From positions 9,162 through 73,161 of the forward strand of contig JBAQUX010000024.1 in the NCBI GenBank assembly GCA_049297775.1: a stretch of 64,000 nucleotides of DNA. Reading direction: 5' to 3'. A program made the translations under genes and the position numbers. The stretch comes from Minisyncoccia bacterium. GTDB lineage: Bacteria > Patescibacteriota > Minisyncoccia > Phycocordibacterales > UBA2100. Shown here in pieces: positions 1-64,000 of the stretch (its first letter is position 1; each line of letters starts with the position of its first letter). The notes beneath the pieces are model-generated. The model was not told the DNA's origin and ran no database searches. It saw only the letters and a list, made by a program, of their open reading frames with translations.

Positions 1-49
1 CAACAGTTCCGAGCACGTTTTCCCATAGACTTTTCTGTTCGCCCGTCAT
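1..49 (-). CDS. dnaA: dnaA N-terminus (partial, runs off window start)
   Basis: Reverse complement of bases 1-49 reads MTGEQKSLWENVLGTV, a typical DnaA N-terminal start; it lies divergent to rpmH-rnpA, the canonical origin neighbourhood. Confidence 0.4.
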   Translation of the reverse strand, partial: MTGEQKSLWENVLGTV

Positions 50-224
50 GTATCTAATTCATTCAGTTATATCTGGCTAATGACTTACAGTATACAGAGG
101 TCGATGGCACTCTGCATTCTTACGAAATATGTGCATTCTGTGCACAACATGGGGATAACGCTTTCTATGTATCCGAGGGGGTCCATATTTGATTTTACTT
201 GGTTTATGTGAGATAGTGCCGGCT
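50..224. promoter_or_regulatory. dnaA-rpmH intergenic region, putative oriC or divergent promoter region; DnaA-box-like 9-mer TGGGGATAA at 150-158
   Basis: Position between dnaA and rpmH; AT-rich; one 8/9 match to TGTGGATAA; no clear cluster of perfect boxes. Confidence 0.3.
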
Positions 225-359
225 ATGAAGCGAACATATCAACCTAAAAAGCGCAAGCGCGCACGAGCACATGGATTTCTTAAGCGTTCTGGTACTACAT
301 CAGGGGCAGCTCTTTTAAAGAGACGACGCAGAAAAGGACGCTCGAAGCTCTCAGCGTAG
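225..359 (+). CDS. rpmH: 50S ribosomal protein L34
   Basis: 44 aa [24 protein letters not shown]..., Arg/Lys-rich canonical L34, immediately upstream of rnpA; not in the ORF track because shorter than 60 aa. Confidence 0.9.
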
Positions 360-362
360 TAC

Positions 363-689
363 ATGTTGCCTTCGCAGAATAGACTGCGCGCACATGACGT
401 AGCTTCACTTGGGAAGAAGGGTGCTTTTCTTAGAAATAAATATTTTACAGCTCGGTACATATCTGCGGCACGAATAGGTGTCGCAGTTGTTGTAAGTAAA
501 AAGGTATATAAAAAAGCAGTTGATAGAAACGCTCTACGCCGGAAGGTCTATACTGCATGCATTCCTCTGCTTCCTTCCCTGCCAGCCATACATATTGTTA
601 TATATCCCCATATAACAGTGAGTACACTCACCGTTATAGAAGTCACACAGTCGCTCAAGGAGCTACTCGTATCCGGGAAAGTGGCGTAG
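363..689 (+). CDS. rnpA: ribonuclease P protein component
   Basis: 108 aa basic protein, MLPSQNRL...start typical of RnpA; rpmH-rnpA-yidC synteny. Confidence 0.85.
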   Translation: MLPSQNRLRAHDVASLGKKGAFLRNKYFTARYISAARIGVAVVVSKKVYKKAVDRNALRRKVYTACIPLLPSLPAIHIVIYPHITVSTLTVIEVTQSLKELLVSGKVA

Positions 690-741
690 CTATTCGTACG
701 ACATCATTGCATAAATAGGTGCTTCTCTGTATCATTCGGCG

Positions 742-1458
742 ATGTACGCACTCTTCAACACAATAATTTACACACCACTCTATAATGGCCTTGTCGCACT
801 TTTGTCTTTTGTGCCAAATGGTGATGTAGGTATTGCACTTATTATTTTAACCATTGCCGTTAAATTAGCACTCTCACCACTCGCACAAAAGGGTTCACGT
901 ACTCAGAGGGTTATGAAAGAAATCCAGCCTCAAGTTGATGCAATCAGAAAAAATGAGACCGACCCACGCAAGCAAATGGCTGAATTACAGGCGCTGTATA
1001 AGAAGCACGAAGTAAATCCATTCTCAATGTTCTTGCTTATATTAATTCAGATACCTGTATTAATTGGTTTGTACGTTGTTTTTTCACATGGAGGGCTTCC
1101 CGCAATAGACTCTGCGTACTTGTACTCTTTTGTGCCTGTCCCCCCTACAGTGAGCATGATGTTTCTTGGATTTTTAGACATGACCGTGCGAAGTATCCCC
1201 CTCGCACTTGCTGTTGGTATCTCTCAATATTTTTATGCAGGAGTAATGCCAAACACAGAACCAACCGGCGAGAAAGGTTCGTTCTCACACGATTTCGGCA
1301 AAAGTATGCAAATGCAGATCAAATACGTATTCCCTTTTATAATAGGATTTGTGGCTTTCAGTATTTCCTCAGGAGTAGCATTGTACCTTTTGGTCAGTAA
1401 CCTATTCTCTATTATGCAAGAGTTGTACTTCAAGAATCTTCGCAGTAAAATAAAATAA
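742..1458 (+). CDS. yidC: membrane protein insertase YidC/Oxa1 (short form)
   Basis: 238 aa polytopic membrane protein downstream of rnpA; YidC-like amphipathic and TM segments. Confidence 0.85.
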   Translation: MYALFNTIIYTPLYNGLVALLSFVPNGDVGIALIILTIAVKLALSPLAQKGSRTQRVMKEIQPQVDAIRKNETDPRKQMAELQALYKKHEVNPFSMFLLILIQIPVLIGLYVVFSHGGLPAIDSAYLYSFVPVPPTVSMMFLGFLDMTVRSIPLALAVGISQYFYAGVMPNTEPTGEKGSFSHDFGKSMQMQIKYVFPFIIGFVAFSISSGVALYLLVSNLFSIMQELYFKNLRSKIK

Positions 1459-1460
1459 CT

Positions 1461-1907
1461 ATGGATACCGCACAGCGTACACTCCTTGAACTTATTGCTA
1501 CATTAGGAATTGCCCCAGTGGAACTTTCGGTGACAAATAGTGGCGAACAACACACACTTCAGCTCACCATAGAAAATGGTGGGTTATTGATTGGTGTGGA
1601 CGGTGAGCGTATGAAGGCGCTTGATATGCTGGTACGCATGATTGCAGAAAAGAAAGGTTGCACAGAAAAATTTCATATAGATGTAAACGGGTATCATAAG
1701 GAGCAAGTAATAAAAATTGAACAGACAGCAAAAATGCTTGCAGATAGAGCCCGTTCACTGAAATATGATGTTGAGATGTCTCCCATGAAGCCATACGAGC
1801 GCATGCTTGTGCATGCAGCGCTCACCAATGAGCCAGGCATAAAAACAGAATCTATTGGTTTAGGTAAAGAACGAAGAGTTGTAATAAAGTATATTCCTGA
1901 AGTATAG
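1461..1907 (+). CDS. jag: Jag/KhpB-like R3H-domain RNA-binding protein
   Basis: 148 aa; C-terminal R3H-like region (MLVHAALTNEPGIKTESIGLGKERRVVIK); conserved position after yidC. Confidence 0.8.
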   Translation: MDTAQRTLLELIATLGIAPVELSVTNSGEQHTLQLTIENGGLLIGVDGERMKALDMLVRMIAEKKGCTEKFHIDVNGYHKEQVIKIEQTAKMLADRARSLKYDVEMSPMKPYERMLVHAALTNEPGIKTESIGLGKERRVVIKYIPEV

Positions 1908-1917
1908 GAAAGTCATA

Positions 1918-1942
1918 ATAAAAGCCCTTCGGGGCTTTTATT
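1918..1942. terminator. bidirectional rho-independent terminator (aagccc-ttcg-gggctt flanked by A-run and T-run)
   Basis: Perfect 6 bp GC stem, with an A-tract upstream and a T-tract downstream; sits between convergent jag and the 136 aa gene. Confidence 0.6.
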
Positions 1943-2348
1943 GTTGGAGAGGGGTTGCGTTCGGGTTTGCCTGAATGGGCACCGGTTCTACCGAGAGCTT
2001 TAACATGTCTGGGTTTATTTGTTGGAAAATGATGTATGTAGAAAGCAGCATGAGAAGTCCAAGAACAGCGTTAGTCATGCGTCCTTTCGATTCGCCCATC
2101 TGTACGGCGCCAGATTCTGACATCATATAGACAAGTCCACCATAGACGAACTGACTCACTGCGACCACGCCACCGATTGAGATAGACATTTTAAAAATTG
2201 CATTCAAGAATGGTCCGATAGAGTCGTACTCTTCATAAATGTTCTGGCCATTAATAATGAGAGAGTCTCCAAGAAGTCCTTTAAATCCACCACCGGCCGC
2301 TTGGGCAAGTTGTGTTGTTGCATCAATGAGTGTATGTAGCTGTTCCAT
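1938..2348 (-). CDS. small membrane protein, possible VirB2/TrbC-like pilin (last gene of the T4SS-like cluster)
   Basis: 136 aa with two hydrophobic segments and a Gly-rich N-region; position at the end of the VirB4/VirB6 cluster; family assignment is inference. Confidence 0.5.
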   Translation of the reverse strand: MEQLHTLIDATTQLAQAAGGGFKGLLGDSLIINGQNIYEEYDSIGPFLNAIFKMSISIGGVVAVSQFVYGGLVYMMSESGAVQMGESKGRMTNAVLGLLMLLSTYIIFQQINPDMLKLSVEPVPIQANPNATPLQQ

Positions 2349-2351
2349 ATA

Positions 2352-3686
2352 TTATGCTTCATCAGCAAAGGTGAGCATCCACAGTGTACCGCTAGTCTTA
2401 TCAATAAAGAAGACCCTTTTCCCATCAAGTGAGGTGACCAGATGTGTTGCGTCGAGTCCGTTATCTGCAACGTTGGTCGTATTTATTATTTCCGTGACTG
2501 AGCCCGTCACTGTTTCGATAACACTGAATGTATCACTTAATGTTACTTCGCCTCGATACCATACATCAGGCATACCACTCGGCAATACTTTTGGGAATCC
2601 GCACACCAACTGTGTAGCCACAAGGTACACACATTTTTCTGGTATCGTCGGAGTTGATACGGTCCGTTCTGTGGAATCAGTAAAGTTTCTTATGCGTACT
2701 GTCTGCGCACTCGTGTCACTATTAGAGCCGATAATTGCACTGTTTGAAAATGATGAGTACATAAGTGTCAGCGCCCTAGTATCACCTATCAGTTTTTTTG
2801 TCACTCCAGTCTTAGTATCTATGCTATACGCGTATCCAGGAATTTTCGCTGATGCGTTTTGGGTTATCACGAGTATATTTTTTTGAGGCCAGTGTAATTG
2901 CCAGCCACTCAGCGGGTTCTTCCAAACTCGTTTTGGTTTACTTCCAGTGAAGTCGGATATGACAATTTGCGTTGTACCATCCTCAGTCGCAGTTGCATAC
3001 GCGATAGCGTCTCCCGAGACCGCAATATTTTTTATGTTTATAGGCAAATAACTTCCTATGCCAGTTTCAGCAAGAGATGCCGTCGTGTCTGCCGGCTGTT
3101 CTTTAAGTTCAGAGATTGGCGAACCGAGCGTTAGAATTGAGTCGTCTTCATCAAGGTAACGTAAAATTACCTGAGTGCCATCTGTGTTGAAATAGCTCTC
3201 GAATACTCCTGCTACAGTCGTATTTGTAACACGTGCTGATTTTTTTGTTGCGATGTCTATGTCGATAATGTTTCCTCTGGTGCGTTCAGTAAGGCGTACA
3301 GTTCCTGCCGTTCCGTCGTTTAATACAGTAAATCCAGCTACGGGAGCATCGTAAATCCTTTCAAGCATTGGTTTGGTATTCTTTTTTTCAGGTTCCGTTT
3401 TTGGTGTTGTGACAGGTGTATCTGTAGGTTTTTCAACTGGAGTTAGACCGGGCGTATCTCCATCTTTAGGAAGGGGTAACACCTCTTCGTTCGCTGATGA
3501 GCTCTTATCATTACTAAATGCCCCGCCGCTCCCGCCTGACGAGCCATCAAGTACCAATGGGTCAAATGTTTTGGTTTTTCTACTCTCCGCGTCTGTTTTT
3601 GTGAGGTATGCGTAAAATAATGCGAGACCGGTTGCGCCAACCAAGATGAGTAATGCAATAGTTATGTAGAGTGAGTTTTTGTTCAT
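2352..3686 (-). CDS. membrane-anchored secreted protein (N-terminal TM, Gly/Ser linker, Pro/Thr-rich spacer, beta-rich C-domain)
   Basis: 444 aa; N-terminal hydrophobic helix, SSGGSGGA linker, TP-rich tract; 4 bp overlap with upstream gene suggests operon. Confidence 0.6.
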   Translation of the reverse strand: MNKNSLYITIALLILVGATGLALFYAYLTKTDAESRKTKTFDPLVLDGSSGGSGGAFSNDKSSSANEEVLPLPKDGDTPGLTPVEKPTDTPVTTPKTEPEKKNTKPMLERIYDAPVAGFTVLNDGTAGTVRLTERTRGNIIDIDIATKKSARVTNTTVAGVFESYFNTDGTQVILRYLDEDDSILTLGSPISELKEQPADTTASLAETGIGSYLPINIKNIAVSGDAIAYATATEDGTTQIVISDFTGSKPKRVWKNPLSGWQLHWPQKNILVITQNASAKIPGYAYSIDTKTGVTKKLIGDTRALTLMYSSFSNSAIIGSNSDTSAQTVRIRNFTDSTERTVSTPTIPEKCVYLVATQLVCGFPKVLPSGMPDVWYRGEVTLSDTFSVIETVTGSVTEIINTTNVADNGLDATHLVTSLDGKRVFFIDKTSGTLWMLTFADEA

Positions 3687-4732
3687 ATGCCAAATAGCGA
3701 GCGCCCTTCTGAAATACCGACAGATTCTTGTGTGCTCCCCTCTTGTAGAATCTTATTTTTATTACTGATAGTCACACCTACTTTCGGGTTTCCGTTCGCG
3801 CCCGAAAGTACCGCTCGACCGCCCGCCCCGGGGACAATAGTCGCACCAAAGGCATTCCAAGTGTACTTTGTTGCTGATTCTGAGATACTACTTATGTCCA
3901 TGAAGTAAGGTAAGGCGCGTAGCGTGGTCTCCCGATCAATAATTTTTGCGTTCTTTACTGTAGTGTTAGTCCACAATCCAAGAAGTGCCTTTTGTTCATA
4001 AATGCCAACAGTCACCGGTGATGGTGTGATACGTACTCCAGCGCCGCCGATATATTCACCCTGGAGTGTTTTTACTTGCACATTGAGAAGTGTGGAATCT
4101 CCAAAAAGTGAAGTGTCGAGCGTGAGAGATGACTTACCAAAGCCAGATGAGCGCGGCAAATTTTTCCCATCCTGCGTCCAAGTATATACATAATCCGCGG
4201 GAGTTTTTTTGTCTTCAGCATGAGGTAGTGCTGTAACGCGTACTTTTCCTCCATCTGAATACAACGTGCGTCCTTTATACCCCGGAGGTACATATGAAAT
4301 ACCTTCCCAAAGTATATCTACATCAGATGCACGCACTATCTCCGTAATTTTTACACTGTATCCAGTTTGGTCTGTAACTGTGGCAGTTATTTCATGCTTG
4401 CGTACATCTTTTAGTGTAAATGATGTTGTGTCTACACCGATGCCCCTGTTTAAAACTGTGGTATCGAGTGTCCAGACGATAAGTGAGCTTTGTAAATCAA
4501 GTGCACTCGTGCGTAACGTTGCACTTATTTTTTCACCAACTCCCGCATATGTAGGGCTCATGCCAATGGATGCATCACTTACTACTGTTTCTGCAAACGA
4601 AAATTGCGTCATACACAATAGGACAGCAAAAAGATACATCAGGTGCCTCACTCTGTACACTGCTTGCTTACAACCGAAAAACATACCTATATTGTAGCAG
4701 GTGAAATGTGGTTGTGAGTAGGATTTCCTCAT
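3683..4732 (-). CDS. secreted beta-rich protein of unknown function
   Basis: 349 aa with N-terminal hydrophobic signal-like segment; lies in the cluster immediately downstream of VirB4. Confidence 0.6.
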   Translation of the reverse strand: MRKSYSQPHFTCYNIGMFFGCKQAVYRVRHLMYLFAVLLCMTQFSFAETVVSDASIGMSPTYAGVGEKISATLRTSALDLQSSLIVWTLDTTVLNRGIGVDTTSFTLKDVRKHEITATVTDQTGYSVKITEIVRASDVDILWEGISYVPPGYKGRTLYSDGGKVRVTALPHAEDKKTPADYVYTWTQDGKNLPRSSGFGKSSLTLDTSLFGDSTLLNVQVKTLQGEYIGGAGVRITPSPVTVGIYEQKALLGLWTNTTVKNAKIIDRETTLRALPYFMDISSISESATKYTWNAFGATIVPGAGGRAVLSGANGNPKVGVTISNKNKILQEGSTQESVGISEGRSLFGI

Positions 4733-4761
4733 CTAAATCAAGGTGTGAAATCGTTGGTACC

Positions 4762-6603
4762 TTAAATTTTCGACGATTCAGCGTCGGCTGACTCCGCGGA
4801 GCTTAAGTCTTGCTTGGCCTTTCGTATTGCCAAAATTTGTGATGGGTCAGAGGTAATAATCTGGTCTTCTGTGTATGAAGCAATTACTTTGATGGCAACG
4901 TGCTTAAGTCCAGCAAAGAATATGCCCTCACCAACATCTGATTCAAGTAGCAGATACTTTTCTTCATCTGAGAGCTTAAATGTCTCCTGCACCAGGTCAA
5001 CAGATGTTGGAGACTGTCGAAGTAAAATTTGAATCGATGAGTTAGTGAGCATGGCTTTGCCATATGGGGACTGCAAAAAGTCGCCTACGTCCTGTGTGAT
5101 AGTTGCTAAACCGAGATAATATTTACGTCCACGTTTTGCAATTCCGTACAAGAATGAAGCCGTGTCCTCAGATTTCATCATCCACCAGGCCTCATCGATA
5201 ATGAGCATGCGTTTGCGCAAGTCTTTGCGAACCATGTTCCAGATATGATGCGTGACTATATACATAGCAACCGGCTTCAGTTCGTCCTCCATATCACGCA
5301 CAGAAAAAACGGTGAGGCGTTTATTCATGTCTACGTTTGTCGGTTTGTTTATGAAGCCAGACCACGTACCGTGAGTGTACTTCGAAAGACGTTGGGTCAG
5401 TGACTCACTACCTTCCATGCCCGACAAGACAAGTTCAAAGTCTGAGAGGAGCGGTGGTTCAATGTTAGTAAAATCAGAATCTGCACTAATATCTTTAAGG
5501 GCATATGTTTCTGAAATTGCTTTATCAATCACTGCATCTTCTTCTGGGTTAAGGCCACCGAGCATAATACGGAATAGTCCGACAAGTGTAATGATGTTTC
5601 CTCTTAAAATATCTGCTGGGTTTTCGTCATCACGTGGTACTGGCAAATCGAATGGGTTGATATGGTGCTCTGATGAGAGTGTAATATTGAAATAGCGTCC
5701 ACCGGTTGTTTCTGCCAAGTATTCATATTCACGTTCAGGGTCGATTACGATTACGTCCGCGTCGAACATGAGTGAGCGAAGAATCTCGAGCTTGGTAAAA
5801 TATGATTTACCTGAACCAGACTTTGCAAAAAGTACAGAGTTGTAGTTTTCTAGAGAGAAGCGGTCGAAGAGTACGAGACTTGAGTTGTGACGGTTAATAC
5901 CGTAAAGAATTCCTCGGTCACTGGTGAGGTCGAAAGATACAAACGGAAACGTGCTTGAGAGTGGTTCAGAGTTAAGTTTTGAGTGTACGGCTATTTGATC
6001 ATCTGCTATGGGCATGACACTTTTAAAACCTTGCTCTTGTTGGAAGAGTGTCGGCTTAATATAGACTAGGCGGGCTTCGAGAATTGAACGTATCTCAGTC
6101 TCTGTTTTATCTAATTCATCAGTAGTTTCACCGTAAATGGTGATATACAGCCCTACTTCAAAGAGTTTTTCTTGAGCTTGCTGAAGTCTGTCACGGAGGT
6201 ATTCAAGGTCAGAATATGCGGTGTCGAGCTGTGGATCGCGCACCAAGCCCTTTTCTTCACGAATTTGGATTTGACTCTCTACTTCCGCAACGCGTCTTTG
6301 GAATTGTCTGAGAACCGTTGTTGTATCAATTGGGTGAATATGAATCGCGGCGTCAAACATCTTGTCCAAGTTGATAATTGGCGCGAACCAACCCGTCGTA
6401 AGAAAGCGTGGGTACGAAATAACGAAAAACGTACGAGCAATCTTGTCACCAATGTTCAGCTGCCGAGGTGTTATTTCAAGAGCAGAAGGTGCAAGTACGT
6501 CTTGTAGTTCCAGAACGCCGCGTGCGTAAATTTCTTGCGGAAGCACAGGCACCGCAGGGCGCTCATCAGTTTTTTGTTTTGAAAAAATATCGAATACTCC
6601 CAT
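4762..6603 (-). CDS. type IV secretion/conjugation ATPase, VirB4/TrbE/CagE family (ATPase domain)
   Basis: 613 aa; Walker A AKSGSGKS, Walker B-like IVIDEAWW, overall VirB4 C-terminal architecture. Confidence 0.85.
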   Translation of the reverse strand: MGVFDIFSKQKTDERPAVPVLPQEIYARGVLELQDVLAPSALEITPRQLNIGDKIARTFFVISYPRFLTTGWFAPIINLDKMFDAAIHIHPIDTTTVLRQFQRRVAEVESQIQIREEKGLVRDPQLDTAYSDLEYLRDRLQQAQEKLFEVGLYITIYGETTDELDKTETEIRSILEARLVYIKPTLFQQEQGFKSVMPIADDQIAVHSKLNSEPLSSTFPFVSFDLTSDRGILYGINRHNSSLVLFDRFSLENYNSVLFAKSGSGKSYFTKLEILRSLMFDADVIVIDPEREYEYLAETTGGRYFNITLSSEHHINPFDLPVPRDDENPADILRGNIITLVGLFRIMLGGLNPEEDAVIDKAISETYALKDISADSDFTNIEPPLLSDFELVLSGMEGSESLTQRLSKYTHGTWSGFINKPTNVDMNKRLTVFSVRDMEDELKPVAMYIVTHHIWNMVRKDLRKRMLIIDEAWWMMKSEDTASFLYGIAKRGRKYYLGLATITQDVGDFLQSPYGKAMLTNSSIQILLRQSPTSVDLVQETFKLSDEEKYLLLESDVGEGIFFAGLKHVAIKVIASYTEDQIITSDPSQILAIRKAKQDLSSAESADAESSKI

Positions 6604-6612
6604 AAATATCTA

Positions 6613-7278
6613 TTATTGTGAACCAGATTTAATTGGGTTGTCTTGCTCTCCAGGGTTGAAAATTCTGTAGAGTAATTCAATCGCTTCCTCTGTGCCTAAT
6701 TGTACTGTACGTACACCTGTTCGGACGAGGCCTTGCTGAACAATTCCCACACGTTGCTCAAGCTGAGAAAGACTTTCTTCAAAAGCTGTTTTTGAGCCAC
6801 TTACTTGTTCACTTGCGCGGCCTTTTTTCGCCCATGGCATGGGGAGGTTTGCGAGCGGTGAGTTTTCGAGGACTGCACCTGCAGGAAGGTACGGCACTAC
6901 TACAAAGAAGTGCTTGGTCATGATGTTAGCGGCCTCTGTAAAGCTCTTAATGAAGTTAATGTATTCCCGAATCTGAATCTTCATAAGTTCATCAAGTGTA
7001 TTTTTAAGTGCGTCTTCAAGTGAAGAAATATAGGGACGAATATCGAGTTTGCGGGATTGGATGAATATCTGTACGTGGAAATCTAATGAGTTGAGAAAGT
7101 TTTGGTATTGCATCAAGAATGCACTCTGCTCATCGTCAGATTTTAGGGCAAAGTTAAGTGATGAAGCCATAAGAATAGCCTTCATACTGCCATCATTTAA
7201 TATAATGACACCGTCACGGACCTCTTTCACTGGTACGAATTCTTGTGCGGGCGTTGCTGATTTAATATCTATTGCCAT
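6613..7278 (-). CDS. VirB4 N-terminal-domain-like protein (split from the ATPase ORF)
   Basis: 221 aa; VKEVRDGVIILNDGSMKAILMASSLNFALKSDDEQ pattern typical of VirB4/TraC N-termini; same frame as the downstream ATPase ORF, separated only by TAA TAG plus 6 nt. Confidence 0.55.
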   Translation of the reverse strand: MAIDIKSATPAQEFVPVKEVRDGVIILNDGSMKAILMASSLNFALKSDDEQSAFLMQYQNFLNSLDFHVQIFIQSRKLDIRPYISSLEDALKNTLDELMKIQIREYINFIKSFTEAANIMTKHFFVVVPYLPAGAVLENSPLANLPMPWAKKGRASEQVSGSKTAFEESLSQLEQRVGIVQQGLVRTGVRTVQLGTEEAIELLYRIFNPGEQDNPIKSGSQ

Positions 7279-7279
7279 A

Positions 7280-7726
7280 TTATCGTTGTTGCTTTTTTAT
7301 ACCCTTCCCTGCCTCGTCTACATATTCATTGATGTCCAAGCTCCAGGAAATTTGTCTGAGTTTACTATCTGAAAGTGAAGGAAGCTCATTCGCATTTTTA
7401 ATTTCGCGGCCATCATTTTGTTGCTCAGTGGTGACTTTTGGTGCGCGATGCTTCCACAAAAATAGTTTACCACGGATAGAATAATAGAATGCATGTTCGA
7501 GCACACTGAGAAACGGTTGGTCATTCACACGATAAAATGCGAGTGCCAAAGAAAATCCTGCAACCGGGAGCACTCCAATAAGTGCAATCGACTTCGGAAG
7601 TAACGCAAAAACAAAATATGAAAGTCCTGCTCCGCCACCCAAGAAAATGAACTGCTTGAACGTAAACGGACCAAATATCTTATCTTCTACGTCAGTAAAT
7701 TGTGGGACAGCAAACTGCATACGCAA
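7280..7726 (-). CDS. two-TM small membrane protein, VirB3/PrgI-like
   Basis: 148 aa with two adjacent hydrophobic helices, located directly upstream of the VirB4 ORFs as VirB3-type proteins are. Confidence 0.5.
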   Translation of the reverse strand: MRMQFAVPQFTDVEDKIFGPFTFKQFIFLGGGAGLSYFVFALLPKSIALIGVLPVAGFSLALAFYRVNDQPFLSVLEHAFYYSIRGKLFLWKHRAPKVTTEQQNDGREIKNANELPSLSDSKLRQISWSLDINEYVDEAGKGIKKQQR

Positions 7727-7769
7727 AGTATAGCAGGCGTATGCATGTCAATTATATTTCTATGCACAA

Positions 7770-8339
7770 CTATACGGGGAGTTCGCGGTACATGTCCTCT
7801 TTTACTGTGTGGCGCTCAGCAGTGGAATCTCCGGCGTTGTTACTTGTAGGTGCCGTGCCTGTCGTATCGACTTTTTTCTCAGCACGCTCCTGAATGATTT
7901 GGAATACTGTTTTCGAGTTTTGTACTTCAGCGCGAGCACCTGTAGGCAGTGACTCACCCATTTCTGCGAGCATTTTCTGTTGATCAACTGGAACAGTTAC
8001 AGTTCTTTCCGCGGCCCTGCTCGTTGCAACTTCTTGGAGTTGTAATCGTATTGGCTCAAAAATTATTTCAACTGCGTCGTTGTTTATGGCAATTGCCTCT
8101 TCCATCGAGATACCGAGCTCTTTTTGGATGCTCCCTACTAAGTTTTCCGGCGGCGTGATACCAAAAAGAGCAAAGGTTATTTCGTCTTCAAGTATTGACC
8201 ACTTATCTAGATGGAGCTTGTGTTTTTCTGCGAGTTTACGCATTTTTCCCGTGAGATCGGATGAGTTGATGGCGTCCTGTACAATCTTTGGTAGCGCATT
8301 AAATGCATCTTTATATATTTCTTCTGTGGTTTGTTCCAT
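7770..8339 (-). CDS. hypothetical soluble protein in the T4SS-like cluster
   Basis: 189 aa ORF, protein-like composition, same orientation and tight spacing. Confidence 0.55.
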   Translation of the reverse strand: MEQTTEEIYKDAFNALPKIVQDAINSSDLTGKMRKLAEKHKLHLDKWSILEDEITFALFGITPPENLVGSIQKELGISMEEAIAINNDAVEIIFEPIRLQLQEVATSRAAERTVTVPVDQQKMLAEMGESLPTGARAEVQNSKTVFQIIQERAEKKVDTTGTAPTSNNAGDSTAERHTVKEDMYRELPV

Positions 8340-8350
8340 AAGATTTTAAA

Positions 8351-10678
8351 TTAATGATGGTCGTCTCCACCTCCGGCTGGGGCTGCAGGAGCTCCACCGC
8401 CAGATGGGGCTGCTGGAGCCGCAGGCGGCGCGAAGCTCGATTGTATTCTTGCTGCCTGTTCTGCGTCTCGTTGCGATTGTCGTTTTGACCTCAGTGCATT
8501 TTTTACTGTATCCTCATTTACTCCAAATTGCTTGCTCTGCTGCGCCTTCATTGCTGATGCGTATGCATTAAACGAAGGCATTTCCGCGTCTATCTTTTTT
8601 GCTGTAGCAGTAAAGTCGCGCATACGTTCTTGGTTTGCTGCGTAGCCTTTCTTGAGTGCTAAATAGTCGCTCGTTTTTCCTGCGTCGCCTGTCGTTGCAA
8701 CGAATTTATTCAATTCATCATTAGATAGTTCAGCATTAAACGCTGTCGATGCATCTTTAAGGCGAGAAGTAATTTTTCGGATACTTTCATCGTACTCTGA
8801 AAGCTTAATTTGCTCAGCTCTTGCACCTGTTCCACCCGCAGCAAGTTTTGTTTGATTATCGTCTGCAAACTTTTTACGCTCTGCCTGTGCCGTGTTAAGT
8901 GCGCTTTGTGCTTCGTCATAATTTTTCTTTTCGCCTGGACGTACCTGACCCTTAATTTCTGAGGCGAGGTTATCAAATGATTTTTTAAGTTCAGCTCCTT
9001 GCGCGCCTTCTTGTTGGGCGGTGCCAAACTTTTTCGCATCGAGAAGCTTTGCTTTCTCTGCTTCGTACTGTTCTTTAAGCTTCGCTTCTCTATCTGCCCC
9101 AGTTCCAACAACCTTATCCATAATTGCCTTACGTGCCAATTGTTCGAGCTTATCTTCGTCCTCATGATGTTTTGAATCTTCCTTCTTTCGTTTTAGATAA
9201 CCTTTCTCTGCTTCTTTTGGTGTAGTTGCCTTGTTGAGTTTTTGCATTCCATCATTAATACCCTTGAGAGCCTTGCTCAGTTTTCCATCAGCACCTAAGG
9301 TTCCAGCAGACTGCCTCCCCTTTGCCGCCATTAGTTTTTTAATATCATTTTCTGATGAATGCAGGCCCATTCCTGCCTCGAGTCCGGCAACTCGCCGAGC
9401 ATTTATTGCATCAATAAAACCACCTCTTGCATTTTGTCCCAGTGTTCGCGCGCCAGCAACCATGCGTCCACTTGCATTAAGCTTATTAAGCCATCCACCG
9501 ATACCAAATAGTAAGCTGTCACTTTTTGCTGAAAGTGAACTCGCGAGTTTTATCGCACCAAAGAGGAGCCCGCAAATAACAAAGTAGTTGATAAGTACAG
9601 CTCCGGCGCCAGGATCGGTGAGGTCGGTCATAGCCTTCGAAAGTGTCATTGAACGATTTACATTTCCCACGAGTGCATCAGAGATTGCAGTTATCGCCCA
9701 GAGCATCATCATCAGTAGCGGTGCGAATATTGCTTGCTGGAAAAGAGCAGAGAGCCACTGCTCTTGGTATGTTTTAAATTTTGGTATCAGAAATGCGACA
9801 GTCGCAAGTGAGGAAACAGCCATTAAAATTATAAGCATTACAATGCGGTAAATGAGCTGGAAAACGCCATAGAACAAAATTACGGTTGCGAGTAGCGTAA
9901 ACGCAAAAAGTCCCATAATAGTAACAAGTACTCCAACAAAATTTGAGCCGACGTTATCCCAGATTTGCTTAGTGCCCGAGCCTGTTGTTGAGCCTGCAAG
10001 ACCACCCGTCGCACCCACAGAAGTCATGAGTCTACTTGCGATACCAATGCCGGTTTTTTTCTCCGTGCCGTTCGCTTGGAGTTGTACCTGGAGCGACGAT
10101 GTACCTTTGAAAAACTGATACGCAACAAAGTTCGATACGTCAATAACCGCTTTCGTGAAGAAGAGACTAAAGTTTATAAGGACCGCAACTACGCATATTT
10201 TTATCGCGAACTGTTTAATGTTGTACGTGTGGTTTCCTAAGATAGTTGCAAAACCGACAAAAACAAACATACCAATAATGATTATGTTTGAGAGATCGCG
10301 AAACACGCTCCACACCATATTTATGGATGTCATAACGTTTCCGTTTAGCGTATCTCCAAAGTTTGTTATTGAATAGTTAATTGCCTGGTCAAAAAGTAGA
10401 CCCGCCATTGAAAGGAAGAAAGTACTAATTCCATTTATTAACGTACCGAGTATGGCGGCGATGCCCCCAAAGAAATAGCTTGAACCAGTACCAAGTGCCG
10501 ATCCTGCGACTGAAGAAAATGCCCAAGAAATCCACCCTGGATCATTACTTGGTGTCGCTTGCGCCGATTGTGCGAGTGCAGTAAGTGTGTGTAGTCCATC
10601 ATGCACACTGAAGACGAGTGGTGACGCAGAAAGAATGAGTGCAACAAAAAAAATCGAGAAATATCTGAATTTCTGCAT
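8351..10678 (-). CDS. polytopic membrane protein with long C-terminal coiled-coil/low-complexity tail, VirB6/TrbL-like
   Basis: Signal-like start MQKFRYFSIFFVALILSA at 10678 (track ORF extends to 10729); multiple TM helices followed by a K/E/A/Q-rich tail ending in a PAAPAAPSGGGAPAAPAGGGDDHH motif. Confidence 0.6.
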   Translation of the reverse strand: MQKFRYFSIFFVALILSASPLVFSVHDGLHTLTALAQSAQATPSNDPGWISWAFSSVAGSALGTGSSYFFGGIAAILGTLINGISTFFLSMAGLLFDQAINYSITNFGDTLNGNVMTSINMVWSVFRDLSNIIIIGMFVFVGFATILGNHTYNIKQFAIKICVVAVLINFSLFFTKAVIDVSNFVAYQFFKGTSSLQVQLQANGTEKKTGIGIASRLMTSVGATGGLAGSTTGSGTKQIWDNVGSNFVGVLVTIMGLFAFTLLATVILFYGVFQLIYRIVMLIILMAVSSLATVAFLIPKFKTYQEQWLSALFQQAIFAPLLMMMLWAITAISDALVGNVNRSMTLSKAMTDLTDPGAGAVLINYFVICGLLFGAIKLASSLSAKSDSLLFGIGGWLNKLNASGRMVAGARTLGQNARGGFIDAINARRVAGLEAGMGLHSSENDIKKLMAAKGRQSAGTLGADGKLSKALKGINDGMQKLNKATTPKEAEKGYLKRKKEDSKHHEDEDKLEQLARKAIMDKVVGTGADREAKLKEQYEAEKAKLLDAKKFGTAQQEGAQGAELKKSFDNLASEIKGQVRPGEKKNYDEAQSALNTAQAERKKFADDNQTKLAAGGTGARAEQIKLSEYDESIRKITSRLKDASTAFNAELSNDELNKFVATTGDAGKTSDYLALKKGYAANQERMRDFTATAKKIDAEMPSFNAYASAMKAQQSKQFGVNEDTVKNALRSKRQSQRDAEQAARIQSSFAPPAAPAAPSGGGAPAAPAGGGDDHH

Positions 10679-10738
10679 TGAGAATAGTATACCGTATTCT
10701 ACAGTACTCTGCGTATGCGTAGTGCACACAAAACGGGT

Positions 10739-12511
10739 TTAGTTATTTACCTGAAAGTCCGTCCACTTCTCCTCTTTACACCATGACTTTTCCCAGTCAG
10801 ATTTTGTCTTGTCGTAAAGTAAGTTAAGGGCGTCATTCACTTGTGAACGCTGATCTGTTGCATTAGAGACATCTCCACTGCCGTGCAGTGCCTTCCCTGC
10901 AACCATTTGGTCTAACTGTTCAAGAACAAAACGTGTAATTGAAGGATTCTTGTTGTCTGCGAGCATTTGGTTTAATTTTTGGAGTGCAGTCAACGCTTTT
11001 TGGCCGTTAGTAATTGATGTGGTGATTGCAGAAAGTAGAGGACGTACTTCTGAGTTTATTATTGCCAATGATTTATCTCGTGTAATGAGTAACTTTACCG
11101 TTTCTCTCTCAGTACCTGAACGCGCAACGATAAGGTGATATTTTTTCGGATTTGATTCACTTGAACCAGGGGCATCTGATTCGGTGTCAGTGACTGATGC
11201 GCCACAATTGCCATAGTTTTGACCGTCTCCACCACATACTCTGTCTTCAAGTTTCTTTTTAGTATCTTCTTTCGCTTTGTCTATGAGTTTTGTGTAACAC
11301 ACATCTTCCAGGCGAAGCAATTTGGTAACAAAATCTTCAAGAAGTTTCTTCGTTGCCGTGCGAACGCCCACATACTGGGTCTCAAGATCGAGTGCTTTTT
11401 TAAGTGCATCCACTCCTACGGTCGTTGTTTCTCCTGTTGCTCGCCCGAATGAATCTTGGACGGTCTTATCTAGATATGAGGGCTGCCCATTTCGACTCTC
11501 TGTTGAGCCCTTAAAACCAGTGAAGCTTGAAAGTACTTGGTTCTGAAAGTTTGAAATAAAACCACCCAGTAGTTCGTCAATTTGGTCAGCATTTTCTGTT
11601 TGTCTAAATCCTGTCTGTGATACATAACTCGCCATGTCAGAAATAACTTTTCCAGGAGTTACAATGTTACATTGCTCCTCATATTTGCCATTTCCTGAAG
11701 GAACTTGTGTACATTCTTTTTGCGATCTAAATCCATTCCCCCACTCAAGTTCACGCAAATCATTTTCTTGGGTTGTTTGTATCGCTCTGTTGAGTGTTTC
11801 ATTTGCGTAGGTGTATGCGCTCAGTGGGTCATTACCAGACTGAAGTAATGAAAGATATGCGGCAAAACCTCCGCCTTCATCTAGGTTTCCATCAAGGAGT
11901 TTCTGTAATTGGTCTGGCGTCCCTGGAAATTTACATGCATAGGTAGATGTTTGCTTACGGGTGCGATTTTGGTAGTTTCGTAGAACGGCTTGTTTTACTG
12001 AATCTCGGTATGGCGCACAAATGTTGTTCAGTGATTCGTCTTCAAGAAACTTCTGAGCGACTTCATCTGAGCGTTCCCGCATTTCTTGAGGGACGTTTTG
12101 TGAATACTGCGTTCTACCATCTGGACCCTTGTTAATGCCACTTACTGCAGCTCGTAGGAGGCCAGAAACCAAGGCTTCACGCTGTCGCACGTTAAGTCCA
12201 TCAAGAACACAAAATTTATTGACTAATATAAATGTATTAAGTGCAACCGCTTCTTCTGAGACCGGAACAAATGTTCCAGCTGCATGGCGCTGTCCGACTG
12301 GCCCTACCTGCCCAATGCCTTGACACCCGTAGATACCATCTCGAGCAAAGCCGGTGAAGTCGAAGGAGGCGTTTTGATTGGTCGTACCATTAGCATTTTG
12401 CGTCCCATCTATAGCTTTCAAAATATCGTCCAAGCTTTTTGTTTGCGCATGCGCACCATGCGCAGGGAGTGCGCAGATTATTACAATTAATATTATTGCG
12501 AGTAATTTCAT
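10739..12511 (-). CDS. large secreted protein of unknown function
   Basis: 590 aa, clear signal peptide MKLLAIILIVIICALPAHGAHA, Cys-containing extracellular-type composition. Confidence 0.6.
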   Translation of the reverse strand: MKLLAIILIVIICALPAHGAHAQTKSLDDILKAIDGTQNANGTTNQNASFDFTGFARDGIYGCQGIGQVGPVGQRHAAGTFVPVSEEAVALNTFILVNKFCVLDGLNVRQREALVSGLLRAAVSGINKGPDGRTQYSQNVPQEMRERSDEVAQKFLEDESLNNICAPYRDSVKQAVLRNYQNRTRKQTSTYACKFPGTPDQLQKLLDGNLDEGGGFAAYLSLLQSGNDPLSAYTYANETLNRAIQTTQENDLRELEWGNGFRSQKECTQVPSGNGKYEEQCNIVTPGKVISDMASYVSQTGFRQTENADQIDELLGGFISNFQNQVLSSFTGFKGSTESRNGQPSYLDKTVQDSFGRATGETTTVGVDALKKALDLETQYVGVRTATKKLLEDFVTKLLRLEDVCYTKLIDKAKEDTKKKLEDRVCGGDGQNYGNCGASVTDTESDAPGSSESNPKKYHLIVARSGTERETVKLLITRDKSLAIINSEVRPLLSAITTSITNGQKALTALQKLNQMLADNKNPSITRFVLEQLDQMVAGKALHGSGDVSNATDQRSQVNDALNLLYDKTKSDWEKSWCKEEKWTDFQVNN

Positions 12512-13413
12512 AGATTTTCAACTTTTTTTATGAGGAAATATGTTTGAAATGATTGAAACGCGAGTTCTACTTCTTGCTCGGCTTTTCCAAAGTGACCAAC
12601 AGCAGCATAGCTTCCTGCAACGTCGTCAAATCCTTTTGACATGCCGTTGAGGCTCGCACTTAAGTAAGAAAGTGCATTTGCTAGCGTAATATGCTGTGCG
12701 AGCACGTCATCAGGGACTTCAACCGTGAGTAGTTTTTCCGCTACCCCTGCGTATAGTTTCGCATATTCTCCAAGTTTTCCAAATTCAGCTGGGTCATTTT
12801 TATCAACGGCACGCGCATATGTTTGAAGTTCATATTCTGGGATTGTAGACATGGCTTCGATGGCCTTTTTCGTATCATCACGATAACGGGTGACTCGTTC
12901 TGTGCTCGTGTCACGAGTACTTTTCTTTATTGAATCAAGTGTGTACTTTGTGTATACAAGTTTTTTTGTTCTATCTAGTGCGTTACCTATGATTTTATCA
13001 TTATCTTTCGGTTGGTATACTCCAAGCTCCGTTCGGTTGATAAAAGTACCAATAAGGTCTCCTGCAAGCATTTCAGTTTTTGTTGTTGGTTGGACGTCTG
13101 CCGGCGCTTCGGTGGTTTCAGCATTTTTGCTCTTTTTTTCTGCGATTTCATCTTTATCACTTACTCCATCATCATCAGTATCTTTCTTGGTGCTATCAGT
13201 CCCGTATAACTGTTCTTCCCAGTCTTCAACCCCGTCACTATCGGTATCGCGGATATCCGATACTGGCAATTGTTTTTCCTGACGTCCATCTGTAGTAGTC
13301 GTAGCTGTACGTGTTTGCGTAACAATCGCGCTCGTTACTATAACCGCAACACCAATTATCAGTGTGCTGAGTACTTGGGGTGAAGTGGAGATGGGAATCC
13401 TAGGAAAAATCAC
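12508..13413 (-). CDS. membrane-anchored protein with thrombospondin-type-3-like Asp-rich calcium-binding repeats
   Basis: 301 aa; N-terminal TM; DTDSDGVEDWEE...DTDDDGVSDKDE motifs. Confidence 0.6.
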   Translation of the reverse strand: MIFPRIPISTSPQVLSTLIIGVAVIVTSAIVTQTRTATTTTDGRQEKQLPVSDIRDTDSDGVEDWEEQLYGTDSTKKDTDDDGVSDKDEIAEKKSKNAETTEAPADVQPTTKTEMLAGDLIGTFINRTELGVYQPKDNDKIIGNALDRTKKLVYTKYTLDSIKKSTRDTSTERVTRYRDDTKKAIEAMSTIPEYELQTYARAVDKNDPAEFGKLGEYAKLYAGVAEKLLTVEVPDDVLAQHITLANALSYLSASLNGMSKGFDDVAGSYAAVGHFGKAEQEVELAFQSFQTYFLIKKVENL

Positions 13414-13480
13414 CCTTATAGTATACGTTACAAATATAGAATACCGCGCATGTGCGTACGCCTCCTGTGCATTAATCTTA

Positions 13481-14335
13481 CTAAAAGCCAGTAACTGCCG
13501 GAGAAAATATCCCCCCCGGCTCGTCTGGTGAAAATTTTACCCCATAGGCACCAAAAAGTTGTGCAAGTGCGATAAAACTTTCGCCAAAAGTCTCAACTGA
13601 TCCGTTGTATATCAGAATCTGAGCATAGATTGCTTCGTCCGTGTTTTTGCCGGAAAATGCGAGAAGTTGATTCCCTACGCCAGTGTATCCAAGACTGAGT
13701 CTATGGGCGCTTTCGGAAAATCCATGTGGTGCCAGCGTGTCATCAATGTTTTTTGCGAGCTGTATGTAGTTGTCACCAATATTTTTTATATCAGAATATG
13801 ATTCTGTATTTTTGTTTTTTACAAATACACCAAGCGCTTCATTTTGGTCGCCATTTTTTATTACCATGTCGTGAATCTTTTGTCCGATGGTATTCCCGTA
13901 CTCATGAATTACTTTCTTGAGCTGATCTTCTTCCGAAAGCACATCTTTCGTGGCGTTGGTGTTTGTATGAGTAATAACTCCTAGGCCGTCGAGGGTGATA
14001 AGTTCCGGGTCTGATGAAATTTTTTGTGAGGGCTTATTTGTTGGTGCATCCTCGCTCACTACTTCTTTATTTTTCGGCTCTGCTACTGTAAATATACCTC
14101 GGCGTATCGTAGAGCCCCATTCACTGAAGGAATCTTTTTTTGATAACGTTGCTTCGTCAGCACGGGCGGTACGTGGAGTATATGTATCATATTGTGTAGG
14201 TGTGCCGATAGTGCCTCCATCAACAAACGTCAAATCTCGAGTATTTTTTCCTGGTGCAATAAATACAACGTATGCTGTAGTCAGTGCCCCCATAAGCACC
14301 AGTGCTACTCCTATCATTCCGAACTTTGTTGCCAT
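13481..14335 (-). CDS. membrane-anchored secreted protein (first gene of the T4SS-like cluster)
   Basis: ORF is open to 14386 but MATKFGMIGVALVLMGALTTAYVVF at 14335 gives a short N-term followed by a TM anchor; 14386 start would abut a divergent ATG. Confidence 0.5.
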   Translation of the reverse strand: MATKFGMIGVALVLMGALTTAYVVFIAPGKNTRDLTFVDGGTIGTPTQYDTYTPRTARADEATLSKKDSFSEWGSTIRRGIFTVAEPKNKEVVSEDAPTNKPSQKISSDPELITLDGLGVITHTNTNATKDVLSEEDQLKKVIHEYGNTIGQKIHDMVIKNGDQNEALGVFVKNKNTESYSDIKNIGDNYIQLAKNIDDTLAPHGFSESAHRLSLGYTGVGNQLLAFSGKNTDEAIYAQILIYNGSVETFGESFIALAQLFGAYGVKFSPDEPGGIFSPAVTGF

Positions 14336-14387
14336 GGTGGACAGTATACCGTGACAATTTTGGTATGGGTGTAATACTGTACACATT

Positions 14388-14741
14388 ATGAAAAAACTCT
14401 TTCACAAGAAAAGCATTGTGACGTTGCTCCTTGTGTTTTCGGTAAGTGTCTCTCTATGGTCCATACCACAACGCTCTGAAGCTATTGTGTATTTTGGTGG
14501 GTCAATTGGAAGAATAATCTTTTGCATCAACAACGTTACCTACGCAAATCTCGGTGCACCTCGTGGCGGTCCATATTTATGGTCACCTAAGGTAACTAAG
14601 ACATATCAGTTTGGTCCTCCGCGACATTCAGGACAGTGGCTTCTTGGAGCGGCCGGACCTTCATATTTTTGTATCGAGTCAGTATTGCCACTCATTGTGC
14701 ACCCAGGACTCCTCATTTTGTTCATGGGTAGTAGCCAGTAA
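14388..14741 (+). CDS. small secreted Gly/Pro-rich protein (hypothetical)
   Basis: 117 aa, convincing signal peptide MKKLFHKKSIVTLLLVFSVSVSLWSI; start codon lies back-to-back with the 14386 minus ATG, so doubtful. Confidence 0.35.
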   Translation: MKKLFHKKSIVTLLLVFSVSVSLWSIPQRSEAIVYFGGSIGRIIFCINNVTYANLGAPRGGPYLWSPKVTKTYQFGPPRHSGQWLLGAAGPSYFCIESVLPLIVHPGLLILFMGSSQ

Positions 14742-14784
14742 AGACAGTAGATAGTACTGTTTTTATTATGTACTGAGCCGAGTG

Positions 14785-15636
14785 TTATCGAGAATTAGTA
14801 GTTGTGGTAAGTGCTTTTACTAACTGTACCCACTGAGTTAGTGGAACGTCTTCAGCGCGCGCAGTACGTGATATACGAACGATATCCAAAGATGCCTGAA
14901 TTGCTTCATCGGTAAACAATGAGCGCAAATTACCAGCGAGCATTTTTCTTCGTGCTTTGAATGCACACTTAACTATCGAAAAAAAATGTTGCTCGTCCAC
15001 AGAATCAAATCTTTGACGTGAAATTGAGCTTATATGAATAATTGCTGAATCTACATTTGGCGGTGGGCTAAATGCGCCTCGTGGCACCGTCTTTATATAT
15101 CTAGGTTCGCCGTACACTTTTACTGACAAAGAAAGAATACTTTCCTTTTTTGAGCGTGCGATTCTTTCAGCGACTTCTTTCTGAACAAGTAGTGTAATAG
15201 ATAGCGGTTGGTGCTTCGCTTCAAAAGCGTCACGAATAATCTCGCCAGTTATGTAATAGGGGATGTTCGCAACAACTTTATATGGTGCACCATGCGCCTG
15301 ACTTTCTGCAGAAAATGTTCGAATGTCACCGTGGATGAGTTCGAAACGTTTTTCCGATATCTCTTGAGTAAAAAGCGTTGTGAGTAGCGGGATAAGATCG
15401 GCATCCTTTTCAATCGCAATCACGTGTGCACCAGTATCAAGTAGTTTTCGTGTAAGCACGCCTGTACCAGGCCCTATTTCGACGACGGTATCCTGCTTCG
15501 TTACTTCTGCCGCCCGTACCATCTCATATAACGCTGAAACTGACGTCAGAAAATGTTGCCCGAGGTGCTTTTTTGCTATGGGTCCTTTTTTTCTACTACG
15601 AGCGTCAGCATTTTTTTTGTGTGGGCGGTGCATCAT
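14785..15636 (-). CDS. rsmA: 16S rRNA (adenine1518/1519-N6)-dimethyltransferase
   Basis: 283 aa; HLGQHFL...VVEIGPGTGVLT SAM-binding motif of KsgA/RsmA. Confidence 0.85.
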   Translation of the reverse strand: MMHRPHKKNADARSRKKGPIAKKHLGQHFLTSVSALYEMVRAAEVTKQDTVVEIGPGTGVLTRKLLDTGAHVIAIEKDADLIPLLTTLFTQEISEKRFELIHGDIRTFSAESQAHGAPYKVVANIPYYITGEIIRDAFEAKHQPLSITLLVQKEVAERIARSKKESILSLSVKVYGEPRYIKTVPRGAFSPPPNVDSAIIHISSISRQRFDSVDEQHFFSIVKCAFKARRKMLAGNLRSLFTDEAIQASLDIVRISRTARAEDVPLTQWVQLVKALTTTTNSR

Positions 15637-15700
15637 GCATAGTATCGCATATATACCACCCTCCGTTAATCACATGAGCTACCTCGGTATATAGTCAGTG

Positions 15701-17641
15701 TTAAAAGTCTATCAGGTCTACTTTACGCTCAGTCACGTGCTCAGTGTTTATATCCAAACATTCAGGTGGAATGTCCGCGATGAATTCAGATGCGACAGAT
15801 ACTTTTTGCTGTCCAAAAACCGTACGAATCATAGCGTACGACAAGAACAATTTTTTGCGCGCCCGAGTTATTGCCACATACATCAGTCGACGCTCTTCTT
15901 CCTCGTCAACGTCGTCGTTGAGCTTTTCGTGAGGGAATATCCCCTGTTCGAGCCCAGCAATAAACACATACTCAAACTCCAAACCTTTCGCTGCATGTAC
16001 GGTCATGAGTTTGACGGAATTCGTATGTTTTTCGAGTGAATCTTGGTCTGTAGCAAGTGCAGCGTCATCAAGGAGTTTTTCGATGCCAGAAAGTGACTCC
16101 ATTTCGTCATACTTAGTTGCAAGGGCAATAAGTTCTTTTACGTTTGCGAGACGCTCCTCACCCTCAGAGCCATCTTGTTTAAGTGCATCCTCAATACCGC
16201 TACGTTTTATGACGAACGCAATAGTTTCTGATGGTCGCATTGTCCCTGCCGCACGACGAATCTCATCAAGAAGTAACTTAAAGTCGCGTACCTTTTTTTG
16301 AAGTGCGGGAGAGAGGGTGTCTTCTTGGTGCAACAACATCTTGGCAAGCGTTGATTTACCAATACCTCGTGGAGGAGTACTTACGGCTCGTGCAATATCA
16401 CCTGGGGCATCTTCGTTTAGCGATGCTTTAAGGTAACTCATCACATCCTTAACCTCGGCACGTTCAAAAAACCGTGTACCAAGAACTTGATATGGAACAT
16501 CACTACGCAGACATGCCTCTTCCAGTACCCGCGAGAGAAAGTTCATTCTATAAAGAATCGCAATTGCAGAAGGAGAAACGCCATCAGCAATCAAGGTGCT
16601 TATTGTTGCAGCAATAGTACGCGCCTCATCTTCACCTGAATATGCAGTCCCGACAGAAATTAAATCGCCAGAGTCTGCCTTCGTAAAAAGTTGTTTTTCA
16701 GTTCTTTTCTTATTTTTCTTTATGACAGTATTTGCCGCAAGGAGAATGTTTTGTGTTGAGCGATAATTTTCTTCAAGTATAACCACTTGCGTTCCGGGAA
16801 ACTGCTTTTCAAACGAAAGTAGGTTTTCCAATTGGGCACCGCGCCATGAATAAATAAGTTGGTCTGTGTCACCGACAACACAAATATTGTGGCGTGTTCC
16901 AGTGAGCAGTTTTGCCATAGAGAATTGCACGGCGTTTGTATCTTGGTACTCATCTATATGTATGTATGTCCAGCGCTCCTGTAGCTTCTCGCGTACTCCA
17001 GCGTTGTTCTGTAATAAGCGCACAGTTTTTTCTAGCAAATCATCGAAGTCGAGAGCCCCTTCTTCCTTGAGTGCCATTTCATATCTATGCATTACTTCTC
17101 CGACAAAAGTCTTCCAAGGGTTGTGAGTGTTCGCCAATAGTTGTTCGTGTGTGTGCCCAGCTGATTTAGTTTGAGAAATAAGTGAAAGTACGGAGCGCGG
17201 TTCGTACTGTTTTGGGTCGTAGCCAAGACTGACAATGATTCCTTTTACGACACGCATGCTGTCGTCTCGGTCATATATTGCAAAATGTCGCTTTAAACCT
17301 GCCTCAGTGGCAAATTCTCGAAGAATTGACACACCGAGCGCATGGAACGTAGCCATATACGGCATACTTCCACCCGACGCAAACATAGAAATGGGTCGAT
17401 TGAGAGTGGGGTCATTCTTAAGTAATGCATATACACGTTCGCGCATCTCTTTAGCTGCTTTGTTTGTAAATGTAATGGCGAGTATGTGCTCCGCTGATAC
17501 ACCTGACTTAATTAAGTGGACAATTCTGTGAGTGAGCGTCTTGGTCTTCCCCGTTCCAGCGCCAGCAATAATGAGTAGCGGCCCATCTCTATGGGCAACG
17601 GCCTGTCGCTGTTCGTCATTCAATCCATCTGAAGTGTGCAT
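15701..17641 (-). CDS. uvrD: ATP-dependent DNA helicase UvrD/PcrA family
   Basis: LNDEQRQAV...IIAGAGTGKTKTL Walker A and UvrD motifs; ORF is open to 17716 but the MHTSDG start at 17641 leaves a 93 bp divergent intergenic region with murA. Confidence 0.85.
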   Translation of the reverse strand: MHTSDGLNDEQRQAVAHRDGPLLIIAGAGTGKTKTLTHRIVHLIKSGVSAEHILAITFTNKAAKEMRERVYALLKNDPTLNRPISMFASGGSMPYMATFHALGVSILREFATEAGLKRHFAIYDRDDSMRVVKGIIVSLGYDPKQYEPRSVLSLISQTKSAGHTHEQLLANTHNPWKTFVGEVMHRYEMALKEEGALDFDDLLEKTVRLLQNNAGVREKLQERWTYIHIDEYQDTNAVQFSMAKLLTGTRHNICVVGDTDQLIYSWRGAQLENLLSFEKQFPGTQVVILEENYRSTQNILLAANTVIKKNKKRTEKQLFTKADSGDLISVGTAYSGEDEARTIAATISTLIADGVSPSAIAILYRMNFLSRVLEEACLRSDVPYQVLGTRFFERAEVKDVMSYLKASLNEDAPGDIARAVSTPPRGIGKSTLAKMLLHQEDTLSPALQKKVRDFKLLLDEIRRAAGTMRPSETIAFVIKRSGIEDALKQDGSEGEERLANVKELIALATKYDEMESLSGIEKLLDDAALATDQDSLEKHTNSVKLMTVHAAKGLEFEYVFIAGLEQGIFPHEKLNDDVDEEEERRLMYVAITRARKKLFLSYAMIRTVFGQQKVSVASEFIADIPPECLDINTEHVTERKVDLIDF

Positions 17642-17734
17642 GTGGGACACAATACCACAGCACACGTCTCTTCTTACGCAGTGTGCATATAATTCAATAT
17701 TTGAAAAGTATCTCATATATGAGATACTTCAAGT

Positions 17735-19261
17735 ATGAAAAAACCTTCTGAACCTAACCCACATGAAAAAATTGGGTATCTTATAAAAGAGTTGAGACAG
17801 CGTAAAAATCTTACTCAGAGCGAGTTTGCTACGCTATTAAAGACTTCGCAAAGCGCTGTTGCTCGTATCGAAAAAGGTGACCAGAACCTTTCGACCGAGC
17901 AAATACTTAAGATTAGTGATGTTCTCAATCATCGCATCATGAGTATTAAGGAAGGCACTGATTTTCAAGTAATCGGAGGGAAAAAGCTTCATGGCTCATT
18001 TGAGGTAAACACATCTAAGAACGGTGCACTTGGGCTCATGTGTGGGGCGCTTGTAAACAAGGGGACGACAACACTGCACGGTATACCACGAATTGAGGAG
18101 ATAGCTCGCATGGTTGAAGTGTTGCGAAGTATTGGCGTAACGATTGAATATGTGGGTGAACATACACTTCGTATTACCCCGCCAAAGAAATTCAACTTTA
18201 GTGGTATGGCAGTGGCATCGGCGCAAAAAATGCGCTCAATCGTGACCACGATTGGCGCTTTGATTCATACAGAAAAACGCTTTGCGATACCGCATGCGGG
18301 TGGATGTAATATGGGCGAAAGAACCATTGAGGCTCACAAGCACGCATTACGCGCACTGGGCGTATCAATTGAAACGAAGCATGATGAGTACGTCATTTCA
18401 CATACAACACTTGAACCGGCTACTATAATAATGTTTGAAGCAAGCGATACAGCGGCAATTAGCGCACTCCTTGCCTCTGCACGTGTTCCCGGGGTTACTA
18501 CTATTAAGTATGCACCTCCAAATTATATGGTCCAAGACGTTTGCTTCTTGCTTGAGAGATTGGGAGTTAGTATTGAAGGAATTGGCTCGACAACTTTAAA
18601 GGTGCATGGCGTTGCGGACATTGACATGAATGTCGAGCATTACAATAGTGAGGATCCTGTTGAGGCGATGATGTGTCTCTCTGCCGCTGCAACAACTAAT
18701 TCAAAGTTAACTATCACACGTGCACCGATTGAGTTTCTTGAAGTTGAATTGCTTAAGCTCGAATACATGGGTCTTAAGTTTTCTGTGTCAAAGCCATACA
18801 TGGCAAAAAATGAAAGAACAACACTTGTAGATATTACAACCCTCCCATCCTCTCTAGTCGCTTCGCCAGTTAAGATTCACCCGCTTCCCTACCCGGGCCT
18901 CAATATTGATAACTTGCCTTTTTTTGTACCCATCGCATCTCAGGCAGAAGGAACTACGCTCATTCATGATTGGACATGGGAAAATAGAGCGATTTACTTC
19001 ACAGAATTGAACCGTTTGGGCGCAGATGTTCGCCTTGCAGACCCGCATCGCGTATTTGTCACCGGACCTCGTGCATTAAAGGGTGCTCAGGTGGTATCTC
19101 CTCCCGCTCTTCGGCCGGCGATGATAGTACTTATTGCCATGCTGGCGGCAGAAGGGACTTCAATCCTCAGAAATGTCTATTCTATTGAAAGAGGATATGA
19201 GCGTATTGCTGAGAGACTTTCAGCAATTGGTGCTAAAGTTGACGTTATAAAGGATTTGTGA
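17735..19261 (+). CDS. murA: UDP-N-acetylglucosamine 1-carboxyvinyltransferase with N-terminal XRE-type helix-turn-helix extension
   Basis: 508 aa; residues 1-65 resemble an XRE-family HTH (LTQSEFATLLKTSQSAVARIEKG); remainder is the EPSP-synthase fold with the catalytic-Cys context HAGGCNMGERT. Confidence 0.8.
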   Translation: MKKPSEPNPHEKIGYLIKELRQRKNLTQSEFATLLKTSQSAVARIEKGDQNLSTEQILKISDVLNHRIMSIKEGTDFQVIGGKKLHGSFEVNTSKNGALGLMCGALVNKGTTTLHGIPRIEEIARMVEVLRSIGVTIEYVGEHTLRITPPKKFNFSGMAVASAQKMRSIVTTIGALIHTEKRFAIPHAGGCNMGERTIEAHKHALRALGVSIETKHDEYVISHTTLEPATIIMFEASDTAAISALLASARVPGVTTIKYAPPNYMVQDVCFLLERLGVSIEGIGSTTLKVHGVADIDMNVEHYNSEDPVEAMMCLSAAATTNSKLTITRAPIEFLEVELLKLEYMGLKFSVSKPYMAKNERTTLVDITTLPSSLVASPVKIHPLPYPGLNIDNLPFFVPIASQAEGTTLIHDWTWENRAIYFTELNRLGADVRLADPHRVFVTGPRALKGAQVVSPPALRPAMIVLIAMLAAEGTSILRNVYSIERGYERIAERLSAIGAKVDVIKDL

Positions 19262-19447
19262 CCTAAAATTGCCGAGTCATAGACATTTCATGGTATCCAC
19301 AGTACCCTTCTTTGGCTATGGTACGTCCTGGTAGACAGGCTACAATAGATGAAGGTCCAATGAAGTCATCCAAAATTTCTGAATGATAGTCACGATTGAA
19401 AGAGAGTTTACTCTTAACACATACGTATTTTAAGTTCACAACATAAT

Positions 19448-20506
19448 TTGAAGCCCTCAATAGGAGGAAATCGAAACAAGAATAGCTCATCATGGGTACT
19501 TGTTTCTATTACATTACTTATTAGTGTAATTCTTCCACAGAGGTCAGACGCAGCGGTACTAAGCCGTATTTTAGATGTATTAAAGAGCGACCCGATTATC
19601 TATAAGTCTGGAAGTGACTATACGTCACAGAATATGCCTATTCTGAAGCCTTCACGAAATATTGACCCACTCGCTGTTGGCGGCGGCGATGTAACCATAG
19701 TAAGCGACTCCGCGCTCGTGTCTGAGGTGGGTCCCGCTGGAACAATTGCTGACATTACTGAAGGCAACAAGCATGGCGAGATAAGTACCTATACAGTAGA
19801 GAAAGGAGATACTATCCAAGGAATTGCCAAAGAATTCGATGTTTCAGTAAATACTATTAAGTGGGCAAACGACCTTAAGTCGGACAAGCTCAAGGTAGGG
19901 CAAGAATTGGTCATCCTCCCTATCACTGGCGTGCGGTACACTATTAAGAGAGGTGGCACGATACGAGATATTGTTAAGAAGTATGGTGGTGATGTAGAAG
20001 AGGTTGCGCTATATAACGGTGTTGACGCTGATGAGGAGTTAAGTGCTGGTACAGAGGTTATCGTACCTCATGGAGAAGTTATTGTACCAATTGTCGCTCC
20101 TAAGGTTAAAAAAGTTTCGTTGACTAGTAAGCCTCATAATGTTGGCGGACCAAATTACTTAGGTTATTTCGTTCACCCGCTCAACTATATGGGAGTAAAA
20201 ACTCAAGGTGTTCACGGGTGGAACGCTGTGGATCTAGGTGCGCCAGTAGGAACTCCAATTATAGCTGCCGCAGCCGGTACTGTAGTTATCTCAAAACAGC
20301 CAGGCTGGAATGGCGGGTACGGAGCCTATGTTGTCATTAGACATGGTAATGGTACGCAGACACTCTATGCACACATGTCATCAAATTTGAGCAGTGTTGG
20401 CCAAGACGTCTATCAAGGACAAACAATTGGATATGTAGGAAACACAGGAAAGTCTACAGGACCACATCTTCACTTTGAGGTGCGTGGTGCCTCTAACCCG
20501 TTTTAG
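19448..20506 (+). CDS. LysM domain-containing M23 family metallopeptidase
   Basis: 352 aa; signal peptide; LysM (YTVEKGDTIQGIAKEFDVSVNTIKWAN); M23 motifs HxxxD...YAHMS...HLHFEV. Confidence 0.8.
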   Translation: MKPSIGGNRNKNSSSWVLVSITLLISVILPQRSDAAVLSRILDVLKSDPIIYKSGSDYTSQNMPILKPSRNIDPLAVGGGDVTIVSDSALVSEVGPAGTIADITEGNKHGEISTYTVEKGDTIQGIAKEFDVSVNTIKWANDLKSDKLKVGQELVILPITGVRYTIKRGGTIRDIVKKYGGDVEEVALYNGVDADEELSAGTEVIVPHGEVIVPIVAPKVKKVSLTSKPHNVGGPNYLGYFVHPLNYMGVKTQGVHGWNAVDLGAPVGTPIIAAAAGTVVISKQPGWNGGYGAYVVIRHGNGTQTLYAHMSSNLSSVGQDVYQGQTIGYVGNTGKSTGPHLHFEVRGASNPF

Positions 20507-20533
20507 GAAGGTATAGTAGTGTATTATAGTCGG

Positions 20534-22081
20534 CTAAAATTTAGCTCTATATTGGAGTGCTTCAAGGATATGTGCATCTTCTATACTTTTACTTCCGTCA
20601 AGATCTGCAATGGTTCGTGCAAGTCGTAATACGCGGTGCGTACCACGTGGCGAGAGATTTAGGGTAGTTGCCGCTTGTTTCAAGATGCCCTTTTGTGCAT
20701 CAGTCACTGATATGTATGACAGTAGTCGCTTGGCGCCGAGGGCGCTATTTGTTTTAAATGATTCTTTCGAAAATCGCTTCTGTTGCGACTGACGAGCTCC
20801 GTGAATAATTTTACGTGCACTAGCAGTCTCTGCTGTACTCACTTTCCTATTCTCGAATAATGCGTCGTGTGGTGTAGCAGTTACTTCAATCCACATATCA
20901 ATTCTATCGAGAATCGGCCCAGATATTTTTTGCTTATACTTTTGTGTTGCAAGTGGAGAACAGGTACAGTGAGGCCCCTCACCGTATCCGCAGGGGCATG
21001 GGTTCATTGCTGCAACCAAAATGAATCGTGACGGAAACGTCACTGAACCCTTCGCGCGGGCGATGGATATGACCCCGTCTTCAAGTGGTTGACGTAAGGA
21101 GTTTATAACTCGCTTATCAAATTCAGGAAATTCATCAAGGAAAAGTACGCCATGGTGCGCGAGGGTAATTTCACCTGGCTTAGGTATTGTTCCTCCCCCG
21201 ACGAGTGCAACATATGAACTGGTGTGGTGAGGGGAGCGTATTGGGGGCAAGACATCTGTACAAGCACGTTCAACGCCTGCAACAGAGTGTATGCTGTGCA
21301 CACGGAGCATTTCTTCAAAAGTAAGTTCGGGAATGATAGATGCAAGAGCTGATGCGAGCATGGTTTTACCTGTTCCTGGTGGACCATAAAATGCAATATT
21401 GTGCCCGCCAGCAGCGGCAATCATCAGACCGCGCTTCGCATGTTCTTGGCCGCGAATATCATCTAAATTAGCATCAGTTTTTGTAACGTCTTTTTTCTGC
21501 TGGACTTTTTTCGCTTGAATGAGGGGCCGCTTTTCCTTGTGTATCGGCGTATCATTTGGGAGTACGTTAATGTGATCAACGAGTTCTGAAAGGTTACTAT
21601 ATCCATATACAGCAATTCCTTCAATAAGCGCTCCCTCTTCGGCGTTTTCCATCGGTACATATACTTCCTTTATTCCTGCCTGCAACGCAGTCTTTACAAT
21701 CGGAAGGACTCCGTGCACTGGTCGCACGGCACCGTCTAGCCCAAGTTCTCCCACAAAAAGTTTATCTGAAGTTTCAAAAGATATTTCCTCCGATGCGAGT
21801 AGGTACGCTAATGCAATGGGTGTATCAAAGAGTGCACCCTCTTTTTTTATATGTGCTGGAGCAAGAGAAATGACAACTTTTTTATTTGAATGTTTTGGAG
21901 ACGAAAAGCCACTATTTTTTAACGCTGATCCCACACGATCACGTGCTTCTTCAACTGCCTTGTCTGGAAGTCCTACTATTGAGAATGCATGAAGCCCGTG
22001 AGAGTAATCAGCTTCGACTGTAATAAGATGCGCATCAAGTAGTTTTGGTTGAGCACTGAGTACTTTTCCAAAATGTTTCAT
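20534..22081 (-). CDS. comM: YifB/ComM family Mg-chelatase-like AAA+ ATPase
   Basis: 515 aa; N-terminal Lon-like domain, Walker A GPPGTGKTMLA, C-terminal ChlI-type region. Confidence 0.85.
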   Translation of the reverse strand: MKHFGKVLSAQPKLLDAHLITVEADYSHGLHAFSIVGLPDKAVEEARDRVGSALKNSGFSSPKHSNKKVVISLAPAHIKKEGALFDTPIALAYLLASEEISFETSDKLFVGELGLDGAVRPVHGVLPIVKTALQAGIKEVYVPMENAEEGALIEGIAVYGYSNLSELVDHINVLPNDTPIHKEKRPLIQAKKVQQKKDVTKTDANLDDIRGQEHAKRGLMIAAAGGHNIAFYGPPGTGKTMLASALASIIPELTFEEMLRVHSIHSVAGVERACTDVLPPIRSPHHTSSYVALVGGGTIPKPGEITLAHHGVLFLDEFPEFDKRVINSLRQPLEDGVISIARAKGSVTFPSRFILVAAMNPCPCGYGEGPHCTCSPLATQKYKQKISGPILDRIDMWIEVTATPHDALFENRKVSTAETASARKIIHGARQSQQKRFSKESFKTNSALGAKRLLSYISVTDAQKGILKQAATTLNLSPRGTHRVLRLARTIADLDGSKSIEDAHILEALQYRAKF

Positions 22082-22090
22082 ATCTATATA

Positions 22091-22450
22091 CTAACTATGC
22101 TCAATACATGTCCGCGCTGCAATATTCGCATGCAAACGTTTTTCTGAGATTTTCTTGTTACAGACAACGCACATTCCATACGTGCCATTCTCGAGCGCCT
22201 TAAGAGCCTCTTCTAAATCTTTATACCGAGCTTTCAGTTCAATAATTACTGCCTTGTTATTTTCTTGTGCGGTATCAAAATCCCCCATTTCGTTCATATC
22301 AGCAGGTTCTGGTGTGATGTCTGTTGGTGCTGATGCAATCCAAATACCATGTTCTGTCGGGTACAGATGCCCGATGTCGGTGAGCTCAAGTTCTACCACA
22401 TGCAATTCCTGAAGAAGTATTCGGTGCGTATGTGCGTAATAATCATTCAT
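22091..22450 (-). CDS. DksA/TraR-family zinc-finger protein (putative)
   Basis: 119 aa; coiled-coil then C-terminal CVVCNKKI...CIEH zinc-finger-like motif. Confidence 0.5.
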   Translation of the reverse strand: MNDYYAHTHRILLQELHVVELELTDIGHLYPTEHGIWIASAPTDITPEPADMNEMGDFDTAQENNKAVIIELKARYKDLEEALKALENGTYGMCVVCNKKISEKRLHANIAARTCIEHS

Positions 22451-22510
22451 ATATGTATTCTACCTTAAATTTAAGGAACCGTAGTAGATTCTGTGGACGA
22501 GTGGCAAAAA

Positions 22511-23878
22511 TTACATTTGTGAACCAACTGCATTACTCGTCCGTGCATGTAAGCGGAGCGCAATTTCCTTTATTGTAAAAATATTATTTGTAATCACGAT
22601 AACGTTTTGCTCAAGTACCGCATACACTATTCGTACTTTTTTGTTTTGTGTACGCAATACCCGTGCGTCAATATTATCTAGTGAGATATCGCTGAATTGA
22701 GGTACTTCTGACTGTGCAGCGGTTCCTCCTCGAGAAGGGAAAAATGGTGAAAGGTCTTGCGGTAGTGCGCCTTCCCATGCAAGCATCCCGGCGAGCGCAC
22801 CCTCATACGATGTACCAAGCAGTAAGATGAATGGCGCATTTTCATCGGTTGTATGTACGCCTACCATATATCCGCTTGACATATTTCTGGTCAGCTCTTT
22901 AGGGAGGCGAGGTTTTGCAATCTTAAAAAAGTCTTCGAGAGTTGCGAGTCGAGATACAAATCCTTGGCTTTCAGCGCTAAAATCTCTGGTAATGAGTAGA
23001 ATATTAGTAATTGAACCTATTGTTGCAGGAACCGTTTCTCGTATCCGCGCCAATCCTCCGAGAAGTTCGTATGACTCAAGATCATGCACGTCAAATTTCT
23101 GTTCGTGCTCATAAAAAATAAGAGCGTTGTTTTTCTTTACTTGTTCAACGCCCACTTGACGCTCCGCCTCCTTTATTGATTGTGCGTAAAAGACTGCGCC
23201 GAGCGCAATTGCGCCAAGTGCAAAAAAAAGAAAACTCACTAAATATATCCCCGCATTCGATGTGTTGTGTGCGGCCGTGATTGCACCCCGCTTGTTGATG
23301 GTTTCTGCTGTCGCATTTTTATCGCTCTCAAGTGCTACGGCTCTAATGAGAGATACTTTCCTATCTTTGACTAAATCTTGCACATCATATTTTAATGAAT
23401 GCATAATTGAGCCTTTCGGTGCTTCGTGTGTCGCGTCAGATGTGGTTTTGCCAGGAATTGGTGTAGTTTCAACACTAAGTCCGGTACCTTCTACAACTTT
23501 CTCGCGATATCCAATATATTGTTCCTGAAGAGAGGGTGTATGTTCAAGTGGGGCCGCTTCAATATGCACGGTTGCAGCTATATCATCCTTTCCCGTGTTT
23601 AGGTCTGCGACTGCGTCAGCAAGAGATCGTTGTGGGTGTATTTCTTGCGCACTGTCTTGCACAGTTTGCATAGTGCGTGAAATATCTGCACTCATGCTGT
23701 GCACATAACTCTTCGGCTTTGTTTTAGCCAGCATATCTGCTGCCTTTGCCTCTTCAGATTTAGTAAGACTTACGCCAGTTGTAGCAAGAATCTCTTCAGA
23801 AAGTCGTTTGGCACGAGCTTCATCACTCGTAAACGTTGAAGAAAAATTTTGTTTATTGTCGTCCTGTTGATCCACCAT
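22511..23878 (-). CDS. hypothetical single-pass membrane protein
   Basis: 455 aa; central TM helix IYLVSFLFFALGAIALGAVFY; overlaps pnp 3' end by 26 nt. Confidence 0.55.
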   Translation of the reverse strand: MVDQQDDNKQNFSSTFTSDEARAKRLSEEILATTGVSLTKSEEAKAADMLAKTKPKSYVHSMSADISRTMQTVQDSAQEIHPQRSLADAVADLNTGKDDIAATVHIEAAPLEHTPSLQEQYIGYREKVVEGTGLSVETTPIPGKTTSDATHEAPKGSIMHSLKYDVQDLVKDRKVSLIRAVALESDKNATAETINKRGAITAAHNTSNAGIYLVSFLFFALGAIALGAVFYAQSIKEAERQVGVEQVKKNNALIFYEHEQKFDVHDLESYELLGGLARIRETVPATIGSITNILLITRDFSAESQGFVSRLATLEDFFKIAKPRLPKELTRNMSSGYMVGVHTTDENAPFILLLGTSYEGALAGMLAWEGALPQDLSPFFPSRGGTAAQSEVPQFSDISLDNIDARVLRTQNKKVRIVYAVLEQNVIVITNNIFTIKEIALRLHARTSNAVGSQM

Positions 23879-26042
23879 GCTCGGTTCGTGGCGCTGGGTT
23901 TAGGCCTTTTTTAAGTGCAAATTCTGGGTCTGCAGCTTTAATTGAAAGACGAATTCTTTTACGCTCATCGATATCTACAATCATAACAGGTACCTTCTCT
24001 CCAAGCGATAGCGCCTTGTTAACTTGGTCAATCCTAAATGGAGCAATTTCTGAAATGTGGACCATACCTTCAGTCTTTCCGGCGAGTCGGACGAATGCAC
24101 CAAAATCTTCAATACGAGTTACTTCACCTACAAACTTATCACCGACGGCGTACTCTCGTGTGAGTGCCTCTACCATCTCACGTGCACGCTGCGCCGATCC
24201 ATTAGTTCCCGTAATAAATATAGTACCGTCCTCTTCAATCGTAATATCAGAAACCTTAGATTCATCGCGGATACCATTAATACTCTTCCCTCCAGGACCA
24301 ATGACAAGACCAATTTGCTCCACCTTAATTTTCATAGTAAGTATTTCCGGTGCTCTGCCACTTATAGCTTGTCGTGGTTGTGGAATTGCTGTAGTTATCG
24401 CCTCAAGTATTTGCAATCTTGCTTTTTTTGCTTGAACAAATGCTTCACTGAGCACCTTAAGTGGGATGCCATCTACTTTTACGTCCATCTGTACGCCGGT
24501 GACACCCTCTGTTGTACCAGCCACTTTAAAGTCCATATCACCATGGTGATCTTCAGGTCCTTGGATATCAGTGAGAACCTTGTATCGTGCGCCAGGATTA
24601 TTCAGAAATGATTCACTCATTAATCCCATTGCAATTCCGGCAACGGGACGAGAGATTGGCACGCCCGCATCCATGAGTGCGATTGTTGATGCGCACACGC
24701 TTCCCATTGAGGTAGATCCATTTGATGCAACACACTCTGACACAATGCGTATCGTGTAGGGGAAAATCTCCTTTGCTGGAAGAACTGCAGAGAGTGATTT
24801 TTCCGCAAGCGCACCATGACCAATCATTCGTCTGTTTGTGCCACCAACACGCCCTGCTTCTCCGACAGAGTATGGAGGGAAATTATAGTGATGCATAAAT
24901 CTTTTCTTCTTGCCACGTGATTCCATGCTATCTATCAGCTGCGCATCTCCGGGGCCTCCAAGTGTTAGTACGGAAAGTACGTGTGTTGCGCCTCGATAAA
25001 AAATACCGGTCCCATGGAGTACTGGTGATATGCCACCAGCCCGACCAAAAAGCGGGCGAACCTCTTCGAATCCACGGCCATCAGCACGTCTATTATTCGA
25101 CATAGCTTCTTCGTGGATGTATGCGTCAACAACGTGTTCGTAGTAATGGTCAGCAAGCTTGATTGCATCAGGATTTTGTTCAGAAACAATTTTTAAAAAT
25201 TCTTTCTTTAATATACCGATACGCTTCTTCCCCAGTGTACCGTCTGTTACGCCGAATACCGCGTCTTCAAGCTTTGGTTTAATCTCGCTAGTGAATAGTT
25301 GTATAACTTCCTCTGGCGTAGACTTTTCTTCAATAACAATTTTCTGTTTTCCGATTTCTCTGATGATTGCCTCCTGCCATTTTTGAAGTGTTGTGTGTAT
25401 TTCTGCTGACTGCGAAAGTCCCTGCATGAGTATGTCTTCACCCACTTCTCTACTACCTACTTCAATCATGTTTATCATCCCGTCCTTTCCACAAGCGAGC
25501 AAATCAAGATTAGATACGTCGTCTGATTTTTCATCATATGTGGGATTTACAATGAGTGTCGAAGTACCGATTTTTTGTCCGATACGTACAGCGCCTACAG
25601 GTCCATTCCACGGGATTGGAGAAACAGAGAGTGCAAGAGATGCACCAATGATGCCAAGCACATCAGCATCATCTGCGCCTAGTGCCAGAACTGTAATAAT
25701 AACTTGTACTTCACGTCGCAGTGATTGGTTGAAAAGAGGACGTATTGTTCTGTCAACGACGCGTCCTGAGAGGATGCCCTCATCTGAGGGTCGTCCTTCG
25801 CGACGAATAAATTGACTGCCAAGTATTGCGCCTGCTGCATAAAATCGCTCCTCAAACTCTACTGAAAGTGGAAAGTAGTCTAATCCTTGCTTCTCCTCAC
25901 CCATCACAGCTGTCGCAAGTACCACTGATTCCCCATATGTAAGCATCACTGAGCCATGTGCCTGGTCTGCTAGATCATTAAATTCTGCGGTAAGAGTGCG
26001 ACCACCAATGTCTACGGTATACTTTTTTTGTTCCATAATCAC
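23853..26042 (-). CDS. pnp: polyribonucleotide nucleotidyltransferase (PNPase)
   Basis: 729 aa; two RNase PH domains, KH and S1 domains (GDKFVGEVTRIEDFGAFVRL); start at 26042 is GTG, alternative ATG three codons in. Confidence 0.9.
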   Translation of the reverse strand: MIMEQKKYTVDIGGRTLTAEFNDLADQAHGSVMLTYGESVVLATAVMGEEKQGLDYFPLSVEFEERFYAAGAILGSQFIRREGRPSDEGILSGRVVDRTIRPLFNQSLRREVQVIITVLALGADDADVLGIIGASLALSVSPIPWNGPVGAVRIGQKIGTSTLIVNPTYDEKSDDVSNLDLLACGKDGMINMIEVGSREVGEDILMQGLSQSAEIHTTLQKWQEAIIREIGKQKIVIEEKSTPEEVIQLFTSEIKPKLEDAVFGVTDGTLGKKRIGILKKEFLKIVSEQNPDAIKLADHYYEHVVDAYIHEEAMSNNRRADGRGFEEVRPLFGRAGGISPVLHGTGIFYRGATHVLSVLTLGGPGDAQLIDSMESRGKKKRFMHHYNFPPYSVGEAGRVGGTNRRMIGHGALAEKSLSAVLPAKEIFPYTIRIVSECVASNGSTSMGSVCASTIALMDAGVPISRPVAGIAMGLMSESFLNNPGARYKVLTDIQGPEDHHGDMDFKVAGTTEGVTGVQMDVKVDGIPLKVLSEAFVQAKKARLQILEAITTAIPQPRQAISGRAPEILTMKIKVEQIGLVIGPGGKSINGIRDESKVSDITIEEDGTIFITGTNGSAQRAREMVEALTREYAVGDKFVGEVTRIEDFGAFVRLAGKTEGMVHISEIAPFRIDQVNKALSLGEKVPVMIVDIDERKRIRLSIKAADPEFALKKGLNPAPRTEHGGSTGRQ

Positions 26043-26166
26043 AAATTTATAAGCACTTTTGTGATAAAAGTGCCCTTGTGATCTTCAAGTTTCAGATTGA
26101 GTTATTTCTCAAGCTGCCTACCTAAAGATCACTGAATAATGAATCTACTCTAGCGCAGAAACAATT

Positions 26167-26952
26167 TTATGCAACGGGGTATGTACGCACTTTCTGCACG
26201 AGAGTGTCGTACGGAAGTGGTAGAAGCAATTCTTGGTCCTGCTTGGGCAGTCTTTTGTGAAGAAATAAACGGCGCGTATTGTTTTGATAGAATGCGTCTG
26301 TCTGCGACGGGTCTGTTTTTGGCCCCTGTATTACCGAAGGTTTAAAGCCTAATTTTCGAGTAAGATGGTTGCCGATGATGCTGATACTCTCAATATAATC
26401 ATCTTTTTGAGTCGCTACGTTTTGCGGTTTTGCATCTGGCGTTGTTCGCACGCCAGGCTTATTAAATATATTTCCGCCAAAAAATACACAATCGATTGTC
26501 TTCGGGGCGGCATATTTAATGAGTGCGCCCAGTCGAACTTGTAGCGCTCGCATGAAAATATCATGGTGTGTTTGGTCAAAGAGGGTATATGGGTTTACAT
26601 GAAACGTGAAGGATATGTTCTCTCCTGTCTCAGTTGATGCTGATATCACACATCCAATACAATTCAGCAGGTACGGCATTTCAATATTGTGTGAACCAAC
26701 CCCAGTTATAATAAATGCTCCATTCTGACTAGTAGTTTTCTCCGCACTACTTAAAGTATCGGGAAAGTTTGAGGGAGCATTTTTCCAATCAATGTGCTCG
26801 TACACGCCTCCTTTGCGAAGATCTGCAACCGCAAGCGCGTATGCAATATCAGCAGTAGCCTCTCTATCGTTTGCCTCATACGTATACGAGCATAACTGTA
26901 TCGGCTTAACTTCTGGGCGCATTGGTGGCTCTGAAAGTATTCCCTCCTTCAT
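26167..26952 (-). CDS. hypothetical protein (inserted between rpsO and pnp)
   Basis: 261 aa ORF with protein-like composition; no family recognised. Confidence 0.5.
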   Translation of the reverse strand: MKEGILSEPPMRPEVKPIQLCSYTYEANDREATADIAYALAVADLRKGGVYEHIDWKNAPSNFPDTLSSAEKTTSQNGAFIITGVGSHNIEMPYLLNCIGCVISASTETGENISFTFHVNPYTLFDQTHHDIFMRALQVRLGALIKYAAPKTIDCVFFGGNIFNKPGVRTTPDAKPQNVATQKDDYIESISIIGNHLTRKLGFKPSVIQGPKTDPSQTDAFYQNNTRRLFLHKRLPKQDQELLLPLPYDTLVQKVRTYPVA

Positions 26953-26969
26953 AATGCTTAGATATATTC

Positions 26970-27587
26970 CTATTGTCGCTCGTTCTCACGCTCAGTGGGT
27001 GTAGTGCGACGGGTCCTATCTGTAGGACCATGAGCGGGCCGCTTTTTTGGAACTTCGCGCTTCCCGTTCCACGTATGCGCATGTCCCAAAAGGTATCTTC
27101 GCGGATCTGCGTCCATATCAATAAAATCATCAGCAACCTCCTTTAATTTTTGTGATGTGGAGCGACCAAAAGATATAACTTCTACCTGACAGCCTTCGTG
27201 AATCTGAAGATATTCCACTAGTGGTATAAAATCTCCGTCCCCCGTCGCAAGTATCACGGTGTCGACTTTCGGTGATGCTGCAATTGCATCAACAGCCATA
27301 CCAACATCCCAGTCAGCCTTTTTGGATCCGCTAGAAAATATTTGCAAATCTTTCGTCTTGATTTCGATGCCTACTTTCTCCAGTGCTTCAAAGAATGGCC
27401 GCTCTTCCCCACTTTCTGTGTTAACCACGTATGCTCGCGCACGAATGAGCTGACGTCCTGCAACGGCATCTGTGAGTACGGCGCCAAAATTTATCTTTGC
27501 ATTATGTAGGTTTCGTGCGGTGTGGTAAAGGTTTTGAGTATCAATGAATACAGCAACTCGCTGACTCGTGTGTTTAATGACTGACAT
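26970..27587 (-). CDS. NYN-domain (LabA/DUF88-like) predicted nuclease
   Basis: 205 aa; VAVFIDTQNLYH...ILATGDGDFIPLV pattern of NYN/LabA-like PIN-related domains. Confidence 0.7.
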   Translation of the reverse strand: MSVIKHTSQRVAVFIDTQNLYHTARNLHNAKINFGAVLTDAVAGRQLIRARAYVVNTESGEERPFFEALEKVGIEIKTKDLQIFSSGSKKADWDVGMAVDAIAASPKVDTVILATGDGDFIPLVEYLQIHEGCQVEVISFGRSTSQKLKEVADDFIDMDADPRRYLLGHAHTWNGKREVPKKRPAHGPTDRTRRTTPTERENERQ

Positions 27588-27690
27588 AAAATAAATATGT
27601 ATTTAGAATAAAATTGTGTATGAAAAAAGAGTAGCTCACTAAAGTGTACCACACAGTGGCACAGTATATGTTTAAAAAGTATCGTAATTG

Positions 27691-27957
27691 CTATTTCTTG
27701 AGCGCAAGCTTCTTAACCAAAGAGTTATGAGCTTTCATGTCAGTGTTCTTCAAATATGCAAGGTGGCGTCTGCGGTCAGCTACCATCTGGAGGAGTCCTC
27801 GGCGTGAGTGAGCGTCCTTCTTGTTTTTCTTTAAGTGTGTTGCAAGTGCGTCAATCTGTTTTGAAAGCATTGCTACTTGAGCCTCAGGAGATCCTGTATC
27901 AGTGTCATGACGCTGAACTGGCTTTATTGCTATAGTTTTCTGTCTCTTGGTTAACAT
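27691..27957 (-). CDS. rpsO: 30S ribosomal protein S15
   Basis: 88 aa; HLKKNKKDAHSRRGLLQMVADRRRHLAYLK is canonical S15. Confidence 0.9.
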   Translation of the reverse strand: MLTKRQKTIAIKPVQRHDTDTGSPEAQVAMLSKQIDALATHLKKNKKDAHSRRGLLQMVADRRRHLAYLKNTDMKAHNSLVKKLALKK

Positions 27958-28068
27958 GGGGGGATACTAGCATGACTTGACTCACTTTGCAAGTTGTAGT
28001 CTAGGCTATTGGCTCTATATGGCCGAGAGTGCATATGGTTCGGCTTGATACCCAAGGATTTTGAATCA

Positions 28069-30603
28069 TTACCAACCAAACCAAGAAAGGATCTTCCCAA
28101 TGATTGATTTTTGGACTGGTGCGTTTGCCGGAGGTGTTACTTCCGTTGTCCCAGGCATATTTTTTGTTGGTGTCGGACTGCCCCGTATTCCTTCAGGGTT
28201 TGTTTGCGGCGCACTATCAGTAGTATCGCGTACCTCTTCGCTTTCCGCGACGTCACTTCCTGTTTCTGGAAGTGATAATTTTGTGTTTCGTTCAAGTGCA
28301 CCAGCGAGTGAAATTTTGGTCTTTGCCTCTGCTAAATCTGCCTCCGAGTTCCAGTATGTTTGGTTACTTTTTTTAAATAATTCTGCGGTGTTTAGACGAC
28401 TTAACGCGTCACGGTACAATTTTATTGCGGTCGGGTTCTTACTCGCGTCAAGTGCATCGGCCACTTCTTTTTTGTATGCCTCAAAATATGCAGGGGTCCA
28501 GTCAGAGAACTTTTTTGGTTCAGGTCCAGCATATGTGCTTTTTTTGAGAGCTGCTTGTTCAAGTGATAGTTCTCCGTACGCAACCTTTAGAGAATTAAGG
28601 AGTGTCGCAGGGGGAGTGTTGCCTGCCATGTCAGTTGCGGCTAATTCTAGTTGACGTGACACAGTGTTCATCGTTTCTGCGGTTGTTGGGTCAGCTCCAA
28701 AGGTATTACCACTTAAATATTCGGAGAGGGACAATAGCTGACTTGCAAGCGTGTCACGTTCCGCACGGCTCAAATCTTGTTTCGGAGCAGTAGGTATCTT
28801 TTTAATTGCTGACTGTAATTGAGTATAAGCAATCTGCAATACTGTTTCTGGTTTCTCTGAGGTAACTCTTCGTTGTGAATTTTGTGCGAGATTGTTTTTG
28901 CTTAAAGCAAAATCTGGATTTTGAATTTCTTGTGCAAATAAATTCTGGAGGACAGTTCGCTCAGACCCCTCAGGCTCAACTACTGGCGGCTTGTTAAGTT
29001 TTGGGTCAGCAGTGGCGAGAATAGGCTCTGCCGGTGCAATTTTTTGTTGTGGTGGAGTCTTCTTTACCGTAAGGACCTCATCAGGTACCTTTTCCTGTTC
29101 TTCCGACTTTTTATCTGGTGCAACGTTTTTAATCTCTGTAACTTTTTTTGCTGAGTCGTTTACAACTTTTTGATAGTCGTATCCACCGCGCTCCATAACC
29201 TCTTCAATTGATGGTGCGTTCAAAATTGCTTTGAGTAAGCGCGATTGCTCTGTCTCGGCCTCTTCCTTCTCTGGTAGCGGTTTTGTTGTTGAGTCGAGTT
29301 TCACCGGTGCATCTATCTTTTTGGTCGTGTCTTTTGGAGTTATTTTTTCAGGCGTTGATTTTTGTGGTAGTTGACCATTCAGTAAATTTTGTGGGTAATT
29401 CTGAGCTACATAAATGTTTTGAATGATTGGGGTACTCTTTTGCGTAGGCTCAGGTTGTCTGTTAAATAATGTATCAAAAAATGATGTGCTACTGCTCGGC
29501 GTATACGCTTTTGGCGCTGTCCCGGTTGGGTTTGCTGGTGCGTAGTTTGAAAGGTTCGAGTTGTATGCATATTTATTCGGATTTTGAGTGTCAGGTGTTT
29601 TTCCGGGTTGAGTCACGGGAGCAACTTGTGCGATAGGTGCTTGTTGTACGGGTGCCTGTTGAGCTATGGGAGCTTGGGGTACTGTTTGCTGTTGAGTACC
29701 TTGTGTAGGTGTCGGTTGTTGTGTTGCGGGAGTACCCGGGTTTGTTGTGACGAAGGGCTCTCGGGCGGCCGCTTGAGGCTGTTGTGTTGCTGGCTGCGTT
29801 GCCGCAGGTACTTTCTCTTTGGTAACTGCTTGAGGCTGTTGTGTTGCTGGCTGTGTCGCTGCCTGTTGAGCAAGCCTATCTGATTCTCTTGCAGATGCAA
29901 TCGGATATTTATCCTGATCCGTAACACATATGACTGCGTCACCCTCATCTTTCGGCGTGGTTGCTTTCACAGTTTGCGCAACAAGTATCTGTGGCTTGAA
30001 AAGGTTTACCTTCCTAATGGGCTCGTCTTTAAATGGACCTCTGTGTATTATGCACGTGACTCCAAGTGCCTCTAGTTCCTTTTTTTTAGATTCAAACTCC
30101 TTTTTTGTTGGATGCCATCCATGCACTATTTCTCTAGAAGGACACATGCCTCTCTTCTTAAAAGCTTCAGCAAGTGTTACCCCTTCTTCATTTGCGCAAT
30201 CTTTTCCAAATTCTTTGCCTATTTCTGCCTCCGTCTTACATTCGTCAATTTTTTTTCTGTCGGGCATATCTGATTTTAAGTTTTCAGGTTTGATTGTTCC
30301 GCCCTTTTCACAAAGATATCCACTTTTAGTACTCCCACCTTGTGGCATTCTTTTACATTCAGCTATTGCTTGCTTATTATTTTCCTGGCATTTCGCATAG
30401 CCTTTATCTTTTGCAGTTGCTGCTAGCGCAGCCTCATCGGTTTGATTTCCCGTTGTTACCGGGATTTCGGCGGGCTTCGGAGACATGGGCGCTGCTGCCT
30501 TCGGAGGGGTGGACATGTTTTGCGCAAAAGCAATATTCTGGGAGATTAAAAGTAGAACAAAAAAAGCGAATACTTTTTTTGTATGTAATTGGTTTAGTGA
30601 CAT
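28069..30603 (-). CDS. large secreted repeat-containing protein (Cys-rich N-domain, Pro/Gln/Thr-rich repeats, helical C-domain)
   Basis: 844 aa; signal peptide; 19 aa tandem repeat AATQPATQQPQA...; QQAPIAQ repeats. Confidence 0.7.
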   Translation of the reverse strand: MSLNQLHTKKVFAFFVLLLISQNIAFAQNMSTPPKAAAPMSPKPAEIPVTTGNQTDEAALAATAKDKGYAKCQENNKQAIAECKRMPQGGSTKSGYLCEKGGTIKPENLKSDMPDRKKIDECKTEAEIGKEFGKDCANEEGVTLAEAFKKRGMCPSREIVHGWHPTKKEFESKKKELEALGVTCIIHRGPFKDEPIRKVNLFKPQILVAQTVKATTPKDEGDAVICVTDQDKYPIASARESDRLAQQAATQPATQQPQAVTKEKVPAATQPATQQPQAAAREPFVTTNPGTPATQQPTPTQGTQQQTVPQAPIAQQAPVQQAPIAQVAPVTQPGKTPDTQNPNKYAYNSNLSNYAPANPTGTAPKAYTPSSSTSFFDTLFNRQPEPTQKSTPIIQNIYVAQNYPQNLLNGQLPQKSTPEKITPKDTTKKIDAPVKLDSTTKPLPEKEEAETEQSRLLKAILNAPSIEEVMERGGYDYQKVVNDSAKKVTEIKNVAPDKKSEEQEKVPDEVLTVKKTPPQQKIAPAEPILATADPKLNKPPVVEPEGSERTVLQNLFAQEIQNPDFALSKNNLAQNSQRRVTSEKPETVLQIAYTQLQSAIKKIPTAPKQDLSRAERDTLASQLLSLSEYLSGNTFGADPTTAETMNTVSRQLELAATDMAGNTPPATLLNSLKVAYGELSLEQAALKKSTYAGPEPKKFSDWTPAYFEAYKKEVADALDASKNPTAIKLYRDALSRLNTAELFKKSNQTYWNSEADLAEAKTKISLAGALERNTKLSLPETGSDVAESEEVRDTTDSAPQTNPEGIRGSPTPTKNMPGTTEVTPPANAPVQKSIIGKILSWFGW
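29771..29884. repeat. two tandem copies of a 57 bp coding repeat inside the 844 aa gene
   Basis: gcttgaggctgttgtgttgctggctg... occurs twice in direct tandem. Confidence 0.7.
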
Positions 30604-30812
30604 TAACTAATCGTAGCATTATTGCTTAGTGTCACGACGCTCTTTTCAACATAATGATTCAGTGACAAGTGCACAAATATGTGGTAGCGTTTATGTTGTA
30701 GCAGTCTTGGTTTGTACACGCATAATCGGGTGTGTAAACCTAGTCTGCCCACGCAAGTGTTCAGGCTACGCCGGCTGGGGTGCACCCAGTAACTCGAACA
30801 AGGAGTGCAGAA

Positions 30813-31097
30813 ATGCGCCACCTGATCGTGGGCCTTGCGGCAGCCGGAATAGCCGCACTTGTGACTCCCTCAGCGAAAGCTCAGGAGATGCCTCAAGCAG
30901 TTAGAGTAGCAGTCATTACTTGTATGCTCCAGTCAGACGCACCGCGACCCTTCAAGGTCACGGACGCAAGCAGCTGGAACGACTACCGTTTCGACGGTGA
31001 CGAGGTCGTCTTCTTCAATGAAGCAGCGGTAGCTTACTACCGCGCAAAATGCAAGGCGATGACCCTCGCTCTCGCTGCGTCGATGCAGACAAAGTGA
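30813..31097 (+). CDS. small secreted protein on a GC-rich segment (compositionally atypical)
   Basis: 94 aa; strong SD AAGGAG 8 nt upstream of ATG; signal peptide MRHLIVGLAAAGIAALVTPSAKAQE; local GC clearly above neighbours. Confidence 0.45.
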   Translation: MRHLIVGLAAAGIAALVTPSAKAQEMPQAVRVAVITCMLQSDAPRPFKVTDASSWNDYRFDGDEVVFFNEAAVAYYRAKCKAMTLALAASMQTK

Positions 31098-31167
31098 CAA
31101 GGTCGGGCGTGTCGTTGTTCACTCAGCGATGCGCCCCTCAATTTAATTTTTAAATACACAGCGCATA

Positions 31168-32085
31168 TTGGTATATACTGGAGTGATGGAAAGTGCTATT
31201 GAATGTAAGCGACAATTTTTGGAATACATAGAAATTGAAAAAGGGCGTGCGGTAAAAACAATAGAAAATTACGACCATTATTTGAGTCGGTTTTTAGCTG
31301 AACAAAATATTACGACTCCCCAAGATATCACCGATGTATCAGTGCGCGAGTTTCGATTGAAGTTAAATAGAACAAATTTAAAGAAGAAAACGCAGAACTA
31401 CTATCTTATCGCACTTAGAGCGTTCTTGAAGTTCTTACGGAAAAGAAATGTTACCTCACTGCAACCAGAGCAAATTGAACTTGCAAAAACGGCCATGCGT
31501 GACTTGGACCTCATGACCGAGATTGAATTACGGCGCTTACTTGATGCTCCAAAAGGAGATGGCCTCCCAGCACTCCGAGACAGGGCTTTGTTGCAACTCC
31601 TTTTTTCTACCGGGCTCCGTGTTTCTGAATTGTGTAACTTGGACAGAGACGTTGATTTAGAGCGCGGTGAATTTTCTGTGCGCGGTAAAGGAGAGAAGGT
31701 CAGAGTTGTATTTGTGTCATCTGATGCGTACACGGCAGTAAAAGCATATCTCGATAAGCGCACTGATATTGATTCAGCGCTGTTTATTCGTTTACCTAAA
31801 AACATTCCTACAAGTAAGCTTGCACACTTACGCCTTACTCCTCGTTCAGTCGAACGCACTGTGAAAAAACTTGCTGTAAGTGTTGGCATCACAAAGAAAG
31901 TTACGCCGCACGTCGTGCGTCACTCGTTTGCCACCGATTTATTGAGGAACGGTGCTGACCTCCGCTCAGTACAAGCACTCCTTGGGCATGCGAACATTGC
32001 TACGACTCAGGTGTATACACACGTAACTGACAAGCACTTAAAAGATATACACTCAAAGTTTCACGGGAAACAATCAGAGGCATAG
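31168..32085 (+). CDS. xerC: tyrosine recombinase XerC/XerD family
   Basis: 305 aa; C-terminal catalytic region HVVRHSFATDLLRNGADLRSVQALLGHANIATTQVYTHV; track start is TTG at 31168, first ATG at 31186. Confidence 0.85.
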   Translation: MVYTGVMESAIECKRQFLEYIEIEKGRAVKTIENYDHYLSRFLAEQNITTPQDITDVSVREFRLKLNRTNLKKKTQNYYLIALRAFLKFLRKRNVTSLQPEQIELAKTAMRDLDLMTEIELRRLLDAPKGDGLPALRDRALLQLLFSTGLRVSELCNLDRDVDLERGEFSVRGKGEKVRVVFVSSDAYTAVKAYLDKRTDIDSALFIRLPKNIPTSKLAHLRLTPRSVERTVKKLAVSVGITKKVTPHVVRHSFATDLLRNGADLRSVQALLGHANIATTQVYTHVTDKHLKDIHSKFHGKQSEA

Positions 32086-32119
32086 GTGTTCAGTATTACT
32101 GACGTGCTACTATGCGTGT

Positions 32120-32929
32120 ATGAAAATTTTCTCGTGGAACGTGAATGGTATTCGTTCTGTGCACAGAAAAGGAGACTTATTAAAATGTATTGAAAAGTAC
32201 CAACCCGATATTTTGTGTGTTCAAGAGACAAAAGCTGAGCGCGGACAGTGTGAAGTAGATTTGTCAGCGTACGAGGAGTACTGGAATTCTGCGAAACGTA
32301 AAGGGTATAGCGGTACTGCAATTTTTACAAAAATTAAACCGATAACAATCGCACTAGATTTTCCTGAGGATATTGTTAAAAAATACGAACTTGTTGACGG
32401 GTATGGCGACCTGAATAATGAAGGACGTGTGCTCGCTCTAGAGTTTTCTCACTGTCATTTGGTTACTGTGTACACGCCAAATTCAAAGGGTGACCTTACT
32501 CGCCTACCAATGCGGTATTCACATTGGGACCCCGCATTTAGAGAGTATCTTCAGCGCCTTGAAAAAAAGAAGCCGGTTATTGTTTGCGGGGATTTAAATG
32601 TTGCGCACACAGCGCTCGACTTAACACACCCAAAACCCAATGAAGGTGAAGCAGGCTATACCCCAGAAGAGCGTGAAGGAATTACTAAGTACATCGATGA
32701 TGGGTATGTCGATTCTTTTAGACTGTTCACGCAGGATGGCGGTCACTACACGTGGTGGAGCAATTTTTCACATGCGCGCGAAAGAAATGTCGGGTGGAGA
32801 ATTGATTACTTTCTTGTTTCAAAAAAAATAATAGATGTTCTTCATGCTGCGCATATCCACCCTGATGTGTACGGCTCTGATCATTGTCCCGTCTCAATAA
32901 CACTTAAGGACAAAAAAATATTTAGTTAA
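32120..32929 (+). CDS. xth: exodeoxyribonuclease III
   Basis: 269 aa; MKIFSWNVNGIRS...CVQETK EEP-family motifs. Confidence 0.85.
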   Translation: MKIFSWNVNGIRSVHRKGDLLKCIEKYQPDILCVQETKAERGQCEVDLSAYEEYWNSAKRKGYSGTAIFTKIKPITIALDFPEDIVKKYELVDGYGDLNNEGRVLALEFSHCHLVTVYTPNSKGDLTRLPMRYSHWDPAFREYLQRLEKKKPVIVCGDLNVAHTALDLTHPKPNEGEAGYTPEEREGITKYIDDGYVDSFRLFTQDGGHYTWWSNFSHARERNVGWRIDYFLVSKKIIDVLHAAHIHPDVYGSDHCPVSITLKDKKIFS

Positions 32930-34385
32930 CGTGGTATTTGTCCTTTATTTTTCCTATGGCCTCTGCCTCAAGTGTGTCACGTGTAACCTTGCCACTACTA
33001 CCCAGTAATTCTAGTTCGGTATCGGATAGCCCTTGCATTTCCGTGGCTTTTAACATGAGTATTTTTGTAGTATTAAGTTCTGGATTTTCGAGAACTAACT
33101 CAAGTAATGCGTACAGCGTCCAGCCAAGTCTCGGCCCGGCAGCGATACCAACTTCTTTCATGAGTATGGTGCCATCAATTTTTAATTGAGCTACAGATAT
33201 TGGATCGCGTAATGCTTGCTCAACCATAGCTATGTATTTTCGTAATCTAAATGGGTGTGCCTTTGGTCTACCTGTGCCTATACGATCACAGACACGCAAA
33301 TTCAGTAGATCCCAAATATATTCTTTCCCGATGTTTGTGATTACTCGTCGAACCGCTGAAAGTGTAATTGCGTCCGGGTCTGAAAAAAACATATGCCAAC
33401 GAACAAGTCGCTCAATAATCTCTGATTGCTGCTTAGGGAGACGTAGGTCGACACATATTTTTTTGGTCATTCGAGCACCAATAACTTCGTGACCATAAAA
33501 GGTCCAATCCTGTTTCTCCTCTGACCACCTCCGTGACGCTGGCTTACCAATATCATGTAGTAGTGCCGCAAGTCGTATCTCAAGTGACCAATTACTATCC
33601 GCGGCATGTTGCAGTGATCTGAGTAAGTGCTCAAATACATCAAAGCTATGGGCTTGGTTCTGACGACACCCAATCCCCTCTTCTAGTTCTGGGATAATAT
33701 AATGTAGCAGGCCCAACTTTTGGGCTATAAAGAGTGCTGGCATCGGTTTCCCAGAATTCAAAATTTTGAGGAATTCATCACGGATGCGTTCCCTCGATAT
33801 TTTATCCAATAAGTGAGAACAGGTACTGATTGCTGTCATGGTCTCAAGTTCGAGAGAAAAGTCTAGCTCTGCTGACAATCGTATGCCACGGAGAATACGG
33901 AGCGCATCCTCGCTAAATCGTTGCTCTGGGTTCCCTACTGCCTTCAATCTCTTGCTGGCGATATCTTCCTTTCCATTAAATAGATCGATAAGCTCATCAG
34001 TAGCAGAGCGATACGCAAGTGCATTTATGGTGAAGTCTCGTCTATGCAAGTCATCCTCGATATTTGAAACGAATGATACTGATTGCGGGTGACGACCATT
34101 ATCGTAAGTACCCTCTGTTCGAAACGGAGTAACTTCGAGAACTTTTAGTTTTGGATCGGTTGATTCAGTAACTACGCCAACTGTTCCAAACGTATTTTCA
34201 TAGAAAGTTTCGGGAAAGAGGCCTTGTATTTGCTCCGGGGATGCATTTGTAGTGATGTCCCAATCCTTAGGTTTCGCGTGTAACATAAGATCGCGCACGC
34301 AACCACCAACAAAATATGCTTTAAAGCCAGCATTTTCTAGCGTTTCAGCTACCTGCAGTGCTTCCTTTGGAATATGTGCTTTCAC
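32922..34385 (-). CDS. cca: CCA-adding enzyme (tRNA nucleotidyltransferase with HD domain)
   Basis: 487 aa; GGCVRDLMLHAKPKDWDITT polymerase-beta motif plus HD region. Confidence 0.85.
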   Translation of the reverse strand: MKAHIPKEALQVAETLENAGFKAYFVGGCVRDLMLHAKPKDWDITTNASPEQIQGLFPETFYENTFGTVGVVTESTDPKLKVLEVTPFRTEGTYDNGRHPQSVSFVSNIEDDLHRRDFTINALAYRSATDELIDLFNGKEDIASKRLKAVGNPEQRFSEDALRILRGIRLSAELDFSLELETMTAISTCSHLLDKISRERIRDEFLKILNSGKPMPALFIAQKLGLLHYIIPELEEGIGCRQNQAHSFDVFEHLLRSLQHAADSNWSLEIRLAALLHDIGKPASRRWSEEKQDWTFYGHEVIGARMTKKICVDLRLPKQQSEIIERLVRWHMFFSDPDAITLSAVRRVITNIGKEYIWDLLNLRVCDRIGTGRPKAHPFRLRKYIAMVEQALRDPISVAQLKIDGTILMKEVGIAAGPRLGWTLYALLELVLENPELNTTKILMLKATEMQGLSDTELELLGSSGKVTRDTLEAEAIGKIKDKYHVN

Positions 34386-34497
34386 GTGAAACGATTATAG
34401 CAAGTAAAATGCTCGGCACTAGTGGATTATGTGTGTGACAAGGCAAATTTTAAGTGGTAGAGGCCACATAAAATTCCTAACAAATTATACGCATGTG

Positions 34498-34569
34498 TGC
34501 TCCCGGAGGGATTCGAACCCCCAACGACGGTTCCGAAGACCGTTGTGATATCCATTTCACCACGAGAGC
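34498..34569 (-). tRNA. tRNA-Arg (anticodon TCG), 3' CCA not encoded
   Basis: Manual cloverleaf fold: 7 bp acceptor stem, anticodon stem ACGGT/ACCGT with loop CTTCGGA, T-arm GGGGG-TTCGAAT-CCCTC. Confidence 0.8.
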
Positions 34570-34676
34570 GATAGCGCTATCATACGCAGTTATTTACTTT
34601 GGGCAATGGGTTGAAATTAAAATGTCTAAAAACACCACCCCTTCCCCTCATCGCCTTTCGAATCTCTACATACATA

Positions 34677-34700
34677 AAAAGACGCGTAGGCGTCTTTTTA
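34677..34700. terminator. hairpin between the two minus-strand tRNAs (aaaaagacgcg-tag-gcgtcttttt)
   Basis: 8 bp stem flanked by an A-run and a T-run, symmetric so potentially bidirectional. Confidence 0.5.
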
Positions 34701-34706
34701 TGTATA

Positions 34707-34780
34707 TGGTGCGGGTGGGGAGAATCGAACTCCCGTCTCATCCTTGGCAAGGACGTGTCATACCACTAAACTACACCCGC
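34707..34780 (-). tRNA. tRNA-Gly (anticodon GCC), CCA encoded
   Basis: Manual cloverleaf fold: acceptor GCGGGTG/CACCCGC, anticodon stem CGTCC/GGATG with loop TTGCCAA, T-loop TTCGATT, ends CACCA. Confidence 0.85.
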
Positions 34781-35078
34781 AAGTGGAGGGCATTATACAA
34801 AACATTTGAGTAATCGCAATTCCCTGGAAGGCACAACTCAGAGGTGGCTAAGAGACGAATTCCTTCACTCACGTTGCACATGTCCTTAACAAAATAATAC
34901 ACTTTCTTCCACGTCAAGTACTGTTGGATAAGGGTGGCTTAAAATAAGAATATTGTGGACAAGTATGTTGATATGTGGATTACTCGGACATAAAATTAGT
35001 CCTTATTGTCTCTCAAAGTATGAAAAATATGGCTTATAATATAACTATTATGTCGTTGAGGAGCAAATCACCTCTCAA

Positions 35079-35114
35079 ACGTGAAATATGTTTCATACGA
35101 AACATATTTCACGT
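35079..35114. repeat. perfect 16 bp-arm palindrome (acgtgaaatatgtttc-atac-gaaacatatttcacgt) at the 5' end of yraN
   Basis: Read directly; perfect inverted repeat with 4 nt loop. Confidence 0.8.
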
Positions 35115-35516
35115 GCAACATGCATTTCATATATGAAAACTTCACATATAGCAGTAGGCGTTCTCGGTGAAGCTATCGCAGTCAAATACTTAAGAGGTAA
35201 AGGGTATACAATAGTTTCGACCAACTGGAATTGCCATGGGGTTGGTGAGATTGATATCATTGCAACATGCGATGAGGTTCTGCACTTCATTGAAGTTAAG
35301 AGTGTTACACGTGAAAACTTTGCTGAAAAAACTACTAAAAACCCACTTGAAAACGTAACCGATGCGAAATTGCGTTGCTTAAGAAAATGCGCAGAGGTGT
35401 ACCTTATGTCTCATCGTAACATTTCACGTGTAACATTTTCTGCTGTATCGGTAGTTCTGGATCTCGAGAATGTAACGGCGCAGTGTGTGCTTTATGCCGA
35501 CATACCGCTCGGATAG
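35088..35516 (+). CDS. yraN: YraN family (UPF0102) predicted endonuclease
   Basis: GEAIAVKYLRGKGYTIVSTNW...GEIDIIA...HFIEVKS; true start may be the ATG at 35133. Confidence 0.75.
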   Translation: MFHTKHISRATCISYMKTSHIAVGVLGEAIAVKYLRGKGYTIVSTNWNCHGVGEIDIIATCDEVLHFIEVKSVTRENFAEKTTKNPLENVTDAKLRCLRKCAEVYLMSHRNISRVTFSAVSVVLDLENVTAQCVLYADIPLG

Positions 35517-35551
35517 TTTCTTAAGGACATGTCCTTAAGAAACTATCCGAG
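35508..35551. repeat. 44 nt perfect palindrome (22 bp arms) overlapping the yraN stop codon
   Basis: ctcggatagtttcttaaggaca|tgtccttaagaaactatccgag, perfect 22 bp arms; no T-run follows. Confidence 0.8.
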
Positions 35552-35638
35552 GTATACGTATAGTACTAAACTCGTACTTGTATTTCATGAGAATTACGTG
35601 CTGGTGTTTTTGTATATCAATGTTAGTATGCGCATATT

Positions 35639-35709
35639 CGGGGCATAGTATAGCGGTAGTATGCATGCTTTGGGAGCATGAGACCACGGTTCGATTCCGT
35701 GTGCCCCGA
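35639..35709 (+). tRNA. tRNA-Pro (anticodon TGG), C1:G72, CCA not encoded
   Basis: Manual fold: acceptor CGGGGCA/TGCCCCG, anticodon stem CATGC/GCATG with loop TTTGGGA, T-arm CACGG-TTCGATT-CCGTG. Confidence 0.8.
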
Positions 35710-35745
35710 CAAGAATTTGGGTATATTTAGGTAAGAGCAACATGG

Positions 35746-37089
35746 TTGTTCTGTTATACTTATTTTTATATGACTGATTGGTATTATGCTTTATTGAAGA
35801 GCTATTTTCTCGGGTTTACGCCTTTCGCGTATGCGTTCATCGCATTTCTACCGTGGCTTTTTCTTACTATGTTTGTTGCCCCTCGGGTGTTCATAGATGC
35901 GCTTCAGATGGTCTTCTATACGATGCCTCTCTGGGTTCTGTACATTACACCACATACGGTGAAGCATTATTGGATGCACTATATTCAGCATCAGTTTATA
36001 GATGATCCTGCTCAAAAGCCGATTCTCCTTGAATTGCTGATACCAAAGGATGAAATGAAATCACCGCGCGCCATGGAAGTAGTGTTTGAATCGTTGCACT
36101 ACAGCTTGCAAATGAATCCTATTTTCCAGACTCAATTTAAGGGCCATGTGCGACCATGGTTTACGCTCGAAATTGCCTCAACGGAAGGGAAGTTGCGCTT
36201 CTATTTGTGGACATGGGAGAAATTGCGCGACCGTGTGGAAGCAGCATTTTACGGACAATACCCAAACCTTCAAATAATTGAAGCTGATCATGACTACTCA
36301 AAGCGCTATGATTTTGACCTGGATAAACCTGAAATGTGGGGATGTAGTTTTAAGCTCGAGAAAGGCGATGCGTACCCGATTAAGACATACTATGAGTTTG
36401 AGCTCGAGAAGGACCCAAAGGCAGAGCACAGAGTTGATCCTTTTATAACGATGCTTGAAATGATGTCAACAATGGGGAAGCATGAACATATGTGGTTTCA
36501 GTTTTTATTTCAGATGGAGCATACTGATGCGTGGAAGGATGATGTTATGAAGGAGATTGATAGAATATACGAAAGTGCAACCCCAGAACATCCGGGAGCA
36601 AAACCCGGAGATAAGGTGAAAGGGTTTCCGCAATTACGACCACTTCAGTACGAACTCATAAAAGGTATGGAGCGATGCGTCACGAAGCATGCATTTAGGG
36701 TTGGCATACGGGGCATGGTCATTACCGATGCAGGTCACTTCAACTTTGGGCACTCTCAGACGACGCAGCGCATGTTTGGGCAGAACAACGCTCATGAGGG
36801 GAGTGAATACTATAACGTCCTCAAGCTTGATCCAGAGCAGCACCTTGCAGGGTTCGACTGGCCATGGGAAGACTATAAGGGTATTCGACGTAGTGCGCGT
36901 GCACGTAAACTTTTGGATTCGTATCAAAAGCGTTCATATTTTCATCCACCGTACATTATGGACCCTATTATTCTTACAACTGAGGAGCTGGCGACACTGT
37001 TTCACATTCCTGGGGGCGAAAGTCAGGTGCTGGGACTCACCAAGACCGAATCAAAGCGGGGAGCGCCACCACCTAATTTACCTTCATAG
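35746..37089 (+). CDS. membrane-anchored protein of unknown family, paralog A of a tandem pair
   Basis: 447 aa; N-terminal TM helices; shares IPKD..KSP.AMEVVF, GHVRPW, KTY.EF.L.KDPKAE.R.DPF, LKPLQYE, FHPPY and the C-terminal EELAT.FHIPGE...ESKRG.PPPNLP with the next gene. Confidence 0.7.
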   Translation: MFCYTYFYMTDWYYALLKSYFLGFTPFAYAFIAFLPWLFLTMFVAPRVFIDALQMVFYTMPLWVLYITPHTVKHYWMHYIQHQFIDDPAQKPILLELLIPKDEMKSPRAMEVVFESLHYSLQMNPIFQTQFKGHVRPWFTLEIASTEGKLRFYLWTWEKLRDRVEAAFYGQYPNLQIIEADHDYSKRYDFDLDKPEMWGCSFKLEKGDAYPIKTYYEFELEKDPKAEHRVDPFITMLEMMSTMGKHEHMWFQFLFQMEHTDAWKDDVMKEIDRIYESATPEHPGAKPGDKVKGFPQLRPLQYELIKGMERCVTKHAFRVGIRGMVITDAGHFNFGHSQTTQRMFGQNNAHEGSEYYNVLKLDPEQHLAGFDWPWEDYKGIRRSARARKLLDSYQKRSYFHPPYIMDPIILTTEELATLFHIPGGESQVLGLTKTESKRGAPPPNLPS

Positions 37090-37091
37090 CT

Positions 37092-38438
37092 ATGTCAGCA
37101 TCTGCCAACAAAGGTTTTGTTTTCAAAAATCCATTTCAGTGGTTAAAGGATTTTTTGTACAAGTTTCAATTACTTGAAATAACCGCAACAGCACTTACCG
37201 GTGTTGCGGGCATGCTCACTGTTCTTTTTGTTAACTGGCAATTACTTCGTGATGGATTCATCATGTTGTTCTACACATCTCCTTTATGGATTTTGTACCT
37301 TTCCCGCAGGGTCGCGTGGCACTATTGGATACACATGCGCAGGCATGAGTTTATAGATGGTGACAGACAAAAGGGTGCCGTGTATGAAATTCGCATTCCT
37401 AAGGATGTACAAAAGTCACCATTTGCTATGGAGGTTGTATTTAATGCACTCTATATAAAGCCAAGTCTTACAACTGCATTCCAAAGAGATTGGCGTGGTC
37501 ATGTGCGTCCTTGGTGGTCATTCGAAATTGTTTCTGATGGAGGAGAACTTAAATTCTATATTTGGTGCTGGAAGCGTTTTCAGTTTCGTATTGAAGCTGC
37601 GATGTATGCACAATACCCAGGTGTGCAGCTTGTTGAAGTCGAAGATTATGCTGCACAAGTAAAATATGTTCCTGGTGTTAATTTGGTAACGGGTACTAAC
37701 TTTGTTTTAAAAAAGCCTGATACGTATCCTTTGAAAACATATTTCGACTTTGATTTACATAAGGATCCTAAGGCTGAATATCGCATTGACCCATTTGCAG
37801 CAATGATTGAATCTATGTGCGTCACTAAGCCAGGAGAAAAGCTGTGGCTACAAATCCTTGTGCAGTATTCAGAGGATGAAAAGTGGAAGTCGCGTGTTAA
37901 AAAAGCAATCGACGAAATTTACACCAGTAGACAAGTCGAGGTTCCATCAATAGCAAATCCTGATGAATCTACTTTTATGCGACTTGGCTTGAAGCCACTG
38001 CAGTATGAAATGGTAAAATCAATGGAAAGAAGTACAACAAAGAATCACTTTGACGTTGGTTTACGTGCCGTGTATTCTGCGCCTCAAGATATATTTAGAC
38101 GTATTCCGTTCGATAGTATTATGCACGCATTTAAATACTACTCTTCAAGTGGTCCGTACTACAACGCGATTGGTCCATTCGGTGAGTCATGGCTCGCGAA
38201 CTTCGATTTTCCTTGGGAAGATTTTAACAATATTCGTGCAAATAGATTGCGTCATCGCCTCCTCGACGCCTACACGAAGCGTTCCATCTTTCATCCTCCG
38301 TACAAACAGATGACTTCAATTATGACCAGTGAAGAGTTGGCAACTATATTTCACATTCCGGGCGAAGACTCAAAAACTTTGAATCTCACTCGACTCGAAT
38401 CGAAGCGTGGAAATCCACCACCAAATTTGCCATTTTAA
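37092..38438 (+). CDS. membrane-anchored protein of unknown family, paralog B of a tandem pair
   Basis: 448 aa; colinear with paralog A at roughly 35-40 percent identity by eye; 2 nt intergenic gap; no Walker A motif. Confidence 0.7.
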   Translation: MSASANKGFVFKNPFQWLKDFLYKFQLLEITATALTGVAGMLTVLFVNWQLLRDGFIMLFYTSPLWILYLSRRVAWHYWIHMRRHEFIDGDRQKGAVYEIRIPKDVQKSPFAMEVVFNALYIKPSLTTAFQRDWRGHVRPWWSFEIVSDGGELKFYIWCWKRFQFRIEAAMYAQYPGVQLVEVEDYAAQVKYVPGVNLVTGTNFVLKKPDTYPLKTYFDFDLHKDPKAEYRIDPFAAMIESMCVTKPGEKLWLQILVQYSEDEKWKSRVKKAIDEIYTSRQVEVPSIANPDESTFMRLGLKPLQYEMVKSMERSTTKNHFDVGLRAVYSAPQDIFRRIPFDSIMHAFKYYSSSGPYYNAIGPFGESWLANFDFPWEDFNNIRANRLRHRLLDAYTKRSIFHPPYKQMTSIMTSEELATIFHIPGEDSKTLNLTRLESKRGNPPPNLPF

Positions 38439-38446
38439 AAAAATTA

Positions 38447-38469
38447 GCGCCAGGTATTGCTCCTGGCGC
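38447..38469 (-). terminator. rho-independent terminator oriented for the minus strand (gcgccagg-loop-cctggcgc then T7 on the minus strand)
   Basis: 8 bp GC stem; on the minus strand it is followed by TAATTTTTTT; on the plus strand there is no T-run. Confidence 0.5.
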
Positions 38470-38475
38470 CGTAGA

Positions 38476-38688
38476 TCAGAGTGGCCTGATGAGCTCCTGT
38501 TCGAGAAGCCACACCAGATCGCTCGTATCAAGAGGAACGGGTCCGTCGGAGGTTCTGCCTCCATCGGCGTCAATCCAAAGTTGTCGTTGCCTTCGAAGGT
38601 CAAAGCTCCGAGGTGAGTTATCCTCACTCGTCACACTAACCCAAAAAGGAACTACTACTTCGAACCGTTGTGCGCCCTGCGTCTGCAT
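38476..38688 (-). CDS. small GC-rich ORF (70 aa) with strong SD, hypothetical
   Basis: GGGAGA 7 nt upstream of ATG; followed on its own strand by the 38447-38469 terminator; GC content well above genome background. Confidence 0.35.
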   Translation of the reverse strand: MQTQGAQRFEVVVPFWVSVTSEDNSPRSFDLRRQRQLWIDADGGRTSDGPVPLDTSDLVWLLEQELIRPL

Positions 38689-38726
38689 AGCGTGTCTCCC
38701 GTTTGTGCGTTGTATGAGCTCGCAAC

Positions 38727-38771
38727 AAAAAGCCCCCTGTCGCTCGACAGGGGGCTGGTGTGTTATTTTTT
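38727..38771. terminator. 12 bp GC-rich hairpin (agccccctgtcg-ct-cgacagggggct) with flanking A- and T-runs, potentially bidirectional
   Basis: Perfect 12 bp stem; on the minus strand TTTT follows the stem directly, on the plus strand TTTTTT is 10 nt downstream. Confidence 0.5.
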
Positions 38772-38885
38772 GATATGCACAACAATCCTCTACCGAGCAG
38801 GGGTTCTAAGTAGAAGTAGTAGTGTTGCGAATGAATGCATAAAAACACTATATACAATCGTCTTATATTTTGCAAGTATGCTCCT

Positions 38886-38913
38886 TTGACATGGCGTTTG
38901 TCTTCGGTATACT
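38886..38913 (+). promoter_or_regulatory. sigma70-like promoter (TTGACA-16 nt-TATACT) for the ilv leader and ridA-ilvA
   Basis: Consensus -35 with a near-consensus -10 at 16 nt spacing, 13 nt upstream of the leader-peptide ATG. Confidence 0.4.
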
Positions 38914-38925
38914 CGTACGATACTT

Positions 38926-38979
38926 ATGCAGTACGAACGCACAATACAAAATATCGCCATTATTATTACGTCAGCCTGA
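38926..38979 (+). CDS. Ile-rich leader peptide MQYERTIQNIAIIITSA (attenuation leader)
   Basis: 17 codons with 5 Ile including three consecutive ATT codons; ends 39 nt before an intrinsic terminator that precedes ridA-ilvA. Confidence 0.5.
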   Translation: MQYERTIQNIAIIITSA

Positions 38980-39017
38980 TGGAGGTTTCTTTTGTGTCTG
39001 TCCTAAAATAGATACGC

Positions 39018-39044
39018 AAGAGCCCTCCTGAGGGCTCTTTTTAT
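39018..39044 (+). terminator. attenuator terminator (gagccct-cctg-agggctc followed by TTTTTAT)
   Basis: 7 bp GC-rich stem plus T-run 19 nt upstream of the ridA start. Confidence 0.6.
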
Positions 39045-39062
39045 ACACTAAAAAGTTTATAT

Positions 39063-39422
39063 ATGAATCAAAGTATTGTGCCTAAAGTAATGGGTCCATA
39101 TTCGCCATGTGTTATTGCTGGGAACTTGGTTTTTTGCTCAGGTCAGTTGGGAGTTACTGATATGTGTGATGAAAATATTACGAAACAGACAAGGACTGCC
39201 TTAATGAGGGTACAACAAGTACTATCAACAGTAGGATTTTCTTTAGAAAACGTTGTGAAGGTTGAGGTGTACCTTAAAAATATGGATGATTTCATGACGA
39301 TGAATGATGTGTACGCTAGTTTTTTTTCAGGTAGTGTACTGCCTGCGCGTGTCACTGTTGAAGTTGCACGACTACCTAAAGGTGCACTTGTTGAAATTGC
39401 GTGCGTTGCCTTTAAAGCATAA
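39063..39422 (+). CDS. ridA: RidA/YjgF family reactive enamine/imine deaminase
   Basis: 119 aa; typical RidA length and conserved C-terminal region ...PARVTVEVARLPKGALVEI. Confidence 0.8.
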   Translation: MNQSIVPKVMGPYSPCVIAGNLVFCSGQLGVTDMCDENITKQTRTALMRVQQVLSTVGFSLENVVKVEVYLKNMDDFMTMNDVYASFFSGSVLPARVTVEVARLPKGALVEIACVAFKA

Positions 39423-39425
39423 TGT

Positions 39426-40682
39426 ATGAAAAAGATTACATTTGTTTCGGCGGCATTAGTTAGAGAGGCACACGAACGTATTCATGCCTTCGTAAAAGAA
39501 ACCCCACTGCAGTATTCAGAGCGATTATCTCAGATGTATGGCGCACGTGTCTACCTGAAACGAGAAGATATGCAGTCTGTGCGTTCGTATAAAATTAGAG
39601 GCGCATACAATCGCATGTCGTTGTTGCTACCGTCAGAAAAAAAGCGTGGCGTGGTCTGTGCAAGTGCCGGTAATCATGCGCAAGGTGTTGCACTCAGTTG
39701 TAGTGTACTCGCAGTGCATGGCGATGTGTTTATGCCGAGGAATACCCCTCGTCAAAAAATTGAGCGAGTACGTGCATTTGGGAAAAAGTATATACAGGTA
39801 CATCTTGTCGGCGATACTTTTGACGATGCTTCACGGGAGGCGCAGCAGTTTTGTATTGAACGGAATGCAGTCTTCATACATCCGTTCAATGACCCACATG
39901 TGTCTGCTGGGCAAGGAACTGTTGCCGTAGAATTGCTCGCTCAATCCAATGAAAAAATTGATGTACTCATCGCACCGGTAGGTGGCGGTGGGCTCATTGC
40001 TGGTGTGTCGGCATATCTTGCAGATGCATCTCCCACGACAAGTATTTTCGGTGTTGAGCCGCAGGGCGCTGCGTCCATGACGGAAGCCATTTTACAGGAT
40101 GCGGTAGTTACACTTGAAAAACTCGATACGTTTGTTGATGGTGCAGCTGTGAGGACTGTGGGAGATACAACATTCCCGGTTGCAAAAAAATATGTATCTC
40201 AGATGGTAACGGTAGCTGAAGGTCATGTGTGTGCTGAGATGATTGATTTGTACCAAAATGAAGGAATAATTGTAGAGCCAGCTGGTGCACTGAGTGTTGC
40301 GGCGCTCTCGCTTCTTGGCTCCCGCATACAGGGGAAGACGGTCGTATGTGTAGTGAGTGGAGGCAATAATGATATAAGTCGATATCCAGAAATTGTCGAA
40401 CGAAGCCTCCGTTTTAAAGGTTTGAAGCATTACTTTATTATTCAATTTGCCCAACGGCCGGGAGCCCTCAAGGAATTTTTGTGCACTGCGCTAGGGCCTC
40501 ATGACGACATTACGCGATTTGAGTATTTGAAAAAGAATAATCGGGAAAATGGACCTGCATTGGTAGGTATTGAATTGCGTCACAAAGATGAATTAGCATC
40601 CCTGGAGTCCCGTATGCAGGCGCTCGGACTCGTCGTTGAAAGGTTGTCACCTCAAAATCCAATTTCTCAGTTCCTACTGTAA
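39426..40682 (+). CDS. ilvA: threonine ammonia-lyase (threonine dehydratase) with C-terminal regulatory domain
   Basis: 418 aa; PLP-binding SYKIRGAYN, glycine-rich VSGGNND loop, about 90 aa ACT-like C-terminal domain as in single-ACT biosynthetic IlvA. Confidence 0.85.
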   Translation: MKKITFVSAALVREAHERIHAFVKETPLQYSERLSQMYGARVYLKREDMQSVRSYKIRGAYNRMSLLLPSEKKRGVVCASAGNHAQGVALSCSVLAVHGDVFMPRNTPRQKIERVRAFGKKYIQVHLVGDTFDDASREAQQFCIERNAVFIHPFNDPHVSAGQGTVAVELLAQSNEKIDVLIAPVGGGGLIAGVSAYLADASPTTSIFGVEPQGAASMTEAILQDAVVTLEKLDTFVDGAAVRTVGDTTFPVAKKYVSQMVTVAEGHVCAEMIDLYQNEGIIVEPAGALSVAALSLLGSRIQGKTVVCVVSGGNNDISRYPEIVERSLRFKGLKHYFIIQFAQRPGALKEFLCTALGPHDDITRFEYLKKNNRENGPALVGIELRHKDELASLESRMQALGLVVERLSPQNPISQFLL

Positions 40683-40719
40683 GATTCCTCTAGGCTGTTC
40701 GTCTTGTATACTATACTGC

Positions 40720-41274
40720 ATGAAAGATTCAGATTTTGAGGCGGTTTTTGAAGAGTACGCCGATAGTCTCTTTCGTCATGCATATTTTAGAGTTGGCTCT
40801 CGAGAAAAAGCTCGTGATATGGCACAGGATACATTCATAAAGGCATGGGATTATGCGAACACACATGACGATGCGGTGCGTGAGTGGAAGCCGTTGTTGT
40901 ACCGAATACTCAACAATTTAATTATTGATGAATATCGAAAAAAGAAGTCAGTGTCACTTGATGCTATCGAGGAGGCACACCAAGAAGAGGGTGCGCATCT
41001 GCCACTCGCATTGCAAGAGGGAGGTCTAGAAGAGGCAGTCGCTCAAGTTGATCTGGGGTATGATGCACAAGTGTTGCAAAAGGCACTCGTGGATGTCTCA
41101 ATGGTTGATAGGCAAGTGCTTACCTATAAATTTATTGACGAGCGCACGAATTCTGAAATTGCAGACCTACTTTCAATTTCCCCAGATGCGGTATATGTGC
41201 GAGTACACAGGGCAATAAAAAATCTTCGTAGCATTCTTGTAACAAAGTATGGGTTTGATAGTATCGTAAAATAA
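40720..41274 (+). CDS. ECF-type RNA polymerase sigma-70 factor
   Basis: Region 2 (FEAVFEEYADSLFRHAYFRVGSREKARDMAQDTFIKAWDY) and region 4 HTH; start taken at the internal ATG to avoid overlap with ilvA. Confidence 0.8.
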   Translation: MKDSDFEAVFEEYADSLFRHAYFRVGSREKARDMAQDTFIKAWDYANTHDDAVREWKPLLYRILNNLIIDEYRKKKSVSLDAIEEAHQEEGAHLPLALQEGGLEEAVAQVDLGYDAQVLQKALVDVSMVDRQVLTYKFIDERTNSEIADLLSISPDAVYVRVHRAIKNLRSILVTKYGFDSIVK

Positions 41275-41276
41275 GT

Positions 41277-42218
41277 ATGAAAAATAAAATCACACAAGTA
41301 AGCAAGGAAATTCATCTGACATCGGGTGAGCGTTCTGTTATGCGTGCTCACATACAGCAGCATATTTCTCATACAAAAAATTCACACTTAGTTAAGTCGC
41401 CGTTTGGGAGTGTCTATTTTATTTTGAATAAGCGAGTGCTTGCCGGTGCGTTGGTGTGTGTACTTACCATAGGTAGCTCTGCACAAGTAACTCGCGCTGC
41501 TCAATATGCGCTTCCTGGAGATTCGCTCTATGGCATGAAGCGAGTTACTGAACAAGTGCACACTGCAACTACATTTTCTGAATCAGGGAAAATTAAGCGT
41601 GCTGGGGAGCACGCTGTTCGTCGCCTCCACGAACGTGCGGTTTTGCAAAAGGAAGGTGGACTTACTGATGCGATAGTTACTGATTTGTCTACATCACTCG
41701 CACTGCAAGTAAAAACGCTTGCCGCTCATGCTGATGCTGAAATTTCGTCACCTGAGTCAGTTACTGAAAGTGCGCGCGCACTGGCGAGCATTGCAGGCTA
41801 TGCGAATGCAATATCTGCATCAGAAGACATTCCTGGGGATGAAGAGGCTTCTGCGGAGCAAATCACTCGTACGGTATCCGAAAAGGAGGAGTCAGTTGAT
41901 GCGATGACAGAGAGCATCCACTCATTTGTAGCATCTGAGGAATATGTTCTTGCTGCAAAATTGGAATACTTACCTAAAGAGTCAGTTGATGCGTTAGTGC
42001 GAGTAGAGTCATCAAAAGCTATTACGAAAGCCGAAACCTCTCAAGATACAATTACTGCAGTAATTGTGGAAGCATACAGTACAGCACGTGGAGAATCCGC
42101 AGATGAACCACTTGATGGGTCGCTCAGAGCCTTGGGGACACTGACACATATTGCCGAGGCGAATGCCCTCCGCGAAGTATCAGAAGATGTAGCGTTGCGC
42201 GAAGCGAGGGAAGATTAA
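41277..42218 (+). CDS. putative anti-sigma factor / single-pass membrane protein with helical extracytoplasmic domain
   Basis: 313 aa directly downstream (2 nt gap) of the ECF sigma gene; one TM near residue 50. Confidence 0.5.
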   Translation: MKNKITQVSKEIHLTSGERSVMRAHIQQHISHTKNSHLVKSPFGSVYFILNKRVLAGALVCVLTIGSSAQVTRAAQYALPGDSLYGMKRVTEQVHTATTFSESGKIKRAGEHAVRRLHERAVLQKEGGLTDAIVTDLSTSLALQVKTLAAHADAEISSPESVTESARALASIAGYANAISASEDIPGDEEASAEQITRTVSEKEESVDAMTESIHSFVASEEYVLAAKLEYLPKESVDALVRVESSKAITKAETSQDTITAVIVEAYSTARGESADEPLDGSLRALGTLTHIAEANALREVSEDVALREARED

Positions 42219-42330
42219 TATCCACTGCGGTTGCTATTGCAAATTGGTCAATCTCTGTGTATGTTTCTCGGGGGAGCCGTATGTTATTTGTACGGCACTC
42301 ATTACTAATATTTCATATACCTTAGAAGTT

Positions 42331-42516
42331 ATGGCATATACAGATGAAGAAAAAGATGACAAAGGAGACGAAACGGTCAGCGATTCGCTACTAGACGCGC
42401 TCAGTGATGATGATGAAGTCTTTGTGCGCGATGAAGACGAGGATGCGGACCCGCTTGAGGATGACGACGAAGAAGACGATGAAGACACAGATGAGCCAGA
42501 TTACGACAAGATGTAA
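42331..42516 (+). CDS. small hyper-acidic protein (61 aa, about 50 percent Asp/Glu)
   Basis: MAYTDEEKDDKGDETVSDSLLDALSDDDEVF...; the opposite strand encodes a mirror poly-Ser ORF, so only one can be real. Confidence 0.35.
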   Translation: MAYTDEEKDDKGDETVSDSLLDALSDDDEVFVRDEDEDADPLEDDDEEDDEDTDEPDYDKM

Positions 42517-42540
42517 TTTCGCTGATAGTTTGCTATAGTA

Positions 42541-42566
42541 GCAAAACTCTTTTAAAAGAGTTTTGC
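42541..42566. repeat. perfect 13 bp-arm palindrome gcaaaactctttt|aaaagagttttgc abutting the tRNA-Gly 5' end
   Basis: Read directly; last two bases are the first two of the tRNA. Confidence 0.7.
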
Positions 42567-42635
42567 GGGTGTAATTTAGTGGTAGAATGACTGCCTTCCA
42601 AGCAGTATACGGGAGTTCGATTCTCCCCACCCGCA
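42565..42635 (+). tRNA. tRNA-Gly (anticodon TCC), CCA not encoded
   Basis: Manual fold: acceptor GCGGGTG/CACCCGC, anticodon stem ACTGC/GCAGT with loop CTTCCAA, T-arm GGGAG-TTCGATT-CTCCC. Confidence 0.85.
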
Positions 42636-42676
42636 CTAATCACAACAGCGTCAAAAATGTCCTCTGAGATTATAGT

Positions 42677-43123
42677 CTATTGCATAGGTGATGCAGGAGG
42701 CATCTCTATATACTTGATTTCCATAGCTGCGAGAATAACAAGTGCCGCATAAAAAATAAGTCCATACGCGCACGTCGGGAGCCCGAGAGTATACGTTGCT
42801 CCAGAGATGAACGCGTACACCTCAGGAATAGTGAAATACCCAGCAAAGAGCACCCCGAGTAAGCCCAAAGTAATGCATATTTTTGTCGCAGTACCCGTAG
42901 ATAAAACTTTTTTCAGTGTCAAAACCGAAGTGACGAAGAGCACGGAAAATAATGCGAATCCATACCAGCAGGCTGGATATCCAAGAAAGTACGGACATGG
43001 TTCATTGAGCGGACAGGTGCCGGTAATAAACCGAGAAAAGGTAATGTACCCAGAGAAACAGACACCCATGCTCGTAATTGCCGTTATGTACAATGAGAAA
43101 TTTTTCATATAGTAAGTATACAT
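42677..43123 (-). CDS. hypothetical polytopic membrane protein
   Basis: ORF is open to 43168 but that would overlap the hup terminator; internal ATG at 43123 chosen. Confidence 0.45.
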   Translation of the reverse strand: MYTYYMKNFSLYITAITSMGVCFSGYITFSRFITGTCPLNEPCPYFLGYPACWYGFALFSVLFVTSVLTLKKVLSTGTATKICITLGLLGVLFAGYFTIPEVYAFISGATYTLGLPTCAYGLIFYAALVILAAMEIKYIEMPPASPMQ

Positions 43124-43156
43124 CCGTAATTTAAAGTTTACAGGTGGGCGGTGCAC

Positions 43157-43184
43157 AAAAAATGCCACCGATAGGTGGCATTTC
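43157..43184 (-). terminator. rho-independent terminator downstream of hup (atgccacc-gata-ggtggcat with T-run on the minus strand)
   Basis: 8 bp stem; A-run on the plus side equals a T-run after the stem on the minus strand. Confidence 0.5.
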
Positions 43185-43212
43185 GTATTCGCAGCGCTCA
43201 GTTGCGAATCAT

Positions 43213-43485
43213 TTATTTTACTGAGTCCTTCAATGCTTTTGCTGCGCGGAATTTTGGTACGCGCATCGCAGGCACCTTGATAGTTTCACCAGTGCGAGGG
43301 TTTCGTCCAGTGCGACCTGCACGCATTTTTGCTTGGAAAATACCAAGTCCCGCGATAGATACTTCATCACCTTTTTTAAGTGACTTTGTGATACTTGCAA
43401 TAATAGTTTCAACTGCGCGCTCAGCATCTGCACGTGTTGTGTTTAATACATCGCGCACTGCGTCAATTATGTCTGCTTTGTTCAT
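43213..43485 (-). CDS. hup: DNA-binding protein HU
   Basis: 90 aa; MNKADIIDAV...GFGTF-like arm region RNPRTGETIKVPA; canonical HU. Confidence 0.9.
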   Translation of the reverse strand: MNKADIIDAVRDVLNTTRADAERAVETIIASITKSLKKGDEVSIAGLGIFQAKMRAGRTGRNPRTGETIKVPAMRVPKFRAAKALKDSVK

Positions 43486-43756
43486 ACAAATAATTTATTA
43501 GTAATAAATAAATGGCGTCTCAAGAAATTCTTGAGTGTCATGCGCCAGGCGACCCACCAAAACCATTATATAAAGCCATATTTTTAATGCAAGGCGTGGA
43601 ATATATGGTGTGGATTGTGTTTTCTGAGTCTGCGCTTGCCGTCGTAGATCTACTTTGCAGCAACTTAATAATATTCTTTATTTAAGCCATATTATTGATG
43701 TGTAATACATATTACCCACAAGAGTGGGTAATATTAACTTAGATACTTTTATCCAA

Positions 43757-45298
43757 TTATCGTGCGAATTCTATTGCGCGTACCTCACGAATGACGTTAA
43801 CACGTATCTCCCCAGGGTATTTCATTTCATTTTCTACTGCCGTAGCTATCTCGCGTGCAAGATGGTGCGCCTCGAGGTCGCCAACTTCATTTGCTCGTAC
43901 TAATATACGGAGTTCGCGTCCTCCCTGGATGGCAAAAGTCTTTTCAACGCCAGGGTATCTGTTTGCAATTGCTTCCAAATCTTCAAGTCTCTTGATGTAT
44001 TGTTCAATTGAATCACGTCGTGCACCTGGGCGCCCGCCAGAAATTGCATCTGCAACTTGCACAATGTAGGCCTCTGGAGTTGAGTATGGGTATTCCTCAT
44101 GGTGTGACTCCATTGCGCGAATGATGCGCTCGTCAGCATTAAACTTTTGTAAAATGCGTCGTCCGATTTCAACATGAGTTCCAACTACCTCATGGTCAAC
44201 CGCTTTACCAATATCATGCACTAATGCGCCTGCGCGTGCGATGTCAGCATTTGCACCAACCTCTGTAGCAATCATTCCTGCAAGGTGGGCAGCCTCTACA
44301 GAGTGTGCAAGAACATTCTGCCCATAACTTGTTCTGAAGTGCAGTCGTCCGAGGACCTGTAGAATACGTGGATCAAGGCCAGTTACTTTCGAGTCGTATG
44401 CTGCCTGCTCTCCCTTTTCCTTTATGATTCGGTTAATCTCACCTTCAGCCTTTTTGTACATCTCCTCAATCTTTACGGGCTGTATGCGTCCATCCATAAT
44501 AAGATTTTCAAGCGCAATTCGTGCAACCTGTCTTCGCACTGGGTCAAAGCTCGATATGGTGATAGTCCCAGGAGTGTCATCGACGATCACATCTACTCCC
44601 GTGATTCTCTCAAATGCGCGGATATTTCTCCCTTCCTTGCCAATGATTTTTCCTTTTATTTCTTCGTTAGGCAACTCTACTGTGGTTGAGAGTACATCGG
44701 TCGGCATTGCGTTTCCAATGCGGTGAATTGCGGTTACCAAAATTTCTCGTGCACGGTTATCGTATTTCTCCTTTCCGGAAATCTCTAGTTTTTGCAAACG
44801 AACAAGTACATCTTGTTCTGATTCTTTTTCGACTGCAGCAAGGAGTTCCTTCTTTGCCTCTTCGTTCGTTAACTGTGCAACTTTTTCAAGTGCAACTTTG
44901 CGTTCTGATACCAAGCCTTCCGCTCTCTCTCTGATTGCGCGGACTTCTTGAGCCTTATTCTTTAACTGTTCGATTTCTTGGTCCAAGTCACTCTGTTTTT
45001 TCTCAATTGATTCTTCTTTTCTAATGAGGCGTTCATCAGCCTTCTTTAAATCAACCTCCTTCTCCTTTATCTCTCTCGTCTTCGTTTCTGTGTACTCCGT
45101 AGCTTTTTTTTCTGCAGTGTCGATTATTTTCTGAGCTTCCTCCTTTGAGTCTAGAAGCATTTTTTTAATCTCCACTTCTGCAGAACCACGCTTGCCCATA
45201 GTGATGAGCGAGCGAAGGAGGTACCCAAATGCGACACCTATCAGTGCCGAGATGAGTGCAATAAGTATAAATGTTATCATGGCGCGGTCTTTAGCCAC
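43757..45298 (-). CDS. rny: ribonuclease Y
   Basis: 513 aa; N-terminal TM, coiled-coil, KH domain (GKIIGKEGRNIRAFERITG), HD domain (HSVEAAHLAGMIA...HDIGK). Confidence 0.9.
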   Translation of the reverse strand: MAKDRAMITFILIALISALIGVAFGYLLRSLITMGKRGSAEVEIKKMLLDSKEEAQKIIDTAEKKATEYTETKTREIKEKEVDLKKADERLIRKEESIEKKQSDLDQEIEQLKNKAQEVRAIRERAEGLVSERKVALEKVAQLTNEEAKKELLAAVEKESEQDVLVRLQKLEISGKEKYDNRAREILVTAIHRIGNAMPTDVLSTTVELPNEEIKGKIIGKEGRNIRAFERITGVDVIVDDTPGTITISSFDPVRRQVARIALENLIMDGRIQPVKIEEMYKKAEGEINRIIKEKGEQAAYDSKVTGLDPRILQVLGRLHFRTSYGQNVLAHSVEAAHLAGMIATEVGANADIARAGALVHDIGKAVDHEVVGTHVEIGRRILQKFNADERIIRAMESHHEEYPYSTPEAYIVQVADAISGGRPGARRDSIEQYIKRLEDLEAIANRYPGVEKTFAIQGGRELRILVRANEVGDLEAHHLAREIATAVENEMKYPGEIRVNVIREVRAIEFAR

Positions 45299-45389
45299 GC
45301 ATCAAATCGCTAATGTACGGCTTTGTTCAAATGTATTTTTGAAATAGTCATACTATTTTAAGTTTTGAGTGCGTAGAGATGTAATTAAA

Positions 45390-45414
45390 TGTATATCTCA
45401 AGTTGAGATATACA
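45390..45414. repeat. perfect 12 bp-arm palindrome tgtatatctcaa-g-ttgagatataca between clpP and rny
   Basis: Read directly; candidate operator or clpP terminator. Confidence 0.7.
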
Positions 45415-45462
45415 CAAAACTATACCACTATGTACTGGCATTGCAAAAAGCTGCCGCAGAAA

Positions 45463-46044
45463 CTATTTGAGTATCTGGTCAACTATACCGTATTTTACTG
45501 ACTCTTCTGCATCCATAAAGAAGTCTCTGTCCACATCGTTTGCTATCTTATCGAGTTTTTGTCCTGTGTTTTTAGCAAGGATTTTGTTGAGTCGCTCACG
45601 CGCCTTCAATATGTGTCGTGCAGTAATTTCGATATCACTTGCTTGACCCTGCACTCCACCCCATGGCTGGTGAATCATTACTTCAGAGTTTGGAAGCGTA
45701 AAGCGCTTGCCTTTTGCGCCAGCTGAAAGAAGTACAGAACCCATCGATGCCGCCATGCCAACACAAATTGTCGATACGTCAGGCTTAATGTGATTCATTG
45801 TGTCCAAAATAGCGAGTCCGGCGGTTATGACACCCCCAGGTGAGTTTATGTAGAGCGAGATGTCCTTTTTAGGATCTTCTGATTGCAGGAAGAGTAACTG
45901 AGCAACGACGGTGTTTGCGACCGCGTCATCAATTGCACCCGTTAAAAATATGATACGCTCCTTTAAGAGGCGTGAGTAAATGTCGTACGCTCGTTCACCA
46001 AACTGCCCCTTATCAATTACCATTGGTATAAGATTATTTTGCAT
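45463..46044 (-). CDS. clpP: ATP-dependent Clp protease proteolytic subunit
   Basis: 193 aa; GMAASMGS active-site Ser context and overall ClpP conservation. Confidence 0.9.
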
Positions 46045-46159
46045 GTCTTGAGTATACGGCAGAATGATAAAAAAATGAAATGAGCGTATTTCTAGCAGAC
46101 TCGTTTGTTATCTGATACTCTGAGTACGTTGAAACCTGTAAGCGAGGTGCGTTATGTAT

Positions 46160-46380
46160 ATAACCGCGAGTGAAGCAGACTTCAAGCGTTGGGAAGCAGG
46201 GTTGGCAGAATACCAGAAGGAGTACGGGGTCTACCTACCCCTACTTTGCTTTTACTCTTTCTGGCTAGGCCCACTCGGAGCCTTCCCCGCGCACTATCAT
46301 GCCCAAATGCTCAAACAGAAATGAATGAGTATCTGGGAAACTACAGCGCCGCTCGAATTGGGTACTCGAACGGCGTTTTT
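46160..46380 (+). ncRNA. candidate small RNA ending at a strong plus-strand intrinsic terminator (identity unknown)
   Basis: Intergenic between two minus-strand genes; GC-elevated segment; hairpin cgccgctcga...tcgaacggcg followed by TTTTTT at 46374-46380; 5' end not defined. Confidence 0.2.
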
Positions 46381-46386
46381 TAATAC

Positions 46387-46824
46387 TTATTCAAGAACTA
46401 TTGGGATTCGAATTGATTCGTCAAACTGAGGTTCGCCAGATGGGTTGTCTTTCTTTAGTTCTATAAAAAAATTTCCACGCAAGTCTTGCGCATTTATTTC
46501 ACCTACGAAGGGTACAAAATCCTCAGTCATCCAGTCACTCGTTGCTTCGGCGATACCGTAGGCAACAGGGTTATTTTTTTCACCGATGAGTGTTATAGGG
46601 AAAGAAGCCTCGAAAAACCATGAACCCCGAGCGGTTCCTGTAACGGTAATAGGGTTCCTCACTCGCATAGCAGGTGTTGGAGTGGTCACGCGTATTGAGG
46701 TTTCGGCAGATGGGGATGGGGATGTACCTGGTGTTGCAGCCGGTATTCGTGGCGAAAATATCTGAAACAGAACTATTGCTGTCACAAAAACGCAGATGCC
46801 AAGTATCATATAAAGTGGTCTCAT
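46387..46824 (-). CDS. secreted protein, possibly Gmad2/GerMN-like Ig-fold domain
   Basis: 145 aa; N-terminal TM/signal, Pro/Ser/Thr linker, beta-rich C-domain; domain name is a guess. Confidence 0.5.
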   Translation of the reverse strand: MRPLYMILGICVFVTAIVLFQIFSPRIPAATPGTSPSPSAETSIRVTTPTPAMRVRNPITVTGTARGSWFFEASFPITLIGEKNNPVAYGIAEATSDWMTEDFVPFVGEINAQDLRGNFFIELKKDNPSGEPQFDESIRIPIVLE

Positions 46825-46876
46825 ATGGTAAGTGTATCAGGGGTGCGCCTGGAATCTACTGCGCTCTCCACTGTAC

Positions 46877-47926
46877 TTACTGTTGTTCGAGAAAACGCAG
46901 CACCTTCTCATTTCTGAGAATGACACTAAAATGTGAACGTACAGCAACTGGATCTGCGCCTTTGTTTCTCTCAAGAGCTGAATCAACTAAGTTCGTGAGC
47001 TCTGTCTCATCTTCAATGAGGTTCTCTCGCTTCGATATTTCTATGAGTGCAAGTTGTGTTTTTGCGCGTGCGTGTGACTCGTCGTGCCATTCAGTGTGCA
47101 AATCTGCGCGAGTTTTCTTTATATGCTCAAGATATGCATCAAGTGTTGCGCCTTGTTGCATGAGGTATTCAGTAAGTCCAGACTCCATTTTGGCGATTTC
47201 GTATTCTGCAAGTGGCTCCGGCGTATCTGCGTCAGTCAAATCAGTAATATCTTTTAATATTTTTGCGCGGCGTTCAGATTTTGTATGGTCTTCCTTTGAT
47301 GTTAGGAGATTTTTACGAACATTCTCTTCAAAAAGTGCCACGGTTTCAAATCCAATCTGAGCCACAAAGGCATCATCAAGCTGAGGTAAATCTGCAACGG
47401 CAATCTCCTCACCCTTTTTATATGCCTCTTCTGGAGGAGTACCTGCTTCGAGTGCCTCTACACGCACGCGCTCGCGTTTAAAATGAATGAGAGCGTTGGC
47501 TACATCTTCCTCAGTCACTGTAACTGGTTCTACTGCCTGCATCTCATCATGAGCAATTTTTTTGTAGTCAGGTAGTGTAACAACAGGATATACAGCAACT
47601 CGCACTTCAATCTCCGCACCACCGTCAGCTTTAGGTGTTATTGCAACGCTCGGTGTAATGATTGGTACTAACTGTTGTTGGATGAGGGTTTCTGGCAATA
47701 TTTCTCGTATTGCAATTTCTGCAGCTCGATCTTTGAGTAAATCTTCGCCGACTTGACCATCGATAAGGGCATCTGGAACTTTTCCATCACGAAATCCATC
47801 AAGTTTCAGATGTCCCTGGATGTCTTTTCGAGCCTTGGGGAGGTACTTTGCAATCGTGTCTTTATTAATGGTGCCTGTGAGAACTACGACTGAGTGTGGT
47901 TCTGTTGTTTTTTTAATATCATGCAT
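46877..47926 (-). CDS. tig: trigger factor (short form, apparently lacking the FKBP/PPIase domain)
   Basis: 349 aa; ribosome-binding GFRDGKVP signature at residues 43-50 then direct continuation into C-domain-like sequence. Confidence 0.8.
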   Translation of the reverse strand: MHDIKKTTEPHSVVVLTGTINKDTIAKYLPKARKDIQGHLKLDGFRDGKVPDALIDGQVGEDLLKDRAAEIAIREILPETLIQQQLVPIITPSVAITPKADGGAEIEVRVAVYPVVTLPDYKKIAHDEMQAVEPVTVTEEDVANALIHFKRERVRVEALEAGTPPEEAYKKGEEIAVADLPQLDDAFVAQIGFETVALFEENVRKNLLTSKEDHTKSERRAKILKDITDLTDADTPEPLAEYEIAKMESGLTEYLMQQGATLDAYLEHIKKTRADLHTEWHDESHARAKTQLALIEISKRENLIEDETELTNLVDSALERNKGADPVAVRSHFSVILRNEKVLRFLEQQ

Positions 47927-47995
47927 TGCGCGAGTGTATCAGAAAATGACACCCAGTAAAGCGTGTCATTTATAATATAGACAGCGCGAGAATGC

Positions 47996-48265
47996 TTACT
48001 CTACAGGGCTAAGCTCTTCTTCTGATTGAGTTGCAGGAGGTAGTGCGTCAAGTTGCTGCATGACATCAACTTCTTCGTCAGTAAGATTCCTCTCGGTGAC
48101 GACTGAAGAGGTAACCTGGAAAGAAGGATTGTCTTCCACAGTAAGATTTGATGAGTCAATTGATTTCCCCCAAATATACAATGCGCCAAATATGAGTACA
48201 GCAAAAATAACTATCGCGCCTATTACGATTCCAAATGATTTTGTGGGTACTGTATGTGTCTCCAT
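47996..48265 (-). CDS. small membrane protein with acidic C-tail (hypothetical)
   Basis: 89 aa; single TM FGIVIGAIVIFAVLIFGALYIW. Confidence 0.4.
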   Translation of the reverse strand: METHTVPTKSFGIVIGAIVIFAVLIFGALYIWGKSIDSSNLTVEDNPSFQVTSSVVTERNLTDEEVDVMQQLDALPPATQSEEELSPVE

Positions 48266-48345
48266 AGTGGTTACTGCTTATTGAGTAAGTATGCTCCATC
48301 ATACCTCCGAAATGGTTTTGTTCATGCGCACTGTCCACATGGGGT

Positions 48346-48990
48346 CTAGTGACGCGGGAGCACTTTACTTAAAGCGTCCACCGACGAGCGTGCCTTGTTA
48401 AATTGGACAAGTGTGTCACGTAGTGATTGGGCAGCGTTTTTTGAATCCTCCGGCCGGGCACTCTCTATAGCTTTTGTAATCTGAAGCTCAGTTTCAAGAA
48501 TGGCCGCATTTGATGTATGCACGGCTCGCGCAGACTTCTGAAATTGGTTGTACAGATCTCGCATACCAGGATTATTTTCAGGAAGTCGGTCTAAAATTAT
48601 TTGCTTCTGAGTAAGGGTCTCGTTTAATTCATCTGACGCAACCACTACTGACTGAAATGCCTGCTCGAGTTTGTGGGAGGCAGCATCACGTAGTTGTTTT
48701 TTTGCCACTTCCTTCTTTTTGTTAGCAAGTTTTCGCCCCGTACTATTTGTTTCTTGAGTGCGCTTCATCTCTTCATCAAGAGATGCAATTTGTTCGAGCT
48801 TCGTCGAGCGTATTTTTTGCAATTCTTGCAATTTGACGCGAGCCTCACTTTTGATTGAAGGTGTATCTTTTATACGGTCATCAACCCCATCCTTTGCTTC
48901 TGCGGTACCGGTAATAGAAAATGCCATGATACTAAGTAACAGTAGGGCTGTTTTCGCAATACGTTTTGAGTTTGGGCGAGTTTTTTTCAT
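48346..48990 (-). CDS. secreted coiled-coil protein (hypothetical)
   Basis: 214 aa; signal peptide; heptad-rich K/E/Q sequence. Confidence 0.55.
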   Translation of the reverse strand: MKKTRPNSKRIAKTALLLLSIMAFSITGTAEAKDGVDDRIKDTPSIKSEARVKLQELQKIRSTKLEQIASLDEEMKRTQETNSTGRKLANKKKEVAKKQLRDAASHKLEQAFQSVVVASDELNETLTQKQIILDRLPENNPGMRDLYNQFQKSARAVHTSNAAILETELQITKAIESARPEDSKNAAQSLRDTLVQFNKARSSVDALSKVLPRH

Positions 48991-49072
48991 AAGTATTGAG
49001 TATAGTGTGTATGACGAACGAGAACAAGAAATCTTACGTACCTAGAATGTGGCCATGTCTGTATGCTAGTAT

Positions 49073-50008
49073 ATGCTTACTATGAGTCATATTAAAGTAT
49101 TTGGTCACAAGTCGCCTGACACGGACACAACGTGTTGCGCAATTATTTGGGCGTGGTATTTAAATACGCACGCATCAGAAAAGGCGGTTCCGTATATTCT
49201 CGGCGAGCTCAATAAGGAGACTCAATTCGTACTCCGCACGTGGGGGATAGCGCAACCTGATGTTCTTGATTCTGTGACTTCAGGGGATTTGGTAGTCATT
49301 GTTGATACCAATAATCCTCAGGAGCTTTTTGAAAATATCAATGACACTACGATTTTGCACATCATTGATCACCACAAATTAGTAGGAGGGCTCATGACTA
49401 ATGGACCACAGATGGTCACCTTAAGACCGCTCGCTTCGACCGCAACGGTCATGTATGACCTTATGGGTGCTCATGTCGAGACCTTGCCAAAAGACATCGC
49501 CGGATTAATGCTTTCATGTATTTTGTCAGATACACTTGCGTTTCGTTCTCCAACAACGACTGCGCATGATACTGCTGTGGCCCAAAAGTTGGCGGCACAT
49601 GTAGGCGTTGAGGTCCCCATATATGCAGGACAGATGTTTGCGGCAAAGTCCGACGTGTCAGACTTTAGTGATTCAGGGCTGCTCCATATCGATAGTAAAA
49701 AGTTTGCCGTTGGTTCTAAAAACTTTAGAGTTTCTGTAGTTGAGACAACTACGCCAGAAACTGTAGTAGCGCGAAAAGAGGGAATTGTGACAGCAATACA
49801 GCAATTACTGAAAGATGAAAAGGATGTGGATGACGTGCTCTTCTTTGTGATTGATATTCTTAAGGAGGAGGCAACAGTATTTACCTATAACGCATCTACA
49901 AGCTCAGTGATAGCACAGTCGTTCGAGGTGCCAGTTGCGGGTGACACGACGCTCTTGCCAGGAGTAGTTTCACGTAAAAAGCAAATAATACCCGTTCTTA
50001 AGGTATAG
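49073..50008 (+). CDS. ppaC: family II (Mn-dependent) inorganic pyrophosphatase, DHH-DHHA2
   Basis: 311 aa; N-terminal VFGHKSPDTDT and DHH motif (IIDHHK), length typical of PpaC. Confidence 0.75.
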   Translation: MLTMSHIKVFGHKSPDTDTTCCAIIWAWYLNTHASEKAVPYILGELNKETQFVLRTWGIAQPDVLDSVTSGDLVVIVDTNNPQELFENINDTTILHIIDHHKLVGGLMTNGPQMVTLRPLASTATVMYDLMGAHVETLPKDIAGLMLSCILSDTLAFRSPTTTAHDTAVAQKLAAHVGVEVPIYAGQMFAAKSDVSDFSDSGLLHIDSKKFAVGSKNFRVSVVETTTPETVVARKEGIVTAIQQLLKDEKDVDDVLFFVIDILKEEATVFTYNASTSSVIAQSFEVPVAGDTTLLPGVVSRKKQIIPVLKV

Positions 50009-50023
50009 AAATTTCTTTCATAT

Positions 50024-50050
50024 AAAAAACCCGCTCAGGCGGGTTTTTTA
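50024..50050. terminator. bidirectional rho-independent terminator between ppaC and nusA
   Basis: aaaaaa-cccgc-tcag-gcggg-tttttt. Confidence 0.7.
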
Positions 50051-50069
50051 TATGAGGGCAAATACGAGC

Positions 50070-51221
50070 TTACTCAGTTGTCTCTGGCGCTACATCTGTA
50101 GTGACGTCATCAGCCGGCGCGACTGGACGGGCAAGTGCAATGATATCAATCTTCCACGTTGTAAGTTTTGCTGCGAGTCGGACGTTTTGACCGCCACGAC
50201 CAATAGCAAGAGATTGCTGATCGTCTTGCACAGTAACTTTCACAGATTTTTCTGCATGGTTGAGTTCAACAGATTGAACCTGTGCTGGGGAAAGTGCATC
50301 CTCGATGAAGTGCTCGATATTTTCTGACCACTCAATTACATCAATTTTTTCGCCACCAAGTTCACTCATAACTGTAGATACGCGTACGCCTCGCTGTCCC
50401 ACAAGTGCGCCTACAGGGTCTATGTGTGAATCCTTCGAGAAAGCAGCAATTTTTGAGCGTGAACCGGCCTCACGAGCAACTGCTTTAATTTCAACAATAC
50501 CATTTTTCAGCTCTGGAACTTCTGTTGCAAAAAGTGCAGTTAAAAATTGTGGGTGTGAGCGAGAAAGACGAAGAAATGATCCACGTGCATTTTCATCAAC
50601 TTGTATTAAGAGTGCGCGTACACGCTCTCCTTGCCGGTAACGTTCTCCTGGAATTTGGTCTTCATAGGGCATAACCGCAGTCGCGCGACCGAGGTCAACA
50701 TAGAGGCTACCACGCTCGAAGCGCTGTACATGCCCAGTCACAATCTCACCTTGTCTCTCACCGTATTCTTCAATAATTGAAGATCGTTCTGCTTCGCGAA
50801 TTTTTTGAATTATTACTTGCTTTGCGGTTTGTGCTGCGATACGACCAAAGTCTTCGCGTGTTTCCAGAGGGAATGTAATTTCTTCATCTACTTGTACGTC
50901 ACGCTTCATGAGCTTTGCGTTGTCGAAAAGCATGTGGTGCTCATCATTGAATCGAGCGCGGTCATCGTCGGCCGCGACTTCTTCACCCTCCATGTAGACA
51001 AGTGATTTGTCCACGACGATTTTTATTTGGTAGAACTCAACATCTCCCGTTTGTGGATTAAAATGTGAGCGAACAATTTGCCCTTTTTCACCGTATTCCT
51101 TTTTGTATGCAGCGCCAAGTGCATTCTCTATAGCACTGATTACCTTTACGCGGGGGATACCTCGCTCTTGCTCGAGCTCATCGAGCGCAATGTTGAGAGA
51201 TTTGATATCAAGTAATGACAT
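50070..51221 (-). CDS. nusA: transcription termination/antitermination factor NusA
   Basis: 383 aa; N-terminal domain, S1 and two KH domains in NusA order. Confidence 0.9.
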   Translation of the reverse strand: MSLLDIKSLNIALDELEQERGIPRVKVISAIENALGAAYKKEYGEKGQIVRSHFNPQTGDVEFYQIKIVVDKSLVYMEGEEVAADDDRARFNDEHHMLFDNAKLMKRDVQVDEEITFPLETREDFGRIAAQTAKQVIIQKIREAERSSIIEEYGERQGEIVTGHVQRFERGSLYVDLGRATAVMPYEDQIPGERYRQGERVRALLIQVDENARGSFLRLSRSHPQFLTALFATEVPELKNGIVEIKAVAREAGSRSKIAAFSKDSHIDPVGALVGQRGVRVSTVMSELGGEKIDVIEWSENIEHFIEDALSPAQVQSVELNHAEKSVKVTVQDDQQSLAIGRGGQNVRLAAKLTTWKIDIIALARPVAPADDVTTDVAPETTE

Positions 51222-51419
51222 AAATATAAAATTAAATAATAAACCTAAGCTAAGCCGTCAATTTGCTCTTAGCGGTGTATATACAAAATAAGTCCCCGCT
51301 TGGGGACCGCATATCTGTAACATTTCGACTATATCACACTCGCATACCTTTCTGCAACATCGACGGCAAGGGTTCATGTCTTGGTGGTATACTTTTTGTA
51401 TTACTAAATATCTATTTTT

Positions 51420-52586
51420 ATGTCTCTATCAAAAAAACCAACCGCAATACATACCGCTTCACTCACGATTACTATGGATGATGGTGCTTTAAAGAAATTT
51501 GATGCATACCGAGTACAGTACAGTATGGCATTGGGTCCTACAAAAGGAGGTGTGAGGTATCACCCGGAAGTCACACTTGCAGAAGTAACTGAATTGGCAC
51601 GACTTATGTCATTAAAATGTTCTCTCGCTGGGCTACCGTATGGGGGCGCAAAAGGAGGCATTACCGTTGACCCAGCGCAACTCTCAAAATCAGAACTTGA
51701 GAAATTGACACGTGCCTATGTGCGTGCATTTCAACATGTCTTCGGACCTAAAAAAGATATTCCTGCGCCAGACGTGAACACGAGCGCAGAGACCATGGGA
51801 TGGTTTGTCGACGAGTGGAATACTATTGTTGGTTTTGATGATAGAGCGGTTGTGACAGGAAAGCCACTTATTTTAGGTGGGTCTCTTGGTCGTGATGAAG
51901 CAACCGGGCTCGGTGGAGTGTATGTACTTGAGGCATTACGAAAAACATTAGGAAAAGAAGCTTCAGAAATGCGGATTGCAATACAAGGCTTTGGAAATGT
52001 TGGGAGTTTTTTTGCTCAGCGTGCAGTTGAAAAGGGATATGTCGTCGTTGCAGTGTCCGATGCTTCTGGTGGCGTGTACTCAGCATCGGGAGTACCTGTT
52101 TCTCGCATGAGGGCGCATGATAAAAAAGATAAGTTCTCGGCGTGTGATACATGCACTAAAATAACAAATGATGAACTCCTCGCTCTTGATGTTGATGCAC
52201 TTATACCTGCAGCGCTATCCCATGTTATCAATGAAAAAAATATCTCAACAATTAAAACAAAATATATTGTAGAGATGGCAAACGGCCCGATAGATTTATC
52301 TATCGATGCCGAGCTCCACGCGAGAGGAGTTACTGTTGTTCCTGATGTGCTAGCAAATGCTGGTGGCGTTATCGTCAGTTACTTTGAATGGGTACAAAAC
52401 AATACTGGTGAGTACTGGGACCTAGATACAGTGCGTGTGAAGCTCGCGCGATATATGGAGTCAATGTTTACTCGTGTACATACGCATGCGCAAGAGCGTC
52501 GTACTTCGCTCCGTGAGTCAGCGTATGCTTTTGCAGAAGAGCGAATACATGCAGCAGAGCAGGCGCGCACCAGTGCACATCTTTAA
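51420..52586 (+). CDS. gdhA: Glu/Leu/Phe/Val-family glutamate dehydrogenase
   Basis: 388 aa; catalytic-Lys region GGAKGG and Rossmann GFGNVG. Confidence 0.85.
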   Translation: MSLSKKPTAIHTASLTITMDDGALKKFDAYRVQYSMALGPTKGGVRYHPEVTLAEVTELARLMSLKCSLAGLPYGGAKGGITVDPAQLSKSELEKLTRAYVRAFQHVFGPKKDIPAPDVNTSAETMGWFVDEWNTIVGFDDRAVVTGKPLILGGSLGRDEATGLGGVYVLEALRKTLGKEASEMRIAIQGFGNVGSFFAQRAVEKGYVVVAVSDASGGVYSASGVPVSRMRAHDKKDKFSACDTCTKITNDELLALDVDALIPAALSHVINEKNISTIKTKYIVEMANGPIDLSIDAELHARGVTVVPDVLANAGGVIVSYFEWVQNNTGEYWDLDTVRVKLARYMESMFTRVHTHAQERRTSLRESAYAFAEERIHAAEQARTSAHL

Positions 52587-52626
52587 GGCAATCTGTGCAT
52601 ATCTTTCGGACCTCTGCTGATATACT

Positions 52627-54381
52627 GTGGTCATGCATGTTCCAATAGACACCCTTCGACAGTTTTTAACTGATGGAGGTTTGGTACAAAAGAAAAACTT
52701 TGACACCGTCGCTGATGAAGCGGTACAAAAGAATCGCCCTATCGGCGAGTTACTTGTTGAGCACGGTGAAATTTCTGATACAGACTTGCGCAAGGCGTAC
52801 TCACACATTACTGGAGTAACTTTTGTTTCACTACTTGATAAAAAAATTACGTACGAGACACTCTCGATGATTCCTGAGCCAGTTGCGCGACATAGTAATG
52901 TTATCGCAATTGAACAGAATAAGGAGGAGCTTGTTGTCGCGATGCTTGATACTGACGATTTACGTGCAATTGATTTCATTAAGAAAAAAACAGGCCTTAA
53001 AATTATCACTCGCCTTACTGATACAAACTCCATAAAAGAAGCACTCAAGCAGTATCAGCGCTCTCTGAAGGCAGACTTGGGTGATTTAATTAACCAAGAA
53101 GCATCGCAAATAACCACGAGTGTTTCTAAGGAAGGTACTTCTGAAGAAGACCAAGCGCGGGCACTCGCAGACCAAATTCCTGCAGTTAAAGTTGTCGATG
53201 CATTGTTGAAACACGCGGTTACACAAGGTGCGTCTGATATACATATTGAACACCATGAAGAAATGTTGCTTGTTCGGTATCGTATCGACGGTATTTTGCA
53301 TGATGCGATGACCCTTCCTAAGGTTACAGGACCGTCAGTGGTTGCTCGTATAAAGGTCTTATCAAATATGCGTCTCGATGAGAAACGTCTTCCTCAAGAT
53401 GGTCGCTTTAAAATTGATACGGGCGGTGAGAAAGTCGCGTTTCGTGTTTCAACACTTCCGACGCACTATGGAGAAAAGATTGTTATGCGTCTCTTGCGTG
53501 AAGGTGGTGGTGGGTACACTCTCGAAGGCTTGGGGTTTCATGGTATTTCGCTTGAACGCGTGCACGATGCGCTTAAAAAAAGTACAGGCATTATTTTGAT
53601 TACAGGACCTACAGGTTCAGGAAAGACTACGACACTCTATACATTGATAGATATATTAAATACCCCAGAAGTAAATATTTCGACCATTGAAGATCCGGTT
53701 GAATATCAAATGGCGCGCATTAATCAGACACAAGTACGCCCAGAAATTGGTCTTACGTTTTCTGCAGGATTACGCACATTGATGCGTCAAGACCCAGATG
53801 TAATTATGATTGGAGAAATTCGCGATACAGAAACTGCATCGCTTGCGATAAACGCAGCGCTTACGGGGCACTTAGTTCTTGCGACACTACACACAAACTC
53901 TGCTGCAGGTGCGGTGCCTCGACTCATAGATATGGGTGTTGAACCGTTTCTTCTTGTTTCAACATTGCAGGTGGTGATTGCGCAACGCTTGGTGCGCACA
54001 CTCCATAAGGAACATGATCGTGCGACAGTACCACTCTCAGAAATCACATCGCTTGAAAAGCAGGCAGATCTCGGACTCGTGCTCCGAACACTTAAAGATG
54101 AAAAAATCGTACCACCAAATATGACGATGAAAGATATTGAGTTTGGTGTCGCTAAAAAATCAAATGCGTCAGAGACCGGCTTTTCCGGACGTAAATCAAT
54201 CATTGAAGTGTTATCACTGAGTCCATCACTGAAAGATTTAATTGCAAAATCTACGTCTGCAGATGCAATTCATGAGCAGTCACGAAAGGAGGGGATGCTC
54301 ACGATGATGGAAGATGGTATCTACAAAGCAGCTGCGGGGCAAACGACACTGGAAGAAGTGCTTCGTGTTATCAGTGAGTAA
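52627..54381 (+). CDS. pilB: type IV pilus assembly ATPase PilB/GspE family
   Basis: 584 aa; Walker A GPTGSGKTTTLY, Asp box and His box of GspE-type ATPases. Confidence 0.85.
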   Translation: MVMHVPIDTLRQFLTDGGLVQKKNFDTVADEAVQKNRPIGELLVEHGEISDTDLRKAYSHITGVTFVSLLDKKITYETLSMIPEPVARHSNVIAIEQNKEELVVAMLDTDDLRAIDFIKKKTGLKIITRLTDTNSIKEALKQYQRSLKADLGDLINQEASQITTSVSKEGTSEEDQARALADQIPAVKVVDALLKHAVTQGASDIHIEHHEEMLLVRYRIDGILHDAMTLPKVTGPSVVARIKVLSNMRLDEKRLPQDGRFKIDTGGEKVAFRVSTLPTHYGEKIVMRLLREGGGGYTLEGLGFHGISLERVHDALKKSTGIILITGPTGSGKTTTLYTLIDILNTPEVNISTIEDPVEYQMARINQTQVRPEIGLTFSAGLRTLMRQDPDVIMIGEIRDTETASLAINAALTGHLVLATLHTNSAAGAVPRLIDMGVEPFLLVSTLQVVIAQRLVRTLHKEHDRATVPLSEITSLEKQADLGLVLRTLKDEKIVPPNMTMKDIEFGVAKKSNASETGFSGRKSIIEVLSLSPSLKDLIAKSTSADAIHEQSRKEGMLTMMEDGIYKAAAGQTTLEEVLRVISE

Positions 54382-54467
54382 TAATTTCCTCGTTGAGTAT
54401 TAGTAGCTCACAGCTACTGGTATTCGCTACTCAATAAAATCAAAACACGCGCTATACTAGTGTTGTC

Positions 54468-55679
54468 ATGAAGTTTACGTACACCGCAGAAAAAGATGGC
54501 GCAAAATATTCTGGCACCATGGATGCCGATGACCGCTATGCTATATATCAAAAAGTTCGTGATGAAGGCGGGAAAGTCCTCACTATTTCCTCAGAAGGTG
54601 GCGGATTCGGTGCAAAATTCAAGGAGTTTTCTGAACGCTTTTCAACAGTTGGTGCTTACGATAAAGTTATCTTTGCTAGAACATTATCTGCCATGCTTAC
54701 CGCAGGACTTCCATTGTCGCGTGCGCTTGCAATATCAGAAAAGCAGGCGCAAAACGACAAGTTAAAAAAGGTGCTTAAAATAGTGAGTGAAGATATTCGT
54801 AAGGGGCAAGGATTTTATGTCGGGCTTTCAAAATTTCCAGCAGTTTTCCCACCACTCTTCGTTGCAATGGCGAAAGCGGGAGAAGAAAGTGGTAACTTGC
54901 CGGGCGCACTCCAAAATATCGCCGAACAGTTGGATAGAGCATATAAGATTCATAAACAGGTGAAAGGAGCGCTTACCTACCCCTCTGTCGTTGTGGTAGC
55001 GATGATAGGTGTGGGAGTTCTTATGATTACCCAAGTGGTGCCGAGTCTTAAACAGACATTTGAAGAGGTCGGGGCAAAGCTCCCTTCTAGTACCAGAGCT
55101 ATTATGAATGTCAGTGATTTCCTCATCGGGCATACGCTCAGTGCGATTCTTATTACTGTAGGGACGGTTGTGTCAGCTGTGATGCTTGCACGTACTGCAC
55201 GCGGGAAAAGAACACTCGACTATATTTTTGTACACATGCCAGTGATTTCTGCCATGGTAAAAGAGGTAAATACTGCGCGTGCATCTCGCACGCTTGCGTC
55301 ACTCGTTGCGTCTGGAGTTGATGTAATCCGCGCGCTTTCAATTACAGAGGAGGTGGTCCAAAACTCACTTTTTAAGGCAGATTTAAAGAAGGCAGAGGAA
55401 ATGGTAACAAAAGGAGAGCCACTTTCACGTGCGTTCGAGGAGGGGCATACTATTTTTCCCTTACTGTTTGGAGAAATGATTGCTGTAGGAGAAGAGACTG
55501 GCGCTATGTCTGACATGCTTAACAAGCTTGCGCTATTTTATGAGGCAGAGGTTGAACAGAAGACCAAAAACCTTTCTACCATCATTGAGCCGCTCCTCAT
55601 GCTCTTCATCGGTGGTGGTGTCGGCTTCTTTGCCATTGCTATCATTTCACCAATTTACGGTATTACACAAAACGTTTAG
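54468..55679 (+). CDS. pilC: type IV pilus platform protein PilC/GspF family
   Basis: 403 aa; two GspF-type repeats with three TM segments. Confidence 0.85.
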   Translation: MKFTYTAEKDGAKYSGTMDADDRYAIYQKVRDEGGKVLTISSEGGGFGAKFKEFSERFSTVGAYDKVIFARTLSAMLTAGLPLSRALAISEKQAQNDKLKKVLKIVSEDIRKGQGFYVGLSKFPAVFPPLFVAMAKAGEESGNLPGALQNIAEQLDRAYKIHKQVKGALTYPSVVVVAMIGVGVLMITQVVPSLKQTFEEVGAKLPSSTRAIMNVSDFLIGHTLSAILITVGTVVSAVMLARTARGKRTLDYIFVHMPVISAMVKEVNTARASRTLASLVASGVDVIRALSITEEVVQNSLFKADLKKAEEMVTKGEPLSRAFEEGHTIFPLLFGEMIAVGEETGAMSDMLNKLALFYEAEVEQKTKNLSTIIEPLLMLFIGGGVGFFAIAIISPIYGITQNV

Positions 55680-55737
55680 TCCTCCCGTCAATTCCTCGGT
55701 GAAAGATGTAGCAGTCTCTTGAGGGTCTGGCAGATAC

Positions 55738-55764
55738 TAAAAACTCCGCTGTCGCGGAGTTTTT
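55738..55764. terminator. bidirectional rho-independent terminator between pilC and the convergent pilin operon
   Basis: aaaaa-actccgc-tgtc-gcggagt-tttt. Confidence 0.65.
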
Positions 55765-55783
55765 AGTATTCATAATTTTCTTC

Positions 55784-57535
55784 CTAGCTTTCTTCGTACG
55801 AGATTACCTTGTACTCAGGTGCAAGAGATGGCATGCCTGGTGGAGGTGTAGTTGTCAGATTACCATCGTAGTAAATTGATTGTGTCTGAAAGCCAGTACC
55901 GTCAGTTTTCTTCAGAGAGAAACCATCCTTTGCAGCTATCATACCCCATGTAGTTATTGCGGTTCGTGAGTGGTATGGAGAACATCGGTTATTACCTCCT
56001 TCCGGTGCGCGGTATCCTAAGCGTGTTACTGACCCTTCCTTTGCAATCAATGCGCCATCAATGCGAAGTGTTGATGGGGCTGTCATTGCGACAAGTACGT
56101 TATCTTGAGCAATCAAGGCCAGAGCATCTGTGCCTGTGTACGTGGTGTAGTTAAGGTTGTTTCCAATGATTATGTTCTTGTAGTTTGACTCACTTACACC
56201 AACTTCGGCTGCGACAATGGTAAGTCGGGCAGAGTTTATCGTGCCATCTACCCATGTGTTATCCTCAAAATAGAGTGTGTTATTTGTTGGGAACGGATAG
56301 TTACCAAGAAGTGTCTGTGTACCTACGCTCCATGTGCCCCAGAGTGAGCCGTCACCCGAGCATCCGCTCGGTGCGTTTGTGAGTGAGGTTACTTTGTAGA
56401 GATCAAAGGTGTCGTTATTCTTTAAGACTACGTGGTAGCCATCATCGCCAGAACTCGCTCTGTAAAATCCAGATGCTTGCGCGTCACTCTTTAATGTTGA
56501 AAGAGATTGTGTCAAAGAGTCGAGGTCAACACTTGCAACAGGGAATTGTCGTCCAGCAAGAAATACATCCGCGCGCGTGGTGAGTGCCGCTGGAGGGAGA
56601 GAGTCGGTTGAAGTCTTGTGTGTGTGTACAGCGTACTCATAGCCGTTACCGCTTTCGTGGTCGTCATCTTCACCGTCACCATCGTCATCGTTGTCGTCAC
56701 CGCCATCATGGTGGTCTTCATTTTCATTGTCATTGTCATAGCCATCACCGTCATCATCATGATCATCATTGTCGTTATCGCATGATCCTGTGTGATCACC
56801 GTGACCGAGGTGTGCCGCAACTGCACCATTTCCTACGTGAATAGTGTTTCTGTTACCAGGATTTCCAGGTGGAATGTGACAAATTGTATTTCCTCCCTCG
56901 TCATCTCCATCTTCATCTTCATCATCCTCATCGTCTTCGTCTTGATCATCATCCTCATCATCATCATAGCTACCATGAGTGCCGTCTCTGTATGTTGATT
57001 GTGCGCTTGTGACTACGTTATGTGCAAGTCCGTCAAAACGGATACCACCATTACTGTGCACTGCACCAAAAATCTCAGTCCCTGTAGGGAAAAAGAGTGA
57101 TGATTGCGAAAGAACGGCATAATGAGCCACAGATTCGCGTGACAACTGTATCGTAATGGTCTTTTTTGCTGTTGGGTCAGTTGCTGAAACGCCCTCAGAT
57201 TTCACAGTCACGATATCACTACCAGTTACAGGAGGGGTGATAGTAAGTGTGTAGGTACCAATAGTATTCCCATCTTTATCTTTGTACGGGATGACGTATG
57301 GTCCAGGATTCCCCGTACCATTCGTATAGTCAGTCGGTGCATGTGCAAGATGCCATTTGTAGTATTCAATACCTGCATCTGAAATACGCGCTGCCTCCTC
57401 TTGGTAGAGTGTATGGTTTACCACGCGTAGGTAGCGAGAGCCCCAAGTTGCGAAACCGCCAAGTGCAAGGGCGATGATGCTACCGAAAACTAATGTATAA
57501 ATAAGAATGTATCCACGATGAGTATGATGTGACAT
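55784..57535 (-). CDS. pilus-associated membrane-anchored protein with an Asp/Glu/His-rich low-complexity insert
   Basis: 583 aa; N-terminal TM; about 130 aa of DDDEDDDQDEDDEDDED...DHDDDGDGYDND...HHDGGDDNDDDGDGEDDDHE; last gene of a three-gene operon headed by prepilin-type proteins. Confidence 0.65.
   Translation of the reverse strand: MSHHTHRGYILIYTLVFGSIIALALGGFATWGSRYLRVVNHTLYQEEAARISDAGIEYYKWHLAHAPTDYTNGTGNPGPYVIPYKDKDGNTIGTYTLTITPPVTGSDIVTVKSEGVSATDPTAKKTITIQLSRESVAHYAVLSQSSLFFPTGTEIFGAVHSNGGIRFDGLAHNVVTSAQSTYRDGTHGSYDDDEDDDQDEDDEDDEDEDGDDEGGNTICHIPPGNPGNRNTIHVGNGAVAAHLGHGDHTGSCDNDNDDHDDDGDGYDNDNENEDHHDGGDDNDDDGDGEDDDHESGNGYEYAVHTHKTSTDSLPPAALTTRADVFLAGRQFPVASVDLDSLTQSLSTLKSDAQASGFYRASSGDDGYHVVLKNNDTFDLYKVTSLTNAPSGCSGDGSLWGTWSVGTQTLLGNYPFPTNNTLYFEDNTWVDGTINSARLTIVAAEVGVSESNYKNIIIGNNLNYTTYTGTDALALIAQDNVLVAMTAPSTLRIDGALIAKEGSVTRLGYRAPEGGNNRCSPYHSRTAITTWGMIAAKDGFSLKKTDGTGFQTQSIYYDGNLTTTPPPGMPSLAPEYKVISYEES
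56590..56990. repeat. low-complexity coding DNA (GAT/GAC/CAT-rich) encoding the Asp/His tract
   Basis: Read directly in sequence and translation. Confidence 0.6.
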
Positions 57536-57539
57536 GTTA

Positions 57540-58178
57540 TTAATTATCTTTTAAATTGCGCAGTGACACTTGTGTCACCACCGATGTAGGTGTTGGTGAC
57601 GATGAAGCGTATGGGTCAATTATAATATTGATTTTGACTAATCGAACATCAGGAATGACGATAGGTGTGGAGAGTGCTGCTTCTGTGCCAGTGTAATTTC
57701 TATCGTAGTATGAGAATATTGGCGTCAGACCATTTGCAATATTATGAATAACCTCGGTTACTACTTCGGTTCCTGTGTCATACGTGAGGGGGCTTCCTGC
57801 AGCTTGTGTAATTCCTTTTTTTAGAATTGTCCCATCAAGAAAATAACGCACTCGTTCTCGCTGTGTGTCAGAGTCAATGTTACTATAGAATGTAAAGGTA
57901 AAATTTCCAGCAGTCTCAATAGGGTATGTGCCGGTACTTGAATCACTTGCGTCGCGTATTTCTCCTGCCATCGGTTTTAACACTTTTCGTGCTTCATTTT
58001 GTGCCTGGATACTTGCGCTCAGAATACGATTCATACTCGACACCCCTTTCATGAATGTGTAAATCCCAGCCATAATCATTGCTGAAACAGCAGCGCTCAC
58101 GAGCACCTCTATTACTGTAAAACCGCTCTCGTTAGTTTTTTTTCTAGTGTACATTTTTCTAGTGTACCATTTGCGCAA
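57540..58178 (-). CDS. type IV pilin/pseudopilin (prepilin-type N-terminal cleavage and methylation domain)
   Basis: Leader MRKWYTRKMYTRKKTNESG then FTVIEVLVSAAV with Glu at +5. Confidence 0.75.
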   Translation of the reverse strand: MRKWYTRKMYTRKKTNESGFTVIEVLVSAAVSAMIMAGIYTFMKGVSSMNRILSASIQAQNEARKVLKPMAGEIRDASDSSTGTYPIETAGNFTFTFYSNIDSDTQRERVRYFLDGTILKKGITQAAGSPLTYDTGTEVVTEVIHNIANGLTPIFSYYDRNYTGTEAALSTPIVIPDVRLVKINIIIDPYASSSPTPTSVVTQVSLRNLKDN

Positions 58179-58199
58179 GACTGAGTTGTATACAGTGCG

Positions 58200-59993
58200 T
58201 TAGTTCGGAACTAAGGTTACTGTTTGCGTTTTTTCGTTTACTGACATAGCGACAGTAATAGTTTGAGATGCATAGCCTGTTTTTGAAACTGTGAGTGTAT
58301 GGTTTCCGCTGCCACGGCCGGTAAACAGTACTTGCCCTGGAGGGATGCACGACGAAGTATACGTGAAGGAGATATCAGAAATAGTTGGTGTGTACGCAGA
58401 GTTACTTGTTTGTAACAATACTTTATAACGTAAGTACTGGTCACCATCATGGACACTTGCAATACTTGTCCCAGGAGTTGTGTAGTATGTGCCTGAAGTA
58501 CCGTCAGGACCCTTAAAATCCCATGTTGCATTGTCGTTATTCGTTGCGATTTGAAAACGGACAGGGTTTGTTCCCGTTTGAGCCGGTTGTGTTGAGGGAG
58601 ACCATGAGAGCGTCTGGTAATCATTTGCAGAGCCGGTGTCAAAGGTAGAAGACGTTAAATCTCCAGAGGCAACATAGCTCCCTGAGACGCTTAGTAATTT
58701 TAAATCACCGGCAGGGTTGTTAATAGCAATATTATTGTCCTGAGAAAAATATTTTGTGATGTCAGTAAACGTCGCTTGTCCCGAGCCTCCTGACCAGCTT
58801 GTCTGGTTCGTTGTGCCGAGGCCAGTCGTCTTTGTTACATCATACCCTCCTTTTCTAAGCCTCACTGATGCATCAGAAAGAGGGAGGCCTGTAGTACCTG
58901 AAACGACGGTTACTAATAAGTTTCTATCTACGCGAGGAGCAAGTATGACACGAAGATCGGTACTTGTATTAGGGCTTACGAGAGTTCCCATAAGTGGGAT
59001 AGTGCCTGCTATGGTGTAACTGGTGTCCGCAAGTGTCGCAGTGTACGTGTCCCATTCTATGGGCGTCAGAGTATTGAGGCCACTTCCTCCAGAGTTTAAA
59101 TTTTGGTTGTATTTGTATACGGTTGGCGTGGTGCCAATAATTTTTGCGCCCTTGAGGTTGTACGCAATGGAAGGAATCGCAATACACGCAGAGTCACTGG
59201 TGCGTACATTAAGCGTACTCGTGCGATCAATTGCGAAACTTACCTGCGTTGTGTTTGACGAGGTAATCGTTGAGTGCGGTTTTACTGGGTTCGGGTTACC
59301 GGCTGCGCCCACGGTAAGTGTTTGGTCAGTCGAGTAGCCACTTTTCGTGACAGATACTTGGTAGAGCTGTGTCGCAGGGGGAAGGCCAAGAATTCTGAGT
59401 TCACCCAGTGAATCTGTCGTGTCGTCTACAGTTATAGTTGGGCCTGTTGCAGCATTTTGCATATGCACATTCGCACCTGCCAATGCAGTGCCTGTAGCGT
59501 CAAATGCACGAATGAGGAGTAAGCCGTTTGTGGTCGCGGTTTCAATTTCAGGAGGGGCGATACGAGCGGTGCTCGAGATTAAGTAGGGGTTGCTGCACGA
59601 TGTGCACGTAACTTGGACCTCAACAAGCTTATAATCAATTGGTGCGAGGTCATCAGGAGCGCCATCAATGACACCATCAAAAGGATCGTCAATATTTCGC
59701 ACGATTGTATTAATTGTGTAAGTTGAGCCACCGCGAGAGATACTTTCTGTACCAAGAATAAGACCTGCGGGTACACCGCTTACAATCCCAACACTGTCAT
59801 ACGGTAAATTATTTATAATTTCAATTTTTTCGTTAGCGAGTGCAGATTGAGTCAATCGTGAGCGTGATACGGCTATCGCCTTCATCATAACGGTGTACCC
59901 ACTAAAGAGTGTCATGAACATGCCAAGTAATGCCATGGCAATAAGGGACTCTACCAGAGAAAAGCCGTTTTCGCGGTGCGTACTATTTTTCAC
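58200..59993 (-). CDS. large prepilin-type protein (minor pilin or tip-adhesin-like)
   Basis: 597 aa; MKNSTHRENG then FSLVESLIAMALL with Glu at +5; long Thr/Ser-rich beta-type C-domain. Confidence 0.7.
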   Translation of the reverse strand: MKNSTHRENGFSLVESLIAMALLGMFMTLFSGYTVMMKAIAVSRSRLTQSALANEKIEIINNLPYDSVGIVSGVPAGLILGTESISRGGSTYTINTIVRNIDDPFDGVIDGAPDDLAPIDYKLVEVQVTCTSCSNPYLISSTARIAPPEIETATTNGLLLIRAFDATGTALAGANVHMQNAATGPTITVDDTTDSLGELRILGLPPATQLYQVSVTKSGYSTDQTLTVGAAGNPNPVKPHSTITSSNTTQVSFAIDRTSTLNVRTSDSACIAIPSIAYNLKGAKIIGTTPTVYKYNQNLNSGGSGLNTLTPIEWDTYTATLADTSYTIAGTIPLMGTLVSPNTSTDLRVILAPRVDRNLLVTVVSGTTGLPLSDASVRLRKGGYDVTKTTGLGTTNQTSWSGGSGQATFTDITKYFSQDNNIAINNPAGDLKLLSVSGSYVASGDLTSSTFDTGSANDYQTLSWSPSTQPAQTGTNPVRFQIATNNDNATWDFKGPDGTSGTYYTTPGTSIASVHDGDQYLRYKVLLQTSNSAYTPTISDISFTYTSSCIPPGQVLFTGRGSGNHTLTVSKTGYASQTITVAMSVNEKTQTVTLVPN

Positions 59994-60058
59994 ATCTCTA
60001 GTGTACTTCTTTTTTCGATACCAAAAGCACGCTGGTATGCATACTTGTGTACAACCAG

Positions 60059-60826
60059 TTAATTTTTGTGCTTTGTTAAATAGTAGACAATAAACCTTCG
60101 CTTGTTTGGTTTGCCGTGTGAAAAGTGCTTGTGTGACTTTTGTTTGTATTCAATATCAAAATGCTCACCGTAAAACGCATTAAGTTCCACTTCTGTACCT
60201 GCATGTTCGAGATACCCGATGCGTGGATGGAGGTAACTGCCTTCTTCGCCTGCAGGAAAATCACGAATCATGCGCTCTGCGTTTACATCACCGTCACGAA
60301 GGAATGTTTTGACAAAAAACCATCCACCAGGCTTTAAAACTCTGAGCACTTCGTTCAGAAACTTCACTCTCTCGCTTGCATTCAATATGTGACTCGACAT
60401 CATATCAAGTACGATATCTTGGCTCTCGTCAGTGACCGGCAGTGGATTTTTTAAATCACCAACAGAGAGATTGAGGCGTAGCCGTTTTCCAGCTGCAAGT
60501 TTCATGCCCTGCGCGATAGCTTCCTTGGAGATATCAAACCCGGTTACATGTGCAGTAAAGTGTTCAGCTAGAAAGATACCATTTCGTGCATTACCGCAGG
60601 CGACATCAAGGACATTCCAGTGCCTTGGAAATCCGTTATGATTTCGCTCTATAAAGCGTACAAATTTCTCTAAATCCTCACTTGCCTCAGTAGAAAGAGC
60701 AAAGTGCTCCTTTGTTTGGTATTCATCATTCCAAAACTCAGCCGGGGTCTTTTTCTTAGCCGCTTTGCCTTGTCGAACAAAGTTTTTCTTTTTGCTTATT
60801 TTTGCGCGTGGGCGTACAGACTTCAT
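60059..60826 (-). CDS. class I SAM-dependent methyltransferase
   Basis: 255 aa; VLDVACGNARNGIFLA motif I; Lys-rich N-terminal extension. Confidence 0.7.
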   Translation of the reverse strand: MKSVRPRAKISKKKNFVRQGKAAKKKTPAEFWNDEYQTKEHFALSTEASEDLEKFVRFIERNHNGFPRHWNVLDVACGNARNGIFLAEHFTAHVTGFDISKEAIAQGMKLAAGKRLRLNLSVGDLKNPLPVTDESQDIVLDMMSSHILNASERVKFLNEVLRVLKPGGWFFVKTFLRDGDVNAERMIRDFPAGEEGSYLHPRIGYLEHAGTEVELNAFYGEHFDIEYKQKSHKHFSHGKPNKRRFIVYYLTKHKN

Positions 60827-60926
60827 CTTCGGTACTCTATACTGTATATGCGTATAAGTCTATTATATTCTCCGTTGAGGGTACATTTTGTAGAATCTGT
60901 ATATAAATTGATGCTACACTATTTAT

Positions 60927-61697
60927 ATGATAAAAAAACGACAAGTACTTATTGTGGGCAACTGGAAAATGTTTCCAAAAACAATAGATGAGGCACGCAG
61001 TATTATCCGCATGATGGAGCGTGTACTTAAGAATACAAAAAAAATTGCCATGGTTGTGTGTCCACCTGCATTATTTGTTGCAGATATCGCACGGCATGCG
61101 CATAAGAAGAAATCGGTATCAATCGGTGTACAGAATATTCATCAGGAGGTAGAAGGAGCACACACTGGAGACATTTCTGCGCGTCAGTCGATGTCAGTCG
61201 GAGCAAAGTACGTCATTATTGGTCATGCAGAGCGGCGCGCCATAGGAGAGACCGATATTGCCGTACAGCAAAAAACATTTCTTGCGGTAACTACAGGTCT
61301 GACGCCAATAGTATGTGTTGGTGAAAAGGAGCGAGATGCTCAGGGTGCGTATCTTGATTTTGTAAACTCTCAAATTACTTCAGCAATGGCGCTCGTGCCA
61401 CAGCATATGCGCTCGCGCATCATTTTCGCCTACGAGCCACTCTACGCAATTGGTGCACCCAAGCCACCAGCAGAGCACGACATTCATCAAATGATTTTAA
61501 GTATTAGAAAAATGTTGCACGCAGCACATGGACCCTCAATTGGAAGGACTGTGCGTGTACTGTATGGGGGCGCAGTTGACACCAGTAACGCGCAAAAACT
61601 CTTTGAAGCTATTCCTGAACTGTCCGGGTTCCTTATTGGTAGAGCAAGTGTAGACCCAGAAAAATGTGAACCACTACTTCGCTCATTTCTTGCATAG
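60927..61697 (+). CDS. tpiA: triose-phosphate isomerase
   Basis: 256 aa; GNWKM start motif, AYEPLYAIG-type active-site region. Confidence 0.9.
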   Translation: MIKKRQVLIVGNWKMFPKTIDEARSIIRMMERVLKNTKKIAMVVCPPALFVADIARHAHKKKSVSIGVQNIHQEVEGAHTGDISARQSMSVGAKYVIIGHAERRAIGETDIAVQQKTFLAVTTGLTPIVCVGEKERDAQGAYLDFVNSQITSAMALVPQHMRSRIIFAYEPLYAIGAPKPPAEHDIHQMILSIRKMLHAAHGPSIGRTVRVLYGGAVDTSNAQKLFEAIPELSGFLIGRASVDPEKCEPLLRSFLA

Positions 61698-61754
61698 AAA
61701 ATTGGTGTGAACATATACGTAGGTCAATACTGAGTCTCTTGGTACGATGTTGTA

Positions 61755-62891
61755 ATGAAACTACTTACAGAAATTGCGCCGGCAACTTTAGAAGGGGTAA
61801 CAGTTATTGTACGAAGCGGACTTAACATTCCTCTTGATGGTGAAGGCCACATTACTGATGACTTGCGTTTGCGTCGTGCACTGCCAACATTGATGTATTT
61901 GCAGAACGTTGGTGCGCGAGTGGTGGTAGTTGCGCATATTGGCAGAAAGCCGGACGAGACACTTCGGCCTATATTTGAGCGACTTGCAACAGTAATCCAG
62001 AAGTGTACGTTTTCGAATATGCGTATCGGGTCCCAGGAGCTTACGAAACTTGTTTCCGGAATGGGAAATGGAGAAGTATTAATGTTAGAAAATATACGTA
62101 GAGAAAGCCGTGAAACAGAGAATGATATGTCGCTTGCGCGTGATATCGCAGGGCTCGGACAACTGTTTGTGAGTGATGCATTCCCCGACTCTCATCGTGC
62201 ACAACCCTCTATAGTTGGTGTGCCACCGTTACTTCCTCACTGTGCTGGTCTTGCGCTTGCAGATGAGGTACACAATTTACGTAATGCGTTCACGCCGAAG
62301 CATCCATCAATTGCGTTTGTTGCTGGTTCAAAATTTGAAACGAAGGAGCCACTTATCCGGACATTACTGACAAAATACGACGAAGTGTTTGTGGGTGGCG
62401 CTCTCGCAAATGATATTTTAGTTGCACGCGGGCACGCAGTCGGTAAGTCTGTCGTCGGTGATTCAAAAATACCTGATGAAATTCGCGATAATCCGAAACT
62501 TATAATTCCACGAGATGTGATTGTGGAACGCGCATCAGGCGTCTCTATTGTTTCTGTAAGCGAGATTGGTGCAGATGATATCGTGGTTGATATTGGACCA
62601 GAAACAATTATTGAACTTACGCCAAAAATTCAGCAGGCACAATTCATTGTATGGAATGGTCCTATGGGTTGGTATGAAAAAGGCTATACCGATGGATCAC
62701 GGGCGCTTGGTGACGCCATTGCATTAAGTTCAGCAACTTCTGTGTTAGGTGGTGGTGACACAGTTGCATCTATTGAGCGTCCAGAATTTAGGCCTGAAGA
62801 ACAATTTGATTTCGTATCTGCCGGAGGTGGTGCAATGCTTGAATTCTTACTTGATGGCAATCTGCCTGGAATCGCGGTCCTTGAATCGTAA
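61755..62891 (+). CDS. pgk: phosphoglycerate kinase
   Basis: 378 aa; N-terminal R..LN.PLD substrate-binding basic patch and C-terminal GGGA motif. Confidence 0.9.
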   Translation: MKLLTEIAPATLEGVTVIVRSGLNIPLDGEGHITDDLRLRRALPTLMYLQNVGARVVVVAHIGRKPDETLRPIFERLATVIQKCTFSNMRIGSQELTKLVSGMGNGEVLMLENIRRESRETENDMSLARDIAGLGQLFVSDAFPDSHRAQPSIVGVPPLLPHCAGLALADEVHNLRNAFTPKHPSIAFVAGSKFETKEPLIRTLLTKYDEVFVGGALANDILVARGHAVGKSVVGDSKIPDEIRDNPKLIIPRDVIVERASGVSIVSVSEIGADDIVVDIGPETIIELTPKIQQAQFIVWNGPMGWYEKGYTDGSRALGDAIALSSATSVLGGGDTVASIERPEFRPEEQFDFVSAGGGAMLEFLLDGNLPGIAVLES

Positions 62892-62903
62892 CAGTACCTA
62901 CGT

Positions 62904-64000
62904 ATGCAGTTTATACACACATCTACACTTTCTCGTCTCACACTCGGCACTTTTCTTGGTGTCTGTGTTTCGCTATTGTGCTACTCGTACAGTAGTGCGG
63001 AGAGTACGTGCCCCAAGACAACTCGCACTCTTTCCTTGGGCATGAAGGGCGCCGATGTAACTAGTGTGCAACAATTCCTTGCAACTCAAGGAATAAGTGG
63101 TGACGCAGTACTGGGCACATATGGTCAAAAAACGAGAGATGCAGTTCGGTTCTTTCAAAATAGTATGTCTCTCCCAGATTCTGGGGTGGTGGATAGTGTT
63201 ACGTATAAGGCGATGCTCGACGCATGTGCAGAAGAGGAACAGACAGCATTTAAGGACGACCTAGCGGTTGCCCCAACTGCTGGGAAAGCCCCACATGCAA
63301 TAAAAGCTACGGCAACTATCACTGAATCTGCCGATACGACGTTTCTTCTTGATTTTGGCGACGGAACAAATCCGACAGTGCTTCCTTGCGCAGGAGCAAA
63401 TGCCTGTACGAAAGGTATTGATTACAAGTACGTTTTCAAAAAAAGTGGTAATTACCCTGTAGCTCTGTTCCGCTCATACTCATCCGGAAGCGCTGGAGTT
63501 GCAGGCGGCTCAGGAAGTTCAAAAACATTAGTAAAGCAAATTATGGTGCAGGTAGATGATGCAATTCCTATAGTCCCGCCTCGATTGTGCAAGGAGTGGT
63601 TCAATGGGTGCACCACATGTACTCGCGCAGACGCTGACGAAGATTTTGCGTGCCCAAAAAAAGCTTGTATCGGAGCGTTTAAAGCGAAAGAATGCAAGGT
63701 ACTTTTTGCGGTAAACCAACCACCAGAAATAACTGTGTATGGTCCTAACAACGTAGAAAGAAATGTACGAAGACTCTGGACTGTCGAAGGATATGATCCA
63801 GAGGGTACGAGGCTTTCATATGCGTTTGATTGGGGTGATTCCGTAAAGACTGTTGATCAGCTACTTTTTACCAATAAGGCCTCAGCTTCATATGCGTATA
63901 AAACAAAAGGAGTGTACACGCTCACCGTCTATGCGAAAGACGCAAAGGATGGCGTTGGCGCAACTTCTATGACGGTACGTGTGCGTGACTCGTTAAAGGA
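62904..64000 (+). CDS. secreted peptidoglycan-binding-domain and PKD-like repeat protein (partial, runs off the window end)
   Basis: Open frame from ATG 62904 to the window edge, not in the ORF track because no stop; signal peptide; PG_binding_1-like LSLGMKGADVTSVQQFLATQGISGDAVLGTYGQKTRDAVRFFQ; PKD-like YAFDWGDS. Confidence 0.65.
   Translation, partial: MQFIHTSTLSRLTLGTFLGVCVSLLCYSYSSAESTCPKTTRTLSLGMKGADVTSVQQFLATQGISGDAVLGTYGQKTRDAVRFFQNSMSLPDSGVVDSVTYKAMLDACAEEEQTAFKDDLAVAPTAGKAPHAIKATATITESADTTFLLDFGDGTNPTVLPCAGANACTKGIDYKYVFKKSGNYPVALFRSYSSGSAGVAGGSGSSKTLVKQIMVQVDDAIPIVPPRLCKEWFNGCTTCTRADADEDFACPKKACIGAFKAKECKVLFAVNQPPEITVYGPNNVERNVRRLWTVEGYDPEGTRLSYAFDWGDSVKTVDQLLFTNKASASYAYKTKGVYTLTVYAKDAKDGVGATSMTVRVRDSLK

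Follow-up and report, generated by a model that had tools for sequence, protein, structure and literature searches.

The chromosomal T4SS of Patescibacteria (CPR) has already been described across the phylum. VirB4 of the Patescibacteria clade is encoded in 2,407 of 3,035 genomes, the genes near it encode TrsD, PrgI, VirB6 and VirB2-like pilins, and relaxases are almost absent (Quinonero-Coronel 2025, PMC12102498). In Paceibacteria the system is located near dnaA, rnpA and ksgA, and in many genomes VirD4-like matches lie distant from virB4 (PMC12102498). The T4SS of Southlakia, pilins included, is essential by Tn-seq (Wang 2023, PMC10633639); the Patescibacteria T4SS is also covered by a 2025 review (PMC12857230), and its role in Saccharibacteria has been termed "completely unknown" (PMC11665869). 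Among conjugative systems, the MPF_FATA type has CTn2, pCF10 and pGO1 as its prototypes (PMC12102498).

The cluster at 1938-14386 of the 64-kb window (the whole stretch of DNA analyzed) is a typical copy of this chromosomal, relaxase-free T4SS and not a new system. It belongs to a Minisyncoccia (= Paceibacteria/Parcubacteria) genome, where it adjoins the replication-origin gene block. As a whole, the explanation of the cluster as the chromosomal T4SS of Patescibacteria is very probable.

Gene Content of the Locus

An operon of eleven tightly spaced minus-strand genes had been proposed here by a first-pass annotation, and an ORF listing confirmed all eleven, with intergenic distances of -4 to 67 bp (Table 1; g01-g11 in order of position). 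For g03, g08 and g11, gene callers place the start later on identical metagenome contigs. The parts comprise a VirB4 ATPase, a TrsD-like protein, a PrgI/VirB3 protein, a VirB6-fold channel, a pilin, five envelope-exposed accessory proteins and one that appears to be cytoplasmic. A divergent gene beyond g11 encodes a small protein of 117 aa without a Pfam match; its position is kept at 19 of 85 loci, with a single exception to its placement on the opposite strand, and it is possibly part of the T4SS.

Table 1. Positions and assignments of the eleven genes and of one possibly associated gene.
Gene	Position	Strand	Length (aa)	Assignment	Basis
g01	1938..2348	-	136	VirB2-like T4SS pilin	PF18895 in window protein and orthologues
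g02	2352..3686	-	444	N-terminal TM anchor, Pro/Thr-rich linker, extracellular TolB-like beta-propeller	profile, TM prediction
g03	3683..4732	-	349 (333 from probable start 4684)	secreted/anchored, three tandem Ig-like domains of ~100 aa	hhalign repeats, profile
g04	4762..6603	-	613	VirB4 ATPase without canonical N-terminal domain	NF045971, Pfam, Walker motifs
g05	6613..7278	-	221	stand-alone VirB4 N-terminal domain (TrsD-like)	N-terminal VirB4 profile positions
g06	7280..7726	-	148	PrgI/VirB3-like two-TM protein	PF12666
g07	7770..8339	-	189	apparently cytoplasmic	no TM/signal peptide
g08	8351..10729	-	792 (775 from probable start 10678)	extended VirB6/TrbL-like polytopic membrane protein	orthologue Pfam, fold
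g09	10739..12511	-	590	secreted Cys-rich protein	N-terminal hydrophobic segment, AF2 model
g10	12508..13413	-	301	bitopic, extracellular DxDxDG calcium-binding (TSP3-like) repeats, C-terminal helical domain	repeat matches, profile
g11	13481..14386	-	301 (284 from probable start 14335)	bitopic, g10-type C-terminal helical domain	paralogy
	14388..14741	+	117	small secreted protein, possible associated gene	divergent from g11; signal-peptide-like N-terminus

ATPase and Membrane Components

The assignment of g04 to VirB4, already made in the first-pass annotation from the Walker A motif AKSGSGKS, is borne out by NF045971 (VirB4-like conjugal transfer ATPase, CD1110 family), which matches with 362.6 bits (cutoff 325; E 4e-108) and is aligned over positions 185-733 of its 752. 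The Pfam families P-loop_TraG (7.8e-26), AAA_10 and DUF87 also match, and both nucleotide-binding motifs are intact, with Walker A near residue 260 and Walker B, of sequence MLIIDE, at 466. The NCBIfam profiles rank in the order CD1110, Mycoplasma ICE VirB4, TraC-F and VirB4_CagE. At least 556 relatives were found in a collection of one genome per species (556 confirmed among the 600 pattern matches listed), and the best 80 of them, all from Patescibacteria, are 74-92% identical to g04. NCBI assigns the identical protein to a Minisyncoccia MAG. By its family match, g04 is of the monoderm (MPF_FATA/CD1110-like) type; judged by these nearest relatives and by the score ranking, it probably falls in the Patescibacteria VirB4 clade.

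The N-terminal domain that g04 lacks is encoded separately by g05, which lies 9 bp upstream and had been recognized earlier as a separate VirB4 N-domain; it aligns with positions 104-233 of NF045975 (E 9.3e-11) and with positions 2-114 of the CD1110 profile. Its match to TrsD is weak (5.8e-5), and its precomputed Pfam family is PF26593 (TraC-like). Because g05 is found in 83 of 85 loci (the denominator of all synteny counts given here) and measures 209-231 aa in most, the split is ancient and does not reflect a frameshift. The PrgI/VirB3-like protein g06, found in 79 of 85 loci, matches PF12666 with 44 bits (GA 27) and has TM segments at 26-44 and 46-64, as had been proposed. The small pilin-like protein g01 contains a pair of hydrophobic helices and lacks a classical signal peptide. 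It scores 26.3 bits against PF18895 (T4SS_pilin), marginally below the GA of 26.6; the same family is matched by 8 of 9 orthologues, 4 of them above GA, and one also resembles TrbC/VirB2 weakly. The gene is syntenic at 59 of 85 loci.

The polytopic protein g08 is probably VirB6-like, on evidence of moderate strength from orthologues and a predicted fold. It has about seven TM segments followed by a hydrophilic, A/K/E-rich C-terminal tail of ~350 aa. A direct match in Pfam is lacking for g08 itself; 4 of 40 orthologues match PF04610 (TrbL), with a best E of 7.7e-5. An AF2 model of the TM domain (residues 18-440; pLDDT 69, pTM 0.63) was searched with Foldseek against 350,542 PDB chains, and ranks 1-5 were all TrwI/VirB6 of R388 (probability 0.98-1.0), although these matches are weak in absolute terms (E 8e-3 to 4e-2, TM 0.3-0.44). 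By hhalign the expected region of TrwI is aligned, with a probability of just 12%. The VirB6/TrbL-like character and the long tail proposed in the first-pass annotation therefore stand, whereas the coiled coil that it assigned to the tail is unconfirmed; the tail profile resembles generic helical proteins.

Accessory Proteins

The six remaining proteins had been taken to be secreted or membrane-anchored and to lack any recognizable family. The first part holds for the five in which a TM segment or signal peptide is present, and not for g07; the second fails for g02 and g03, in which common folds are recognized. Relative to the published system, the propeller of g02, the Ig repeats of g03, the paralogy of g10 and g11, the family size of g09 and the apparently cytoplasmic nature of g07 are new detail.

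In g02, which is syntenic at 68 of 85 loci, the TM segment occupies residues 6-24; a PDB search with the orthologue profile matched 12 sequences of TolB propellers (lowest E 6.7e-4), and 3 of 40 orthologues match the PD40 repeat. At 82 of 85 loci, g03 is the gene that immediately follows virB4. Its internal repeats are aligned by hhalign with probabilities of 97, 96 and 72%, each repeat carries one conserved Trp (W87, W185 and W292), and the best PDB match of its profile is T4 Hoc, followed by Ig-fold proteins; one homologue carries PF06832. For g07, neither a signal peptide nor a TM segment was found, and searches of Pfam and the PDB gave no match. It consists of a conserved N-terminal domain of ~100 aa (helical by eye), a Pro-rich linker and a C-terminal DPYRE motif, in which D182-P-Y-R-E186 is nearly invariant among 37 orthologues.

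The secreted protein g09 has a hydrophobic N-terminal segment at 3-21, 11 Cys, and a conserved VPVxD motif in its N-terminal region. Its C-terminal half is predicted to fold as a long bundle of helices into which a small beta element is inserted; the AF2 model has a mean pLDDT of 65 and reaches 84-95 over most of residues 370-590. The family is large (5,289 clusters at E<=1e-3 in a representative library) and has no Pfam model: neither the window protein nor its orthologues match Pfam, save that some orthologues carry additional Ig, F5/8 and fn3 domains. No match was found among PDB sequences, and comparison with VirB5 (TraC of pKM101 and TrwJ of R388) gave no support for a VirB5/TrbJ minor pilin role. 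The bitopic protein g10 has a TM segment at 8-26, matches the TSP3_bac and CglD repeats and, as a profile, the loops with which Bap, lanmodulin and calmodulin bind calcium. Its profile aligns with that of g11 over ~140 aa by hhalign (probability 97.9%, E 4e-13), and this similarity in the C-terminal helical domain marks the two as remote paralogues. g11 itself, with a TM segment at 25-43 and no Pfam or PDB match, was detected in 18 of 85 loci, those of the closer relatives.

Genomic Setting and Inheritance

The cluster is flanked by rnpA-yidC-jag on one side and by ksgA-uvrD on the other, and the rest of the window contains housekeeping genes. A comparison of synteny, which the first-pass annotation had proposed, showed uvrD-ksgA-[11 genes]-jag-yidC-rnpA(-dnaA) to be collinear in ~80 related species genomes, at nearly every locus with sufficient flank. 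Because the gene order is collinear in so many species, the cluster is a chromosomal locus rather than an ICE, and all of its components have been passed on vertically in a fixed order. The divergence of the accessory genes in place, to 22-40% identity, fits long vertical descent.

Alternatively, the cluster could be the mating-pore module of an intact or decayed ICE whose relaxase, coupling protein and integrase lie elsewhere or have been lost. The closeness of g04 to conjugative Firmicutes-type VirB4 (CD1110 family) is in line with such an origin, and the window does contain a tyrosine recombinase gene (31168-32085) and tRNA genes at ~34.5 kb. However, this sole recombinase of the window is separated from the cluster by 17 kb of housekeeping genes, GC is flat across the cluster (0.42-0.45) without a compositional break, and a search for flanking direct repeats found none, so that neither integrase, att repeats, variable presence nor a composition shift delimits a mobile element here. 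The same eleven genes between jag and ksgA, near dnaA, in ~80 species, and their divergence in place, also argue against an ICE.

The conjugation genes that an ICE would supply are likewise missing. The first-pass annotation had found no VirD4, VirB11 or relaxase among the eleven genes, and this extends to the whole window, in which Pfam scans and a Walker-A scan of all reading frames detected no second T4SS ATPase, VirB11 or relaxase. The Pfam scans covered ORFs of >=150 aa without obvious overlap, except 42677-43168 and 52518-53048; relaxase families had no match in the scanned ORFs, a MobP3 match on g09 at E 0.09 being noise. Besides VirB4, the Walker-A motif occurs in UvrD, ComM and PilB and in two further ORFs that are spurious or match by chance, which leaves VirB4 as the sole T4SS-type P-loop ORF of the window and no VirD4/TcpA-type coupling protein there; a T4CP or relaxase may lie elsewhere in the genome. 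A complete ICE with relaxase and VirD4 just outside had also been considered in the first-pass annotation; beyond the left end of the window, only rnpA-dnaA-dnaN-PBP is seen on identical contigs. Relaxases are reported in just 103 of 3,035 genomes (PMC12102498). The derivation from an ICE is thus close to refuted.

Proposed Function

The function of this T4SS is inferred entirely from its genes. VirB4 and the TrsD-like protein would dock on PrgI and VirB6 in a single membrane and provide the energy to assemble a short pilus or conduit of the VirB2 type, and the accessory ectodomains would lead this conduit across the wall and hold it against the host cell. Because a relaxase and a coupling protein are absent from the locus, the machine is probably not a conjugation apparatus and is more likely to carry proteins or other molecules between epibiont and host. 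By analogy with the essential system of Southlakia, the one for which such a requirement is known, it would be required for host-dependent growth.

The same machine might instead act as an importer, by ComB/Ced-like uptake of DNA, nucleotides or host molecules into an auxotrophic epibiont rather than by export of effectors. H. pylori ComB lacks a T4CP, VirB11 and a relaxase, as does this locus, and the ATPase domain of g04 weakly resembles the NCBIfam profiles of the archaeal DNA-import ATPases CedB (E 1.4e-9) and CedD (3e-3). These matches are, however, confined to the common P-loop region and fall well short of the family cutoffs. The operon has no recognized component that would bind DNA or act as a nuclease, and the direction of transport is not readable from sequence. 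ComB and Ced are cited as precedent for inward transport (PMC11665869), uptake has been raised as a possibility in a PNAS perspective and in the 2025 review, and in Southlakia ComEC-dependent competence is dispensable, whereas the T4SS is essential. Import in place of export is on balance unlikely.

Still less probable is a loss of translocation, after which the system would only build a VirB2-type pilus or an adhesive structure at the cell surface to attach to the host. The conserved pilin gene would suit such a structure, as would the many adhesin-like ectodomains, namely the propeller of g02, the Ig repeats of g03 and the lectin-like, Ig and fn3 additions of g09 orthologues, and in canonical systems pilus biogenesis is powered by the ATPase VirB4 (PMC4027160). 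Nevertheless, the same genome already provides for attachment and motility through a type IV pilus system (52.6-60 kb), and the VirB6-fold channel protein, strongly diverged (median identity ~28%), is yet retained across related genomes.

Comparison with Known Systems

H. pylori ComB and archaeal Ced resemble the cluster in having a VirB4-family ATPase at their center and no relaxase. ComB, from a diderm, includes homologues of VirB7-10, and the membrane components of Ced are unrelated, with only sub-threshold ATPase similarity here. Bordetella Ptl and Brucella VirB belong to the MPF_T systems of diderms, in which VirB7/9/10 form an outer-membrane core, and they also have VirB11, whereas no counterpart of VirB11 or VirB7/9/10 was recognized at the cluster. 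Both resemble it as effector translocators that work without a VirD4-type coupling protein (PMC12102498, PMC12857230), and a T4SS can therefore export proteins without one.

With the Firmicutes MPF_FATA systems the cluster shares its best VirB4 family match (CD1110, above the NCBIfam cutoff), PrgI, a VirB6-like channel and a single membrane, and with pGO1 also a TrsD-like protein. Tn916 and ICEBs1 are further MPF_FATA prototypes. Unlike the MPF_FATA systems, the cluster has no coupling protein, relaxase, VirB8-like protein (PrgL/TcpC/ConB) or VirB1-like hydrolase recognized in the operon; it is fixed in the chromosome, whereas they are borne on mobile elements, and it has a VirB2-like pilin, which is absent from Gram-positive systems.

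The closest likeness is to the Patescibacteria-clade T4SS (PMC12102498), including that of Southlakia epibionticum (SEML1_0006-0019, PMC10633639), a monoderm system with VirB4, an adjacent TrsD-like protein, PrgI/VirB3, VirB6 and a VirB2-like pilin. The Southlakia (Saccharimonadia) system has a six-pilin array and adjacent peptidase and lysozyme genes, whereas the Minisyncoccia locus has one pilin, an operon free of hydrolases, and an accessory set of its own (g02, g03, g07, g09, g10 and g11); such accessory genes apparently have no family match in the published analysis. The interpretation in the first-pass annotation, a minimal Gram-positive-type T4SS of ultra-small episymbionts, is supported and agrees with the literature on this published, phylum-wide system (PMC12102498, PMC10633639, PMC12857230). 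Like its published counterparts, the locus is chromosomal and without a relaxase or T4CP, and like those in Paceibacteria it lies near dnaA, rnpA and ksgA.

Organization of the Gene Cluster

The first-pass annotation had placed eleven ORFs of a type IV secretion system (T4SS) on the minus strand at 1938-14386, and these coordinates and the ORF sizes (g01-g11 in the table below) are borne out. Because the intergenic gaps are only -4 to 67 bp, the eleven genes have the appearance of one operon. Scans for promoter and terminator patterns gave no excess over shuffled sequence (18 against 23.8 expected and 13 against 12.3) and were uninformative, so that the operon structure is read from the spacing of the genes. 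On identical metagenome contigs, slightly later starts are called for g03 (333 aa), g08 (775 aa) and g11 (284 aa).

Features of the T4SS cluster and its surroundings
Feature	Coordinates	Strand	Length (aa)	Remarks
rnpA	363-689	opposite to cluster
yidC	742-1458	opposite to cluster
jag/KhpB-like gene	1461-1907	opposite to cluster
g01, pilin	1938-2348	-	136
g02	2352-3686	-	444
g03	3683-4732	-	349
g04, VirB4	4762-6603	-	613
g05, TrsD-like	6613-7278	-	221
g06, PrgI/VirB3	7280-7726	-	148
g07	7770-8339	-	189
g08, VirB6-like	8351-10729	-	792
g09	10739-12511	-	590
g10	12508-13413	-	301
g11	13481-14386	-	301
o117	14388-14741	+	117	signal-peptide-like N-terminus, two Cys
ksgA	14785-15636	as cluster
uvrD/pcrA	15701-17716	as cluster		murA next
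MurA-like protein	17735-19261	+		XRE-type helix-turn-helix domain apparent at N-terminus, by eye from translation
LysM + M23 peptidase	19448-20506	+		matches M23 endopeptidase sequences of the PDB, best E 1e-22
Secreted protein	28069-30603	-	844	Gln/Pro/Thr-rich, low complexity, no family match; in stretch with the window's strongest AT skew (-0.32)
Two neighbouring ORFs	35746-38438	+	447, 448	no Pfam match; adjoining tRNA-Pro
Type IV pilus set	52627-59993			PilB with MshEN domain, PilC, two large N-methyl-motif pseudopilins (212, 597 aa); includes a 583-aa protein without family match

Core Components

The T4SS reading is supported by HMM, orthologue and fold evidence, from which VirB4, its split N-domain, PrgI/VirB3, the VirB6-like protein and the pilin are assigned. 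For VirB4, previously recognized by its Walker A motif AKSGSGKS, the best NCBIfam match is NF045971 ('VirB4-like conjugal transfer ATPase, CD1110 family'; E 4e-108; 362.6 bits, cutoff 325), followed in descending order by Mycoplasma-ICE VirB4, F-type TraC and VirB4/CagE. Its Pfam matches are P-loop_TraG, AAA_10 and DUF87, and the Walker A motif and the Walker B motif MLIIDE are both intact. Because the match to NF045971 begins at profile position 185, VirB4 is without the canonical N-terminal domain. The missing domain is supplied by g05, the ORF 9 bp upstream of VirB4, as had been proposed: in VirB4 profiles, its alignment falls on the N-terminal positions (E 9e-11), and there is a weak TrsD match and a precomputed Pfam assignment to PF26593 (TraC-like). 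The split is ancient and not a sequencing frameshift, since g05 is present as a separate gene, mostly of 209-231 aa, in 83 of 85 related loci.

The two-TM protein g06 is confirmed as PrgI/VirB3-like by PF12666 (44 bits; GA 27). The pilin itself scores slightly under the GA of PF18895 (T4SS_pilin; 26.3 against 26.6 bits); eight of nine orthologues match this model, four of them above the cutoff. In many more distant relatives (L022, L027, L030-L032 and others), the pilin-like match is located between g03 and g02, not after g02, and the first-start ORFs around these matches (134-580 aa) may be over-extended upstream; this pattern suggests rearrangement of the pilin gene or N-terminal extensions in these relatives.

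In the VirB6-like protein g08, some seven TM segments are followed by an A/K/E-rich tail of ~350 aa. No Pfam model matches g08 itself; a TrbL/VirB6 match is found in four of 40 orthologues. When the membrane domain was modelled with AF2 (pLDDT 69, pTM 0.63) and the model compared with 350,542 PDB chains, the top five ranks went to TrwI/VirB6 from the R388 stalk complex, with probabilities of 0.98-1.0 and weak absolute scores (E about 1e-2). An hhalign comparison of the g08 profile with the single TrwI sequence aligned the expected region at a probability of only 12%, and by itself is not taken as evidence. The orthologue matches and the top-ranked fold matches support the earlier VirB6/TrbL-like assignment, and g08 can be regarded with moderate confidence as a VirB6-fold protein.

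Accessory Proteins

In g02, an N-terminal TM anchor is followed by a linker; among PDB sequences, the orthologue profile finds twelve TolB beta-propellers (best E 6.7e-4), and PD40 repeats are matched by three of 40 orthologues. The gene g03, which directly follows virB4 in 82 of the 85 loci, encodes three homologous domains of ~100 aa (hhalign probability 97, 96 and 72%), and its profile matches Ig-fold proteins, among which T4 Hoc ranks first. By profile comparison, g10 and g11 are remote paralogues that share a C-terminal domain of ~140 aa (hhalign probability 97.9%, E 4e-13), and g10 has conserved DxDxDG calcium-binding repeats. There is no sign of a VirB8-like (NTF2) component in the bitopic proteins: g02 has the propeller, g03 is Ig-like, and the domain shared by g10 and g11 looks helical.

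The first-pass description of the accessory proteins as secreted or membrane-anchored does not hold for g07, which has neither a TM segment nor a signal peptide and is probably cytoplasmic. Pfam and PDB searches with g07 gave nothing. Its sequence is poorly conserved except at the C-terminus, where DPYRE is nearly invariant among orthologues (DMYRE in the window copy) and may be a candidate docking or recognition peptide.

The secreted protein g09 contains 11 Cys and belongs to a large family, with 5,289 clusters (50% identity) at E<=1e-3 in a representative library of 1.84 billion proteins; no Pfam model matched over the shared core of g09 and 35 orthologues. Consistent with surface exposure, extra Ig, fn3 or F5/8-type-C domains are present in some orthologues. 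In the AF2 model (mean pLDDT 65), confidence is limited to a C-terminal helical bundle with a small beta insert.

VirB5 was considered as a counterpart of g09. One orthologue has, directly after the signal peptide, a sub-threshold match to DUF4141, the Bacteroides TraI family. This family is related to VirB5 (PMC4027160), the g09 motif VPVxD is similar to the N-termini of mature TrwJ and TraC, and the gene order, with g09 immediately ahead of the VirB6-like gene, parallels that of virB5 and virB6. Foldseek gave flagellins and ClyA-type toxins and no VirB5, two profile searches of the PDB and hhalign against TraC found nothing, and when 629 plasmid ORFs were searched with an HMM of the motif region (R388 sequences from NC_028464), neither TrwJ nor TraC was ranked. 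With these tests unsupportive, the probability that g09 is VirB5-like is low. It can be suggested tentatively, and with considerable doubt, that g09, g10/g11, g02 and g03 constitute an extracellular module specific to Minisyncoccia/Paceibacteria, with g09 as a VirB5-like cap or stalk on VirB6. Such a module could stand in for the absent VirB8, VirB1, VirB5 and adhesin functions and physically bridge to the host cell.

The small ORF o117, which diverges from the start of g11, has no Pfam match. A counterpart occupies this position in 19 of the 85 related loci and, with one exception, lies on the opposite strand there; the ORF could encode a further secreted component or substrate.

Genomic Setting and Inheritance

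Proteins identical to those of the cluster are named 'DUF87 domain-containing protein' and 'hypothetical protein' at NCBI, with a Minisyncoccia MAG as the source. Minisyncoccia is a class in the phylum Minisyncoccota, formerly called CPR or Patescibacteria (PMC12592800). A search covering one genome per species gave at least 556 confirmed relatives, among 600 pattern matches listed; the best 80 of these, with VirB4 identities of 74-92%, come from Patescibacteria MAGs under names such as Paceibacterota, Kaiserbacteria and Parcubacteria. By tblastn with all window proteins, the order uvrD-ksgA-(o117)-g11-g10-g9-g8-g7-g6-g5-g4-g3-g2-g1-jag-yidC-rnpA is found in almost every locus with enough flank. 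The strand arrangement of the cluster relative to rnpA-yidC-jag is kept in nearly all related loci with both flanks.

A remnant of an integrative conjugative element (ICE) is essentially excluded as the origin of the cluster, because this synteny across relatives contradicts it. The first-pass annotation had raised the possibility that an ICE continues outside the window; on the left side, contigs with an identical VirB4 instead carry rnpA, dnaA, dnaN and a PBP gene just past the edge. GC content is flat across the cluster region, and a search for att-like boundary repeats flanking the cluster yielded nothing beyond short and imperfect matches due to chance. Within the 64-kb window, neither VirD4 nor VirB11 nor a relaxase is found, as had been stated for the cluster, and in a Walker-A scan of all its reading frames the only motifs detected were those of VirB4, UvrD, ComM and PilB and two others that are chance or spurious. 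The rest of the window holds housekeeping genes (ComM, PNPase, CCA-adding enzyme, RNase Y, ClpP, trigger factor, NusA, GDH, TIM and PGK) and the type IV pilus set.

Median identities are 76% for VirB4, 59% for TrsD and 46% for PrgI, 26-36% for the accessory proteins (22-40% across the related genomes), and 42, 48 and 51% for the neighbouring YidC, KsgA and UvrD, a contrast between VirB4 and its neighbours that is biased because the related loci were chosen by VirB4 similarity. Despite this bias, the contrast is evidence against a recent transfer of the cluster and suggests that constraint on VirB4 is unusually strong. The cluster, with its set of components, is a vertically inherited chromosomal locus.

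The cluster, ksgA and uvrD (1938-17716) are transcribed toward dnaA and the presumed origin, and are thus head-on to the replication fork. The LysM + M23 peptidase gene ~5 kb beyond the operon may encode a wall hydrolase (VirB1 analogue), as noted for Paceibacteria (PMC12102498), or simply a housekeeping enzyme.

Possible Function and Comparison with Known Systems

VirB4 and TrsD would be anchored in a single membrane by PrgI and VirB6 and would drive assembly of a VirB2-type conduit, while the accessory ectodomains would cross the wall and contact the host. Because the locus has no relaxase or coupling protein, the machine is presumably not conjugative, and exchange of proteins or small molecules with the host is more likely. 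A ComB/Ced-type importer stays in play because the direction of transport cannot be read from sequence, and is rather improbable in our estimation. A pilus serving adhesion only is possible and less likely than exchange with the host, as the VirB6 channel protein is retained and a separate type IV pilus system is present.

Of 3,035 Patescibacteria genomes, 2,417 encode VirB4, which in nearly all of them belongs to one clade nested in MPF_FATA, and the virB4 gene is accompanied by those of TrsD, PrgI/VirB3, VirB6 and VirB2-like pilins; relaxases are found in just 103 genomes, T4CP homologues are seldom close to virB4, and in Paceibacteria the locus is near dnaA, dnaN, rnpA, rpmH and ksgA (Quinonero-Coronel et al., 2025; PMC12102498). 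This T4SS is encoded by the majority of genomes in a very large bacterial radiation and is the first shown to be essential to its owner, since in Southlakia the T4SS, including the pilins, is required for epibiotic growth (Wang et al., 2023; PMC10633639). Two overviews describe its function as unknown and consider both effector delivery and uptake (2025 review, PMC12857230; PNAS perspective, PMC11665869).

The main remaining value of the cluster is its annotated accessory gene set travelling with VirB4, including the large g09 family without a Pfam model; this inventory of components for the class can guide the selection of targets for structure prediction or cryo-ET and leaves the published picture unchanged. 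The cluster is a further example, clean and complete and from an uncultured member of the Minisyncoccia, of the known and recently published Patescibacteria T4SS (PMC12102498), which it resembles in every described feature.

Follow-up and report, generated by a model that had tools for sequence, protein, structure and literature searches.

Tandem DUF8128 membrane proteins of a Minisyncoccia bacterium resemble the anchoring half of type IV secretion ATPases

Two co-directional genes, here called A and B, lie back to back in the window, which is the whole 64,000-nucleotide stretch of contig JBAQUX010000024.1 (Minisyncoccia bacterium) that was analysed. As shown in Table 1, they encode membrane proteins of similar length, and a gap of only 2 nt (TAG-ct-ATG) separates them. 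The start of A follows the first ATG, in agreement with public gene calls; with the in-frame TTG at 35746 the protein would be 447 aa long (ORF A, 35746..37089, forward strand). B is 100% identical to the NCBI MAG protein WAX38_03900 (Minisyncoccia bacterium). A and B share 44% identity across 410 colinear residues (BLASTP, E 6e-122), a likeness in sequence that is far above chance expectation. On one side the pair is flanked by tRNA-Pro and on the other by ridA-ilvA, with a convergent 70-aa ORF (38476-38688, reverse strand) whose GC content is 54% compared with 44% for the window. The initial annotation described this arrangement correctly, both the colinear paralogs 2 nt apart and their place between tRNA-Pro and a small GC-rich gene. 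The GC-rich hairpin directly after the B stop codon, which has an A-run upstream and is common to the convergent ORF, is likely a bidirectional terminator that closes the A-B transcription unit. Rfam finds four tRNAs and no other RNA above threshold in the window; 3' of B it gives no RNA gene, only sub-threshold leader matches in 38430-39070.

Table 1. Positions of the A/B genes, their protein segments and the neighbouring or related features in the window
Feature	Position	Strand	Remarks
Paralog A	35770..37089	+	439 aa from first ATG; DUF8128 family, no ATPase
A N-terminal membrane hairpin	35806..35961	+	about residues 13-64; from hydropathy and alignment to the B hairpin
A C-terminal tail ...LTKTESKRGAPPPNLPS	37039..37086	+	
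Paralog B	37092..38438	+	448 aa; DUF8128 family, no ATPase
B N-terminal membrane hairpin	37173..37304	+	about residues 28-71; from AlphaFold helices and hydropathy
B alpha/beta domain, inferred cytoplasmic	37359..38366	+	about residues 90-425; predicted fold like the VirB4 N-terminal domain
B C-terminal tail ...LTRLESKRGNPPPNLPF	38388..38435	+	aligns with the linker before Walker A in fused relatives
tRNA-Pro (UGG)	35639..35710	+	60 nt 5' of A; context only
GC-rich hairpin	38446..38470		directly 3' of the B stop
T4SS ATPase of the window, split	4762..7278	-	TrsD-like N-terminal fragment 6613-7278 and VirB4 4762-6603; context, candidate partner only; PrgI at 7280-7726

By sequence, A and B are members of Pfam PF26449 (DUF8128), a family that is catalogued but functionally uncharacterised. 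Precomputed Pfam matches place B in it at E <= 1e-5 and A at the 'weak' level (<= 1e-3). A family profile built from 59 members scores the two at 529-539 bits (A 529), and each retains 45 or more of the 47 residues conserved across the family. The initial annotation held that it would be overturned by a clear HMM match to a family already characterised; a family is indeed hit, but it is not a characterised one. Scans of A and B with Pfam-A, NCBIfam, and PADLOC give no match. The absence of Pfam families reflects the library version, since the Pfam-A scanned does not contain the DUF8128 model and the known members P0093 and P0028 likewise go without a DUF8128 match. The sole PHROGs match is phrog_5156, a profile of 824 positions with no known function, which is probably the fused form described below. 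A PDB sequence search with A and B gives no match, and a literature search found no paper mentioning DUF8128 and no experimentally characterised member. DUF8128 is a large family, encountered in this analysis nearly exclusively in Patescibacteria, and its profile matches 3,848 clusters (50% identity). A and B have the features of the stand-alone subfamily, namely a length of about 400-470 aa, an N-terminal anchor, and an end at [AP]PxNLP plus one residue. A phage origin was considered and rejected, with no tblastn match in 50,697 phage records and a relative on only one IMG/VR contig.

Each protein begins with a membrane anchor, as the initial annotation had noted in proposing N-terminal transmembrane helices. 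Hydropathy scoring alone gives one or two overlapping segments in this region; the two-helix hairpin is derived from the AlphaFold helices and the charge distribution. In the B model (AF2, pLDDT 90.1) the helices span residues 29-47 and 49-88 (49-61 and 63-88). The basic segment RRVAWHYWIHMRRHE follows the hairpin of B and would place its soluble domain in the cytoplasm. The flanking positive charges suggest the same orientation, as does the fusion of the domain to a cytoplasmic ATPase in relatives. The large soluble domain with conserved blocks, another feature first noticed in the initial annotation, is found in both proteins as an alpha/beta domain of about 350 residues, and in B it ends with the family motif EELATIFHxPG. 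The conserved patches of DUF8128 are E145, D185-Y186, R325, E414, and H421. The Walker A motif is absent from A and B, again as first described, and with it the catalytic P-loop is missing.

Homology links A and B to the N-terminal half of the 'T4CP' ATPases that abound in Patescibacteria; in those proteins DUF8128 is fused to a VirD4-type ATPase, for a length of about 780 aa (e.g., P0093 and P0261). These T4CPs have, like A and B, an N-terminal anchor followed by DUF8128 (24-27% identity; 168 bits with the DUF8128 family HMM). They also have in common with A and B the motif EELATIFHxP and, at the junction, the basic motif [AP]P..[LIV]P. While the fused proteins continue from the junction motif into a P-loop and an all-alpha ATPase part, A and B stop one residue past it. 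The gene neighbourhoods of the fused and stand-alone forms also differ. Of the hallmarks of type IV coupling proteins (VirD4/TrwB/TraD), A and B have the N-terminal TM anchor; the nucleotide-binding and all-alpha domains are absent from both.

The tails of A and B read ...ESKRGAPPPNLPS and ...ESKRGNPPPNLPF, and the proteins end in APPPNLPS and NPPPNLPF, respectively. Across the family the consensus reads R-[IV]-x-S-[KR]-[KR]-x-E-[AP]-P-x-N-L-P-phi-COOH. The PPPNLP motif at the extreme C-terminus, reported earlier as common to A and B, fits the pattern of the subfamily: 249 of 315 unique stand-alone sequences end, in the same register, one residue past [AP]PxNLP. In alignments the A/B tail matches the inter-domain linker, that is, the fusion junction, of the fused ATPase relatives. 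A docking role, one of two roles that the initial annotation proposed for the conserved tail, is plausible. Retention of the junction motif is also easier to explain if stand-alone DUF8128 still contacts an ATPase-type partner.

A second relationship is seen at the level of predicted structure. The predicted fold of B matches the N-terminal domain of VirB4 (TrwK of plasmid R388; PDB 7o42, 7o43, 8rtb, and 8rtd), although sequence identity is only 6-8%. VirB4 has a C-terminal ATPase and is encoded inside T4SS loci, whereas neither holds for A and B: they have no Walker A and no ATPase family matches, and they lie about 29 kb away from the virB4 of the window. Comparing the family profile with the VirB4 and TrsD-like ORFs of the window by hhalign gives a probability of 0.4 and no profile similarity. 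With the PF26449 matches, the homology to the N-terminal half of T4CPs, and this VirB4-like fold, the earlier statement that A and B have no recognisable family no longer stands. Homologs of TrsD (pGO1), an ATPase-less polypeptide related to the VirB4 N-terminus, are abundant in Patescibacteria (PMC12102498). A and B are also ATPase-less and related in concept to the VirB4 N-terminal part. However, TrsD is about 200 aa and directly beside virB4, while DUF8128 is about 440 aa, has its own hairpin and conserved tail, and is away from virB4. NCBIfam gives no match to the TrsD/TraD family (NF041427) in A or B, and hhalign gives no similarity between DUF8128 and the TrsD-like protein of the window, which is a separate ORF (6613-7278) that, like TrsD, lies directly beside virB4. 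In pIP501, TraI and TraJ provide another example, where a separate membrane anchor is proposed for an anchor-less coupling protein (PMC13037476). Here too a T4CP anchor and its ATPase are separate polypeptides, a likeness of concept; TraI and TraJ are encoded side by side on a plasmid, while DUF8128 has no adjoining ATPase gene. EccE of mycobacterial ESX type VII secretion (PDB 6lar_G, 7b9f_E, and 6umm_A) gives a much weaker, partial fold match of 115-163 residues with no sequence similarity, and no ESX/type VII signatures or components are present among the window genes scanned.

These comparisons favour, with a probability of roughly 0.55, the reading that A and B serve a T4SS-class ATPase as a scaffold or anchor in the membrane and have no catalytic role themselves. 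Elsewhere in Patescibacteria the tail is the exact point at which this module is joined to a P-loop ATPase of the VirD4/VirB4 type. A and B are therefore ATPase-less, separately encoded forms of the N-terminal module that anchors a T4SS-class ATPase in the membrane. We infer that they oligomerise and that their partner is an ATPase of this class: they would organise or recruit, in trans, a hexameric ATPase of the VirB4/VirD4 class, which the C-terminal tail would contact. A and B may form a hetero-oligomer in the window lineage, and a homo-oligomer may take its place where the gene is single-copy.

A related but improbable reading is that of a split coupling protein, in which A and B are the membrane halves and a dedicated soluble ATPase half, encoded by a separate gene elsewhere, is rejoined through the linker or tail. 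The ends of A and B coincide exactly with the domain junction in the fused proteins, the junction motif is kept, and the window itself contains a naturally split VirB4 (Table 1). VirD4-type T4CPs are also far from virB4 in Paceibacteria genomes, and TraI/TraJ of pIP501 is a precedent (PMC13037476). Split genes are, however, normally adjacent, as TrsD and VirB4 are, and no ATPase half exists within 10 kb in 80 genomes. Neither phmmer nor a 46-sequence ATPase HMM finds one among all ORFs of 88 loci and the window; the two marginal matches are ABC transporters. Furthermore, no stand-alone, anchor-less ATPase half is identified, and the A/B tandem would give two anchors per motor.

The genomic context raises another possibility, equally doubtful, that after loss of its motor the protein has been exapted for an ATPase-independent structural role in the envelope or cell division (cell wall, divisome) unrelated to type IV secretion. 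In most Paceibacteria the stand-alone gene is part of a housekeeping array of LeuRS, a sigma-like gene, DUF8128, and MltG (YceG/MltG). This array is co-directional and strongly conserved, at position -1 in 64 and at +1 in 65 of about 80 loci. In three distant genomes the fused form has a XerC/D-type recombinase and DivIC as neighbours. According to published data (PMC12102498), the Patescibacteria T4CP usually lies at a distance from virB4, is not essential to the epibiotic growth of S. epibionticum, and has possibly been exapted. But in tiny, gene-dense genomes housekeeping synteny says little about function, and the window lineage does without it, its pair lying between tRNA-Pro and ridA-ilvA. 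Strict retention of the ATPase-junction motif fits continued contact with an ATPase-type partner better.

The initial annotation regarded the pair as an undescribed two-gene system with the PPPNLP tail as a possible secretion signal. The conserved extreme C-terminal motif and the lack of an experimentally characterised DUF8128 member agree with this idea, which is now largely refuted and very improbable. Each of the 80 other species-level genomes examined has one copy of the stand-alone gene, placed in a housekeeping array, so it is not a two-gene or multi-gene system; the family is, moreover, already PF26449. A and B are thus an uncharacterised member of a catalogued family and no new kind of system. 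A secretion signal is unlikely because the protein is tethered by a membrane hairpin, its domain is inferred to be cytoplasmic, and the tail corresponds to the linker of fused ATPases.

A relative (locus L003/L004) has the same A-type/B-type pair with a 2-nt gap, and its B ortholog is 56% identical to that of the window. A- and B-type genes also occur on one contig in two further metagenomic assemblies, making four distinct genomes with that of the window, and their orthologs form separate clades. The tandem duplication is old, yet confined to this lineage. An assembly artefact, which the initial annotation had named as a possible refutation, or a recent decaying duplication has nothing but the tandem arrangement in its favour and is refuted by the same pair in these genomes, the 44% identity of the copies, and the family-conserved residues kept in both.

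Epibiotic life of Patescibacteria depends on envelope machines such as T4SS and type IV pili. Published surveys list thousands of Patescibacteria 'T4CP' homologs that are far from virB4 and whose role is not known. Here, these T4CPs are seen to carry an N-terminal DUF8128 domain with a predicted VirB4-like fold. In a very large sister group that prevails in Paceibacteria, the motor is gone while the junction peptide is tightly constrained, and one lineage keeps two diverged copies in tandem. If the scaffold reading is right, A and B would join TrsD/VirB4 and TraI/TraJ as a third case in which the membrane module of a T4SS ATPase exists as a separate protein. What the orphan coupling-protein lineage does becomes testable through the A/B pair, its tail peptide, and the ATPases that are candidate partners.

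A bolder and rather unlikely proposal is that stand-alone DUF8128 is a core Patescibacteria-specific membrane platform outside conjugation-type secretion. Its tail, ...[KR][KR]xE[AP]PxNLP-phi-COOH, would be a short linear docking motif not recognised before, with a logic like that of the C-terminal tails of SSB and FtsZ. It would bring a cytoplasmic partner to the membrane close to the machinery of the cell wall or of division, at which the MltG, DivIC, and XerC neighbourhoods hint. In the window lineage A and B would then pair as an obligate heterodimer, a motorless mimic of the inner/outer VirB4 dimer. Charge complementarity (-7/+9 in the window pair) was considered as evidence for an A-B heterodimer and discarded, the pattern being inconsistent across clades. 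That the fused protein stands in for a missing FtsK is unsupported: an FtsK is mentioned in TM7x papers, and TcpA/FtsK-type 't4cp2' matches are present in Paceibacteria genomes (Table S3, PMC12102498).

The two genes of the pair, A and the downstream B, are separated by 2 nt (TAG-ct-ATG) and encode colinear proteins with 44% identity and 60% positives over 410 residues (BLASTP, E 6e-122). As the initial annotation described, these are tandem paralogs lacking a Walker A motif and placed between tRNA-Pro and a convergent small GC-rich ORF. In public gene calls for an identical metagenomic contig, A starts at the ATG at 35770 and has 439 aa. The C-terminal tails are ESKRGAPPPNLPS in A and ESKRGNPPPNLPF in B. 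The window derives from a Patescibacteria MAG, and an NCBI protein of a 'Minisyncoccia bacterium' matches B with 100% identity.

Features of the window around the gene pair and in the T4SS and type IV pilus regions
Feature	Position	Strand	Remarks
rnpA, yidC, jag	363-1907
VirB2-like pilin	1938-2348
VirB4	4762-6603	-	613 aa; matches positions 185-733 of CD1110 VirB4 model, E 4e-108
TrsD-like ORF	6613-7278	-	221 aa; matches VirB4 models over roughly their first 115-230 positions, and TrsD model
PrgI/VirB3	7280-7726
VirB6-like protein	8351-10729		8-TM
ksgA	14785-15636
tRNA-Pro(UGG)	60 nt upstream of A
Paralog A ORF	35746-37089	+	447 aa, six-frame ORF list
Paralog B ORF	37092-38438	+	448 aa, six-frame ORF list
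GC-rich hairpin	38446-38470		directly after B stop codon; common to convergent 70-aa ORF
Convergent 70-aa ORF	38476-38688	-	54% GC vs 44% for window
Second hairpin	38731-38756
sigma70-type promoter	38886-38913		near-consensus, 11/12
Hairpin and T-run	~39020-39046		immediately 5' of ridA (39063)
PilB-like ATPase	52627-54381		type IV pilus cluster
PilC-like platform	54468-55679		type IV pilus cluster
Prepilin-type N-methylation-motif protein	57540-58178
Prepilin-type N-methylation-motif protein	58200-59993		with CarboxypepD_reg domains

A and B are members of the DUF8128 family (Pfam PF26449). Precomputed PF26449 matches in a large protein database include B, A (weakly), and most of 93 homologs. 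Local scans of A and B against Pfam-A, NCBIfam, and PADLOC give no match; the same Pfam copy also misses the known members P0093 and P0028, so it evidently lacks the DUF8128 model. Of the 47 family positions with a conservation of 85% or more, each paralog retains at least 45. An exhaustive profile search finds 3,848 representative clusters, of which 1,238 lie below 1e-30; the total probably includes fused forms too. The best 150 of these clusters are all 336-500 aa and are matched up to position 428-429 of the 430-position profile, indicating that the proteins genuinely terminate at the tail. Named sources are Kaiser-, Taylor-, Campbell-, Zambryski-, Vogel-, and Nomurabacteria, Paceibacteria/Paceibacterota, and Minisyncoccia; as labeled in the database, one contig is Thermodesulfobacteriota and several are 'uncultured Saccharibacteria'. 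A full-text search for 'DUF8128' returns no paper, and the literature searched holds no description of the family, its VirB4-like fold, or the tail motif.

In P0093 (784 aa), the most distant match of B, a P-loop ATPase follows the DUF8128 domain. A search with P0093 finds more than 7,800 proteins. The best 120 (730-805 aa, 61-90% identical; Microgenomates, Gottesman- and Beckwithbacteria) carry PF26449 together with TrwB_AAD_bind, DUF87, TraG-D_C, or T4SS-DNA_transf, as also confirmed locally. Their names include 'type IV secretion system DNA-binding domain-containing', 'TraM recognition domain-containing', and 'type IV secretory system conjugative DNA transfer family' protein. A and B are homologous to the N-terminal module of such Patescibacteria T4CP-like ATPases; both are anchored in the membrane, lack the ATPase part, and have a strongly constrained C-terminal junction peptide. 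Of 315 unique stand-alone sequences, 282 carry [AP]Px[ND][LIV]P within their final 25 residues, and 249 end exactly one residue past it (consensus R-[IV]-x-S-[KR]-[KR]-x-E-[AP]-P-x-N-L-P-phi-COOH). The tail is thus an inter-domain junction kept from a T4SS-class ATPase, in fixed register to the free C-terminus. This fits a docking peptide, one of the two roles first proposed for the tail, and speaks against the other, a secretion signal.

In the confident AlphaFold2 model of B (59-sequence alignment; mean pLDDT 90.1, pTM 0.87), N-terminal helices span 29-47, 49-61, and 63-88 and precede an alpha/beta domain. Hydropathy and the charge distribution (the N-terminus is positive overall, the short loop neutral, and the stretch RRVAWHYWIHMRRHE behind the second helix basic) indicate a membrane hairpin of N-in/C-in topology with a cytoplasmic soluble domain, an orientation that also fits the ATPase fusion in relatives. 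Structures of the ATPase domain only (such as 4ag5, TrwB, HerA, and FtsK), which dominate the fold search with a fused relative, are absent from both fold-match lists for B. What is matched is thus the N-terminal domain of VirB4, which the predicted fold of B resembles. The VirB4 relationship rests on this predicted fold, since no sequence similarity to the window's own VirB4 and TrsD-like proteins is detectable (hhalign probability 0.4). A and B differ from the VirB4 and T4CP families in lacking their defining ATPase feature, and they match neither the sequence nor the context of TrsD or EccE. The description that suits them best is that of a free-standing N-terminal module of a T4SS-class ATPase.

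In VirB4, the N-terminal domain joins both protomers of each dimer, is membrane-embedded, and contacts VirB3 and VirB8 (PMC12857230). TraI is proposed as the membrane anchor of the T4CP TraJ (PMC13037476). By analogy with these and with TrsD, A and B probably serve a VirB4/VirD4-class ATPase as membrane scaffolds or anchors that are themselves non-catalytic (probability about 0.55).

The partner ATPase could also be the other half of a true split T4CP, encoded far away. No T4CP- or VirB4-type ATPase is found within ±10 kb of single-copy DUF8128 genes. It is reported that 2,918 Patescibacteria genomes carry 5,713 VirD4-type T4CPs, only 148 of them near virB4 (PMC12102498). In the sampled part of Table S3 of that study, four of four Paceibacteria genomes have t4cp1 matches away from virB4, so that, as far as this sample goes, the class carrying the stand-alone proteins has such ATPases available in trans. 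We regard a true split as unlikely.

An exapted, ATPase-independent role in the envelope or division is suggested by MltG, DivIC, and XerC neighborhoods; it is an improbable reading. In S. epibionticum, the T4CP is reported as non-essential, and possible exaptation has been suggested (PMC12102498). In other genomes, the single-copy gene is flanked co-directionally by genes for a sigma70_r4/HARE-HTH protein at -1 (64 loci), LeuRS at -2 (46 loci), and YceG/MltG at +1 (65 loci). The Paceibacteria array (loci L005-L088), DUF5671 membrane protein, LeuRS, sigma70_r4/HARE-HTH, DUF8128, YceG/MltG, and MnmA, is co-directional and very stable. The sigma-like HARE-HTH protein (345 aa), itself uncharacterized, nearly always accompanies DUF8128 directly upstream. 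The fused form lies in another conserved array: DUF5667, NrdR/RNR, the fusion, a XerC/D-type recombinase, and DivIC.

In the window, the pair is flanked by UPF0102 and tRNA-Pro on one side and ridA-ilvA on the other, with an ECF-type sigma factor and DUF5667 beyond. About 21 kb away is a canonical origin-proximal Patescibacteria T4SS, flanked by rnpA-yidC-jag and ksgA, whose layout agrees with the published one (PMC12102498). Its VirB4 is naturally split into the TrsD-like ORF and the 613-aa protein. Type IV pilus genes span 52.6-60 kb. An 844-aa ORF at 28069-30603 (-) has no Pfam match, and strand composition around it is unusual (GC skew +0.19 and AT skew -0.40 at 29001-30000).

The initial annotation saw in the pair an undescribed system with a secretion signal. 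This is very unlikely; DUF8128 is already catalogued, and the pair is not a new system.

In a neighbor-joining tree, A types (A, P0011, P0012-16, and the upstream gene of locus L003) and B types (B, P0002, P0003, and P0005-8) form separate clades. Four distinct genomes have both types on one contig (the window with its identical contig L001, L003/L004, the P0002 and P0011 contig, and the P0007 and P0015 contig), which leaves the misassembly once considered a negligible probability. A single DUF8128 copy is found within ±10 kb in 80 of the 80 best loci in a scan of species-representative genomes. The duplication is thus ancient, yet confined to this sub-lineage. The gap is again 2 nt in L003, although its B ortholog shares just 56% identity with B; this conserved spacing suggests translational coupling. 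Together with the long retention of both paralogs, it points to a possible A-B hetero-oligomer, for which charge complementarity between A and B gives no consistent support.

The convergent 70-aa ORF has no Pfam match and no homolog in 88 related loci except the identical contig. With the DUF8128 pair it forms no conserved unit, and it may not be a genuine gene. The 620-nt gap 3' of B (38440-39062) contains two strong bidirectional hairpins and the promoter and T-run listed in the table. Rfam gives only sub-threshold amino-acid-leader matches in this gap; the hairpin, T-run, and promoter region before ridA could serve ridA-ilvA as an attenuator or leader.

Follow-up and report, generated by a model that had tools for sequence, protein, structure and literature searches.

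A predicted isoleucine leader-peptide attenuator preceding ridA-ilvA in a Minisyncoccia genome

Genes at the ridA-ilvA locus

The window considered in the current analysis is a stretch of 64,000 nucleotides from a Minisyncoccia bacterium, and all positions are counted from its first letter. The locus comprises two genes on the plus strand that follow a short leader region. The first of the genes predicted to be regulated is ridA (39063..39422), which encodes a Rid-family enamine/imine deaminase on the basis of profile matches to Ribonuc_L-PSP of Pfam (E-value: 8e-35) and to TIGR00004. One gene caller places the start of ridA at 39090. An exact-sequence look-up with the 119-aa RidA gave no match because the gene caller had chosen the shorter start. 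The second gene, ilvA (39426..40682), has its ATG 3 nt past the end of ridA and encodes a threonine ammonia-lyase that carries one regulatory domain at its C-terminus. Pfam assigns to this protein a PALP domain and one Thr_dehydrat_C domain, and two NCBIfam equivalogs of IlvA match above their cut-offs, NF006390 with 624 bits and TIGR02079 with 593 bits. The NF006390 match bears out the original prediction that the leader is attached to a threonine dehydratase. The enzyme predicted to be regulated is the isoleucine-specific first step of the pathway, and the leader is enriched in Ile codons only.

Directly 3' of ilvA, on the plus strand, lie the genes of an ECF-type sigma factor and of a DUF5667 protein (40720-42218). 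No terminator-like site between ilvA and these genes has been detected by a simple terminator scan, and these two genes may therefore share the ridA-ilvA transcript.

The window has a gene content typical of CPR genomes, with genes for type IV pili and a TraG-like ATPase as well as numerous orphan ORFs. Homologs of the IlvA with about 60-62% identity are encoded in MAGs of Candidatus Kaiserbacteria, Parcubacteria and Patescibacteria. CPR bacteria are generally viewed as amino-acid auxotrophs. Since no ilv gene other than ilvA is present within the 64-kb window, and in view of this auxotrophy, the physiological rationale proposed here is putative. A relative with an IlvA of 59% identity (L082) encodes ilvB-ilvN-ilvC-ilvA. 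The window also encodes, on the plus strand at 51420-52586, a 388-aa protein of the Glu/Leu/Phe/Val dehydrogenase family. Among the NCBIfam models it matches archaeal-type glutamate dehydrogenases best, in each case below the cut-off. The protein could be relevant for the amino-acid metabolism of the host.

Promoter and leader ORF

A sigma-70-type promoter has been identified upstream of ridA on the plus strand (38886..38913). It is made up of TTGACA (38886-38891), a spacer of 16 nt and TATACT (38908-38913), exactly as originally proposed, matches the consensus at 11 of 12 positions and is the top promoter-like site across 38000-41500. The transcription start is predicted at about 38920-38921, so that the 5' UTR would span no more than about 5 nt. 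The distance from the end of the -10 box to the leader ATG is 12 nt in the window as against 6-10 nt in seven relatives described below, and a -35/-10 pair is present at all seven of these homologous loci.

The promoter is followed on the plus strand by the leader ORF MQYERTIQNIAIIITSA (38926..38979), of 17 codons and a TGA stop, with the ATG at 38926-38928 and the TGA at 38977-38979. An ATG located shortly 3' of a promoter, with a start predicted to be usable, is a feature of the short ORFs of leader-peptide attenuators. The putative regulatory codons are three consecutive ATT codons (Ile12-14, 38959..38967, plus strand), a run that is kept in the relatives. With an ATA at 38944 and an ATC at 38953 the Ile codons amount to 5 of 17, so that the 17-codon frame with its ATT triplet and five isoleucines is present as had been claimed. 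Enrichment of this kind, conserved in relatives, is characteristic of the attenuator class. Three consecutive isoleucines are found in 3 of the 559 short ATG ORFs of the window (about 0.5%).

No Shine-Dalgarno (SD) sequence is found ahead of the leader ORF. The same holds for the genes of the window in general, as the 25 nt ahead of the start contain no SD-like motif in any of the 24 confident genes. A -10-like hexamer ending 5-9 nt (mostly 6) before the ATG is found in 11 of the 24, whereas it precedes 6% of all ATG triplets. Judging from these two observations, initiation in the host appears to be leaderless or SD-independent. Both observations suggest that leaderless mRNAs are pervasive in this CPR genome. 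A leader ORF that begins at the 5' end of the transcript, or a few nucleotides from it, would be in keeping with such initiation. The apparently wide usage of leaderless mRNAs and the lack of SD sequences in the genome make the translation of an SD-less leader ORF plausible.

Terminator and alternative RNA pairings

An intrinsic terminator is located between the leader ORF and ridA on the plus strand (39020..39042), as is typical of attenuators. It consists of GAGCCCT (39020-39026), a CCTG loop, AGGGCTC (39031-39037) and TTTTT (39038-39042). The GC-rich stem of 7-9 bp is followed by U5 and has a folding energy of -13.7 kcal/mol with its A-U extension (ViennaRNA). The hairpin and the T5 tract are as first described; the spacing to the ridA ATG at 39063, given earlier as 19 nt, is 20 nt. 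This hairpin is not listed by the simple terminator scan, which allows loops of 3-8 nt, and our guess is that a greedy extension of the palindrome left a loop of 2 nt. Despite this omission the terminator is backed by ViennaRNA and by seven homologous terminators.

Four segments, referred to as R1 to R4, can be recognised in the leader RNA, all on the plus strand. Minimum-energy folds place R1 (AGCCU, 38973..38977) in a position complementary to the 3' arm of the terminator, GGGCU (R4, 39032-39036), and an equivalent of R1 is found in 8 of 8 leaders. R1 would be covered when a ribosome stalls on the last Ile codons. R2 (38981..38991) is the 5' strand of the antiterminator, GGAGG-U-UUCUU, recognised from folds and the alignment. 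It is followed by an inner hairpin (38993..39016) seen in the folds, made up of UGUGUCUGU, the loop CCUAAA and AUAGAUACG, which is nested in the antiterminator. In this model the inner hairpin draws R2 and R3 towards each other, and it may also serve as a pause hairpin. R3 (39018..39028), the 3' strand of the antiterminator, AAGAG-C-CCUCC, rests on folds and covariation and shares six of its nucleotides with the 7-nt 5' arm of the terminator. The antiterminator alternative that the original prediction asked to be sought by folding is thus found as R2:R3, with R2 immediately past the stop codon.

Folded in full, the leader adopts a single long hairpin of -35.2 kcal/mol, which is better than its shuffled counterparts (z=-2.9). 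A 1:2 hairpin, the pause or anti-antiterminator structure of the trp paradigm, has not been detected, as the 5' part forms no significant hairpin (z=+0.4). Such hairpins are not universal among leader-peptide attenuators. A role of the R2 GGAGG as the SD sequence of a small ORF further downstream was also considered and was rejected, as the candidate ORFs are unconserved and no start codon is found there in two of the relatives (L173 and L174).

Homologous leaders in other CPR contigs

The same element precedes ridA-ilvA in seven further distinct CPR contigs (L167, L168, L169, L170, L172, L173 and L174; L171 is the same as L170 in this region), whose IlvA proteins are 59-62% identical to that of the window. 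Seven is a lower bound: there are at least seven leader-bearing contigs beyond the window among the CPR IlvA contexts looked up. The intergenic region ahead of ridA-ilvA is about 170-280 nt long in the seven contigs, and all eight leaders share the order of promoter, ATG, in-frame Ile run, GGAGG box, inner hairpin and terminator.

The leader ORFs of the relatives have 17-27 codons with 3-8 Ile codons in in-frame runs. The encoded peptides are MKQHGGHIIISAIIIPL, MTVHGGHIIIAIIIPSVGRSL, MTYKATMIIAIIIPSNGRTL, MTFTGGHAIAIIAIIAPMRDGGFSCV, MTQTHAIIAIRRFAHSNGGFYCV, MKLSFGIQTNIISIIIIQPSAGGLFCI and MKASSFRQANIISIIISQPADGGFICV. Their runs read IIISAIII, IIIAIII, IIAIII, IAIIAII, IIAI, IISIIII and IISIII, and are of the I-I-[A/S]-I-I-I type. 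Apart from the Ile run the leader peptides are unconserved among the eight leaders. The comparison of orthologous leaders proposed earlier has therefore turned out in favour of the Ile codons, with the in-frame run kept in seven relatives while the remaining peptide diverges.

GGAGG is invariant in 8 of 8 leaders and begins 10-15 nt after the end of the last Ile codon in seven of them and 21 nt after it in L172. The stop codon is located either 4 nt before GGAGG (window and L167) or 11-18 nt past the start of GGAGG (the others). This variable position of the stop indicates that the conserved stretch around GGAGG is conserved as RNA and not as peptide. By geometry, a terminating ribosome would cover R2 at either position of the stop in all eight leaders. 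The GUGUCU/AGAUAC inner helix is kept in 6 of 8 leaders, and L168 and L169 have a different small hairpin. The terminators of the relatives are of the form GCCC...GGGC with a U tract and lie about 20 to about 80 nt from ridA.

A covariance model built from the seven leaders, with the window left out, matches the window at 38956-39045 (54.7 bits, E=1e-10), and this is its sole significant match in 64 kb. The model gave no matches in 165 other IlvA loci. IlvA scans of GTDB genomes and JGI metagenomes revealed relatives of at most 59% identity, mostly from Bacillota and Bacteroidota, without the leader. Their contexts include a ridA-ilvA pair with a 40-nt spacer (L001) and the arrangement ilvB-ilvN-ilvC-ilvA (L081 and L082). 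The leader is also absent in those Kaiserbacteria contexts (L162-L166) where ridA-ilvA is situated behind trpF or a GIY-YIG gene. In L162-L164 ridA-ilvA directly follows trpF and adjoins trpC and a PALP-family (trpB-like) gene. The ridA-ilvA pair is widespread in CPR and is set in different operons.

Covariation and masked folding

In a MAFFT alignment of the eight leaders 88.6% of the antiterminator cells are paired, as against 40-56% in slid controls. Seven antiterminator pairs are changed on both sides and none of 500 shuffles reaches the observed covariation, although these counts are not independent events, as they derive from only eight related sequences. The bases 5' of GGAGG (GAU, AAU, GCU, GUA) track the bases of the terminator loop (AUC, AUU, AGC, UGC), which are free of constraint from the terminator itself. 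The energy gain is lost when the 5' segment is shuffled: in six of the eight leaders fewer than 5 shuffles out of 1000 attain it, and in each of the eight fewer than 40 out of 1000 do so. Compensatory differences are also seen in the stem of the terminator, which has AUCAGCCC:GGGCUGAU in both L173 and L174 and one additional U-A pair in L172. An antiterminator that covaries and is exclusive with the terminator is a further characteristic of the attenuator class.

The effect of a ribosome on the fold was modelled by masking a footprint, assumed to comprise the A-site codon and 10 nt beyond. Masking a ribosome at the stop codon yields the terminator in every one of the eight leaders. Placing the A site on the first Ile of the run yields the antiterminator, again in all eight, and a mask for the last Ile yields it in six, the terminator persisting in L169 and L173. 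Under this assumed footprint, then, a ribosome at the stop blocks the antiterminator and one stalled at the Ile codons permits it. Without a ribosome mask the long hairpin is the minimum-energy fold in 8 of 8 leaders. With the A site on the first Ile, R1 is partly or wholly free in five leaders (window, L168, L172, L173 and L174), and where R1 is free under this mask the R1:R4 helix still forms, adjoining the U tract.

Proposed mechanism

The element is, with high probability, a ribosome-mediated leader-peptide attenuator that senses the supply of isoleucyl-tRNA and controls the read-through into ridA-ilvA. We infer the start of transcription, the translation of the ORF, the stalling and the regulatory outcome from the sequence. 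Transcription would begin a few nucleotides before the leader ATG, and for this reason the ribosome would load on a leaderless or near-leaderless 5' end. When isoleucine is plentiful the ribosome would reach the UGA stop (38977-38979) and cover R2; with R2 covered, GAGCCCU:AGGGCUC with U5 would form and transcription would end before ridA. When Ile-tRNA is scarce the ribosome would stall at AUU AUU AUU, covering R1 and leaving R2 free. The free R2 could then pair with R3 and take up the 5' arm of the terminator, so that the 3' arm would have nothing to pair with and RNA polymerase would continue into ridA-ilvA. The ribosome-mediated attenuation architecture for isoleucine that had been predicted is supported by the covarying antiterminator together with the Ile run in seven relatives, and in all likelihood the element is a genuine transcription switch of a classical, ribosome-sensed kind, as far as can be judged from sequence comparison and folding. 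Some observations weigh against this reading, namely the terminator that persists in L169 and L173 under the mask for the last Ile, the R1:R4 helix seen in five leaders under the mask for the first Ile, the longer distance from the -10 box to the ATG in the window, the omission of the hairpin by the simple scan, and the Kaiserbacteria relatives in which ridA-ilvA lacks the leader.

Alternative explanations

The behaviour of the ribosome-free transcript leaves room for a three-state variant of this mechanism, which we regard as a tentative possibility. R2:R3 and R1:R4 would stack, when no ribosome is present, into the long hairpin ending 1 nt from the U tract, and this hairpin would itself be terminating. 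Read-through might then occur only with a ribosome on the Ile run, where R1 is covered and R2 is free, and R1:R4 could conceivably stand in place of the classical 1:2 hairpin. The long hairpin is indeed the ribosome-free minimum-energy fold in all eight leaders, a significant 1:2 hairpin is absent (z=+0.4), and R1 varies along with the 3' arm, as UCAGCC:GGCUGA in L173 and L174, CCCUC:GAGGG in L167-L169 and AGCCU:GGGCU in the window. The R1:R4 pairing alone is, however, no better than that of composition-preserving shuffles (p 0.03-0.58 per sequence), a C-rich R1 pairs readily with a G-rich arm, and the long interrupted hairpin could equally be an antiterminator, with untranslated transcripts reading through. 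We are doubtful that the leaders form a CPR lineage-specific family of leaderless attenuators with a nested topology, in which R1 replaces the 5' arm of the terminator, transcripts end early whether they are untranslated or translated in full, and read-through requires a ribosome on the Ile run. If it were true, such a family would imply coupled transcription and translation and an Ile-responsive control of threonine dehydratase in CPR symbionts.

A different output of the same sensing of Ile stalling, namely Rho-dependent polarity, mRNA stability or the translational accessibility of ridA, is improbable. The structure could affect the initiation of ridA, which has no SD sequence and starts 20 nt past the hairpin, but a canonical GC-rich hairpin with at least 5 U is kept in 8 of 8 leaders and the terminator-ridA spacing of about 20-80 nt argues against a fixed translational coupling. 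We consider it very improbable that the element is a ligand-, tRNA- or protein-binding riboswitch-like structure (T-box-like, for example) in which GGAGG is a binding or anti-SD site and the ORF is irrelevant. Its attraction is that GGAGG is invariant in a set of eight leaders although the genome shows no usage of SD sequences, a conservation greater than base pairing alone needs. Against this, no T-box or riboswitch match is found by Rfam even at E<=10, the element is short and lacks a conserved unpaired pocket, and the in-frame Ile codons and the promoter-adjacent ATG would be left unexplained. The probability that the hairpin simply ends an upstream transcript or serves as a 5' terminator of a constitutive or leaky kind, and that the small ORF is a chance frame, is remote, and we strongly disfavour it. 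The rate of about 0.5% for III among short ORFs in an AT-rich window, the absence of an SD sequence and the lack of the remaining Ile pathway in the window would be compatible with chance, but the -10-adjacent ATG, the in-frame Ile run and the fixed spacing to GGAGG recur in eight lineages, in which the position of the stop and the remaining codons change while the Ile run stays, the antiterminator covaries, and the upstream plus-strand transcript has its own terminator at 38731-38756.

Comparison with known systems

At gathering thresholds, Rfam assigns no non-tRNA family to the window. The best sub-threshold match on the plus strand is Phe_leader, with 21 bits against a threshold of 55 (E=0.67), and no T-box match is seen in the window at E<=10. 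From this lack of Rfam matches the element is placed outside the enterobacterial leader families and the T-box.

In its logic the proposed attenuator resembles the enterobacterial ilvL and ivbL and the trp, his, leu, thr and phe leaders, with a promoter-proximal ORF, tandem codons of the end product, exclusive antiterminator and terminator hairpins and the position of the ribosome as read-out. The ilvA gene of E. coli is part of the ilvL-controlled ilvGMEDA operon, and ivbL is the leader of ilvBN. Unlike ilvL and ivbL, with which it shares no sequence or structure homology, the present leader is enriched in Ile only and not multivalent for Ile/Val/Leu, has no SD sequence, has a leaderless or near-leaderless start, lacks a 1:2 hairpin and contains an R1 complementary to the 3' arm of the terminator. 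The operon also differs from the enterobacterial systems in comprising ridA-ilvA only, and the host is a CPR bacterium (Minisyncoccia). The earlier designation as a classical ilv attenuator consequently holds for the logic and fails for the homology to ilvL/ivbL, the SD sequence, the 1:2 hairpin and the multivalency.

Amino-acid-specific choice between antiterminator and terminator in the 5' leader is also known from the ilv-leu T-box leaders of Firmicutes. T-box leaders sense uncharged tRNA directly and do not need translation. The element of the window differs from them in being too short and in lacking T-box features. In mycobacteria, leaderless short ORFs with poly-Cys runs act as attenuators in which ribosome stalling controls downstream biosynthetic genes; they differ from the Ile leader in amino acid, phylum and RNA.

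The ilvBNC operon of Corynebacterium glutamicum, which carries branched-chain amino-acid genes, is preceded by a translation-dependent attenuator with antiterminator and terminator hairpins, and its leader peptide IlvL, MTIIRLVVVTARRLP, has 15 aa and a start codon one nucleotide from the transcription start (PMC11857589). By analogy, this attenuator is the nearest described counterpart in design, as both systems combine a short leader peptide with a leaderless-type start. The corynebacterial system differs in phylum, in the genes controlled (ilvBNC), in its mainly Val response with mixed Ile/Val/Leu codons, and in a three-hairpin model with an anti-antiterminator in a leader of 292 nt as against about 120 nt here. 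No homology between the C. glutamicum ilvBNC leader and the element of the window has been detected.

Implications for gene regulation in CPR bacteria

To our knowledge, little is known of gene regulation in CPR/Patescibacteria and almost no cis-regulatory RNAs have been described from them. Full-text literature searches revealed no paper joining leader-peptide attenuation with CPR/Patescibacteria, and an Ile leader-peptide attenuator is apparently undescribed in this phylum. What is proposed is a new family inside a known kind of regulator, the mechanism itself being textbook. The element would add a well-supported cis-regulatory RNA to the CPR phylum and would imply that CPR bacteria use transcription-translation coupling and leaderless initiation for regulation. 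It also indicates that the expression of IlvA in these reduced genomes may answer to the charging of Ile-tRNA. From this tie it can be argued that the synthesis of 2-oxobutyrate and isoleucine is real, and regulated, in at least some CPR lineages.

Divergent strand and other observations in the window

A promoter-like site, TTGCAA-17-TATAGT, is located on the minus strand (38875..38847), divergent from the Ile leader. An ATG (38840, minus strand) 6 nt past this site opens the frame MHSFATLLLLLRTPAR, which ends in a stop and contains five consecutive Leu codons. The frame is followed on its 3' side by an 11-bp GC-rich hairpin with UUUUUG (38756..38731). Rfam gives weak matches to Leu_leader and Thr_leader at this ORF (E 0.1-0.2), far below gathering, and no antiterminator has been found for it by masked folding. 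The ORF may be a second leaderless leader, of the Leu type, or it may be due to chance. If true, such a divergent leader (38840-38731, minus strand) situated before a putative structured RNA would extend the same principle.

The region that follows on the minus strand (38446-38730) is GC-rich, with 52-59% as compared with about 40% around it. It folds far better than its shuffled counterparts (z=-7.6) and ends in a hairpin with a U run (38470..38446). No Rfam or Pfam match is found for this region, including a 70-aa ORF encoded in it. The only homolog of the ORF comes from a sibling genome and is 87% identical, as against about 98.6% for IlvA between the same genomes. This region probably represents a structured RNA not described so far, or an orphan gene.

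Two tandem paralogs of about 447 aa each are encoded on the plus strand at 35746-37089 and 37092-38438, and both end in ...PPPNLP(S/F). They are assigned to DUF8128 by precomputed annotation, with no match in the Pfam scan. An unusual domain fusion is encoded on the plus strand at 17735-19261, a 508-aa protein in which an N-terminal HTH_3 domain is joined to a domain of the EPSP_synthase family (MurA/AroA-type).
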